This document shows positions 1 through 42,024 of a stretch of DNA of 42,024 nt, in pieces; position 1 is the first letter of the stretch; every line of letters begins with the position of its first letter. Origin of the DNA: Candidatus Fonsibacter ubiquis (GTDB lineage: Bacteria; Pseudomonadota; Gammaproteobacteria; Pseudomonadales; Azotimanducaceae); the NCBI GenBank assembly GCA_964220205.1, contig CAXPUI010000356.1, positions 1 to 42,024 on the forward strand. Direction: 5' to 3'. Both the position numbers and the translations under genes were made by a program. The notes under the pieces are model-generated. The model ran no database searches and was not told the DNA's origin. It saw only the letters and a list, made by a program, of their open reading frames with translations.

Positions 1-434
1 ACGGGGTCCATCACTCATTCAAAAAACTGAATGCCCTGAACTTCGGCTTAAATCACCCTATCGAGTATTTCTTTATCCTGTTACCTTCCTTGCTGGTTGA
101 GCTGACTTTCGGCGTCGGTATTGCAGCAGCGGGCGCTTCAATTCTAACCGTTACTCAAACCTCGATAGTCCACTCCAATATCCGGCTCAACACTGTCGGC
201 ATCGGCTGGCTCTTTACTACCAATCACTATCACATCTGCCATCACTCCGCGGACCTGGATGAAAGCAATACCAATTACGGGTGCAGCGCAATCATCTGGG
301 ACAGAGTGTTTGGCACCTTCCTCGATCGCGACATTTCTGAAGCGGGAACCGGCCCGACAGAGCCAACCCTTTGGCAAAAATTCCTTATGCCCCTCAAGGA
401 ACCTGACGATACTTCTATCGCACCAGGTGCCTGA
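1..434 (+). CDS. Fatty acid hydroxylase / sterol desaturase superfamily membrane protein, C-terminal part (5' end outside window)
   Basis: The frame is open from base 3. Upstream of the listed TTG it reads GVHHSFKK..., followed by HYHICHHSAD and NYGCSAIIWDRVFGTF. These are HxxHH histidine boxes and the C-terminal D(R)xFGT motif of the di-iron FA_hydroxylase family. Stop at 432-434. Confidence 0.8.
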   Translation, partial: GVHHSFKKLNALNFGLNHPIEYFFILLPSLLVELTFGVGIAAAGASILTVTQTSIVHSNIRLNTVGIGWLFTTNHYHICHHSADLDESNTNYGCSAIIWDRVFGTFLDRDISEAGTGPTEPTLWQKFLMPLKEPDDTSIAPGA

Positions 435-439
435 GAGCG

Positions 440-1330
440 CTAGGACACGGGCCGGTTGATGATATAAATACCGATACCCGCCATAAACAGCGACAGCGCT
501 AGCATGGGGGTAACGGGATCATCAAATATCGCCCAACCAAAAAAGACGCCGAAAATGGGCGCAAGCAGACTGTAAGAAGCCATATTTGATACCGGGTAAA
601 CAGACAGTACCCAGAACCACACCAGGAAGCCGACCGAGACAATCGCTACGACCTGAAACGCAAATACCATGAGTATCGTCAGGTCAGGTTCACGTATCGG
701 GGAACCAACCATCAGCGCCAGAGCGGTCAAAATCAGCGCAGAGACCCCGAGTTGATAGAGAAGGTTCATTTCCGACGAGACGGTCTGCAGTTTCAATCGA
801 GTTAACAGGGTAATGGACGCCCAGAACATACCACCGACAAGCGCGAGCAGGTCGCCAATCCAAGCGTCGTCCGGTGCGTCACCCAAGTCGCCTGACAAGG
901 CCAGGGCAATCCCGGCGAGCGCCAGTCCAAGACCCACGACCTTGTTTCTATTCAGGGGTTCACCGGGAATTAGAAAATGAGCGGCTGTCGCGACCCAGAC
1001 TGGCATAACGTAGAAAAATAAACTGACCCGGGCGACGGTTGTATAATCAAGAGCAATGAACAGCAGCGCGAATTCTGCGCAGAACAGCAGTCCATTCAAG
1101 ACACCCCAAGGCAACGACCCATCAGTGACCGACAATCGTCTCCGCCAAATCAGGGCAATCAGCAGGACGATGGGAAATGCGCAGACCGATCGCAACCCTG
1201 ACTGAAACAGCGGCGAGAAACCGGCATTAACGAGTTTTATCAGCGCCTGGTTGAGACCCAGAAGGATACTGAAACTGATGAGGAAGGTGGATCCAAGCGC
1301 ATCCATTTGCGTTTTTCGTTCAACGATCAT
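440..1330 (-). CDS. EamA/DMT-family (RhaT-like) transporter
   Basis: Polytopic protein of about 10 TM segments with a two-halves architecture typical of EamA carriers. ATG at 1330 (MIVERKTQMDALG) is preferred because the ORF-track start at 1369 would overlap the upstream gene. Alternative ATG at 1306. Confidence 0.7.
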   Translation of the reverse strand: MIVERKTQMDALGSTFLISFSILLGLNQALIKLVNAGFSPLFQSGLRSVCAFPIVLLIALIWRRRLSVTDGSLPWGVLNGLLFCAEFALLFIALDYTTVARVSLFFYVMPVWVATAAHFLIPGEPLNRNKVVGLGLALAGIALALSGDLGDAPDDAWIGDLLALVGGMFWASITLLTRLKLQTVSSEMNLLYQLGVSALILTALALMVGSPIREPDLTILMVFAFQVVAIVSVGFLVWFWVLSVYPVSNMASYSLLAPIFGVFFGWAIFDDPVTPMLALSLFMAGIGIYIINRPVS

Positions 1331-1337
1331 TCGGTAC

Positions 1338-2213
1338 TCACAGCGGTAATTTTCGCCAGCTTTTGGCAAACAGGATAGACGCTATCAGCACTGAGACGAA
1401 ATAGACAGTGGGTAACAGGGCGACATCAATTCTCTCGAGACTATTCGCAGCCACCAGAAACGCCACAGCTAGGTTACGAGTCGATCCTTCCAAGGCTACC
1501 GTGACTGCATCTGCTGCAGTCAGGCGCGCCAGGCGCGATAACATCAGGCACAAACCGATATTCAACATACAGAGCAACAGCGAAATCGGTAACGCATCAC
1601 TCACCCCGAGCTTCATGACTGGCCAGTTCTCAACAATCAGCAAGACGACCACTCCATAGAGCATCAGTTGGGCGACTTGTTGCGAGATTGAAATCAGTCG
1701 TGTCGAGAGAAATTTCAGCTTGGCAGCCATCATCATGCCCAGCACCAGTGGCAAAAATACAAGGCCTGCAACTGACGAAACGATATCAAGTATCGGCACA
1801 CTTCCAGATACCCTTAATGATTCAACGAAGAACCCAAATCCAGATAGAAGAAGCGGCACGGTCAGTAACGCGATCATCGTTGAAATGCCAGTCAGAACAA
1901 CAGAGAGAGGCAGGTTTGCTCGAGCAATACTTGTCAGGACGTTGGAAAACCCACCACTAGGGCAGGCAGCAATCAGCAGAATACCAATGACCGTAGCCTC
2001 AGTCAGAGAAATCGAGAGCAGGATGGCACCCACAATCACAATCAAAGCGATCACGGGGAATGTCAGTGTATGAATCAAGGTTCCCAGCAACGGCACCCGT
2101 GGTGCCTCAATCACCTTCGTTAACTGGGATACCCTGAGCTCCATCCCGATCGTCGCCATGGCTGCAAATACCACGACCGGCAGCAGATGTTGTTGCGCGG
2201 AAATTTCCTGCAT
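1338..2213 (-). CDS. Bile acid:Na+ symporter (BASS/SBF-like) family transporter
   Basis: 291 aa, polytopic. The segment AACPSGGFSNVLT matches the conserved CP(G/S)GxxSN region of BASS/SBF proteins. ATG at 2213. Only 7 nt separate it from the downstream EamA gene. Confidence 0.75.
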   Translation of the reverse strand: MQEISAQQHLLPVVVFAAMATIGMELRVSQLTKVIEAPRVPLLGTLIHTLTFPVIALIVIVGAILLSISLTEATVIGILLIAACPSGGFSNVLTSIARANLPLSVVLTGISTMIALLTVPLLLSGFGFFVESLRVSGSVPILDIVSSVAGLVFLPLVLGMMMAAKLKFLSTRLISISQQVAQLMLYGVVVLLIVENWPVMKLGVSDALPISLLLCMLNIGLCLMLSRLARLTAADAVTVALEGSTRNLAVAFLVAANSLERIDVALLPTVYFVSVLIASILFAKSWRKLPL

Positions 2214-2267
2214 AAGCCACGCGCTGAACGCTCAAAAGTGCAGCAGGATGCTAACCTCATAAAACCA

Positions 2268-2293
2268 CTTGATCAAGCTGTTTTTTATCGATA
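2268..2293. promoter_or_regulatory. Candidate TetR operator(s) in the divergent BASS/TetR spacer
   Basis: A perfect 10-bp palindrome CTTGATCAAG (2268-2277) and an 8-bp palindrome TATCGATA (2286-2293) lie in the 110-bp spacer between divergent genes. The function is inferred from position only. Confidence 0.3.
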
Positions 2294-2323
2294 GCATACT
2301 GATCTCTCACCACAGGCCCCTAC

Positions 2324-2950
2324 ATGACCAACCTGCCGAGTGACGACAATTTTATCGGTCGCGCCCGTTACGCAAAGGGCCGTGACACGCTGAAAGCCAT
2401 TCACGACGCGACCTACGACATTATTGTCAGTAAAGGTCTGTCAGCTGCGTCACAGGAGGCAATCGCCTCAAGAGCCAATGTCAGCCAGAGTACCGTCCGG
2501 CACTATTTCCCCACAAAAGCAGAGCTTTTGCTGGCTTTCTTTTCAGCCGGTGTGGAACGACTGCAAGCCACCCTGTCATACAAGCTCGCCGATGAGCAGT
2601 CACCACCGAAGCACAAGCTGCTCGATATTGTCGAGACTCACTACGATTGGATAAACAAGATCGACGACGTCTACTATTTTGAGTCCGCATCCTTCTGGGG
2701 AAGGAACCCGGATTTCAGAGCCCTCCGGGAAACGTGGTACCAGGAACTGGTTGACCACTATGTAACGCTGCTCCATGACATACACCCTGAGTGGAGTACC
2801 GATGATTGCGAGGCAACCGGATTCCAGCTGATCACTCTGGTTCTGGGTGCCTGGACCACCATGGGTAACACCCGTCCGCTATACAGAAGAAGTGACAAGC
2901 AAAGCTTGAAACTGACTTTGTTGGAAGGCGTCAGGAAACTGATCAGTTAA
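2324..2950 (+). CDS. TetR/AcrR-family transcriptional regulator
   Basis: The N-terminal HTH SQEAIASRANVSQSTVRHYFPTKAELL is a TetR_N signature. 208 aa. Confidence 0.9.
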   Translation: MTNLPSDDNFIGRARYAKGRDTLKAIHDATYDIIVSKGLSAASQEAIASRANVSQSTVRHYFPTKAELLLAFFSAGVERLQATLSYKLADEQSPPKHKLLDIVETHYDWINKIDDVYYFESASFWGRNPDFRALRETWYQELVDHYVTLLHDIHPEWSTDDCEATGFQLITLVLGAWTTMGNTRPLYRRSDKQSLKLTLLEGVRKLIS

Positions 2951-2981
2951 CGGGCTATCAACCAAAGATTAGGGAAACATC

Positions 2982-3734
2982 ATGCAGGTAAACAGACTAA
3001 CAGGAACGTTTGGCGCACAAGTTTCGGATATCGATCTCTCTGAGCTGAAAGACCATGATTTCATTCACCTCGCGGACACTCTCTGGGAGCACCAGGTTCT
3101 GGTCTTCAAAAATCAGAACCTGGATGTCAGTGACCATATTCGACTAGGCAGCCTGTTTGGCGAGTTGCACACGCACCCTTCGGCACTGGGTCTACCCGAC
3201 CACCCGGAGGTCCTGGTCATTGCCAATGAAGGCAAAGAGAAAAACATCACTGAGGTATGGCACTCAGATGTCTGTTGCGAGCAACGTCCACCATCAATAT
3301 CAATACTTCAGGCGATCAAGACACCTGATCACGGCGGCGACACCATGTGGGCGAACCAGTATGAAGCACTCAATCGCCTGTCACCGGCTATGCGGGCCAT
3401 GCTTCAGCCACTTCGAGCAACCCACAAAGGGTTCGAGATGGAAGCCACTCATCCCGTCATCCGCACGCACCCTGAAACCGGCCGCCAGGCCCTCTATGTC
3501 AATCACGGTTTTACTTCTCATTTTGATGGCATGACTCAAGAGGAAAGCCTGCCTCTGCTGAACTATCTGATCGATATCGCGGCCAGCCCTGATCTGACAA
3601 TGCGCCATAGCTGGTCAGAGGGTGATATCGTCATCTGGGACAATCGGTGTGTCATGCACTACGCGATCCACGACTACGCGGACGCCTCCAGGCGCATGCA
3701 TCGTGTTACCGTAATCGGGGAGATACCACAATGA
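2982..3734 (+). CDS. tauD: TauD/TfdA-family Fe(II)/2-oxoglutarate dioxygenase (taurine/sulfonate dioxygenase-like)
   Basis: WHSD (HxD iron ligands), GGDTMWAN, THPETGRQALYVN, WDNRCVMHYA and RRMHRVTV are collinear with E. coli TauD. ELHTHP keeps the His70 equivalent. It is only 250 aa because the loop before the THPxxG segment is short. Confidence 0.8.
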   Translation: MQVNRLTGTFGAQVSDIDLSELKDHDFIHLADTLWEHQVLVFKNQNLDVSDHIRLGSLFGELHTHPSALGLPDHPEVLVIANEGKEKNITEVWHSDVCCEQRPPSISILQAIKTPDHGGDTMWANQYEALNRLSPAMRAMLQPLRATHKGFEMEATHPVIRTHPETGRQALYVNHGFTSHFDGMTQEESLPLLNYLIDIAASPDLTMRHSWSEGDIVIWDNRCVMHYAIHDYADASRRMHRVTVIGEIPQ

Positions 3735-4954
3735 CCGAAACTTATGGCGCAGCCAATGGACTCCTGAGCCGCCGGCACCTGTTAAAGGCAGGCGCAGCAA
3801 CACTGGCGTTGCCCGTCATGGCTGATGAAGCCTGGAGACAAACCCCGGGTCAGCCAACCAGCGCTTACGGCGAGCCTTCCCGTTTCGCCCGGCTGCAGAG
3901 AGAACGGGTCAACGCACACCCTTATGGACCTGCGGCAGGGTCGTCATCAACGCCTCTGCAATTCATGAACGGAACCATTACTCCCAACAGCCTGCATTTC
4001 GAAAGACATCACAGCGGCATCCCGGACATCAACCCCGAACGACATGAACTGACCATTTTCGGGCTGGTCGAAAGACCATTGGCCTTCAACTACAGTGACC
4101 TTCTGCGCTACCCCATGATCAGTCGCGTGATGTTTCTTGAGTGTTCCGGTAACAGTTACCAAAATACTGCGCCGGATGCCGCAGACATGACCTGTGGTGA
4201 GCTGAACGGATTAATCTCCAGCGCGGAGTGGACAGGCGTACCGCTCCACCACCTCCTGGAAGAAGTCGGTGTCAAACCTTCAGCGACCTGGGTTATCGCC
4301 GAAGGAGCAGATGCTTCCGGCAACAATCGCAGTGTACCCCTGTCGCTGGCACTCGACGATGCCATGGTTGCCCTTTATCAGAATGGCGAACCGCTTCGAC
4401 CCGCGCACGGCTATCCTGTACGCCTGCTGGTACCAGGATGCGAGGGGAATCTCAGCATCAAGTGGTTACGCAGCCTGAAGCTGCTGGATCGGCCGGCTCA
4501 CACCCGGGAAGAAACCAGCAAGTACTCAGACCTGATGCAGGATGGTATCGCTGGTCAGTTTTCTCTGAAGATGGAGGTTAAGTCCCTGATCACATCGCCC
4601 TCCGGCAGGATGAGCCTCCGTGAAAAAGGCATCTATGAAATTTCCGGCCTCGCCTGGTCAGGGATGGGCGAAATTCGCCGTGTTGAGGTCAGCGCAGATG
4701 GCGGATCAAGCTGGGCTGACGCCGAACTGCAGTCCGAAACCGGACCTCATCGCGCAGTTCGTTTCAGAATTCCATGGCGGTGGCAGGGTCAACCCGCGAT
4801 TTTACAGAGCCGGGCACTCGACAGCTCTGGCAACCAGCAGCCAACGCGTGACAACGCCCTTCGGGGCCACGCACCGGGTCTGGTCTATCACTACAACGGC
4901 ATCCAAAGCTGGCTTGTCAATGAGCAAGGTCAGGTAAGAAACCATTATGCATAG
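3731..4954 (+). CDS. sorA: Sulfite dehydrogenase, molybdopterin subunit (SorA-like, sulfite oxidase family)
   Basis: ATG at 3731 gives the twin-arginine leader LSRRHLLKAGAATLALPVMA. FLECSGNS is the Mo-ligand Cys motif. The ATGA overlaps the stop of the upstream gene. Confidence 0.85.
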   Translation: MTETYGAANGLLSRRHLLKAGAATLALPVMADEAWRQTPGQPTSAYGEPSRFARLQRERVNAHPYGPAAGSSSTPLQFMNGTITPNSLHFERHHSGIPDINPERHELTIFGLVERPLAFNYSDLLRYPMISRVMFLECSGNSYQNTAPDAADMTCGELNGLISSAEWTGVPLHHLLEEVGVKPSATWVIAEGADASGNNRSVPLSLALDDAMVALYQNGEPLRPAHGYPVRLLVPGCEGNLSIKWLRSLKLLDRPAHTREETSKYSDLMQDGIAGQFSLKMEVKSLITSPSGRMSLREKGIYEISGLAWSGMGEIRRVEVSADGGSSWADAELQSETGPHRAVRFRIPWRWQGQPAILQSRALDSSGNQQPTRDNALRGHAPGLVYHYNGIQSWLVNEQGQVRNHYA

Positions 4955-5507
4955 ACTGCTCTGTTTCTGGCCGCTTGCCTTGTGCGTTGCCTCGCTGCTT
5001 TCGTTTCCTCTATCTGCTTGGGCAGAACTCGGCCTGCATCTACAGCCTGCTTTGGGCAAGCCCGCTCCGCATGGGTTTGAAGCCGTCGTCGCGCCTGACG
5101 GTTCCGGCGCACCCGCAGGAAAAGGCACAGCTGAAATCGGCAGGCCTCTATACGATGCTCACTGCGCCGCCTGCCATGGACTCGATGGCAAACTGGCCGG
5201 CAATGCCATCGCCGGGGGTATCGGCAGTCTGCGCAGTGCCAGACCCAATAAGACCGTCGGTAGCTACTGGCCTTACGCCACCACCCTGTTTGACTACATC
5301 AATCGAGCCATGCCTTACGGCAACGAGAAATCATTGCAGGCCGACGAGGTCTATGCCATTACCGCCTATGTGTTACACCTCAATGGTCTGGTTCCAGCGA
5401 CACAGGTCATCAACGCAGACAATCTCTCTCACATAGAGATGCCTAATCGGAACGGCTTTAGAGAGCTGCCCGGGTTTCGCCCAATTTCTGCCGAGGCAAC
5501 GCGCTAG
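4947..5507 (+). CDS. sorB: Monoheme cytochrome c, sulfite dehydrogenase electron acceptor (SorB-like)
   Basis: Signal peptide MHRLLCFWPLALCVASLLSFPLSAWA and a single CAACHG heme-c site. It overlaps sorA by 8 nt. Confidence 0.8.
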   Translation: MHRLLCFWPLALCVASLLSFPLSAWAELGLHLQPALGKPAPHGFEAVVAPDGSGAPAGKGTAEIGRPLYDAHCAACHGLDGKLAGNAIAGGIGSLRSARPNKTVGSYWPYATTLFDYINRAMPYGNEKSLQADEVYAITAYVLHLNGLVPATQVINADNLSHIEMPNRNGFRELPGFRPISAEATR

Positions 5508-6364
5508 CGCTCTGCTTCCTTCTGTTGGGAACCGAAGATTGTTGGTGCTTGCGCCCAATCCGGTGCTGCATGCATGGTCCTGCCTGCAACCGTCAGCAGT
5601 TGGGGTGAATCGTCACCGATGACACAACCACCACTTGGTCCAAGTACGCCATTCGCACCTAACCCTTTGACGGGATAGGAATCCACGGCGGAATAAGTCT
5701 GTAGCAGCAGGGGTCGAACCCTGGGGGAATTGTTGGGATAGCTACCATGCACCATGCAACAGTTATGGACAGTCACGGAACCAGCTGGTCCTTTCAGCCA
5801 GACCACATCATCAATGGCGAGTCGCTCAGCATCGCGATCCTTAATCGCGCCTGCCCAACTACCATCCTCCGCGTAGAGGTCATAGAGTTCGCCCTTGTGG
5901 CTGCCCGGCAGGACACCCATTGGCCCCATGTCATCGTCTACATCAGACAGATAAACACCGATAGTCAGCGGGGAGAAGTCCGTATGCGGCCAGAACTGGA
6001 TGTCCTGGTGCCATTTCACCTCTTCACCACCATCTGACCATTTGTAATTGAGCTTGCTATGGTGATACCGCACTGGCTTACCCAGAATAGCCATCGCGAT
6101 TTCCGCCGCAAGGCCTTCCAGCATGAAGTGCCGGAACGTTTCATGAGCATCAACAGGCGAAGTCAGTCGACGGAGTCGCGGACGCTCTGCGGAATGATCA
6201 GGTTCCACATCAAACCGTCGGTCCGTTTCACCCAACTCTCGACTGAGCTCAACAAACTCCTCCGCGACCGCACTGAGTTCGGTCAGAATGTCAGCAGGCA
6301 CGAAAGACTCAAGCAGCAGGTAGCCATCGTCGTGGTAGGATCTTAATTGTTCCCTGGTAAGCAT
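5504..6364 (-). CDS. Phytanoyl-CoA dioxygenase (PhyH) family Fe(II)/2OG oxygenase
   Basis: The N-terminus LTREQLRSYHDDGYLLLESFVP is typical of PhyH. WHQD supplies the HxD ligands and VHNCCMVHGSYPN the distal His. Confidence 0.85.
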   Translation of the reverse strand: MLTREQLRSYHDDGYLLLESFVPADILTELSAVAEEFVELSRELGETDRRFDVEPDHSAERPRLRRLTSPVDAHETFRHFMLEGLAAEIAMAILGKPVRYHHSKLNYKWSDGGEEVKWHQDIQFWPHTDFSPLTIGVYLSDVDDDMGPMGVLPGSHKGELYDLYAEDGSWAGAIKDRDAERLAIDDVVWLKGPAGSVTVHNCCMVHGSYPNNSPRVRPLLLQTYSAVDSYPVKGLGANGVLGPSGGCVIGDDSPQLLTVAGRTMHAAPDWAQAPTIFGSQQKEAER

Positions 6365-6532
6365 CAGTCACGCGCTCCTGGTCCGTATGTCTATTCAAGC
6401 CAACCGAGTATTCAGGTCATCCGAGCCCCGCGCGGTGACCTGTTAGATCGACACTAACATAAACCCGCTATACCCGCAGGGCATCAGCGTGTTAAACCAG
6501 CCATCGCTCAGCTGAGATCATGGACTCAACGC

Positions 6533-7339
6533 CTAGACACGATCAGGCGGACTGGCTCCGCCGTGATTCAACCCCCCGAATGACTCGAGATGGCCGTCGA
6601 CGTTCATAATCTGTCCGGTGACCTTCCTGGCAGCATCCGATGCCAGGAAGATTGCCATGTCAGCCACATCAGCCGCAGCAATAAACGTCCGCAGGGAAGA
6701 ACCACTGGTGTAACCCTGGCGAATTTCAGCTTCACTGACACCTTTTTCTACTGCTTCCGAGGCAATTACGCGATCCATCCGACTACCCTCAACACTGCCA
6801 GGACAGATGACATTGCAACGAATACCATGAATACCCAGTTCCATCGCCAGCGACTTGGTCAGCCCGATGACTCCCCACTTGGAACTTGCATAAGGCGCCC
6901 TCAAGGGATAACCATGCCATCCGGCCGTCGACGCAATATTAATGATGTTCCCTCGACCCTGGCGCTTCATGTGAGGGACGACCTCCCTGCAGCTGATGTA
7001 CATAGCGTCAAGATTCACCGCCATGCAGCGTCGCCAGTCCTGGATAGAGATGTCTTCGATACCTGACGTTGGCCCCTGGATGCCTGCACAATTGACAAGC
7101 ACATCAATCGAACCGAAGACGTCAACATGCTGGCGCACTGCGGCCACCACACCCTCCTCATCAGACACGTCAACGACCGTATGCAGGTACTCCTGAGGCA
7201 GCCCATGCAATGCGGATTCATCGATATCAATAACATGCACGGCCGCGCCCGACCCGGAAAAACCTTCAGCAATAGCTCGACCTATGCCCGTTGCACCGGC
7301 TGTGACCAGGACGCTTTTTGGATTATCTTTATTGGTCAT
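6533..7339 (-). CDS. Short-chain dehydrogenase/reductase (SDR)
   Basis: The cofactor loop is TAGATGIGRAIA and the catalytic motif is YASSKWGV (YxxxK). 268 aa. Confidence 0.9.
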   Translation of the reverse strand: MTNKDNPKSVLVTAGATGIGRAIAEGFSGSGAAVHVIDIDESALHGLPQEYLHTVVDVSDEEGVVAAVRQHVDVFGSIDVLVNCAGIQGPTSGIEDISIQDWRRCMAVNLDAMYISCREVVPHMKRQGRGNIINIASTAGWHGYPLRAPYASSKWGVIGLTKSLAMELGIHGIRCNVICPGSVEGSRMDRVIASEAVEKGVSEAEIRQGYTSGSSLRTFIAAADVADMAIFLASDAARKVTGQIMNVDGHLESFGGLNHGGASPPDRV

Positions 7340-7689
7340 CGAGTCGCCATCATCATCAACTCCACGGGTAGGTGACGCCGTACTATAGAGATGCCTATGC
7401 TAACCCCCTTGGCTTGTGATACAAACTCAGGGAGCAAAGAATGATTCGGCGCATGAAAACAGGTGACGAATCTTTCGGGGACATGACCGCACTCGAGATT
7501 AACGTGACTGCAGCGACCAAGGTTTCGCGTTATGCTCAGATCCGCCTGCGCGTCGGGTACAACCAACCATCGACCCGGCAGGCCAGGATCGATCGACGCT
7601 CAGCCATTCTGGTAAGCGGCGAAACAGCATGAACCGGAATGGCCAGTAGCGAGCACTCTCCTGGCTTGTCAAAACGATGAACTGATCCT

Positions 7690-8727
7690 ATGAACGAAGC
7701 AGGACCTATAACCGATATTACCGCTGAAATCTGGTCTATCCTGGCCGGCAATGTGCCGAGTGACCTGCATTGGCGGACATTGTTGATTACCCTGGTCATC
7801 GGCACACTGATCTACATCATCCGCAACGGTCAGGGCGCCAGGGACGCCGGTGGCCGGGCTCGAGACAGCCAGGCAGACAGGTGGCCGCTGCTCAACTATC
7901 TGCTGCCGAAAGACATCTATACGCATGTCTCGGCGCGAGTCGACATTTGGCTCTGGATACTGGAACGAATCCTCCGCCCCCTTTGGGCCGTCAGCCTGCT
8001 CGCTACCGTCGGGCCTGTCACAGAACAATTCATGATCAGCATTCTGCAGTATCTGATCGGCAACTCTCCCGGGCTTGAGGTTAACTACGCTTGGATGCTG
8101 CTTTACAGCCTGGTTATCCTGCTCCTTTACGACCTGGTTTTTTTCCTGATCCACTACACGATGCATAAGGTTCCTGCGCTCTGGGCAATACACAAGGTTC
8201 ATCACTCTGCCGAGGTCCTGACGCCCCTGACTCGATATCGGGAACACTTCATGGCAGGCCCGATCTGGGCCGCGGGTGCAGCATTAAGCTACGGGCTAGC
8301 GGGTGGAGTTTTTGGCTGGCTGTTTGCCGGCAGCATCACTCAGGCAACCCTGTTCAATATCGGGTTCTTCGCGCTGCTGTTCGGTTTCACCGGATCTTTT
8401 CGCCACTACCATGTCCAATTCCGTTACTGGCCCTGGCTGGAAAAATGGTTGCAGAGCCCGGCGATGCACCATGTTCATCACAGTTACCTGGAGCAACACT
8501 GGGACAAGAATTTCGCCGCCATTACGAGTATCTACGACCGTATGTTTGGTACCCTTTATGTACCCGAAACCGACGAGTACACGCCGTGGGGGATAGGCCC
8601 GGATACCCAGGCGGAATATCGCACTTTCCTGCAGAATACCTCCGGACCATTCAGGGACTGGTACCATATGCTTCGGGGAGGACGCTCACCTCAAGCCGGG
8701 GCACAAGTGGAAGCTGATGTCCCCTGA
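7690..8727 (+). CDS. Fatty acid hydroxylase / sterol desaturase superfamily membrane di-iron oxygenase
   Basis: Histidine boxes HYTMH, HKVHHS and HHVHHS followed by IYDRMFGT. Several TM segments. Paralog of the partial gene at 1-434. Confidence 0.85.
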   Translation: MNEAGPITDITAEIWSILAGNVPSDLHWRTLLITLVIGTLIYIIRNGQGARDAGGRARDSQADRWPLLNYLLPKDIYTHVSARVDIWLWILERILRPLWAVSLLATVGPVTEQFMISILQYLIGNSPGLEVNYAWMLLYSLVILLLYDLVFFLIHYTMHKVPALWAIHKVHHSAEVLTPLTRYREHFMAGPIWAAGAALSYGLAGGVFGWLFAGSITQATLFNIGFFALLFGFTGSFRHYHVQFRYWPWLEKWLQSPAMHHVHHSYLEQHWDKNFAAITSIYDRMFGTLYVPETDEYTPWGIGPDTQAEYRTFLQNTSGPFRDWYHMLRGGRSPQAGAQVEADVP

Positions 8728-8766
8728 CCACCTCGACTAACGATCAGAAAACAAAAATAATCGGAC

Positions 8767-10308
8767 ATGCAGCCAAAACATCCAGAACCCAGTCTCGACC
8801 GCTTCATCTTTTTTTCCGGTAGCAGTCTGCTCATCGCCGTCGTCGTGCCGATTATTCTCTTCCCTGAAGCGGCTGCAGCGGCCATCAATCAGATCTTCTC
8901 TTTCCTGACTGTGGAACTGGGGATTCTTTATGTCCTTGCGGCGATCGGGACATTGACGGTTCTACTGGTTCTTGCTTTCAGCTCTCTGGGGAAAATCAGG
9001 TTTGGTTCCAACCCGCCTCCCTATTCACGCTTCAGCTGGATCGCCATGTTGTTCTGCTGCGGTATTGGCGCGAGCGTCATCTACTGGGGAGCAGCCGAGT
9101 GGGTCTTTTATTATGAGTCACCACCCTTTGGTGTAGATCCCCGCAGCGACGAGGCGGTGATCTGGGCAAGCACCTACGGCATGTACCACTGGGGACCAGT
9201 CGGATGGGCACTTTATTGCCTGCCGGCTATTGCCATCGGCTGCAGCTACCATGTTCGCCAGAAACCTTCCCTCAAATTAAGCGATGCCTGCGAGCCCGTC
9301 ATGGGCAATTGGTCAGGTCGATGGCCCGGTCGGGTCATCGATATCCTCTTCATCATCGGATTAATCGGCACGGCATCTACCGGCCTGGCCCTCGGGACCT
9401 CTATCGTTGCTTCAGCCATTACACGAGCCACCGGGCTCGAAGATGGCTTCTCCATGCAGCTCATGATCGTCGCGTTGGCCACAACCACTATCGCCTACTC
9501 CGTTTACCGGGGCCTGGACGAAGGCATTAAAGTGCTGAGTCTCATTAACGCTGTCATGGCGTTGATTCTTATCGCGTTTGTCCTGCTCACGGGTCCGACC
9601 CGATTTATTCTTGAGATGGGTGTTGTTTCCGTAGGACACTTGATGCAGAACTTCATCAAGATGACGACCTGGGCAGATCCTCTGCAGCGAGCCACATTCG
9701 TAGAGAGCTGGACTGTTTTCTACTGGGCCTGGTGGCTCGCTCTGGGTCCTTTTGTCGGGATGTTCGTTTGCAAGATATCCGAAGGGCGGACGGTACGCGA
9801 GGTGATCTTCGGCATGCTTGGCTGGGGCTCTCTAGGATGCGCACTGTTTTTCATTGTCCTGGGTAACTATGCCTATTTCCTGGAAACTACCGGTGTGCTG
9901 CCTGTGATCGAGGAGACCATGCAGGTCAGCCCTTCGGCGGCGATAGCCTCAATGATGACCACACTGCCCATGGGCACATTCTGGCTCATTTTCCTGGCCG
10001 TTATCGGTCTGATCGGTACCGCGACAACCTACGACTCAGCTTCCTACACGCTGGCGGCCGGCGCCACCAGGAACCTGACCGAACAGGCCCACCCTGCTCG
10101 CTGGCATAGAGTCTTCTGGGCGCTGGCCCTTGGCGTGTTGCCTGCCTGCCTGCTCTATCTCGGAGGTATTCGTGTCCTGCAGACCGCATCCGTCGTTGCC
10201 TCAATACCCTTGCTGGGTGTCTATATCCTGATGGCTGTATCAATTTTCAAAACCCTGAACGCTCACGCCGACGGAAAAATCACATTTGAAGGAGATCCAA
10301 ACCCATGA
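8767..10308 (+). CDS. BCCT-family (betaine/carnitine/choline-type) transporter
   Basis: 513 aa, about 12 TM. The Trp-rich BCCT signature helix is present: WTVFYWAWWLALGPFVGMFVCKISEGRTVRE. Confidence 0.9.
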   Translation: MQPKHPEPSLDRFIFFSGSSLLIAVVVPIILFPEAAAAAINQIFSFLTVELGILYVLAAIGTLTVLLVLAFSSLGKIRFGSNPPPYSRFSWIAMLFCCGIGASVIYWGAAEWVFYYESPPFGVDPRSDEAVIWASTYGMYHWGPVGWALYCLPAIAIGCSYHVRQKPSLKLSDACEPVMGNWSGRWPGRVIDILFIIGLIGTASTGLALGTSIVASAITRATGLEDGFSMQLMIVALATTTIAYSVYRGLDEGIKVLSLINAVMALILIAFVLLTGPTRFILEMGVVSVGHLMQNFIKMTTWADPLQRATFVESWTVFYWAWWLALGPFVGMFVCKISEGRTVREVIFGMLGWGSLGCALFFIVLGNYAYFLETTGVLPVIEETMQVSPSAAIASMMTTLPMGTFWLIFLAVIGLIGTATTYDSASYTLAAGATRNLTEQAHPARWHRVFWALALGVLPACLLYLGGIRVLQTASVVASIPLLGVYILMAVSIFKTLNAHADGKITFEGDPNP

Positions 10309-11099
10309 AAAACCTGTTCTCAGTAGACGGCAAGGTCGTCATCGTCACCGGCGGGTCCCGTGGCATTGGCGAAATGATAGCCGCGGGCTTTGTCGCCAAT
10401 GGCGCCCGCGTCTATATCAGTTCGCGAAAGGCAGACGTCTGCGATGCCGCCGCTGCTCGACTGAGCGATGAATTCAACGGCGAATGTCACTCCATCCCCG
10501 CCGACCTCTCGAAGATGGAGGGTATCCAAGCATTCGTTGACGCGTTCACCTCTCGTGAGTCACAGCTCGATGTGCTCATCAATAATGCCGGCGTGGCCTG
10601 GGGAGCGCCTATCGAGGAGTTTCCCGAATCTGGCTGGGACAAAGTCATGGATACGAACGTCAAGGGGCCCTTTTTCCTGACGCAGAAGTTGCTGCCCCAA
10701 CTGGAGGCTGCAGCAAGCTTCGAAGAACCAGCCCGGGTGATCAACGTCGGTTCCGTGGACGGTATCAAAACGCCCGTCTTCGACAATTTCTCTTACGGTC
10801 CCTCTAAGGCAGCCATTCATCATATGACCCGCGTACTGGCAGCTCACCTCATCAAACGCAATATCATCGTCAATGCCATCGCTCCCGGCCCTTTTCCAAC
10901 CTGGATGCTCAGCACCGGTGTCGGCGGCGGTGGTGATGTCGACAAGACTGACTGGGATGCCGTCGGCCGGAGTAACCCGCGAGGCCGCGTCGGCACACCT
11001 GAAGATATCGCTGGTCTCGCTATATTCTTGAGTTCAAAAGCCAGCGGCTTTACTGTAGGCGAAGTTATAACCTGCGACGGAGGATCAGTTGTTTCATGA
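10305..11099 (+). CDS. SDR-family oxidoreductase (RhlG/3-oxoacyl reductase-like)
   Basis: VTGGSRGIGEMIA, NNAG and YGPSKAAIHH motifs. The ATGA overlaps the BCCT stop. Confidence 0.9.
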   Translation: MKNLFSVDGKVVIVTGGSRGIGEMIAAGFVANGARVYISSRKADVCDAAAARLSDEFNGECHSIPADLSKMEGIQAFVDAFTSRESQLDVLINNAGVAWGAPIEEFPESGWDKVMDTNVKGPFFLTQKLLPQLEAAASFEEPARVINVGSVDGIKTPVFDNFSYGPSKAAIHHMTRVLAAHLIKRNIIVNAIAPGPFPTWMLSTGVGGGGDVDKTDWDAVGRSNPRGRVGTPEDIAGLAIFLSSKASGFTVGEVITCDGGSVVS

Positions 11100-12166
11100 A
11101 TAATTCAAATCTACCGGGCCGGCTCGGCAACCCTGAGCTTACCGTCACCAAGGACCCTCGCATTGATCCGCGGGTCGCGGCTCTCCTGGAAATGGGCGAA
11201 GGTCTCCCGGAAATAGAACCTCCTGTCAACGCTACCTATGAAGAAAGTCTCGCCTTCTGTAACGAGTTTGAGGCCCAGGACACTGCCATGCACGCGGCAC
11301 AACTGGAAATGATGCCTGATTTCGGCCACATTGAGCAGCGCACGGAAACTATCGAAGGTCCTGATGGTAACGACCTGACCCTTTATATCCACCGGCCTCG
11401 AGGCAGTGAAGACAATCTACCGTGCCTGGTCCATACCCACGGAGGGGGCATGGTCCTGATGACAGCCGCTGATCCAGGCTGTATACGCTGGCGCAACAGC
11501 CTGGCGGAAGCAGGCATAGTCGTCGTCGGCATCGAATTCCGCAATGGCGGCGGTCGACTGGGTAACCATCCGTTCCCCGCGGGTCTTAACGATTGTGCCG
11601 CGGGTGTCAGATGGGTATATGCCAATCGAGAGGCACTTGGCATTACCGGTCTTGTCGTATCAGGCGAAAGCGGTGGTGGCAATCTAAGCATCGCCACTAC
11701 ACTCAAGGCGCTGAAAGAAGGCTGGGTCAATGAAATTGATGGCGTTTATGCACAGTGTCCCTACATCAGCGGAGCCTACGACGATCCACCGGCACACTTG
11801 CTTTCCCTGGTCGAAAATAATGGCTACATGCTCAGCTGTGAGATGATGGCGCCACTTGTGAAGGTCTATGATCCGGACGGCAGTAACCGCAGCAACTCCC
11901 TGGCCTGGCCTCTGCAAGCAACCGTCGACGAGCTAAAAGGTCTGCCTCCCCACGCCATATCAGTCAACGAACTGGATCCGCTGCGTGACGAAGGCCTGGA
12001 CTTTTACCGCAAGCTGCTTTCAGCCGGTGTTTCGGCGACAGCACGAACCATTAACGGCACCACCCACGCTGCCGACCAGGCCATGGCTGATGCCATACCC
12101 GAGGTCTATCGTGCATCCGTGGAAGCAGTGACTGGCTTTGTAAAGGCCGTCACATCAAGCCGCTAG
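11096..12166 (+). CDS. Alpha/beta hydrolase, hormone-sensitive-lipase (family IV) type esterase
   Basis: HTHGGGMV is the HGGG oxyanion hole, GESGGGN the nucleophile elbow, DPLRDEG the acid, and GTTHAAD the His. The ATGA overlaps the SDR stop. Confidence 0.85.
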   Translation: MNNSNLPGRLGNPELTVTKDPRIDPRVAALLEMGEGLPEIEPPVNATYEESLAFCNEFEAQDTAMHAAQLEMMPDFGHIEQRTETIEGPDGNDLTLYIHRPRGSEDNLPCLVHTHGGGMVLMTAADPGCIRWRNSLAEAGIVVVGIEFRNGGGRLGNHPFPAGLNDCAAGVRWVYANREALGITGLVVSGESGGGNLSIATTLKALKEGWVNEIDGVYAQCPYISGAYDDPPAHLLSLVENNGYMLSCEMMAPLVKVYDPDGSNRSNSLAWPLQATVDELKGLPPHAISVNELDPLRDEGLDFYRKLLSAGVSATARTINGTTHAADQAMADAIPEVYRASVEAVTGFVKAVTSSR

Positions 12167-12172
12167 AGTCCA

Positions 12173-13240
12173 GTGAAGACCCATCTCAGTAAGCCAGAGA
12201 AACATCACCTGTATGAGCAGGGTTACGTCATCATCCGTGATGCGGTCTCCCCTGAAGCAGTTGATGCTGCTCGCGAACTGATCGAGGGCTATCTGCCGAG
12301 GGACGAACACCAGCTCCTGGTCCCTGGCGAACTTGCCACCAACGACAAGATCACTGGTCTTTATAACGACCATGCAATGGCGCAGATCATCGCCAATGAG
12401 ATGGGACCCACCCCCCCTGTGATCAGCTGTCAGGTCGCTGTGATCCCTCCCTATAACAGGCTGGGTGGCGAGCCTGGCCTGCATGTCGACGGCGGCTGGT
12501 CCGGTGCCATCCCGGAAGAAGCCGAAGCCATCGACCTGGAAACTGGCAGACCGAGAGATGCAGAACGGTATTTCGGTCAAAACGACGAACTTCGTGGCAC
12601 CAATGACGGCCTGCTCTGGATGAACAAGGAAAGGACATTATCCTACGGCAGCTACACAGCGCTCGTCGGTATTGCACTCAACGATCAGCTGGAACCCGGC
12701 AACGGTCAATTCGCCGTTTTACCCGGCACTCACGAGATCGTCCAGCAGTGTTTCCGGGCGCAGCGAGACGCTGGCGGGGTAATCGGCCCGGAAGGACAGG
12801 ACTGGCCCAGGATCGGTGTCAGTGAACAAGGTAAACCCTATTGCAACGGTCTGCCCAACCGGATTCGACACATCGCTGAAAAACGCCGGGCAGCCGGCAG
12901 CAAATCAGATCAATGGCCATGGCCGGAACTGGAGCCTGTATTGCTCAGGGCGGGTGACGCTGTACTGACCCTGCACAGTTGCCCACATACACCCACGCCC
13001 AACCTGGGGCCGAACCCGCGCATGAACATCTACTTCAGGATCAGGCGACTTCGAGATGGAAACCCGAACGAGGGCTCAAGACGCGTTGCACACGGCGTCA
13101 GCGACCATCCGGATCGCGGGTATTTCGGCCAGTTTCTGGAATACCCGGACGGTTATGATCCGTGGGCAATATCCGTCGACAAGCTCTGCGACCACTGGAG
13201 CGAGTGGGATGGTATGCAGGAATTTTTACATAATCGATAA
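12173..13240 (+). CDS. PhyH-family Fe(II)/2OG dioxygenase
   Basis: The N-terminus KPEKHHLYEQGYVIIRDAVSPEAV has a PhyH-type start. GLHVDG supplies HxD and LTLHSCPHTPTPN the distal His. A GTG start 6 nt after the esterase stop is required to keep the conserved N-terminus. Confidence 0.75.
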   Translation: MKTHLSKPEKHHLYEQGYVIIRDAVSPEAVDAARELIEGYLPRDEHQLLVPGELATNDKITGLYNDHAMAQIIANEMGPTPPVISCQVAVIPPYNRLGGEPGLHVDGGWSGAIPEEAEAIDLETGRPRDAERYFGQNDELRGTNDGLLWMNKERTLSYGSYTALVGIALNDQLEPGNGQFAVLPGTHEIVQQCFRAQRDAGGVIGPEGQDWPRIGVSEQGKPYCNGLPNRIRHIAEKRRAAGSKSDQWPWPELEPVLLRAGDAVLTLHSCPHTPTPNLGPNPRMNIYFRIRRLRDGNPNEGSRRVAHGVSDHPDRGYFGQFLEYPDGYDPWAISVDKLCDHWSEWDGMQEFLHNR

Positions 13241-13261
13241 TCATCACTAGCGAGCCGCAAC

Positions 13262-14047
13262 ATGTCTGACCCAATTATTGTTCATCAGGAAAACGCCGTA
13301 ACCGTTCTGTCAATCAATGACGCACCCTACAACCGCATGTCACTTGATTTCATGGATCACCTGGAAGAACTTGTTCAGGAAATTTCTGACACACCCTCAA
13401 CGAGGGCAGTCGTTCTGACCGCTGAGGGGGAAGACAACTTTTCCGTCGGTATGAACCTTAAACAGTTTGCTGAGGGTGTAGAACGCAAAGGCAGCGCCGA
13501 TGCTCTATTGGATCAGCGCCTGGCGGTCATAAGAGCCATTGAGACCATGGGCAAACCCTGGATTGCCACCTTGTTCGGCTATTGTCTCGGAGGCGGCCTC
13601 GAAGTTCCTCTTGGCTGCCACTTCAGATTAGCCGCTGCAACCGGTGCGCAGATCGGTTTACCGGAGATGGATATTGGTGGAGTGCCCGCCTGGGGTGGTA
13701 GCGCCCGACTGACCAAGTGTGTCGGTGAACATCACGCGATCGATATGATTCTCCGGGCAAAGAAGATATCCGGCCCTGAAGCCTACCGGATTGGCCTGGT
13801 CCATGAAGTTCACCCAATTGACGAACTCAAAGCTGCGGCGATCAGGTTGGCTCACGAGTTGACAGCAATGCCAGCAGGCAGCATTCGAAGCATGCTGCAG
13901 GTTATCGTCGGGGGTAGAGAAAAACCTATCGACGAACTGATACAGGCCGAACGACAAGCGGTGATCGACAATCGCGGTACTGCGGATTCCCGAGAGGGCA
14001 TGCTGGCTTTCCTGGAAAAGAGAGATCCTGTTTTCAATCAGTCCTGA
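13262..14047 (+). CDS. Enoyl-CoA hydratase/isomerase (crotonase) family protein
   Basis: Crotonase fold motifs FGYCLGGGLEVPLGC and GLPEMDIGGVP are present. Both canonical Glu positions are retained. Confidence 0.85.
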   Translation: MSDPIIVHQENAVTVLSINDAPYNRMSLDFMDHLEELVQEISDTPSTRAVVLTAEGEDNFSVGMNLKQFAEGVERKGSADALLDQRLAVIRAIETMGKPWIATLFGYCLGGGLEVPLGCHFRLAAATGAQIGLPEMDIGGVPAWGGSARLTKCVGEHHAIDMILRAKKISGPEAYRIGLVHEVHPIDELKAAAIRLAHELTAMPAGSIRSMLQVIVGGREKPIDELIQAERQAVIDNRGTADSREGMLAFLEKRDPVFNQS

Positions 14048-15158
14048 GCAGGTCACGACGCAGGAAAACAAGCACATATACGGCAATGTAAAGACCAATG
14101 ACCAACAAGCCAATCCATTCGATTTTCAGTGGCGTCAGCTGGTAGAGCAGGACCAAGCCGGATAACACAACAAAATTGAAAACAACATATAGGGGCAAGC
14201 CCAGCCGGTCTCTCGTCATACCCATATTCTGGGTATACAGTCTCGTCAGAGAATCCAGCGAATTGATCACAAAAATCACACCGACCACGACCATCGCGAG
14301 GCGACCCGCTCCTGCAACCTCCAGGTTTCCGCTGTAGTAGGTGTACAGCACCGAAAACCAGATCCCAATGGGTATGGAAGGCACGACCAGCAGTGCAATG
14401 AACAGGTGCCAGGCTTTGATTCCCCCGGTGAAACGGGCAACGAACTGACCGATCATAATGCTCCACGCGAACCACCAGTAGAGATAAAACTCATGGTAAT
14501 CCGACATCGGCAGCACAAATCGGTGCAGGTGAACAAAATAATCAGACAGGCTGCCAACCGCCGACAGCAGGCCCTGCAGCCCCTGTGCTGACATCCACCA
14601 AAGGCCGGCAATCAGCAACAGGAACAACCAGGTTGAACCAACACTCAGGATACGAACAAAACGTATGTCACTACTCGATAAGGCAGCCGCCAGGATGACA
14701 ATAGCAACCAGACCATAGCGCTGCGTTTCGGATACCCCGGATATATAGTCCGGGAGGTAGCTGAAGAACAGGTAAGCGGTAAAGGCGCAAGTCGCTATAA
14801 CCACCAGGTTGTTTACCATTTTGATGACGCGGATCTCGAATAACTTCAACTTAGGCTCAACGATGCAGAAGTAGAAGGTGGTCAGAAAATAGAAGCCCCA
14901 GACGAGAAAACCCCAGAAACCAAATTCTATGGCCAGTGGATTAGTAAAGGCATAAACGTCGTCTTCAGCATAGACGGCATAATCAACAAGCGGGAACATG
15001 ATCAACCCGACATCGAGACCCGACGTAAACAGAATGGCCATGAAGGTAAAAAACGATACGCCCATAGGCCCCTGGCAGACAGTATTACGCCAAAGGCCGA
15101 CGACAATAAGGGAAGTCCCCAGCGCCAGAATCATGGCGATACTGAGAATCTCCGTCAC
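14034..15158 (-). CDS. Short BCCT-related membrane protein (374 aa)
   Basis: TSGLDVGLIMFPL resembles the BCCT Gly-rich TM segment, and LYWWFAWSIMIGQFVARFTGGIKAW resembles the BCCT Trp-rich signature helix. The protein is about 130-300 aa shorter than normal BCCTs. The GTG start overlaps the MFS stop (GTGA). Alternative ATG at 15134. Confidence 0.6.
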   Translation of the reverse strand: MTEILSIAMILALGTSLIVVGLWRNTVCQGPMGVSFFTFMAILFTSGLDVGLIMFPLVDYAVYAEDDVYAFTNPLAIEFGFWGFLVWGFYFLTTFYFCIVEPKLKLFEIRVIKMVNNLVVIATCAFTAYLFFSYLPDYISGVSETQRYGLVAIVILAAALSSSDIRFVRILSVGSTWLFLLLIAGLWWMSAQGLQGLLSAVGSLSDYFVHLHRFVLPMSDYHEFYLYWWFAWSIMIGQFVARFTGGIKAWHLFIALLVVPSIPIGIWFSVLYTYYSGNLEVAGAGRLAMVVVGVIFVINSLDSLTRLYTQNMGMTRDRLGLPLYVVFNFVVLSGLVLLYQLTPLKIEWIGLLVIGLYIAVYVLVFLRRDLLRTD

Positions 15159-16432
15159 TGGACAACCTCGCGAGCAGCCAAGAGCCTCTGCAGCCGGAAA
15201 GCTGCCACCGCACCAATCAAACCCGTCACCACGATGATCCCAAAATAGATCGAGTAACCGGTACGGCCAGGCCAGTATTCCAGGATCGGACCATTGATCA
15301 ACGGCAGATAGATGTCCGGCGAATAGCCAATAAAGCTCACTACTCCGATGGCCAGACCCTTGGTCTGAAGAGGTAGATCGGCTCTATCCAACGTGCCCCA
15401 GAAAATACCGCGTACCGCATAGGTCAGCAATCCAATCGTCAGAACGATAACCAGCAACCCCGTTACTGATGTGTCCACTGGCACCAGGATAATGCCCAAC
15501 AAGGAGACGGTACTGGCTAACAACAACCAGCCCAGGGTCTTCTCGAGATTGAAGTAGTCACCCACAAATCCCGCACCAATCGCGCCAATCGGACGCATCC
15601 ACAATTTCGCTACGGTAATGGTACCAACAGCAACTGCGGACATACCGAACTGCGTTTGCAGGTACCCTGAAAAAGAATAAGTCGCCCAGAACAGCTGATA
15701 ACCTGACCATATGCAGATTGCTCCCAGCCACAACTCTTTGCTGGCGACGATGATCTTCAGGCTCTCCCACGTCGTCAATGTTGCTGCGGTATCGGCTGGT
15801 TGATCACCTCCATCATGCTCGACCTTCAGATCCTCAACAACCAGCACCACAAGCGGAGCGATCAGCAATGCAAATCCGACATAGAAGTAAATGACTTTCT
15901 GTAACGCGACTTCGGTGGGTTGCTCGAGACTGGTCAGGGAATAGGAAAACCAGGCCACGGCTATACTCGCGAGAATCGCCTCCACCAGGCCACGCCCGCC
16001 ATCAAGAATGCCAAAGAATCTGCCCTGCTCCTGGGATCGTGCAATAACAGCAACACCCTTGATCATCGCCGCCCAGAAGGTCAGGCCTGTTGCGATCCCC
16101 CAGCCAAAGAAAATGATCCTTAATTCACTATAGCCTGGCATGGTGGAAAACCAGAGTCCCAGGGCAGCCGTCAATACCAGGGAGAAAGAAATCAGCCATC
16201 GCGGCGAAAATCGGTCCGACAGCCAACCACTGGGGATATAGGTCACAACAAACATGACGCCCAACAGGCTGTAGCACTGCCCGAGCTGCGTAAGAGTGAT
16301 CCCAAACGACTCCAGTATCGACACTTCAAAGTTCTGTCTGAGGTAGATCAAGGGATAGATGGCACCCCCAGCCAGGGTGATCAGCGCCAGCTGGATATAA
16401 CGTTTGGTGTCCGATACGACATTCGTGGCCAC
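15155..16432 (-). CDS. MFS transporter
   Basis: 425 aa, about 12 TM, with an MFS-like loop motif GWLSDRFSPRW after TM2. The GTG start has GGAG 9 nt upstream. Confidence 0.8.
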   Translation of the reverse strand: MATNVVSDTKRYIQLALITLAGGAIYPLIYLRQNFEVSILESFGITLTQLGQCYSLLGVMFVVTYIPSGWLSDRFSPRWLISFSLVLTAALGLWFSTMPGYSELRIIFFGWGIATGLTFWAAMIKGVAVIARSQEQGRFFGILDGGRGLVEAILASIAVAWFSYSLTSLEQPTEVALQKVIYFYVGFALLIAPLVVLVVEDLKVEHDGGDQPADTAATLTTWESLKIIVASKELWLGAICIWSGYQLFWATYSFSGYLQTQFGMSAVAVGTITVAKLWMRPIGAIGAGFVGDYFNLEKTLGWLLLASTVSLLGIILVPVDTSVTGLLVIVLTIGLLTYAVRGIFWGTLDRADLPLQTKGLAIGVVSFIGYSPDIYLPLINGPILEYWPGRTGYSIYFGIIVVTGLIGAVAAFRLQRLLAAREVVQ

Positions 16433-16532
16433 TACTTCGATCTCCAGGCGCCGCTAACTATCATACAAGCATCTTTCTTCACCGAAGTTACCATGACATG
16501 ATTAAGTCGGTTTTTATACAGGAATATCGCAG

Positions 16533-17447
16533 ATGCCACTGGAAATGAATCGCCACCCCTTCATCACCTGTGCTGTTACCGGCTCAGGCAGCACCCAGGA
16601 CAAATCTCCACATGTTCCACGGTCACCCAAAGAAATCGCCGCCAGCGCCATTGACGCTGCCAAGGCGGGCGCAGCGGTGGTGCATTGCCATGTCCGCGAA
16701 CCGGATACCGGAGCACCCTCAAGACGGCCTGAGCTGTACCGCGAACTGATCGACAGAATCAGGGACTCTGATACAGACGTTGTTGTTAACTTCACAACGG
16801 GCATGGGCGGCGACCTGATATTCGGTGATCCTGAAAACCCACTGCCATTACAGGAAGGAACAGATATGGCTGGCGCCAGCGAAAGGGTTCAACCCATTCT
16901 CGAGTGTCTGCCGGAAATCTGTACCCTCGACTGCGACACGATGAACTTTGCCGAAGCCGACTACGTGATGACCAACACGCCAGGTATGTTGCGCGCCATG
17001 TCCTCTATGATCCAGAACAGCGGCGTCCGACCCGAAATCGAGGTTTTCGAAACTGGTCATCTCTGGTACTGCAAACAACTTGTTGAAGAAGGCCTGATCG
17101 ATGACCCGGTGCTCATTCAGATGTGCATGGGCATCCCCTGGGGGGCACCGGATGACCTCAACACGTTCATGGCCATGGTCAACAATACACCGTCGAACTG
17201 GATCTTTTCTGCCTTTTCAATCAGTCGCAACCAGATGCCTTACACTGCTGCCGCAGTGCTTGCCGGTGGTAACGTCAGGGTAGGCCTGGAGGACAATATC
17301 TGGCTGGACCGGGGCGAACTGGCAACCAATGCTCAACTGGTCGAACGTGCTGCCTCCGCAATTACCAACCTCGGCTGCACCATCATGGGACCAGAGGAAA
17401 CTCGCGATAAACTCGGACTGGTAAAGCGCGCGCCGAGAGTCACCTAG
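16533..17447 (+). CDS. BKACE family beta-keto acid cleavage enzyme (3-keto-5-aminohexanoate cleavage enzyme/DUF849)
   Basis: The N-terminus PFITCAVTGSGSTQDKSPHVPRSPKEIAASAIDAAKAGAAVVHCHVREPDTG is the hallmark BKACE TIM-barrel start. 304 aa. Confidence 0.85.
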   Translation: MPLEMNRHPFITCAVTGSGSTQDKSPHVPRSPKEIAASAIDAAKAGAAVVHCHVREPDTGAPSRRPELYRELIDRIRDSDTDVVVNFTTGMGGDLIFGDPENPLPLQEGTDMAGASERVQPILECLPEICTLDCDTMNFAEADYVMTNTPGMLRAMSSMIQNSGVRPEIEVFETGHLWYCKQLVEEGLIDDPVLIQMCMGIPWGAPDDLNTFMAMVNNTPSNWIFSAFSISRNQMPYTAAAVLAGGNVRVGLEDNIWLDRGELATNAQLVERAASAITNLGCTIMGPEETRDKLGLVKRAPRVT

Positions 17448-17469
17448 GGATCGAGAATCACCTAGGGAT
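17440..17469. repeat. 12-nt direct repeat TCACCTAGGGAT x2 separated by 6 nt
   Basis: The copies lie at 17440-17451 and 17458-17469. Each contains CCTAGG. The first supplies the TAG stop of the + strand BKACE gene and the second the TAG stop of the - strand NPP gene. Confidence 0.6.
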
Positions 17470-18418
17470 AAAGAAAACTCCTGCCATCCAACTGACTGGC
17501 TACATCCTGCGGAATCGTTAATCGCAGGTAGGTCGCAATGGACGGCAGGATGTCAACGATTGCAGCTCCAGCATTGAAATTGGCATTCAATGCCGGATAA
17601 CTGGTGACAATCCAGATGGTTCTTTCGCGCGGAGACTGACCACCGTGACTTCTGCCAGTTGCGCTATCCCTGCCATGATCAGTCGTGACTATAACAAGCC
17701 ACTCCTCGCCATGTCTGCGCTGTCGCTCAGTGACGGCATTCCAGATATAGCCTACCTGCTCATCAGCGAATCTCACCGCAAGGTCCATGAGCTCTCCATC
17801 ACCGTGGGCATGGCCAATATCATCCGTGTACTGCAGATAGACCCAGGACAGATCAGGCGCAACTTTGCTGATCAGGCTGGCCGCTTCCCGGGCCACTCTG
17901 CGATCAATGTTTCGAATATACAAACTGACAGGATCATGGGGAAAATTCTTCACATCGTGTTCATAGCCGTCCGCGATGTAATCCAGCTTTCGTCCGCCGG
18001 CGGCGGGCAAGCCATCACCAAGCAATTTGGTTCTGTTGTCTTCCCACGTCGAAAAGATCGCGGTTCTTAACGCCGGCCTGGCATGCTTCGCGATACGAAA
18101 GATGTCCCAGTAGCTATAATCCGGTGCGGTAACAGCATTGTCATAGACATTGTGCTTGTTGGCCCAGGTACCTGTCAGCAGGCTCTGGTAGGCGACAGCA
18201 GATACCGTCGGACTTCTCGACGGCCCAGTGGGATCGCCACCCACATAGGCTCGCGTATAACCACCCTGGCTCGCTATATCATCAATAGCCGGGGTCTCCA
18301 CTCGTTCCAGGACGTCAGCAGGGATACCGTCCAGTAGAATAAAAACGGCTTTACGCTCTTCTTCCGCTAGTACCGTTGCCTGCATCAGCAATAACCCTAG
18401 GGCGAACCAGAATCTCAT
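17462..18418 (-). CDS. Secreted alkaline-phosphatase-superfamily enzyme, nucleotide pyrophosphatase/phosphodiesterase (NPP) type
   Basis: Signal peptide MRFWFALGLLLMQATVLA. Metal and nucleophile motifs are LLDGIPAD, SPTVSAVAY, YTDDIGHAHG and VTTDHGRD. Confidence 0.75.
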   Translation of the reverse strand: MRFWFALGLLLMQATVLAEEERKAVFILLDGIPADVLERVETPAIDDIASQGGYTRAYVGGDPTGPSRSPTVSAVAYQSLLTGTWANKHNVYDNAVTAPDYSYWDIFRIAKHARPALRTAIFSTWEDNRTKLLGDGLPAAGGRKLDYIADGYEHDVKNFPHDPVSLYIRNIDRRVAREAASLISKVAPDLSWVYLQYTDDIGHAHGDGELMDLAVRFADEQVGYIWNAVTERQRRHGEEWLVIVTTDHGRDSATGRSHGGQSPRERTIWIVTSYPALNANFNAGAAIVDILPSIATYLRLTIPQDVASQLDGRSFLYP

Positions 18419-19290
18419 GGATGCAGTAACTCAAACAGCAGTTCCAGCGCGTCAACAAGCCTTGGACCTGGACGGCTGAAATAACTGTTGCCATCCAGGA
18501 CATAGACCCGACCGTTTCGTGCAGCCCGCAGTGACTCAAAATCGATTTGCCGTTTGAGGGTCTCCAACTCGTGGCGGGCCCGAACTTCGTCAAAACCGCA
18601 CAGCGCAATAATCAGCACGTCGGGATCGGCATTGGTGATCGTCTCCAGCGGTATGGTTGTCGAAGGCTGATGCTTGTTACCAAAGCAGTCGATACCTCCT
18701 GCATACTCAATAAGTTCGTGTGTCCAGTGCCCACCATTGAAAGGCGGGTCAACCCACTCGAGGAAACCTACTCGAGGTTTCTGCCTGACACCCGCGGCCG
18801 CCCGCCGCACGGCTGCCACCCTTGCTCGAAGTCTCTCCGTATACCCCTCAGCCTCCTCCGGACAACCGGCGGCAATACCCACCTGCCCGATGGTTTCGAA
18901 TACCTCCCCCAGCGTCATCGGCTCCAGGTTTATCAGCCTGGGTTCGCCTGGCAGCTCAGCTAGCACAGTGTTCACGTCATCCTCTGAGACTGCGCAAACA
19001 TCGCACAATGCCTGAGTGACAAGCAGATCGGGTTCCAGCGAAGCCAACAGGTCGACATCAATGGCATAGAGTGCATTACTGGTCTTCAGGTGGTCACGGA
19101 CCGCGGCATCAATTTCCCGGCTGGACGCATTGATATCAATCGCACTGGTTGTCACCCTGGGCAAACCCTGCACATGGACAGGGAAGTCACACTCATGCGT
19201 GATGCCGACGAGGCGATCACGGAGGCCCAGGCCGCAGACAATTTCCGTGGCACTTGGCAATAGCGTTACTATCCGACGGGCAGTCACCAT
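18415..19290 (-). CDS. BtuF/FhuD-like (class III periplasmic-binding-protein fold) binding protein without signal peptide
   Basis: RIVTLLPSATEIVCGLGL...LVGITHECDFP and EPDLLVTQALCDVC are typical of the cobalamin/iron-chelate binding fold. There is no N-terminal hydrophobic leader. Its stop overlaps the NPP start (ATGA). Confidence 0.65.
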   Translation of the reverse strand: MVTARRIVTLLPSATEIVCGLGLRDRLVGITHECDFPVHVQGLPRVTTSAIDINASSREIDAAVRDHLKTSNALYAIDVDLLASLEPDLLVTQALCDVCAVSEDDVNTVLAELPGEPRLINLEPMTLGEVFETIGQVGIAAGCPEEAEGYTERLRARVAAVRRAAAGVRQKPRVGFLEWVDPPFNGGHWTHELIEYAGGIDCFGNKHQPSTTIPLETITNADPDVLIIALCGFDEVRARHELETLKRQIDFESLRAARNGRVYVLDGNSYFSRPGPRLVDALELLFELLHP

Positions 19291-19343
19291 TGATCTCCAG
19301 AAAACAACCGCACAGAAAACCAGTCTACCGGTTTTCCGTTAGA

Positions 19344-20840
19344 ATGCCTGCGATGCAACGCTATCTCTACCTATTACTGATTTTTGTCGCCTGCCAGTCC
19401 GCAGCCAGTCACTTCACGGGACACCCTGGCGAGACCTGGCAGGGTAGCCGCCATGTTTCAGGCATCTACAGCTTCAGGGGGCTACCCTATGCTGAGCCTC
19501 CGGTTGGTGCTTTGCGCTGGCAGCCGCCCAAACCCTACAAGCCCAGGGGTGGTCACCAGTCTGCCTCGATATTTGCTCCTGCCTGCATGCATGCCGCCCC
19601 TATCGAACGCTGGGACCGGGATCTGATTGAAAAACTCGAAAGTGATCCGGCAGATTTTGAGGGACCTCAAGGTTCCAGCGAAGACTGCCTGTACTTGAAC
19701 GTCTGGACACCTACCATGGATACCGGGGCTGCCCTACCTGTCATGGTCTGGATTCATGGCGGCAGTAACGAGAGTGGCTGGGCTTACGAACCAGACTATC
19801 GCGGTAACCAGCTGGCACAGCAGAATGTTGTGGTTATTTCGGTTGCCTATCGGCTCGGGGCCTTCTCCATGTTCGCCTTGCCTGAACTTATCGAAGAACA
19901 GGACGGCAGCGCTGCCAACTATGGATTGCTTGATCTGATTGCCGCCCTGGAATTCATCCAGCAGCATGCTTCTGCATTTGGTGGCGACCCGGGTAATGTA
20001 ACCCTCTTTGGGGAATCGGCCGGCGCGGAAAACATTGCAGCCCTCATGGCCAGCGCCCGTGCCGAGCCGCTGTTCCACAAGGCGATTCACCAGAGCGGTC
20101 CTGCCCTATCCGGATATCACCTCAGCGACGTCATTGAATACAGCCAACATCTGGCTGGCAAAAGAAACCTTGAAGAGCTGCGCGGTATGCCGGCAGAGGA
20201 TCTTTACGAACTGCAGTCCGGGAACAGTCCGGCTATTGGCTTTGGTCCTGTCGCAGGCGGACACGGCTTACCCGATGACAATCTCTATGATGAAGCCACA
20301 GCGAAGCCACTGCTCATAGGCACCAACGATCATGAATGGTTGATGTCCCTTGAACCCGACGTATCGCTTGATGAGACCACTCATCAGTTTGACTTCCATC
20401 TTGGTCCCGACTCGCTGCGTGCCATGTTGCCTGACCTTAACGACCACCAGATCGCCGACCGGGTAACAACAGCCGAATACATGTATTGCCCCTCGATAAA
20501 ACTTGCCGACATTATCTCCGCCGAAAAACCGGTCTTCTTCTATCTCTTTTCACGCGTTCGGGACGGTGAGTTCGGCCAACGGGTAGGCGCCTACCACGGA
20601 GCGGAAATTCCTTACGTGTTTAATCACCATGACAGCTACCTGGTGACCAACGCGACGGACCATGAACTGACCAGGCTCATGATGGATTATTGGACAAACT
20701 TCGCGAGAACGGGAAACCCGAATTCCAAGGCGTCACCGTACTGGCCAGCCTACCAGGCATCTTCACGGCTTGTCATGACACTGAACCAGCAACTATCAGT
20801 CGGTAGAGCGAGAGATCTCAGCCTGTGCGTTTCGCCCTGA
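19344..20840 (+). CDS. Type-B carboxylesterase (cholinesterase/para-nitrobenzyl esterase family), exported, possible lipoprotein
   Basis: EDCLYLNVW, the nucleophile FGESAGA, and GAYHGAEIPYVF are present. ATG at 19344 gives the leader MPAMQRYLYLLLIFVAC, which has a lipobox-like IFVAC. Confidence 0.85.
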   Translation: MPAMQRYLYLLLIFVACQSAASHFTGHPGETWQGSRHVSGIYSFRGLPYAEPPVGALRWQPPKPYKPRGGHQSASIFAPACMHAAPIERWDRDLIEKLESDPADFEGPQGSSEDCLYLNVWTPTMDTGAALPVMVWIHGGSNESGWAYEPDYRGNQLAQQNVVVISVAYRLGAFSMFALPELIEEQDGSAANYGLLDLIAALEFIQQHASAFGGDPGNVTLFGESAGAENIAALMASARAEPLFHKAIHQSGPALSGYHLSDVIEYSQHLAGKRNLEELRGMPAEDLYELQSGNSPAIGFGPVAGGHGLPDDNLYDEATAKPLLIGTNDHEWLMSLEPDVSLDETTHQFDFHLGPDSLRAMLPDLNDHQIADRVTTAEYMYCPSIKLADIISAEKPVFFYLFSRVRDGEFGQRVGAYHGAEIPYVFNHHDSYLVTNATDHELTRLMMDYWTNFARTGNPNSKASPYWPAYQASSRLVMTLNQQLSVGRARDLSLCVSP

Positions 20841-20857
20841 TTGAAACTGTAACGTCG

Positions 20858-22459
20858 TTAAAAACCTGATACCGGCCTGCCGGCAATAAAGTCATTGATC
20901 AGTTCAGCCAGTTCCGGTCCTGCATCTTCCTGGACGAAGTGCCCGGCATCCCTGATTGTTACGCTGGTTGCTCCCGGTATCCTGTCAATGAAAGCCTGCT
21001 CGCCTCCCTTCGTAATCGGGTCCGAGTCGGTAAACGCAACAAGAAACGGTTTCTGCCAGCTTTCAAAGGTTTCCTGCCACACCTTTTCATTCTCCCTGAG
21101 CTGGGAAAGTACAAGGTAAGGCATTATCTGGATGGCGGCCTTGTAATCCTTATTGGGAAAAGGCGCTTCATAACCCGCCACCGAATCAACTACACCTCCC
21201 AATGTACTCATCACATCACCCACCGGCAGGTCGTCGACATGGTAGGAATAAGCCACCCACCTGGGAAAGCTCAGATCAGCACGCAGCTCCGCCATGGAGA
21301 GGTCACCAAGCCACCAGACCAGAGTTCTGAAAAAAGGATATCCCAGCCAGCCGCCCAATCCTGCCGCGGCAGGCAGACCGGTATTTGAAACCACCACTCG
21401 CGCAAAACGCTGGGGCACTTGTGCAATCACCCGTAAGCCGATCAATCCTCCCCAGTCCTGGCCAAAGAAAGTCGCTTCCTGGAGGTCCAACCGCTCAATC
21501 AGCGCAGTCATCATCCTGACCTGCAACTCATAACTGTAATCTGCTTCTTCCCGCAGCTTGTCTGACTTACCGAATCCGACCAGGTCGGGGACGATGACAC
21601 GATGACCCGCCGCTGTGAGAACCGGGATCATCTTCCTGAAGAGATAGCTCCAGGTTGGCTCACCGTGCAACAGGAATACAGGCGCTGCTGTAGCAGGACC
21701 TTCATCCAGGTAATGTATTCGAAGACCATCGATCTCCATATAGTTCGGCCGCCAGGGATAGTCGGCTAGATCCTTGAAGCGCTCATCCGGCGTCCGCAAC
21801 ACATGTCGCCTGGGAACCCGGTGAAATTCCGGTAACTGACACAGTCGCTCCATCCGAGTGACAGAACCATCGACATATTCCCACACCAGCTGATCACCTT
21901 CCATGTATCGCCGAACGACAACAGGTCCCCAACCCAGAACATGAAAGTCCAGAACACCATCATTCCATATCATGCTCGCGGAGGTTCTCGGACAATAGCT
22001 GGTGTCGCCGATTCGAAACCGGACACCACCTTCAGTGTCATTGGTGTTCAGACCACCTGTGCTGTTGGGTCCGTAGTCATGAATAACACCTGCGGCAGTG
22101 ACCACCGTTCTCGAACCGCATTGTTCGATCCTTTCAACATGGCCGCTCCTGCCACTGACCGCCTGCCAGAGACCACGGATATCATCTGCCCCATCTACGA
22201 GGGGCTCCGTGCATTCCTCCAGAATCGGTCCGGGGAAATGTTCATAACTGCAACCCGGCGTGTTGCCTTTGGGTATATCTCTGGCTTGCTTACCGCGACC
22301 GTCCAATACCGGCAGGTCACAATAATTGACCAGGCGGCCATCCGCAGCGAGGGTGGCAGGATCAGTCATGACATCGGGTCTTGCCGAAAAAAAGACAAAC
22401 AGGAACAGGCCCAGGACGGACAGCGCAAGCAGCGCTAGCACATGGATGAGGACTCTCAT
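20858..22459 (-). CDS. Fusion protein: N-terminal TM anchor + about 230-aa Cys-rich domain of unknown function + C-terminal haloalkane dehalogenase (HLD-I-like alpha/beta hydrolase)
   Basis: The C-terminal half has HGEPTWSYLFRKMIPVLTAAGHRVIVPDLVGFGKSDK, the Asp-Trp nucleophile in FFGQDWGG, TDSDPI and DAGHFVQED. The N-terminal half matches nothing I recognise and carries 6 Cys. The start is taken at ATG 22459 (MRVLIHVLALL...). The ORF-track start is a TTG at 22534. Confidence 0.75.
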   Translation of the reverse strand: MRVLIHVLALLALSVLGLFLFVFFSARPDVMTDPATLAADGRLVNYCDLPVLDGRGKQARDIPKGNTPGCSYEHFPGPILEECTEPLVDGADDIRGLWQAVSGRSGHVERIEQCGSRTVVTAAGVIHDYGPNSTGGLNTNDTEGGVRFRIGDTSYCPRTSASMIWNDGVLDFHVLGWGPVVVRRYMEGDQLVWEYVDGSVTRMERLCQLPEFHRVPRRHVLRTPDERFKDLADYPWRPNYMEIDGLRIHYLDEGPATAAPVFLLHGEPTWSYLFRKMIPVLTAAGHRVIVPDLVGFGKSDKLREEADYSYELQVRMMTALIERLDLQEATFFGQDWGGLIGLRVIAQVPQRFARVVVSNTGLPAAAGLGGWLGYPFFRTLVWWLGDLSMAELRADLSFPRWVAYSYHVDDLPVGDVMSTLGGVVDSVAGYEAPFPNKDYKAAIQIMPYLVLSQLRENEKVWQETFESWQKPFLVAFTDSDPITKGGEQAFIDRIPGATSVTIRDAGHFVQEDAGPELAELINDFIAGRPVSGF

Positions 22460-22837
22460 TAACAATGATACCGCTAGGTTCGGACAGGCGAACATTACAA
22501 AAAAGCGCACCGGATTAGTAGGATGGCGACGCAACGTGCATGATCTATCGCTGAATTACTGAGCTAGCGTCTGCAAGCCGTCATCGAATCCGACAAGACA
22601 AGCATCGCAGCCCAGACTCGAACAATGGTCACGCCCCCCTTTTGCAACGCCATCACAGCATTGGTCTTTACCGTCACTTGCCTCCCTCTATGCCGGTCTT
22701 CATCTGAGAACAGGGCGGCAGTGACACAGATCGTTATATCGACTGGATGCGGCGATAAGGGCTTTTCGAATCAAACACCCAAGCCACTTCTTCAGGAGAC
22801 TCCCGGGGTATCTCGCTCGACAACGCCGCCTGACCGG

Positions 22838-24262
22838 TCACTGGCCGAGTGATCGGTTCGCTGCGGCGATGGCGGCAAACTCTTCTTCGGGCGCCTCGGC
22901 GACCAGGTGATGACGACTGTAGAAGAAGAAATAAAGGATCAGCACCAGGTAAAAAACACTGCCCCATGCTGCCGCTTCCAGGTTCACAAGAAACGTTGAT
23001 GCGAACGCCACGATGGCCAACACGAATGCCGTTCCGGATGTCAGCGACCCTCCGGGAGTGCGATAAGGCCGTTCAAGATCAGGTTCCTTGTAACGCAGGA
23101 TGATATGAGACAGCGTCATCAGCGCATAGGAGATAGTCGCCCCAAAAACCGCCATCGCAATCATCAGGTCTCCCTCTCCCGTGAGGGAGAACAGGAAGCC
23201 AATACCACCGGGAATAATCAGGGCAAGACTAGGCGTTCTGCGCTTGCTGGTCACGGACAGGAAACGCGGGAGATAGCCTGCCCTCGAAAGAGCAAAGACC
23301 TGCCGTGAATAGGCATAAATGATCGAGAAGAAACTGGCGATAAGTCCGGCAAGCCCAACCGCGTTAACGAACACAGCGGCCAGCGAATCTTCACCATAAA
23401 CCGCCTGCAGAGCACCGACCAGCGGCGCGCCATGATCCTTCATGTAATTTGCACCCGCAGCGGCCGGGGCCAGGAACAGGACCAATGCGCCAAACGCCAG
23501 AAGGATCAGCATGGCAACAATAATCCCCCTCGGCATATCCGTGCCTGGATCACGGCATTCCTCCGCGGCCAGTGGCACGCCCTCCACAGCGAGGAACAAC
23601 CACATGGCGAACGGCAAGGCGGCCCAGATGCCGATGTAACCTTCGGGCAGGAACGCACTGCTGCCTGCGGCACCGGAATTGACAGGAATATCAATCAGGT
23701 TGCTCAGCTCGATGGCGGGGATCATCCCGATGAAAAAAACAAGCAACGCCAGGACGGCAACAGCCGTTATCACCAGCATTACTCTCAGCGCTTCGCCTAC
23801 ACCCCATAGATGAATACCCACAAACACCAGGTAGAAGACCCCGTAGACTAAGGGCCCATCCAGGCCCATTAACTCATTGCAGTAGGCCCCGATGAACACA
23901 GCGATCGCCGCAGGAGCAAACATGTACTCCAGCAAGATAGCAGTTCCCGTAAGAAAGCCGAAAGTCGGCCCCATGGCACGTCGCGCATAACTGTAACCTC
24001 CGCCTGCCGTTGGCAGACACGCGGCAAGCTCCGCCAGTGAAAGAACCATACAGGTATACATAGCGCCTACCAGCAGCGTCGCAATCAGCAAACCACCGAA
24101 CCCGCCTTCTGCAAGCCCGAAATTCCAACCCGCGAAATCGCCGGAAATGACATAGGAGACACCCAGGCCGGCCAGCAACACCCAGCCGGCAGCACCTCGT
24201 TTAAGCTGTCGCGACTCAAGGTAGTCCTCTGAAACTGACTCGTATTGAATGTTGTTCGTCAT
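22838..24262 (-). CDS. APC-superfamily amino acid permease, ethanolamine permease (Eat)-like
   Basis: 474 aa, 12 TM. The N-terminal region LKRGAAGW...VISGDFAGWNFGLAEGGFGG...AELAACLPTAGGGYSYARRAMGP fits my recollection of the ethanolamine-permease subfamily pattern. Confidence 0.7.
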   Translation of the reverse strand: MTNNIQYESVSEDYLESRQLKRGAAGWVLLAGLGVSYVISGDFAGWNFGLAEGGFGGLLIATLLVGAMYTCMVLSLAELAACLPTAGGGYSYARRAMGPTFGFLTGTAILLEYMFAPAAIAVFIGAYCNELMGLDGPLVYGVFYLVFVGIHLWGVGEALRVMLVITAVAVLALLVFFIGMIPAIELSNLIDIPVNSGAAGSSAFLPEGYIGIWAALPFAMWLFLAVEGVPLAAEECRDPGTDMPRGIIVAMLILLAFGALVLFLAPAAAGANYMKDHGAPLVGALQAVYGEDSLAAVFVNAVGLAGLIASFFSIIYAYSRQVFALSRAGYLPRFLSVTSKRRTPSLALIIPGGIGFLFSLTGEGDLMIAMAVFGATISYALMTLSHIILRYKEPDLERPYRTPGGSLTSGTAFVLAIVAFASTFLVNLEAAAWGSVFYLVLILYFFFYSRHHLVAEAPEEEFAAIAAANRSLGQ

Positions 24263-24469
24263 AACGCCCTCGTTTTTCTTATCCGGCCGATCTTCCTGCG
24301 GGTTGCCGCGACTTTATTGCTCCACTCCTCCTGCACTCCTATTGCAATCCTCCTGCTCAAGCTCCAGGTGACGACTGGAGGCGGTGACTTCTCAGTTCAA
24401 GGAGCGGGACCAGGGCTTCACAGCCTCGTAACAGCCTAACAGATGTACAGTCCCCGGCGACAATATCGA

Positions 24470-25435
24470 CTATATATCCTGGCGATGGGCAACGATGACC
24501 TCACTACCCGGACCTTCAGGTTCATCATCCACCAGAACCTCGGGGAAACCCGGTGCTCTCAGGTCCGTATCACAGTCGTCTTCGAGACGTTTTACCACCA
24601 TGGTGGACCATGCTCGCGGACCGTAACGCTCAAGACCATCTTGGATAATATCCACGGCAAGCGGCGATAATTCGAGTGGAACGTGGTGCTTTTTACCCAG
24701 ACTGTCAAAGAGCGTTAGATCCTTTAGTTCGAGATCCATGGTGAAGTCAACAGCATAGCTGCCGTTTAGAATAAGCTGGCCCTCCGTCTCATGAACGAAG
24801 GAATTCCCCGAGGAGATCCTAATCGCATCATAAGCGACGGCGAGATCAATACCCGCCTGCTTGGCAACCATGAGTGCCTCACCCGTTGCGATCAGTTGCA
24901 CCCCGGCCAGGTAATTGGTCGCAACCTTAAGCACGGAGGCCGATCCCAGCCGTCCGGTATGCAGGACCTTCCTGCCAATTACGGTCAGGATCGGCAGCAC
25001 TTTCTGAAAGGCGGCTCTGTCTCCACCAGCAAAAATTGCGATATTGCCGGTCGCCGCCCGGTGACACCCTCCGGATACCGGCGCGTCCAATGCGAAAGCG
25101 CCGAGGTCCTTTACCTTCTGTCCAAGACGGCAGACTTCTTCTTCATCCGAAGAACTCATTTCCAGCCATATCTTGCCGGGTTCAAGGCCTTCGAGGACAC
25201 CATTGGCCTCTTCCATCACAGCGGCAGACACCGCTGGCGATGGCAGGCAGGTAATCACCACATCCGAGTGACGGGCAAGTTCCAATCCACTATCAGCCCA
25301 GCCAGCACCCGCCGCCAGCAACGTTGCAGCAGCATCCGGCTCGATGTCATGAACCATCAAATCGTAACCATGACGTAACAGGCTACCCGCCAGCTTACCC
25401 CCCACATTACCCAGCCCAATGAATCCAACGCGCAT
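24470..25435 (-). CDS. NAD(P)-dependent beta-hydroxyacid dehydrogenase (3-hydroxyisobutyrate dehydrogenase family)
   Basis: ATG at 25435 gives the Rossmann start MRVGFIGLGNVGGKLAGSLL. The catalytic-Lys region is SASVLKVATNYL. The protein has an acidic C-terminal tail. Confidence 0.8.
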   Translation of the reverse strand: MRVGFIGLGNVGGKLAGSLLRHGYDLMVHDIEPDAAATLLAAGAGWADSGLELARHSDVVITCLPSPAVSAAVMEEANGVLEGLEPGKIWLEMSSSDEEEVCRLGQKVKDLGAFALDAPVSGGCHRAATGNIAIFAGGDRAAFQKVLPILTVIGRKVLHTGRLGSASVLKVATNYLAGVQLIATGEALMVAKQAGIDLAVAYDAIRISSGNSFVHETEGQLILNGSYAVDFTMDLELKDLTLFDSLGKKHHVPLELSPLAVDIIQDGLERYGPRAWSTMVVKRLEDDCDTDLRAPGFPEVLVDDEPEGPGSEVIVAHRQDI

Positions 25436-25608
25436 GCTTCTGCCTTTTTTATGTTTGCCACCGCAATTTACACCGCACCCCATAACCTGGGAAGCACTAG
25501 CTGCTTTTGCGGCAGGCCCTTCAACAGGCGAGCCACTGCCTAGACTTTTATCAGACCGTCAGTCACGTAATAATGACAGGCACCGCCACAGGGTCGGAAG
25601 CAATCACC

Positions 25609-26670
25609 ATGGAATCCTACAATCAGAATGCTATACGCACAGCGGCAAAAGTTTCCGAGTACCGTCGACAACGCAAAGCCAGTATCGATCGAACACGAGA
25701 GCAACTGTTTCCTGCATCTGATCCGACCGGTCTGGGTGTCACACTGGAATACGAGAAGATGGGCAATCAACCCGTATCGGAGCAGTTAGCCGAACGTGCT
25801 GAAGCCCTCGGACTGGAGTTTGAACACCTGGGCGTGACCCTGGGCACTGTCATCCACAACGCCTGCCTGAAAGGTACTCCAGCGCCTGAATTGATCAGCG
25901 TTATCAGGGCAACGCTCCTGGAACGCAAAGTCATCTTCTTCCGTGATCAGCACCTTGATGAGGACGAGCAGGTGCAATTTGCACAATGCTTCGGCGAACT
26001 CGACGCCTTCCCATTCGGCAAGCCCGGCAAGAACCCTTATATCCTGGAAATCGTTCATGATGAAAAATCTCCCGGTGTAGAGAACGGCTTTCATACTGAC
26101 GTGACCTGGATGGAAAAGCCTTCATTAGGCTCAGTCGCACAACTGACAACGGCACCACCACAGGGAGGCGACACCTTATTTTCAGACAGTCACGCCTGCT
26201 ACCTGGGCTTACCTAAAAATCTCCAGGCAGAAATAGAATATCTCAACGGTATCCATGACTATCGAAACTTTCTCGGCCGGGGTGAGCATGCCCTGCCACC
26301 GCAACTGATCGCAGAGATCAAAGCGTCAATTCCTTTCGGGGTCAGCCACCCGCTGGTACGCACGCATCCCGAAACCGGGAAACCAGCACTTTACCTGCAC
26401 GGTGGTTTTCTACGTCATGACTCTCTGTATGATCGGCGCTCCGGCGAATCAATCGGTTCTGATAAGTCACTGGGTATCGTCAGCCAGCTGCTCTCTCGCC
26501 ACAACCGGCCCGAATACATCTGCCGGTTCAAGTGGCAGGCTGGCTCTATCGCATTCTGGGATAATCGCGCAGTTCAGCATTACGCTGCCAGCGATTACTA
26601 CCCCCATCGCAGGGTTCTCAGACGAGTAACGGTATCCGGGGATAGACCCTATTACGAACCAGCCAACTAG
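25609..26670 (+). CDS. TauD/TfdA-family Fe(II)/2OG dioxygenase (TauD/AtsK-like, substrate unclear)
   Basis: FHTDVTW (HxD), GGDTLFSD, THPETGKPALYLH, WDNRAVQHYA and RRVLRRVTV are present. The start is uncertain: ATG at 25609 or 25759, with the ORF-track start at 25507. The conserved core begins near residue 105 of the long ORF. Confidence 0.8.
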   Translation: MESYNQNAIRTAAKVSEYRRQRKASIDRTREQLFPASDPTGLGVTLEYEKMGNQPVSEQLAERAEALGLEFEHLGVTLGTVIHNACLKGTPAPELISVIRATLLERKVIFFRDQHLDEDEQVQFAQCFGELDAFPFGKPGKNPYILEIVHDEKSPGVENGFHTDVTWMEKPSLGSVAQLTTAPPQGGDTLFSDSHACYLGLPKNLQAEIEYLNGIHDYRNFLGRGEHALPPQLIAEIKASIPFGVSHPLVRTHPETGKPALYLHGGFLRHDSLYDRRSGESIGSDKSLGIVSQLLSRHNRPEYICRFKWQAGSIAFWDNRAVQHYAASDYYPHRRVLRRVTVSGDRPYYEPAN

Positions 26671-26679
26671 TCTTCCAGG

Positions 26680-27117
26680 CTATTCCGGTACGACCCGCCG
26701 ATTAGTCACGTAGTGAAACACGAAGCCACCGATCGCCCCGGCTAATCCCTGCGCAAGGAGACCAGCGATTTCCCGCGTCGGCGCAATGCCGCTCAAACCG
26801 AGCACGGCCTTAAGAATGACGTGAATGGCGAGCATCGCAACAAAACCCGCGGACACATATCCAACCAGCCTGAGGTCGGGGAACCGGCGAATGATCAGGC
26901 CAGCGGTGGGCAGGGCGATTAATAACCCTATCGCAATGAGCACCAGATAAATGTCATACATATGGGTCACATCATGCAACATCGCATCGAAACGCTGCCC
27001 TATCGAAACCTCAAATCCCATGGCTGTTACGGCAGCAATATTGCCCTGGCTGACAAATAAGGCACCGGCGATATAGGCAACCAGTACGGCCAACACATAC
27101 CCTGAAATAACTTTCAT
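26680..27117 (-). CDS. Small hydrophobic membrane protein of unknown function (about 4 TM)
   Basis: ATG at 27117 is preceded by GGAG 7 nt upstream. The protein is hydrophobic throughout and I recognise no family motif. Confidence 0.5.
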   Translation of the reverse strand: MKVISGYVLAVLVAYIAGALFVSQGNIAAVTAMGFEVSIGQRFDAMLHDVTHMYDIYLVLIAIGLLIALPTAGLIIRRFPDLRLVGYVSAGFVAMLAIHVILKAVLGLSGIAPTREIAGLLAQGLAGAIGGFVFHYVTNRRVVPE

Positions 27118-27182
27118 CGACACTCCAACAAATTCTCCACGCCCACGTATAATAGCGGCTTTATCAAGCACGCTGAACTGTT

Positions 27183-28262
27183 ATGCGAACATTGCTCTTT
27201 CTACTGCTCACTTTTCCCCACTTCGTCAACGCCGAAATCTACCAGACAGAAGTCATCGCCGAGGGCCTGTCACACCCCTGGTCAATTGATTTCCTGCCCG
27301 ATGGGGGTTATCTGGTCGCCATGAAATCCGGGGAAGTCCGACAAATATCCAGTAACGGCCAGGTTGGAGAAGTCATCAGCGGGGGACCAGTTACTCATTT
27401 CCAGGGACAGGGTGGCTACTTCGATATTCTGCTTGACCCGAACTACCTCGAGAACAATTTAGTCTACCTCAGTTATGCCGGAGGCCCCGCCAAAGCGAAT
27501 GCCACCACCATTATGAAAGCCAGGCTGTCGGACAACAGCTTCCTCGCAACAGACATCATTTACCGCGCCACGCCCACCAAGGACACACCTGCCCACTACG
27601 GCGGTAAGATGCACTTCCTGGCGGATGGCACTCTTCTGGTGACCACCGGCGACGGCTTCGAATACCGCGAGGGCGCTCAGGATACGTTCGGACATTTCGG
27701 CAAGGTCATCCGTATCGACACCAACGGGAATGCTCCTGCAGACAATCCCTTCGCCGATGGCAACCAAGGAGACACCAAGGTCTACTCCTACGGCCATCGC
27801 AACCCGCAGGGTCTGGACGTCTCGGTAGACGGCACCATATACCTGCATGAGCACGGCCCGAAAGGCGGCGACGAATTGAATCGCATTACAGCGGGTGCTA
27901 ACTATGGCTGGCCTGCCGTCACTTACGGCGACAACTACAGCGGTGCCTACGTCTCACCACTGACAGCCTACCCTGGCACAGAGCAGCCGCTTCACTACTG
28001 GGTCCCCAGTATCGCACCGTCCGGCCTGGTTGTTTATCAAGGTGATATGTTCCCGGAGTGGCAGGGTGATCTCCTCGTTGGCGCACTGGTCGATATGGAG
28101 GTCCGGCGCCTGGTCCTTGAAGATGGTATCGTCGTGGACGAAGTGGCACTGTTTTCAGAACTGGCAGAACGGATCAGGGACATTCGCGAGGCCCCCAGCG
28201 GAGCACTTTATATCCTGACAGACGGCGAAGGAGGCAAAGTCATTCGCGTGACTCGGCGTTAA
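27183..28262 (+). CDS. PQQ-dependent soluble sugar (glucose/sorbosone) dehydrogenase family, periplasmic
   Basis: Signal peptide MRTLLFLLLTFPHFVNA. Beta-propeller motifs are HYGGKMHFLADGTLLVTTGD, YGHRNPQGL and ANYGWP. Confidence 0.8.
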   Translation: MRTLLFLLLTFPHFVNAEIYQTEVIAEGLSHPWSIDFLPDGGYLVAMKSGEVRQISSNGQVGEVISGGPVTHFQGQGGYFDILLDPNYLENNLVYLSYAGGPAKANATTIMKARLSDNSFLATDIIYRATPTKDTPAHYGGKMHFLADGTLLVTTGDGFEYREGAQDTFGHFGKVIRIDTNGNAPADNPFADGNQGDTKVYSYGHRNPQGLDVSVDGTIYLHEHGPKGGDELNRITAGANYGWPAVTYGDNYSGAYVSPLTAYPGTEQPLHYWVPSIAPSGLVVYQGDMFPEWQGDLLVGALVDMEVRRLVLEDGIVVDEVALFSELAERIRDIREAPSGALYILTDGEGGKVIRVTRR

Positions 28263-28304
28263 CCGCAAAGAGTCGAATACAGACGGCTGGCTGGGCCCAA
28301 TGAA

Positions 28305-29336
28305 CTAACGCGAGGCAAGCGCTTCACGATAGGGACTGACGTCCATACCAAACATACCAAACCTAGCCTCTACTGCCGCAAGTGTGACTTCGCACCAGTA
28401 ATCGCTACCTGGCTGAGGAAAGCCCAGGACCGCCCGCTGCTCCAGCGACGCACCGCCAATCAGCCTTTCAAGAAATTTGTTGTCCCGGTATGCACTCCAC
28501 GCCCAGCCCACGTGCAGGGTGCTTATCCACTCAGCATAGGCTCGCCTGAAGGTCAGGTTCTGCACAATACGGCGACTGCCGGGCACCATGGGCGTGCCCC
28601 GATGCCAGGTATCGTGCCGATAGAAAAGGATATCGCCAGGCTGGAAGGCCACATGCTGTTCACGTTCATAAAGTGAAAGTCGCCAGTCGGAGAGTTCAGG
28701 ACGCTGCGTCGAAAAATAAGCTTCTGCACTGGGCCTGTCATTAATGTAGCGAAGATCGCCGATGCCCGGCGAATCCACGATGGGCCATCGATAAGCCGGG
28801 TCATCAGGACCTTGTCTCGGCACAACGGCCGTACCGCCGCCTGCATCTTCAAAGTGATCATAATAGACGATCATCTCCACCGCTTCCGGCTTCTCCCAGG
28901 GAGTCGGATGCGTCAGCGTATGATTCGGGTAGTCGATATGAATCCGCTGATCCTGATTGTCCTGTTCACCTGTCTTCGAGGTACGGCCATACTTCGACCA
29001 GAGGTCCGACTGTGTCAACCTCAGATCAACCACCTCTGTCCCCAGCAGATCTGCGACCGCTCCCAATAAATGTGGATGCAGGGTTAACTCATTGAGGGCA
29101 GCTGTCTGGGACGGAAAATTCAGCGCTCCATAGCTGCCGAAATCACTGATCTCTTCGGACTCCGCCGAGCCGGCTTCTGGATATCTGCTGGCGGCAGCTG
29201 CCCGAACAGCCGTGATCAATTCCATTGGGAGGAGATTCGAGACGAGGGTGAAACCTTCTGACCGCCATTGCTCGACCTGGTCGCCACTGAGCTTACCGTC
29301 AGAGGGCGTCGCATAAACCAGTCGACTCTCATTCAT
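28305..29336 (-). CDS. PhyH-like Fe(II)/2OG oxygenase
   Basis: LSGDQVEQWRSEGFTLVSNLLP is a PhyH-type N-terminus. RIHIDYPNH supplies HxD and GDILFYRHDTWHRGTP the distal His. Confidence 0.65.
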   Translation of the reverse strand: MNESRLVYATPSDGKLSGDQVEQWRSEGFTLVSNLLPMELITAVRAAAASRYPEAGSAESEEISDFGSYGALNFPSQTAALNELTLHPHLLGAVADLLGTEVVDLRLTQSDLWSKYGRTSKTGEQDNQDQRIHIDYPNHTLTHPTPWEKPEAVEMIVYYDHFEDAGGGTAVVPRQGPDDPAYRWPIVDSPGIGDLRYINDRPSAEAYFSTQRPELSDWRLSLYEREQHVAFQPGDILFYRHDTWHRGTPMVPGSRRIVQNLTFRRAYAEWISTLHVGWAWSAYRDNKFLERLIGGASLEQRAVLGFPQPGSDYWCEVTLAAVEARFGMFGMDVSPYREALASR

Positions 29337-29461
29337 AGGCTGCTCCCTTGGTCTTTATGAATCAACATCCTCAGGCCAATCCGCTTCCAGTAACCTGATC
29401 CCGGGACTAACGACGCCCTGAGGGCAACCACTACACGGGCGACCGGATCAACATTGAGCCG

Positions 29462-30259
29462 CTATCCCGCCAGGTCCGCAACAGCCCGTCTCGTCATCAC
29501 ACTGCAAAGATGCGCCCGGTACTCCGCAGAAGCATGCAGATCATCGTTCATCCCGCTGGCTGACAACGATAGACCTGCGATCGCGCCGGCAGAGAAGTCG
29601 GACATGAGGGCCGCTTCTGCTTCGTGCCACCGGAAAGCGCTGGGTGACGCACCGGTAATGGCAACGCGAATGCCATCAGCGGTTTTCGCAACAAAAACTC
29701 CCACCGTCGCATAACGAGACGCGGGGTTCGGGAATTTCATGTAAACCGATGATTCAGGGACGGGAAAGATGACCGCTTCCAGCAGTTCCCCTTCCGGTAG
29801 CGCAGTTTCGAACATGCCCATGAAAAATTCATCTGCAGGGATTTCGCCCACGGTCGTTCTCACTTGCGCTCCCAATCCAAGCAAGCCAGCCGGATAGTCT
29901 GCAGCCGGGTCAGCGTTGGTAACAGATCCCCCTATCGTCCCTCTGTTGCGGACCTGGGCATCACCAATACCACCAGCCAGTTTCGCCAGCGCAGGGATTC
30001 CGGAGGCGACGATTGTGGATGTAGCGACATCATCATGACAGGTCATCGCACCGATCACGATCTCACCATCAGCCTCCTTGATACCTGACAGATCTGCAAT
30101 CGCAGAAAGATCTATCAGATCAGAGGGCGCCGCCAACCGCTGCTTCATGGACGGTAACAGCGTATGGCCACCGGCCAGAAAACTCGGATCTTCAAGTTCC
30201 GTGAACAACTGCCGGGCTTCAGCGACACTCTCCGGCCTGTGGTAGTTAAATTCGTACAT
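29462..30259 (-). CDS. coxM: Molybdenum hydroxylase FAD-binding medium subunit (CoxM-like)
   Basis: FLAGGHTLLPSMK and GTIGGSVTNADPAADYP are FAD-binding motifs of the xanthine dehydrogenase family subunit M. Confidence 0.85.
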   Translation of the reverse strand: MYEFNYHRPESVAEARQLFTELEDPSFLAGGHTLLPSMKQRLAAPSDLIDLSAIADLSGIKEADGEIVIGAMTCHDDVATSTIVASGIPALAKLAGGIGDAQVRNRGTIGGSVTNADPAADYPAGLLGLGAQVRTTVGEIPADEFFMGMFETALPEGELLEAVIFPVPESSVYMKFPNPASRYATVGVFVAKTADGIRVAITGASPSAFRWHEAEAALMSDFSAGAIAGLSLSASGMNDDLHASAEYRAHLCSVMTRRAVADLAG

Positions 30260-30261
30260 GG

Positions 30262-32607
30262 TTAAGCCTCCTGTAGCGCCTGCCAGACCTTGTGGGCTGT
30301 TGCCGGCATGGCAATATCCCTGACACCAATCGCATCGGTGATGGCATTGATCACAGCGGGGGGCGAACCGATGGCACCGGCCTCACCGCACCCTTTTGCA
30401 CCGATCGGGTTGTGGGTACAGGGCGTCGACGTCAAATCCACGGTAAACGATGGCAGGTCATCGGCTCGAGGCATGCAGTAATCCATGAATGAACCGGTTT
30501 GCAGCTGGCCTTCTTCGTCATAAACGCTGACCTCACACAAGGCCTGCCCAATACCCTGGGCAATACCGCCATGCACCTGCCCCGCAACAATCATCGGATT
30601 AATGATTGTGCCGAAATCATCGACAGCGGTGAATTTCAGTATGTCGGTGACCCCGGTTTCCGGGTCAACCTCTACCTCGCAGATATAGGCGCCTGCTGGA
30701 AAGGTAAAATTCCCCGGGTCGTAAAATGCTTTTTCGGCCAGCCCCGGTTCCAGATCATCGTGCGGGAAGTCATGCGGAACATAAGCCGCAAAGGCAATTT
30801 CCTGGAATGTTCTGGCTTCATTGCTGTCGCGAACGCGATACTCACCCTGATCAAAATCGATCTGGTCAGCATCACTCTGCATGAGATGGGCTGCAATGAG
30901 GCGTCCCTTGTCCACAACCTTGTCGGCTGCTCTGGCCAGAGCCGACCCACCAACCGCAAGCGATCTTGAACCGTAGGTGCCAAGCCCAAACTCCATCTTA
31001 CCGGTATCCCCATGCACGACTTCCACGTCATCCACCGAGATGCCGAATCGACTCGCAACCAGTTGCGCAAAGGTCGTTTCATGACCCTGTCCATGGCTAT
31101 GGGAGCCCGTTAACACAGTCACTGATCCTGTCGGATTCACCCTGACTTCACCTGACTCCCAGAGCCCTACACCTGCGCCAAGGGCCCCTGCGATCTGAGA
31201 CGGTGCGAGACCACAGGCTTCGATGTAGCAACTGACGCCGATACCCCGTAATTTACCGCCGGCCTCTGAAGCCTTACGGCGTTCAGCAAAACCGTCGTAA
31301 TCGGCGAGCGCCAAGGCCTTATCAAGACTTGCTTCGTAATCTCCTACGTCATATTCAAGAGCCACGGGCGTCTGGTAGGGGAACTCGTCCGGCTGGATGA
31401 AATTCCGCCGACGTAACTCCACCGGATCCATGTCCAGCTCTCTTGCAGCCAGGTCAATAATCCTCTCGAGGAGGAAGGTAGCCTCGGGGCGACCGGCTCC
31501 GCGGTAAGCATCTACAGGCGTGGTATTGGTGAAAACAGCATCAACTTCAACATAGATGTTTGGTGTCTTGTACTGACCTGCGAGTAATGTCCCGTAAAGG
31601 TAGGTCGGCACAGCTGCAGAGAAGGTTGAGAGGTAGGCGCCCATATTCGCCAGGGTCTTGACCCGGAGGCCCGTGAACATCCCGTTTTCATCAAGTGCCA
31701 GTTCCGCCTCGGTCACGTGATCTCGACCATGGGCATCCGTCAGGAAAGATTCGGAACGCTCTGCTGTCCACTTAATGGGCAGTCCAAGCCTTTTCGATGC
31801 CCAGCCCAACGCCGTCTCCTCTGAGTAAATGAAGATCTTGGAACCAAACCCACCACCTACATCCGGCGCAATAACCCTAAGTTTGTGCTCAGGCGCCAGC
31901 TGCACGAAAGCAGTCAGAACGAGACGCGTCAGGTGTGGGTTCTGGCTTGTTGTGTAAAGCGTCAATTCCTCGGTGCCGGGGTTGTAATCCGCGATGGCTG
32001 CTCTTGGCTCTATCGCGTTAGGAATCAGACGATTGTTAGTCAACTCGTAACGGGTTACGTGGGCCGCCGACTCAAAGGCAGCTTCTGTGGCCTCACGATC
32101 CCCCAGTTCCCATTCATAACTGGTGTTTGCCGGTATCTCTGCATAAATCTGTTCGGCGGACTGCGCTGTTCGAAGATCAGCGACCGGTGGCCGTTCGCCA
32201 TATTCAACATCGACCAGTTCCGCCGCATTCTTGGCGAGCTTCATTGACTCGGCGACGACCAGCGCCAGGGGCTCACCCGCGTAATTGACCTTATCAGCGG
32301 CCATGACCGGGTGCGCCGGTGATTTCATTTCACTACCGTCCTTGGAATGAATCATCCAGCCACAGGGCAATGCACCCAGGCCATCTGCCGCGACGTCGGC
32401 ACCAGTCAGCACAGCGATAACGCCTTCCTCTGCAGCAGCGGCAGATACATCAACGGACTCAATCGTAGCGTGGGCAAGGGGCGAGCGAACAAAATAACCA
32501 TAGGCCTGTCCCCTCACATTGATATCGTCAGTGTAATTCCCTGTACCCGTGATAAACCGCTGGTCCTCTTTCCGCAATACGGATTGACCAATACTCTGCT
32601 CGCTCAT
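30262..32607 (-). CDS. coxL: Molybdopterin-binding large subunit, form II CoxL-like (xanthine dehydrogenase family)
   Basis: 781 aa. The active-site loop reads PVDAYRGAGRPEA, the form II AYRGAGR motif, not the form I AYXCSFR motif. Confidence 0.85.
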   Translation of the reverse strand: MSEQSIGQSVLRKEDQRFITGTGNYTDDINVRGQAYGYFVRSPLAHATIESVDVSAAAAEEGVIAVLTGADVAADGLGALPCGWMIHSKDGSEMKSPAHPVMAADKVNYAGEPLALVVAESMKLAKNAAELVDVEYGERPPVADLRTAQSAEQIYAEIPANTSYEWELGDREATEAAFESAAHVTRYELTNNRLIPNAIEPRAAIADYNPGTEELTLYTTSQNPHLTRLVLTAFVQLAPEHKLRVIAPDVGGGFGSKIFIYSEETALGWASKRLGLPIKWTAERSESFLTDAHGRDHVTEAELALDENGMFTGLRVKTLANMGAYLSTFSAAVPTYLYGTLLAGQYKTPNIYVEVDAVFTNTTPVDAYRGAGRPEATFLLERIIDLAARELDMDPVELRRRNFIQPDEFPYQTPVALEYDVGDYEASLDKALALADYDGFAERRKASEAGGKLRGIGVSCYIEACGLAPSQIAGALGAGVGLWESGEVRVNPTGSVTVLTGSHSHGQGHETTFAQLVASRFGISVDDVEVVHGDTGKMEFGLGTYGSRSLAVGGSALARAADKVVDKGRLIAAHLMQSDADQIDFDQGEYRVRDSNEARTFQEIAFAAYVPHDFPHDDLEPGLAEKAFYDPGNFTFPAGAYICEVEVDPETGVTDILKFTAVDDFGTIINPMIVAGQVHGGIAQGIGQALCEVSVYDEEGQLQTGSFMDYCMPRADDLPSFTVDLTSTPCTHNPIGAKGCGEAGAIGSPPAVINAITDAIGVRDIAMPATAHKVWQALQEA

Positions 32608-32608
32608 A

Positions 32609-33079
32609 TCAGTTCCTCATCTTTGTCGCTGCCTGTTCCACAGCACGAACGATATTGTGATACCCCGTACAGCGGCAGATATTACCCTTGAGGCCCTCCC
32701 GGATAACCGTTTCATTCAGTGCAGGCTCCCGGTTTACCAGATCAACCGCCGACATAATCATCCCGGGCGTACAGAAGCCACACTGCAGTCCATGGCACTG
32801 TCGAAACGCTTCCTGCATCGGGTGCAGCCCCTCATCGGAACCCAGGCCTTCAATGGTGGTTACCTCAGACCCGTCGCACTGCCGGACAAGCACAGTGCAG
32901 GACTTAACTGCCCTGCCGTTAAGGTGCACCGTGCAGGCTCCACACTGTGTGGTGTCACAACCCACATGAGTTCCCGTTAAGCCCAGGTGTTCTCTCAGAA
33001 GTTCCACCAGTGTGGTGTTCGCCGGACACTCCTGGTTTATCGCCTTACCGTTGATAGTCATATTTACTGTCACGGCCAA
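32609..33079 (-). CDS. coxS: [2Fe-2S]-binding small subunit (CoxS-like)
   Basis: [12 protein letters not shown] is the plant-type cluster motif. CGFCTPG and CRCTGY belong to the second cluster. Confidence 0.9.
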
Positions 33080-33087
33080 CCCTCCTT

Positions 33088-33567
33088 TTATGTTTCGATT
33101 GTGACCACTTCAACCAACCTGTCTGCATCGTCGCAGACCAGACGCACGAATGCAGTAAAAAATTCATCAGCCATTTTTCGTGCCGCAGCCGCTACCAGCC
33201 GCGATCCTATCTGCGCGAGCTTGCCACCGACACTGACTGAGACTTTGTACCTTAATGATGTGCCGGTTTCCTGATCATCCAGGAAAACCTCTGCCTGACC
33301 CTTGCCGAAACCTGCAGCCCCCCCTTTCCCTTTGCCGCTGATGGTATAGGAGGTCAGCGGAGTAATATCGCTGAGTTCAAGGTCTCCAGAGAAGCGGGCT
33401 TTCACCGGACCTATTTTTGCCGCAATGACGAAGTCAAAGCTCGAACTTCCTGTGGCGGAGAATGTTTCACAACCCGGCAGGCACTGTTGCAGTACCACAG
33501 GGTTGGTAAGAGCCAGCCAGACAGCTTCTCTGTCTACTGGAATGGTGACTTTCTGGTGAAGTTCCAC
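33088..33567 (-). CDS. coxG: CoxG-like SRPBCC-fold protein
   Basis: [35 protein letters not shown] is the typical CoxG N-terminus. GTG start. Confidence 0.75.
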
Positions 33568-33651
33568 AGGTCAATAATTCTGGAAATTCAGAGCAGGAAG
33601 TGTAACTCTCTCGTTTCGATTGGGAAACGTCCGACTTTAAATATCTTAGTT

Positions 33652-35457
33652 ATGACACAGAAACTACCAACCCCAGAAGAACTTGGCTTTGACCCGGATG
33701 AACTGAGAGACAAATATCGCCACGAGCGAGACAAGAGAATCAGAGAAGACGGTAACGAGCAGTACATCGAAATGACCGGGGATTTCGAAAGCTATATTGA
33801 CGATCCCTACGTCGACTCAATACAGGACCGGGCACCACTGAACGATGAGACCGAAATCATCATTATCGGTGGTGGCTTTGGCGGCCTCATTACCGGGGCC
33901 AGGCTGCGCGATGCAGGTTTTGATGATCTGCGCATTATCGAAAAGGGCGGTGACTTTGGAGGCACCTGGTACTGGAACCGATACCCAGGAGCAGCCTGCG
34001 ATACCGAAGCCTATATCTACCTGCCACTGTGCGAGGAACTGGGCGTGGTACCAACGCAAAAATATGCTCAGGGTCCGGAAATTCGCGCGCACAGTCAACG
34101 TATCGCCCGACACTATGGCCTCTATGACAACGCCTGCCTGCAGACTGAAGTTACCGACATGCACTGGGACGAAACAGCCGCGCGCTGGGTTATTGAAACC
34201 GACCGGGGTGACACGATGCGTGCCCGCTATGTCATCATGTCCAATGGCCCCATCAACCGCCCCAAACTTCCCGGCATCTCTGGCATCAGGGACTACCAGG
34301 GTCACACTTTCCACACCAGTCGCTGGGATTATCAGTACACAGGCGGCGGCCCCGAGGGTAATCTCACGAACCTCCACGACAAGCGGGTCGCGGTCATCGG
34401 CACCGGTGCAACCGCAGTGCAGTGTATACCCCATCTGGGCGCGTCGGCCGAAACACTTTACGTCTTCCAGCGAACACCCTCATCAATCGATGTCCGAGAT
34501 AACCGGAACACCGATCCGGAATGGGCAGAGGGACTGCAGCCCGGCTGGCAGCGCGAGCGGATGGAGAACTTCAATACACTGACCTCTGGCGGCATTGTCG
34601 AGGAAGACCTGGTCCAGGACGGTTGGACCGAAATCATCAGAAATCTCATCTCCATGGCCAATTACCGGGGCAAGGACACAGATTGGTCTCTCGTGCCGAA
34701 GCTGATGGAAATCGCTGACTTCCAGAAAATGAACCAGATTCGTGCGAGGGTTGACGCGATCGTCGAGGATGCTGAAACCGCAGAGGCCCTTAAACCCTAT
34801 TATCGACAATTTTGCAAACGCCCCTGCTTCCACGATGAATATCTGCCCACCTTTAACCGCGACAATGTCCACCTGATCGATACAAACGGCAAGGGCGTCG
34901 AACGCATTACCGAAAAAGGGGTTGTTGCCAACGGCAAGGAATACGAGGTGGATTGCATTGTTTTTGCCACTGGCTTTGAGGTTGGCACAAGTTACACCCG
35001 CCGAGCCGGGTACGATGTGACGGGCATGAATGGCACGTCTCTCGCCGAAAAATGGCGAGATGGCCTGCGCACCCTTCATGGCTTGCACAGCCGGGATTTC
35101 CCCAACCTGATGTTCATCCAAAGTGGTCAGGCGGCCTTCACAACCAACTTCCCACACTATATGGATGAACAGGCTCAGCACATCGGCTACATCATCCGGA
35201 CCTGTGCTGAGAGGGGCATCAAGACAATCCAGCCAACCCAGGAAGCTGAAGACGCCTGGGTTGAGGAAATCATTGAACTATCCCGGATCAGCGACAGCTT
35301 TCAGGAAGCGTGCACCCCCGGCTATTACAACAATGAAGGCCAGGCGAACCCCAGGAGCCGACAGAACAGCGCCTACGGCAAAGGGCCAAACAGGTTTTTT
35401 GCTCGCATGCAGGACTGGCGTGAGGAAGGCCTGCTATCCGGTCTGGAAGCCAATTGA
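33652..35457 (+). CDS. Type I Baeyer-Villiger (flavin/NADPH-dependent) monooxygenase
   Basis: ATG at 33652. FAD motif IIGGGFGGL, BVMO fingerprint YQGHTFHTSRWD, and second dinucleotide motif VIGTGATAVQ. Confidence 0.85.
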   Translation: MTQKLPTPEELGFDPDELRDKYRHERDKRIREDGNEQYIEMTGDFESYIDDPYVDSIQDRAPLNDETEIIIIGGGFGGLITGARLRDAGFDDLRIIEKGGDFGGTWYWNRYPGAACDTEAYIYLPLCEELGVVPTQKYAQGPEIRAHSQRIARHYGLYDNACLQTEVTDMHWDETAARWVIETDRGDTMRARYVIMSNGPINRPKLPGISGIRDYQGHTFHTSRWDYQYTGGGPEGNLTNLHDKRVAVIGTGATAVQCIPHLGASAETLYVFQRTPSSIDVRDNRNTDPEWAEGLQPGWQRERMENFNTLTSGGIVEEDLVQDGWTEIIRNLISMANYRGKDTDWSLVPKLMEIADFQKMNQIRARVDAIVEDAETAEALKPYYRQFCKRPCFHDEYLPTFNRDNVHLIDTNGKGVERITEKGVVANGKEYEVDCIVFATGFEVGTSYTRRAGYDVTGMNGTSLAEKWRDGLRTLHGLHSRDFPNLMFIQSGQAAFTTNFPHYMDEQAQHIGYIIRTCAERGIKTIQPTQEAEDAWVEEIIELSRISDSFQEACTPGYYNNEGQANPRSRQNSAYGKGPNRFFARMQDWREEGLLSGLEAN

Positions 35458-35472
35458 CCCAAAGGCCAGCAG

Positions 35473-36303
35473 ATGCGTTTTGGATTTGTGATCCCCAACA
35501 ACGTCGGCATCGATAACATCGATGATCTGATCAATCTCGGTATTCGGGCCGAAGAACTCGGCTATGACTCCCTCTGGGTCAATCATCACGTTCTGCATGT
35601 TGGCTATGTCAAAGATCGCCTCGGCACAAAGCCTTACCAGGATGCATTAACCGTCCTGACCTGGTTGGCTGCTCAAACGTCAACGATAAAGCTGGGTACC
35701 AGTGTCCTGGTCATGCCCTATCTCCATCCCATGGTGCTCGCAAAGCAAATCGCTACGCTGGACCAACTGAGCCGGGGCCGCCTGATTCTTGGCCTTGGTG
35801 CCGGCAGCCTGCCAGACGAGAACGCACTGCTCGGGGTGCCTTACGAGAGCCGTGGCTCCTACTGCAACGAATTCGTCCAGGTGCTGAAAGCGCTATGGAC
35901 AGACGATACTGCCAGCTTCAAGGGCGACTATTTCGATTTCGATCAACTATGCTCTTCTCCGAAACCTTCGCAGCATCCACATCCGCCCATCGTGATCGGT
36001 GGCAACCGGGCACCCGCTCTCCGTCGGGCCGCACGTTACGGGGACGGCTGGCATCCCATGAATGTTTCTCCTGAAGGGGTTACCCGTCGATTGGCTGCTA
36101 TTCGCGAGGAGGCTAATCTGGCAGGCAGACCAGAGGCAACGAGCATGGTTCAGGTTCGTTTGGGTATGGAACGCGTCAACGCAGAAAGTGCGGCCGAGTA
36201 TGAAGCCGCTGGCGTAACGGACCTGGTCATGCATGTCCTCTCATCGGACCCCCACTCTCAACAAACAGAAATAGAACGTTTCGCTGCTGAAATGTTTCAT
36301 TAA
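35473..36303 (+). CDS. Luciferase-like (LLM class) flavin/F420-dependent oxidoreductase
   Basis: MRFGFVIPN...AEELGYDSLWVNHH...RLILGLGAG...PPIVIGG shows the LLM TIM-barrel pattern. 276 aa. Confidence 0.8.
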   Translation: MRFGFVIPNNVGIDNIDDLINLGIRAEELGYDSLWVNHHVLHVGYVKDRLGTKPYQDALTVLTWLAAQTSTIKLGTSVLVMPYLHPMVLAKQIATLDQLSRGRLILGLGAGSLPDENALLGVPYESRGSYCNEFVQVLKALWTDDTASFKGDYFDFDQLCSSPKPSQHPHPPIVIGGNRAPALRRAARYGDGWHPMNVSPEGVTRRLAAIREEANLAGRPEATSMVQVRLGMERVNAESAAEYEAAGVTDLVMHVLSSDPHSQQTEIERFAAEMFH

Positions 36304-36320
36304 CCAACCGGGAAAACACC

Positions 36321-37982
36321 ATGATTTTCAGACTTTTCGCTCTTTGCTTACTGACTTTCGCACTCAATCAATCCCATGCCGAGCAGGAAGCGGACCCCAC
36401 CGTTGCGATCCTGGTGCCCGGGGGTGGCACTTACTCCCGGTCCATTACAACAGACTCGGCAATGGCCCAGCAGTTTTTTGACCAGGGCCTGCGTTTCGCC
36501 TGGGGCTTCTATTTCCCGGAATCCATCGCATCGTATCAACAGGCGGCGATTTACGACCCTGATCATCCTATGCCTTACTGGGGCATGGCTCATGCCATGG
36601 GACCAAATCCAAACAGTCGTTACAGCCAGATGCCTGACGATCCAAAGGGCGAAGGGCTCAAAGCCATCAAGGAGGCCCTGGCAAGGATAGATAACGCCTC
36701 ACCCCTGGAAGCCGAAATCATCAATGCCATGTGGGTTTTCTACAACAAGGAGGCAACGCCCGACGACCGGGAACGCGACCGTGCCTATCTGGCCGCCATG
36801 CGTGACCTGAACAGCAAATATCCTATGGATTCAGATATCGCCGCTCTTTATGCCGCTTCCTATATGAATATCGGCAAATGGGACTACTGGGATGCTGAAG
36901 GCAATACCAAGGACGAAACGCTACCCGTCGCAGAAGCCCTGGAAAAGATCCTTCAGACAGACCTGACAAACCCCGGCGTCATGCACCTGCATATACATCT
37001 GCTTGAAGCCTCCATGGAACCGCAAAAGGCGCTTATCTCAGCCGATAACCTGGAAGCCTCGGTTCCCATCGCGGGACACGTCGTGCACATGCCCGCTCAC
37101 ATCTATGTCAGAACGGGTGACTTCCAGAAGGCCATTGAAAGCAACGTTCGTTCCCAGGAAGTCGACAAGCAGTTTGCGGAAATCTGGGGTGATCTGCCCA
37201 TGCCTAATATCGGCACCTATCCACTGTCACACAAAATTCACGCCGGTCACGCAATAGACTTCATTCGCTATGCCGCAACTGTTCAGGGGAACTATGAAAC
37301 AGCAATAGATGCAGCGCATGCGGCGAAAGCCAAGGTCCTGACCTACAACAATGTGCACCGCTACCAGAAAAGCATTGCCGCTCCCTGGCTGATCTACAAA
37401 ATCTTTGGCCAGTGGGATGAACTGCTGGGCAAAACACCATCTCACAACGGCATGCCCTATCTCGATGGTATCTGGGCCTACACCCAGGGCAGTGCCCTGC
37501 TGGCAAAGGGTGATTTGAACGGCGCCAAGTCTCAACTGGCGAAGCTCCAGACCATTGCCAATGCACCGAATGCCGATGAGTATCGTGCAGGACCGACTCC
37601 AGTGTCTTCGATCATCAAGCTTGCTGCCTTCGGTCTTGATGGAGAAATTAAACAATACGAAGGTGATCTGGATGCTGCCATCACAGCCTTCGAAAAAGCC
37701 GTTGCACTAGAGGATTTGAACAACTACACGGAACCACCTGACTGGGCGCAGCCCATGCGTAACTACCTAGGTGCTGCACTCATCGAAGCGGGTCGGTCTT
37801 CCGAAGCCGAGGCCGTATACCGCCGCGACCTTAAGTGGAATCACAAGAATGGCTGGTCCTTATTCGGACTACATCAGGCACTGCTTGCCCAGCGCAAGTC
37901 ATCCGCAGCAGAAGAGACCGAGAAGCAGTTTGAAATCGCCTGGCAATACGCGGATGTTGAACTGACACGCTCGCGGCTGTAA
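36321..37982 (+). CDS. Secreted helical-repeat (TPR-like) protein of unknown function
   Basis: Signal peptide MIFRLFALCLLTFALNQSHA. The protein is long and predicted to be all-alpha with TPR-like A/Y/L periodicity. No catalytic motif recognised. Confidence 0.5.
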   Translation: MIFRLFALCLLTFALNQSHAEQEADPTVAILVPGGGTYSRSITTDSAMAQQFFDQGLRFAWGFYFPESIASYQQAAIYDPDHPMPYWGMAHAMGPNPNSRYSQMPDDPKGEGLKAIKEALARIDNASPLEAEIINAMWVFYNKEATPDDRERDRAYLAAMRDLNSKYPMDSDIAALYAASYMNIGKWDYWDAEGNTKDETLPVAEALEKILQTDLTNPGVMHLHIHLLEASMEPQKALISADNLEASVPIAGHVVHMPAHIYVRTGDFQKAIESNVRSQEVDKQFAEIWGDLPMPNIGTYPLSHKIHAGHAIDFIRYAATVQGNYETAIDAAHAAKAKVLTYNNVHRYQKSIAAPWLIYKIFGQWDELLGKTPSHNGMPYLDGIWAYTQGSALLAKGDLNGAKSQLAKLQTIANAPNADEYRAGPTPVSSIIKLAAFGLDGEIKQYEGDLDAAITAFEKAVALEDLNNYTEPPDWAQPMRNYLGAALIEAGRSSEAEAVYRRDLKWNHKNGWSLFGLHQALLAQRKSSAAEETEKQFEIAWQYADVELTRSRL

Positions 37983-38300
37983 GACACTTAGCTCGCAAAG
38001 CCCGTCAAGGTTTCATTGCGCCTGAGGAGCACCGGTTCCGCTCTGGTCTGCCAGACGATTGGCAGCGGCTGCGAATCCGGATCAAACATGTCAGCGCCTG
38101 TCATTGCACGTATACGCATGGATATGCAAAGGCGGCTGGCTGGATTGACCCGAATTACCGATATTACCAGGCAACTGACCCTGGGCAGGGACAGCGGCAT
38201 AGCTTGACGGCGAAAAATACAGGGATAGCACCTGTTATCCAATGACGAGCAACAGCGGCACGATAGCACTGTACAAAGCGGCCTTCTTCATTGTGCTGGC

Positions 38301-39263
38301 CTACGCAGAACCCTTCTCATCCAGGATGATCTCAACTAACCGCTCCCCATGAGTATTCTGGGGGAAGTGACCTGCCGCAAGACCATCGAAGCGGGCATTG
38401 TGCATCCGCTCTGCCCATGTTCTACCCCAGGCTTCCGTAAACACATTGTCCTCGCACCCCCAGATGAACTGGCAACCTTTCTTCCAATCCAACAATGTTC
38501 GGTAGTGCAGCGACTGCGCTGCTGCATTGCCGTTATGGTAATTGTCACAGGGAATCGATAACGGGAACCGTCTGAACCCGTTGTAGCCTTCATCCGGCAG
38601 GCCTCGGTAGGGTGCTGAGTAGGCGTTATACATCGCAGCGGCCGTACCGCTCAGTTCCAGCTTCTGATCCTGTGCGAAGCCGCGAATGAAGTCATCACGC
38701 TCAAGGAGCCCAGCGCTCACCAGCGGGAGCAAACCAATGTCAGGTCGCTCTTTATGGTAAAGACCACCATCGTGCCAGCCCGCATTCCAACCCCTGATAC
38801 CATCAGAGTACTCGTAACCCGGATGATGCAGCCAGGTATTCATAATGACGAGGTGATCAAATCGCTCTGGCATCATCGCAGCCTGGGCCAGACCTGTCGG
38901 TCCGCCCCAGTCCTGGCAAACCAGCGTGATGTTTACCAGGTCCAGATCAACAATCAGGGAGTTCAGAATTTCGGTATGCCGGGCTATCGTGTACCAATGG
39001 ATATCGGTGGGCTTATCCGACTTCCCAAAGCCCATGTGATCCGGTGCAATACATCGATAACCTGCCGCAGTCAGCCCAGGGATCATATCCCGGTAAAGGT
39101 AAGACCAGGTCGGCATGCCATGCAGCAGCAGCATAACCGGTCCCTGCTCGGGACCTTCGTCCACATAATGCATGCGGAGGTCCTGCCACTCATGATAGTT
39201 CGGGGCGAAGGAAAAGTCCGTCAGGGCAAAGTTTTCATCGGGAGTACGCAGGAAATCAGTCAT
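38301..39263 (-). CDS. Haloalkane dehalogenase-like alpha/beta hydrolase (HLD-I type)
   Basis: The start is taken at ATG 39263 (MTDFLRTPDENF). Motifs are HGMPTWSYLYRDMIPGLTAAGYRCIAPDHMGFGKSDKP, the Asp-Trp nucleophile in VCQDWGG, CEDNVF and AAGHFPQ. Paralog of the C-terminal half of 20858-22459. Confidence 0.8.
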   Translation of the reverse strand: MTDFLRTPDENFALTDFSFAPNYHEWQDLRMHYVDEGPEQGPVMLLLHGMPTWSYLYRDMIPGLTAAGYRCIAPDHMGFGKSDKPTDIHWYTIARHTEILNSLIVDLDLVNITLVCQDWGGPTGLAQAAMMPERFDHLVIMNTWLHHPGYEYSDGIRGWNAGWHDGGLYHKERPDIGLLPLVSAGLLERDDFIRGFAQDQKLELSGTAAAMYNAYSAPYRGLPDEGYNGFRRFPLSIPCDNYHNGNAAAQSLHYRTLLDWKKGCQFIWGCEDNVFTEAWGRTWAERMHNARFDGLAAGHFPQNTHGERLVEIILDEKGSA

Positions 39264-39378
39264 CAGGTATCTCAGTCGAATCTCGGAAACAGAGCCTAGC
39301 AAGATCGAATAACCGTTTACAGTTAACCCGGAACTCTTCCCTGTGGCATAGTGATAACAAATAACCCGGAGGAAAACG

Positions 39379-40179
39379 ATGTCAGACTACGAATGCATGC
39401 TGCTGGAGATCAACGACCACATTGCAACCGTGACCATCAATCGACCCGATGTCATGAACGCCCTGAACTGGCAGGCTTATTCAGAACTGGAGCAGATTTT
39501 CCGCGACCTGCAGAAGGACCCGAATGTTCGATGCATCATTCTGACAGGCAACGGCAGAGCTTTCTGCTCAGGAGACGATGTCCGGGAAATTATGCTGAAA
39601 ATCGGTTCCGGTGAAGGCAGCGGCAGTCGACTGAAGGAAATCAGGCCCGGGACAACGCCTGCTGCCCGGGCCATCCTGGATTGTGACCGACCCGTTATCG
39701 CTGCGGTAAATGGTGCGGCAGTCGGCTGGGGCATGGATCTCTCCTTAATGGCCGATTTTCGCATCGCGTCGACCCAGGCTAAATTCGGTGAACTATTCGT
39801 GAAACGCGGACTGGTCGCCGATGTGGGCGGCCTGGTACGCCTACCCAAAATCGTCGGTCCACAGAAAGCCGCAGAGCTCTTGTTTACCGGTGACATCATT
39901 TCCGCTGACGAGGCAAAGGATATCGGCATGCTCCTCGACGTCGTTCCCCACGATGAGTTATTGACCGCTGCCAATAAACTAGCCACCAGAATAGCCTGCA
40001 ATCCTCCCCTGGCAGTCCGCTACCTGAAAGAAGGACTGCGCCGTTCCTATCACGGAGATTATGACGAAATGGGGAACTGGGTAGCGCAAACCCTGGGGAT
40101 ACTCTTCCAGACTGAGGACCATAAAGAAGGTGTTTCCAGCTTCCTGGAAAAACGTGAGCCGACCTTCCATGGGCGTTAA
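39379..40179 (+). CDS. Enoyl-CoA hydratase/isomerase (crotonase) family protein
   Basis: Crotonase pattern NRPDVMNAL...ILTGNGRAFCSGDD...AAVNGAAVGWGMDLSL...FGELFVKRGL. Asp replaces the first canonical Glu. Confidence 0.85.
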   Translation: MSDYECMLLEINDHIATVTINRPDVMNALNWQAYSELEQIFRDLQKDPNVRCIILTGNGRAFCSGDDVREIMLKIGSGEGSGSRLKEIRPGTTPAARAILDCDRPVIAAVNGAAVGWGMDLSLMADFRIASTQAKFGELFVKRGLVADVGGLVRLPKIVGPQKAAELLFTGDIISADEAKDIGMLLDVVPHDELLTAANKLATRIACNPPLAVRYLKEGLRRSYHGDYDEMGNWVAQTLGILFQTEDHKEGVSSFLEKREPTFHGR

Positions 40180-40335
40180 CTGAGTTTGCCGTCCGAGGCA
40201 GGAACCAGGCAGCCATTACCCGAAACCTTCCAGCAGCCATGATGCTGGCTAGATACCACTGCAAGAAAAGGCCCAAACGCCTGTTCTGTTTTTCTGTATC
40301 ATGCCCGTCCTGGCGGGAATCCTGGTAAGCAACTC

Positions 40336-42024
40336 ATGAAAAACCTTTGGCAAGATGAAGACGCGAAAGACTTCGAGTCCTCGGATCTCGCCATGCGAGT
40401 CTATACGTCCAGATTACTGGGTCAGAGCGATGACCTTGTTCTTCATGGTGGTGGGAATACGTCAGTCAAATCGACTGCAACCAACCTCTTCGGAGAGTCT
40501 GAAGAAATTCTGTACGTCAAAGGCTCGGGCTGGGATCTGAAAACAATCGAAGAACCCGGGTTTTCACCTGCCCGTCTCGCTGTCTTGCAACGCCTGGCGA
40601 CACTCGACGCCATGACTGATACCGAGATGACCCGCGAGCTCAAAGCATCCATGACTGACCCCGGTGCTCCTTCGCCCTCGGTTGAAGCAATCCTGCACGC
40701 CATCATCCCTTTCAAATACGTTGATCACACGCATACCGACGCTGTGGTAGCTATCAGCAACTCCCCTAACGGAGAGCAGGTTCTCCACGACCTCTACGGC
40801 GACAGAGTGCTCATCCTGCCGTACATCATGCCTGGATTTGTGCTCGCCCAGCAGGTTTATGAATCCACCAGGGACATGAATTGGGAGAACATCGAGGGCA
40901 TTGTCCTGCTCCACCACGGGCTGTTTACCTTCAACGATTCAGCCCGCGCCAGTTACGACAAAATGATTGAACTGGTCAGCCGTGCTGAGGATCACCTGGC
41001 ATCAATCAGCGCCCTCGACAACCTCGCGGTCGCCAGTTATCAGCCTACCCGCGATGACTACCTGAATCTTGCCCGGGCACGGCAGGCAGCTAGCCGGCAC
41101 TTCGGTGCCCCGATGCTGGCAACCTGGCAGACAGATCCCTACAGCCTGGGTTTTTCTTCCATCAGCGGCATCGCGGACATCGCGACCCGGGGGCCCGTCA
41201 CTCCGGACCATACACTGCAGACAAAGCGCATTCCCGCCATCCTGGCGGAGGACCCTGTCCCGGGTGTCGAAGAATTCGCGGCAGACTATCTCGCGTACTT
41301 TGAGACCCATAATGACGGCAGCCTCGCATGCCTTGATCCCGCCCCTCGCTATGCTGTCTGGAAAGACAAGGGCATCGTCACCTTCGCCGGCAATAACAAA
41401 AGGCGAAGAGTCATCTCGGATATCGTTGCCCACACCATGAAAGCCGTGCAATGGGGTGAGGCCCTGGGAGGCTGGACGACACTGTCCGCTTCGCAGATAT
41501 TCGAACTCGAATACTGGGAGCTGGAACAGGCCAAGCTGAAGCTGGCACCCGCCAAAGCCGAGTACGATGGTCGCGTCGCTCTCGTGACCGGCGCAGCTTC
41601 CGGAATCGGCAAAGCCTGCGTTGAGGCACTGGCAGCGAAGGGTGCCGCTGTCGTTGCTCTTGATATCAATCCCAGTATTACAACTCTCTTTGAGCAGCCT
41701 GGTGTCCTGGGTATCGTCTGCGACATCACTTCAGACGATTCAATTCATGCCGCCATCGAGCAGGGCGTCGGCGCCTTTGGCGGCATTGATATCCTGGTAA
41801 GCAACGCGGGCTCCTTCCCCGCCAGCAGCACCGTTGAGGACATGGACAGCGAGTTTCTGAATGAGACCATGCAGATCAACTTTAACGGCCACGTCAGCTT
41901 TATCCGGGCCTGTACCCCTTTCCTGAAATTAGGGAGTGACCCCTCTATCGGTCTGATGTCATCAAAGAATGTACCCGCACCCGGACCGGGAGCAGGTGCT
42001 TATTCCGCAGCCAAGTCCGCGCTG
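40336..42024 (+). CDS. Bifunctional class II aldolase/adducin-domain + SDR protein (rhamnulose-1-phosphate aldolase/alcohol dehydrogenase-like), 3' end outside window
   Basis: This gene is not in the ORF track because it lacks an in-window stop. Manual translation from ATG 40336 is open for 563 codons to the window end. LHGGGNTSVK and VDHTHTDAV are aldolase motifs. VALVTGAASGIGKA, SNAG and YSAAKSAL are SDR motifs. Confidence 0.85.
   Translation, partial: MKNLWQDEDAKDFESSDLAMRVYTSRLLGQSDDLVLHGGGNTSVKSTATNLFGESEEILYVKGSGWDLKTIEEPGFSPARLAVLQRLATLDAMTDTEMTRELKASMTDPGAPSPSVEAILHAIIPFKYVDHTHTDAVVAISNSPNGEQVLHDLYGDRVLILPYIMPGFVLAQQVYESTRDMNWENIEGIVLLHHGLFTFNDSARASYDKMIELVSRAEDHLASISALDNLAVASYQPTRDDYLNLARARQAASRHFGAPMLATWQTDPYSLGFSSISGIADIATRGPVTPDHTLQTKRIPAILAEDPVPGVEEFAADYLAYFETHNDGSLACLDPAPRYAVWKDKGIVTFAGNNKRRRVISDIVAHTMKAVQWGEALGGWTTLSASQIFELEYWELEQAKLKLAPAKAEYDGRVALVTGAASGIGKACVEALAAKGAAVVALDINPSITTLFEQPGVLGIVCDITSDDSIHAAIEQGVGAFGGIDILVSNAGSFPASSTVEDMDSEFLNETMQINFNGHVSFIRACTPFLKLGSDPSIGLMSSKNVPAPGPGAGAYSAAKSAL

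Follow-up and report, generated by a model that had tools for sequence, protein, structure and literature searches.

It is quite possible, and is proposed here tentatively, that a six-gene run on the + strand (7690–14047) of the window, by which we mean the whole 42,024-nucleotide stretch of DNA analysed, is a catabolic operon, specific to its lineage, for a sulfonium or ammonium zwitterion that carries a carboxylate and perhaps reaches the cell as an ester. The invariant unit comprises four genes, those for a BCCT transporter, an SDR, an esterase and a PhyH-like oxygenase, and the genes for an FA-hydroxylase and a crotonase are optional. The window contains no canonical enzyme of carnitine, betaine or DMSP metabolism, and no characterised counterpart emerged from literature searches in which BCCT was combined with BKACE or with FA-hydroxylase/sterol desaturase. 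This agrees with the first-pass annotation of this DNA, which had recognised no matching onium-compound pathway.

The six genes (Table 1) form the longest same-strand run of the window, with junctions of +39, −4 (ATGA), −4 (ATGA), +6 and +21 nt in the ORF list. The genes, their junctions and (by Pfam) all six family calls were as first annotated, and each of the six proteins retains its catalytic motifs. The genes likely form one transcript, inside which a domain search found no regulator. The whole run had, however, also been described as translationally coupled. Since only the BCCT→SDR→esterase junctions overlap, this description fits these three genes and not the other three; among the six, only the SDR and esterase genes are preceded by clear GGAG-type ribosome sites. 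Within the +39 gap upstream of the BCCT gene lies a promoter-like match (9/12, 8733–8761) which, with 4 sites found versus 6.8 expected, is no better than chance.

Table 1. Genes of the six-gene run and of its surroundings
Feature	Position	Strand	Length	Remarks
Ordinary PhyH-family Fe/2OG oxygenase	5504–6364	−		Pfam PhyH 5.4e-28; upstream of operon
Second SDR	6533–7339	−		Pfam adh_short 5.3e-52; divergent from operon
FA_hydroxylase	7690–8727	+	345 aa	Pfam PF04116 6e-21
BCCT	8767–10308	+	513 aa	Pfam BCCT 2.4e-136
SDR	10305–11099	+	264 aa	Pfam adh_short 1e-47; start overlaps BCCT stop (ATGA)
Esterase	11096–12166	+	356 aa	Pfam Abhydrolase_3 1.3e-31; start overlaps SDR stop (ATGA)
PhyH-like	12173–13240	+	355 aa	Pfam PhyH weak (8.5e-8, no single stretch passing); GTG start
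Crotonase	13262–14047	+	261 aa	Pfam ECH_1 2.5e-42
Short BCCT-like membrane protein	14034–15158	−	374 aa	Pfam BCCT 8.3e-7
MFS transporter	15155–16432	−		Pfam MFS_1 4.2e-20; between operon and BKACE
BKACE	16533–17447	+		Pfam BKACE 3.9e-98; 2.5 kb downstream of operon
Type I phosphodiesterase-family protein	17462–18418	−		Pfam Phosphodiest 3.3e-16

The same gene order was found unchanged on six contigs from independent assemblies, all of the same species as the window. Between species the core BCCT-SDR-esterase-PhyH-like occurs in three arrangement variants, represented by the window, by loci L010/L181 and by locus L090, with core proteins in L010 and L090 that are 69–92% identical to those of the window (88–92% for the SDR). 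The first-pass annotation had made its claim depend on co-occurrence of all six genes in related genomes; instead, the FA-hydroxylase is present in the window and L090 and absent from L010/L181, and the crotonase is present in the window and L010/L181 and absent from L090. The BKACE, the MFS transporter, the second PhyH oxygenase and the second SDR are conserved neighbours. The link of the BKACE to the operon, suggested earlier from its position, is borne out by its adjacency in L010 (94% identity) and L181; it remains under the cut-offs of the models for Kce and for the dioxohexanoate and 3-oxoadipate enzymes, and matches 3c6c in the PDB (8e-84). The MFS transporter is retained in L010 (81%) and the second SDR likewise (74%), as is the upstream PhyH oxygenase (86%; 73% in L090), and all three are present in L181. 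The upstream oxygenase has weak similarity to ectoine hydroxylase and PhnY*, and the second SDR scores 220 bits against FabG and 204 bits against the 3-hydroxybutyrate dehydrogenase subfamily, both under the NCBIfam cut-off.

Around the cluster, gain and loss are frequent (FA-hydroxylase, crotonase, short BCCT, phosphodiesterase and a TetR-TauD-sulfite-oxidase block), and the arrangement is seen only in very close relatives. Most of the related loci are MAGs that bear the label Pseudomonadales or 'Ca. Azotimanducaceae', and on this basis the cluster appears to be limited to a small clade within the uncultured marine Pseudomonadales. Elsewhere the homologues sit in unrelated contexts: SDR orthologues at 79–85% identity (identity within the family does not fall below 77% over the best 120 clusters, and the copies found elsewhere are solitary), PhyH-like homologues of up to 72% identity (79 of 80 species), and almost all of about 80 FA-hydroxylase loci, again at no more than 72% identity. 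Synteny therefore lends little weight to a common function, and the operon could be a mosaic of recent origin.

The BCCT, the first gene product of the conserved core, groups by sequence with the DddT/CaiT side of its family. Its scores fall below the NCBIfam cut-offs for CaiT, YeaV, betaine_BCCT and BetT, the CaiT and YeaV models being matched better than the BetT and betaine ones. A CaiT-type reading is disfavoured by the score against the CaiT equivalog (373.7 bits, cut-off 541) and by the much closer relationship to DddT from Psychrobacter sp. D2, a demonstrated Na+:DMSP symporter, which is the closest characterised and the closest solved relative (1e-140, 473 bits, 44% identity, versus about 222 bits for CaiT). 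The TM8 Trp box is present and 7 of the 12 DMSP-contact or entry residues of DddT are retained. The remaining five differ (A99G, G101S, Y112F, S204G, Y324L); these changes are common to the L010 and L090 orthologues and fixed across all operon-linked BCCT orthologues. The pocket is a specialised, conserved one that is not of the BetP or BetT type. Because the pocket is altered, the imported compound is probably not DMSP itself. Two functional DddTs are only 42% identical to each other. In work by another group, DMSP was not transported by either of two metagenomic DddT homologues (PMC13270143), so that membership in the DddT clade does not set the substrate.

The last core gene, as judged from the AF2 model of its product (pLDDT 85), probably encodes a divergent PhyH-clan Fe(II)/2-oxoglutarate oxygenase of an unannotated family. 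There is no NCBIfam match, a PDB sequence search found no relative, and those of the 327 homologues that carry a name in their source are all 'hypothetical'. Foldseek retrieved SyrB2, KanJ, HygX and PHYHD1 with the model (E 1e-9 to 5e-12). With these and with ectoine hydroxylase the protein has in common the fold, the HxD...H iron triad and the conserved Arg; H104xD106, H268/H272 and R283 are invariant. It differs from the solved members of the clan, however, in that identity is just 12–17% and TM-scores are 0.4–0.6, in being about 70–100 residues longer, and in reaching no curated NCBIfam model.

The operon SDR, in which the TGxxxGIG and YxxxK motifs are visible, is best described as an RhlG-like enzyme of the beta-ketoacyl reductase type (RhlG 2b4q, 2.7e-67; next PDB match 4e-37); it is not a known carnitine dehydrogenase. 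The esterase (HGGG and GESGG motifs, no signal peptide evident in the sequence) would be a cytoplasmic family-IV (HSL-type) carboxylesterase of the Est25/brefeldin A esterase subgroup (4j7a Est25, 7.7e-125; 1jkm brefeldin A esterase, 1e-86). The accessory crotonase is predicted to be a crotonase-fold enoyl-CoA hydratase with both catalytic Glu visible (GGGLE, LPE). It reaches no NCBIfam cut-off, its top model is a generic enoyl-CoA hydratase, and the CaiD model is not among its best 25 NCBIfam matches; its PDB matches include 3-hydroxypropionyl-CoA dehydratase (5zai, 1.6e-35).

The FA-hydroxylase is an accessory member outside the conserved core. It belongs to the 'sterol desaturase family' of membrane di-iron proteins and shares with OlsE, sterol desaturases, AGMO and carotene hydroxylases the membrane character and the complete set of di-iron His boxes (HxxxH, HxxHH, HxH and HHxHH, invariant across 33 homologues), but fits no curated subfamily of the superfamily; the only match to a curated model is a weak one to OlsE (36 bits, cut-off 475). 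A tie of this large family (1841 homologues) to onium compounds gains independent support from its neighbours in other genomes. Thus betA, BCCT or dmdA/GcvT lies within 5 kb in 25 of 84 FA-hydroxylase loci versus 4 of 80 controls (Fisher p = 2.6e-5, the loci not being phylogenetically independent), and the genes that recur nearby are those for choline dehydrogenase, BCCT transporters and DMSP demethylase, bona fide dmdA genes included, not lipid-synthesis genes. In locus L091, for example, an FA-hydroxylase (72% identity) stands with a short BCCT, a PAF-acetylhydrolase-family protein, betA, an APH-fold kinase and a phosphodiesterase homologue (61% identical to that of the window). The short BCCT-like protein, which is only 21% identical to the operon BCCT, accompanies the FA-hydroxylase in the window, L090, L091 and L135, and both it and the phosphodiesterase are absent from L010/L181. 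Both co-vary with the FA-hydroxylase, the short BCCT-like protein not with the core, and the three constitute a second, separately mobile set. Most likely the FA-hydroxylase has a related compound of the choline, betaine or DMSP type as its substrate and is not an obligatory core step.

With respect to what the window lacks, the first-pass annotation stands: no Rieske, CoA-transferase/ligase or HADH-type (3HCDH) domain was found in the window ORFs of at least 150 aa and the two end-cut ORFs. The domain search likewise revealed no dddD, dddX, dddP, cupin lyase or dmdA in the window, nor any lyase or demethylase of known type. On the gene map all intergenic gaps are at most about 350 nt, which leaves little space for an overlooked gene. 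The window does contain five Fe/2OG oxygenases, a BVMO-like enzyme, a luciferase-like monooxygenase and a CoxSML-type enzyme.

Several known systems resemble the cluster in part. In the dddBCXT and dddD-dddT clusters of Psychrobacter sp. D2 and Halomonas HTNK1 a DddT-clade BCCT is likewise grouped, and there co-transcribed, with catabolic enzymes, but these are a DddD/DddX lyase and a DddB/DddC-type dehydrogenase in place of the SDR, esterase, Fe/2OG oxygenase and crotonase found here, and the five pocket residues differ. The bcct-hyd(ACH)-cntAB genes of Acinetobacter baumannii, in which the BCCT gene is directly followed by that for a cytoplasmic hydrolase of about 40 kDa freeing carnitine from acyl-carnitines (PMC13631058), share the proximity of BCCT and hydrolase; the hocS-cdh route of Pseudomonas aeruginosa shares the BKACE (PMC9321204), encoded here as a neighbour of the operon. 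The window has neither the Rieske protein CntA/B nor the HADH-type carnitine dehydrogenase of these systems, its SDR being RhlG-like. Like caiTABCDE of Escherichia coli, the operon combines a BCCT with a crotonase-fold enzyme, but CaiB/CaiC are lacking, the BCCT is under the CaiT cut-off and the crotonase is generic and missing from L090.

In the route that we propose, the cluster is probably co-transcribed and the BCCT would import a zwitterion with a carboxylate and a sulfonium or quaternary-ammonium group, akin to DMSP or carnitine, which may come as an O-acyl or other ester. The esterase would take off the ester group, the Fe/2OG oxygenase would hydroxylate a C–H bond, and the SDR would interconvert beta-hydroxy and beta-keto forms. 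The neighbouring BKACE, with acetyl-CoA, could then convert the beta-keto acid to acetoacetate and an onium-acyl-CoA, and the crotonase, where present, might hydrate this product or eliminate the head group. This order of predicted steps (esterase, PhyH, SDR, BKACE, crotonase) is chemically reasonable. It is weakened by the lack, in the window, of a CoA ligase or transferase and of any known lyase or demethylase. A further argument against it is that, with the exception of the BCCT, the families of the run (five of six) are just as typical of fatty-acyl metabolism.

The last point leads to a reading without any single pathway, which we regard as somewhat improbable: genes that are each useful on their own would have gathered in a flexible island rich in oxidative enzymes, the substrates of the five enzymes would be fatty-acyl or isoprenoid lipids or miscellaneous dissolved organic matter, and the BCCT would be an unrelated osmolyte importer. 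The dispersal in other genomes of all anchors tested (PhyH-like, FA-hydroxylase, SDR), the frequent gain and loss and the oxidative enzymes of the window are as such an island would predict. However, the ATGA overlaps bind BCCT, SDR and esterase into one translational unit, the four-gene core persists in three species despite the surrounding rearrangement, and the conserved pocket is not that of BetP or BetT. A DMSP-family sulfonium route, starting from a DMSP ester or from a beta-hydroxy sulfonium acid such as gonyol, is unlikely, gonyol as substrate being pure inference. Here DddT-like import would be followed by oxidation of the beta-hydroxyl by the SDR, formation of acetoacetate and DMSP-CoA by the BKACE, and elimination of DMS from the latter by the crotonase, which would then hydrate the resulting acryloyl-CoA to 3-hydroxypropionyl-CoA. 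The identity to DddT (44%) exceeds that between the two functional DddTs, a 3-hydroxypropionyl-CoA dehydratase is among the PDB neighbours of the crotonase, FA-hydroxylase relatives adjoin dmdA, and DddX chemistry has DMSP-CoA converted to acryloyl-CoA and DMS (PMC8163506). But the pocket is changed at positions where DddT lost activity upon mutation (G101D, Y112F, S204A), two related transporters moved no DMSP, and the ddd and dmd genes are missing from the window.

Quite unlikely, too, is the non-orthologous gamma-butyrobetaine/(acyl)carnitine pathway put forward in the first-pass annotation, in which after import by the BCCT the esterase would deacylate acyl-carnitine, the PhyH-like enzyme would make carnitine from gamma-butyrobetaine, the SDR would form 3-dehydrocarnitine, the BKACE would yield acetoacetate and betainyl-CoA, and the crotonase would handle the CoA product. 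The adjoining, conserved BKACE, the 3-hydroxybutyrate dehydrogenase-like divergent SDR that would suit an acetoacetate product, the BCCT-hydrolase adjacency known from A. baumannii and the ranking of the CaiT/YeaV models above BetT/betaine all agree with it. Nevertheless, the BCCT is much nearer to DddT, the carnitine dehydrogenase and CaiB/CaiC are lacking, the SDR is RhlG-like, and the PhyH-like family occurs in dozens of genomes without onium-related neighbours; moreover, the crotonase is dispensable, not CaiD-like by NCBIfam, and keeps both hydratase glutamates, yet betainyl-CoA has no hydratable bond. Very improbable is an ether-cleaving, AGMO-like FA-hydroxylase whose action on an ether-linked betaine lipid or an ether phosphocholine lipid would release an onium head group, for example trimethylhomoserine or choline, for use in the core route. 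Although the gene company in L091 and the enrichment near betA, BCCT or dmdA/GcvT would fit, no sequence evidence places the protein near AGMO, the core is intact in L010/L181 where the hydroxylase is missing, many members of its family stand alone, and no lipid-uptake system is present. Distant plasmid homologues of the FA-hydroxylase (about 30% identity) pair with a GNAT acyltransferase gene inside polysaccharide/glycosyltransferase loci.

Six genes on the forward strand encode, in this order, a membrane di-iron hydroxylase of the FA_hydroxylase family, a BCCT transporter, an SDR, an esterase, a PhyH-like oxygenase and a crotonase (see the table), which is the layout claimed in the first-pass annotation and on which the ORF list and Pfam agree. 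The junctions between them measure, from 5′ to 3′, +39, −4, −4, +6 and +21 nt (ORF list). The six genes had been called translationally coupled, which is true of the three genes from the BCCT via the SDR to the esterase, where alone the junctions overlap, and not of the rest. The catalytic motifs are whole in all six proteins, none of which reaches an NCBIfam equivalog cut-off.

Features of the window that are referred to in the text, in order of position
Feature	Position	Strand	Length	Domain match or remark
FA_hydroxylase, partial	3–431	+		C-terminal part, cut by window start
TetR to cytochrome c block	2324–5507			
Fe(II)/2OG oxygenase	2982–3734			
Upstream PhyH, Fe(II)/2OG oxygenase	5504–6364	−		
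Upstream SDR	6533–7339	−		
Small ORF	7441–7632	+	63 aa	
FA_hydroxylase	7690–8727	+	345 aa	Pfam 6e-21
BCCT	8767–10308	+	513 aa	Pfam 2.4e-136
adh_short (SDR)	10305–11099	+	264 aa	Pfam 1e-47
Abhydrolase_3 (esterase)	11096–12166	+	356 aa	Pfam PF07859 1.3e-31
PhyH-like, Fe(II)/2OG oxygenase	12173–13240	+	355 aa	GTG start; Pfam PhyH 8.5e-8, weak
ECH_1 (crotonase)	13262–14047	+	261 aa	Pfam 2.5e-42
Short BCCT	14034–15158	−	374 aa	
MFS transporter	15155–16432	−		
BKACE	16533–17447	+		PF05853 3.9e-98; adjoins transporter and dehydrogenase genes
Phosphodiesterase	17462–18418	−		
TauD, Fe(II)/2OG oxygenase	25507–26670		387 aa	
Fe(II)/2OG oxygenase	28305–29336			
CoxSML region	29462–36303			
Aldolase-SDR fusion, partial	40243–42024	+		Cut by window end

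Identical copies of the PhyH-like protein were found on six fetched contigs, which represent a single species since the synteny is the same throughout; Tara, JGI and ENA assemblies all contain this species. With this protein as anchor, 35 homologues were aligned and one genome per GTDB species was scanned, which gave 80 loci, mostly from Pseudomonadales or 'Ca. Azotimanducaceae' MAGs, that were compared with all window proteins by tblastn. The operon is kept in one of the 80 (L010, 81% identity), where the order is PhyH(−), SDR(−), BCCT, SDR, esterase, PhyH-like, crotonase, MFS(−) and BKACE(+, 94% identity), without the FA-hydroxylase, the short BCCT-like gene and the phosphodiesterase. A further related locus, L181, has the same layout. 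The surroundings of the gene in the other 79 loci are varied, lineage-specific and silent on function, for which reason synteny of the PhyH-like gene was discarded as a guide. With the FA-hydroxylase as anchor, a third locus (L090, 77% identity) was found to contain FA-hydroxylase, BCCT, SDR, esterase and PhyH-like genes followed by a convergent short BCCT gene, and to lack the crotonase; the operon was not found at L091–L093 or at approximately 80 metagenome loci, from which an association of the FA-hydroxylase with betA, BCCT and dmdA emerged. The SDR family is at least 77% identical across the best 120 90%-identity clusters, and with the SDR as anchor, orthologues at 79–85% identity stand alone in unrelated contexts; outside the clade (L174–L180) TauD, aldo-keto reductase and MaoC-dehydratase genes are frequent neighbors of the SDR gene. 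Six-gene co-occurrence in relatives, without which the claim of the first-pass annotation was by its own account to fail, is therefore seen only in part: since the FA-hydroxylase is missing in L010 and L181 and the crotonase in L090, the invariant core is BCCT-SDR-esterase-PhyH-like and the other two genes are optional, which goes some way toward refuting the six-gene claim. The arrangement is confined to a small clade of few uncultured species. Plasmids contained no PhyH-like homologue detectable by tblastn, and the FA-hydroxylase matches on them, which are approximately 30% identical and lie in polysaccharide and glycosyltransferase loci, paired there with the gene of a GNAT acyltransferase, were set aside as uninformative for that reason.

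The operon BCCT has the TM8 Trp box WTVFYWAWW (read from the sequence), and the generic BCCT subfamily is the one NCBIfam model whose cut-off it reaches. Its nearest solved relative is DddT from Psychrobacter sp. D2 (1e-140, 473 bits, 44% identity over 493 residues), whereas in the PDB search BetT and CaiT reach only approximately 222–224 bits and BetP 170; by sequence comparison it is a member of the DddT clade. Assignment as a CaiT-type antiporter fails (373.7 bits for the NCBIfam CaiT equivalog versus a cut-off of 541). DddT is a demonstrated Na+:DMSP symporter, for which twelve DMSP-binding or entry residues have been named, namely A99, G101, W105, Y112, W140, S204, W313, F316, Y317, W320, W321 and Y324; its mutants G101D, Y112F and S204A are inactive, two metagenomic homologues did not transport DMSP, and that study took a linked DMSP lyase gene (dddD/dddX) as a criterion (PMC13270143). 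The operon BCCT does not have the full set: seven of the twelve residues are identical (W105, W140, W313, F316, Y317, W320, W321) and five are changed (A99G, G101S, Y112F, S204G, Y324L). The orthologues linked to the operon in L010 and L090 have all five substitutions, too, whereas in the BCCT of L091, where G101 and S204 are retained and residue 324 is Phe, only A99G and Y112F are as in the window. The sequence points to a carboxylated onium compound as substrate, which would be a relative of DMSP or carnitine but probably not DMSP itself.

As for the enzymes, the SDR, in which the motifs TGxxxGIG and YxxxK can be read, is RhlG-like (PDB 2b4q, 2.7e-67; next match 4e-37). The esterase groups with Est25 (PDB 4j7a, 7.7e-125) and brefeldin A esterase, and its HGGG oxyanion motif, GESGG nucleophile motif (GxSxG) and fold are those of family IV (HSL-type). 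The PhyH-like protein gave no match in NCBIfam and no sequence relative in the PDB, and among its 327 homologues every one named by its source is called "hypothetical." Its iron triad and 2OG-binding Arg (H104, D106, H268/H272, R283) are invariant in the 35 sequences, and because of the HxD triad it should be of the hydroxylase and not of the halogenase type. The AF2 model (pLDDT 85, pTM 0.87), compared by Foldseek, matches SyrB2, KanJ, HygX and PHYHD1 with a probability of 1.0, at TM-scores of only 0.4–0.6, and as modeled the protein has a PhyH-clan Fe(II)/2-oxoglutarate oxygenase fold. The crotonase, with both catalytic glutamates present (GGGLE and LPE, found by eye), is a generic short-chain hydratase with 3-hydroxypropionyl-CoA dehydratase among its PDB neighbors; the NCBIfam models that fit it best are those of generic enoyl-CoA hydratases, none of which it matches above cut-off, and the best 25 include no CaiD model. 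The BKACE, whose adjacency to the operon is kept in L010 and L181, has PDB 3c6c as nearest structure and misses every curated equivalog cut-off. The active-site groups of BKACE enzymes were reportedly defined by Bastard et al. in 2014. Group G5 is that of carnitine degradation (NetSyn preprint).

The FA-hydroxylase (PF04116, 75.7 bits versus a cut-off of 31) has invariant di-iron His boxes (H155, H159, H168, H171, H172, H239, H241, H260, H261 and H263, with H264 nearly so), and its only curated match in NCBIfam is OlsE, far under the cut-off. The gene co-varies with those of the short BCCT and the phosphodiesterase: the trio is present in the window and in L091, none of the three is found in L010 or L181, and FA-hydroxylase and short BCCT also occur together in L090 and L135. 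The short BCCT matches the Pfam BCCT model only marginally, is 21% identical to the operon BCCT and may stand for a truncated BCCT subfamily that has yet to be described. When the neighbors of 75 family members were clustered and then named by NCBIfam, the FA-hydroxylase family was found to adjoin BetA choline dehydrogenase (above cut-off) in 11 loci, a betaine-aldehyde-dehydrogenase-like ALDH in 8, BCCT-type transporters in 7 and DmdA DMSP demethylase (above cut-off) in 5. In L091 the gene lies 3′ of dmdA on the same strand, facing genes for a short BCCT, a PAF-acetylhydrolase-family protein, BetA, an SSF transporter, an APH-fold kinase and a phosphodiesterase. Of 84 FA-hydroxylase loci, 25 have a BetA, BCCT or DmdA/GcvT homologue no more than 5 kb away, as compared to 4 of 80 PhyH-like control loci from similar taxa (Fisher p = 2.6e-5), an enrichment that is suggestive and short of proof because the loci are phylogenetically non-independent. 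Together, neighbors and enrichment support a link of the family to choline-, betaine- or DMSP-type compounds.

The best-supported reading of these data, which is plausible if short of probable, is that of a lineage-specific operon, headed by a BCCT and composed of two unannotated enzyme families and of common ones, by which an imported onium zwitterion is catabolized. In such an operon the esterase would de-esterify the imported onium compound, the Fe/2OG oxygenase would hydroxylate it, the SDR would oxidize the β-hydroxy to the β-keto compound, and the adjacent BKACE would convert the latter with acetyl-CoA to acetoacetate and an onium-acyl-CoA, which would account for the missing CoA ligase and supply the substrate of the crotonase. 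A domain scan of every ORF of at least 150 aa and of the end-cut ORFs bore out the statement of the first-pass annotation that the window has no Rieske, CoA-transferase/ligase or HADH-type domain; CoA_transf_3 and AMP-binding domains (CaiB/CaiC), 3HCDH (HADH-type L-carnitine dehydrogenase) and DMSP lyase domains (dddD/dddX) were all absent from it. The literature searches yielded no characterised orthologue of the operon and nothing relevant on BKACE, sterol desaturase or fatty acid hydroxylase in combination with BCCT. There is a characterised precedent for a BCCT plus a cytoplasmic hydrolase in the acyl-carnitine system of A. baumannii (PMC13631058).

The carnitine or γ-butyrobetaine route that had been proposed at first is quite improbable: a BKACE beside a transporter and a dehydrogenase is common to the cdh-type carnitine pathway and the operon locus, but the HADH-type L-carnitine dehydrogenase is absent here, as are the CaiT-type antiporter, CaiB and CaiC of the cai-type system (caiTABCDE), so that of these defining features of the two pathways only the BKACE is present. 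A sulfonium route of the DMSP family, e.g., from gonyol to DMSP-CoA, is improbable, too; membership in the transporter clade is shared with the ddd clusters and is the only one of their defining features to be found, DMSP lyase linkage and the full contact residues being absent. That the genes are a functional mosaic is unlikely but deserves to be taken seriously, as the region is an oxygenase-rich, and in this explanation flexible, catabolic island, whereas the four-gene core was kept together in L010, L181 and L090. AGMO-like ether cleavage by the FA-hydroxylase, with its OlsE match far under the cut-off, is very improbable indeed. It is finally a long shot that the core with BKACE is an undescribed algal-zwitterion route and, separately, that the FA-hydroxylase family is a missing membrane oxygenase of onium metabolism. 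The zwitterion could then be an abundant algal one, distinct from DMSP, glycine betaine and carnitine, with a β-hydroxy sulfonium or ammonium acid or an ester thereof as candidates, from which BKACE would make the onium-acyl-CoA without a ligase; for the FA-hydroxylase family, oxidation of DMSP to DMSOP or an ether cleavage releasing a choline or betaine head group are possible roles.

Marine bacteria turn over much algal zwitterion, including DMSP, betaines, carnitine and less studied relatives. In the operon, an importer of the DddT clade whose binding pocket is re-shaped is coupled with enzymes that as a set resemble no characterised onium pathway. According to a review of June 2026, the DMSP-to-DMSOP oxidase is unidentified and oxygenase steps in onium chemistry are still without genes (PMC13360808). 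Two unannotated families are worth testing, the divergent Fe/2OG oxygenase and the membrane di-iron hydroxylase that is statistically tied to betA, BCCT and dmdA, and the substrate, if found, would extend the marine cycle of sulfur or nitrogen osmolytes by one route. It should be noted that the pathway stays hypothetical because of its narrow distribution, modular gene content and gene-level basis, and that its ecological weight may be small, with few uncultured species and independently moving parts.

Promoter and terminator consensus matches in the window are not more frequent than by chance, and an Rfam scan revealed no family and no riboswitch. Of the intergenic region upstream of the operon approximately 30 nt are kept in L010, only beside the start of the divergent upstream SDR gene; they were rejected as an operator of the operon because their minus strand reads like the −10 region of that SDR gene. 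The convergent genes of the crotonase and the short BCCT share 14 nt at their 3′ ends (14034–14047), which leaves no space for a terminator hairpin between them. The 63-aa ORF, called by gene finders in six fetched assemblies of the same species, has no family match, is absent as a conserved ORF in L010 and is probably not a gene.

Two other loci contain related gene sets. In another 'Ca. Azotimanducaceae' genome (L007/L023, 10001–14178) a PhyH-like gene is followed by genes for MadL and MadM (malonate-transporter subunits), an FA_hydroxylase (35% identical) and a TM2-domain protein, which is a second, different pairing of both oxygenase families with a transporter. At 1692–6907 (−) of L091, genes for a C69 peptidase and a beta-lactamase-fold protein form a single-strand run with an SDR gene and a BCCT gene, whose products are 50% identical to the upstream SDR of the window and 43% to the operon BCCT, respectively; this is an analogous hydrolase, SDR and BCCT set with different hydrolase families.

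In the window itself, a TetR regulator gene is followed by genes for a TauD-family dioxygenase, a sulfite-oxidase-like molybdoenzyme and a cytochrome c, which looks like a unit for sulfonate desulfonation and sulfite oxidation; the block was inserted or deleted next to the operon, since in L010 and L181 it is missing from the stretch that separates EamA from the upstream PhyH gene. The partial FA_hydroxylase-family protein at the window start matches the operon copy only weakly and locally (29% over 69 residues), and at the same position in L181, upstream of EamA, there is a full-length 292-aa FA_hydroxylase gene. The 42 kb hold five genes for Fe(II)/2OG oxygenases, two of the TauD and three of the PhyH type. 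The 387-aa TauD protein among them was considered as BBOX-like and rejected, as it resembles taurine dioxygenase and has the Pfam TauD domain only, without a GBBH-type N-terminal domain. Farther downstream are genes for a CoxSML-type molybdenum hydroxylase with CoxG, a BVMO-like flavoprotein and a luciferase-like monooxygenase. The partial gene at the window end encodes a class II aldolase domain fused to an SDR domain, an architecture that resembles that of rhamnulose-1-phosphate aldolase/alcohol dehydrogenase fusions.
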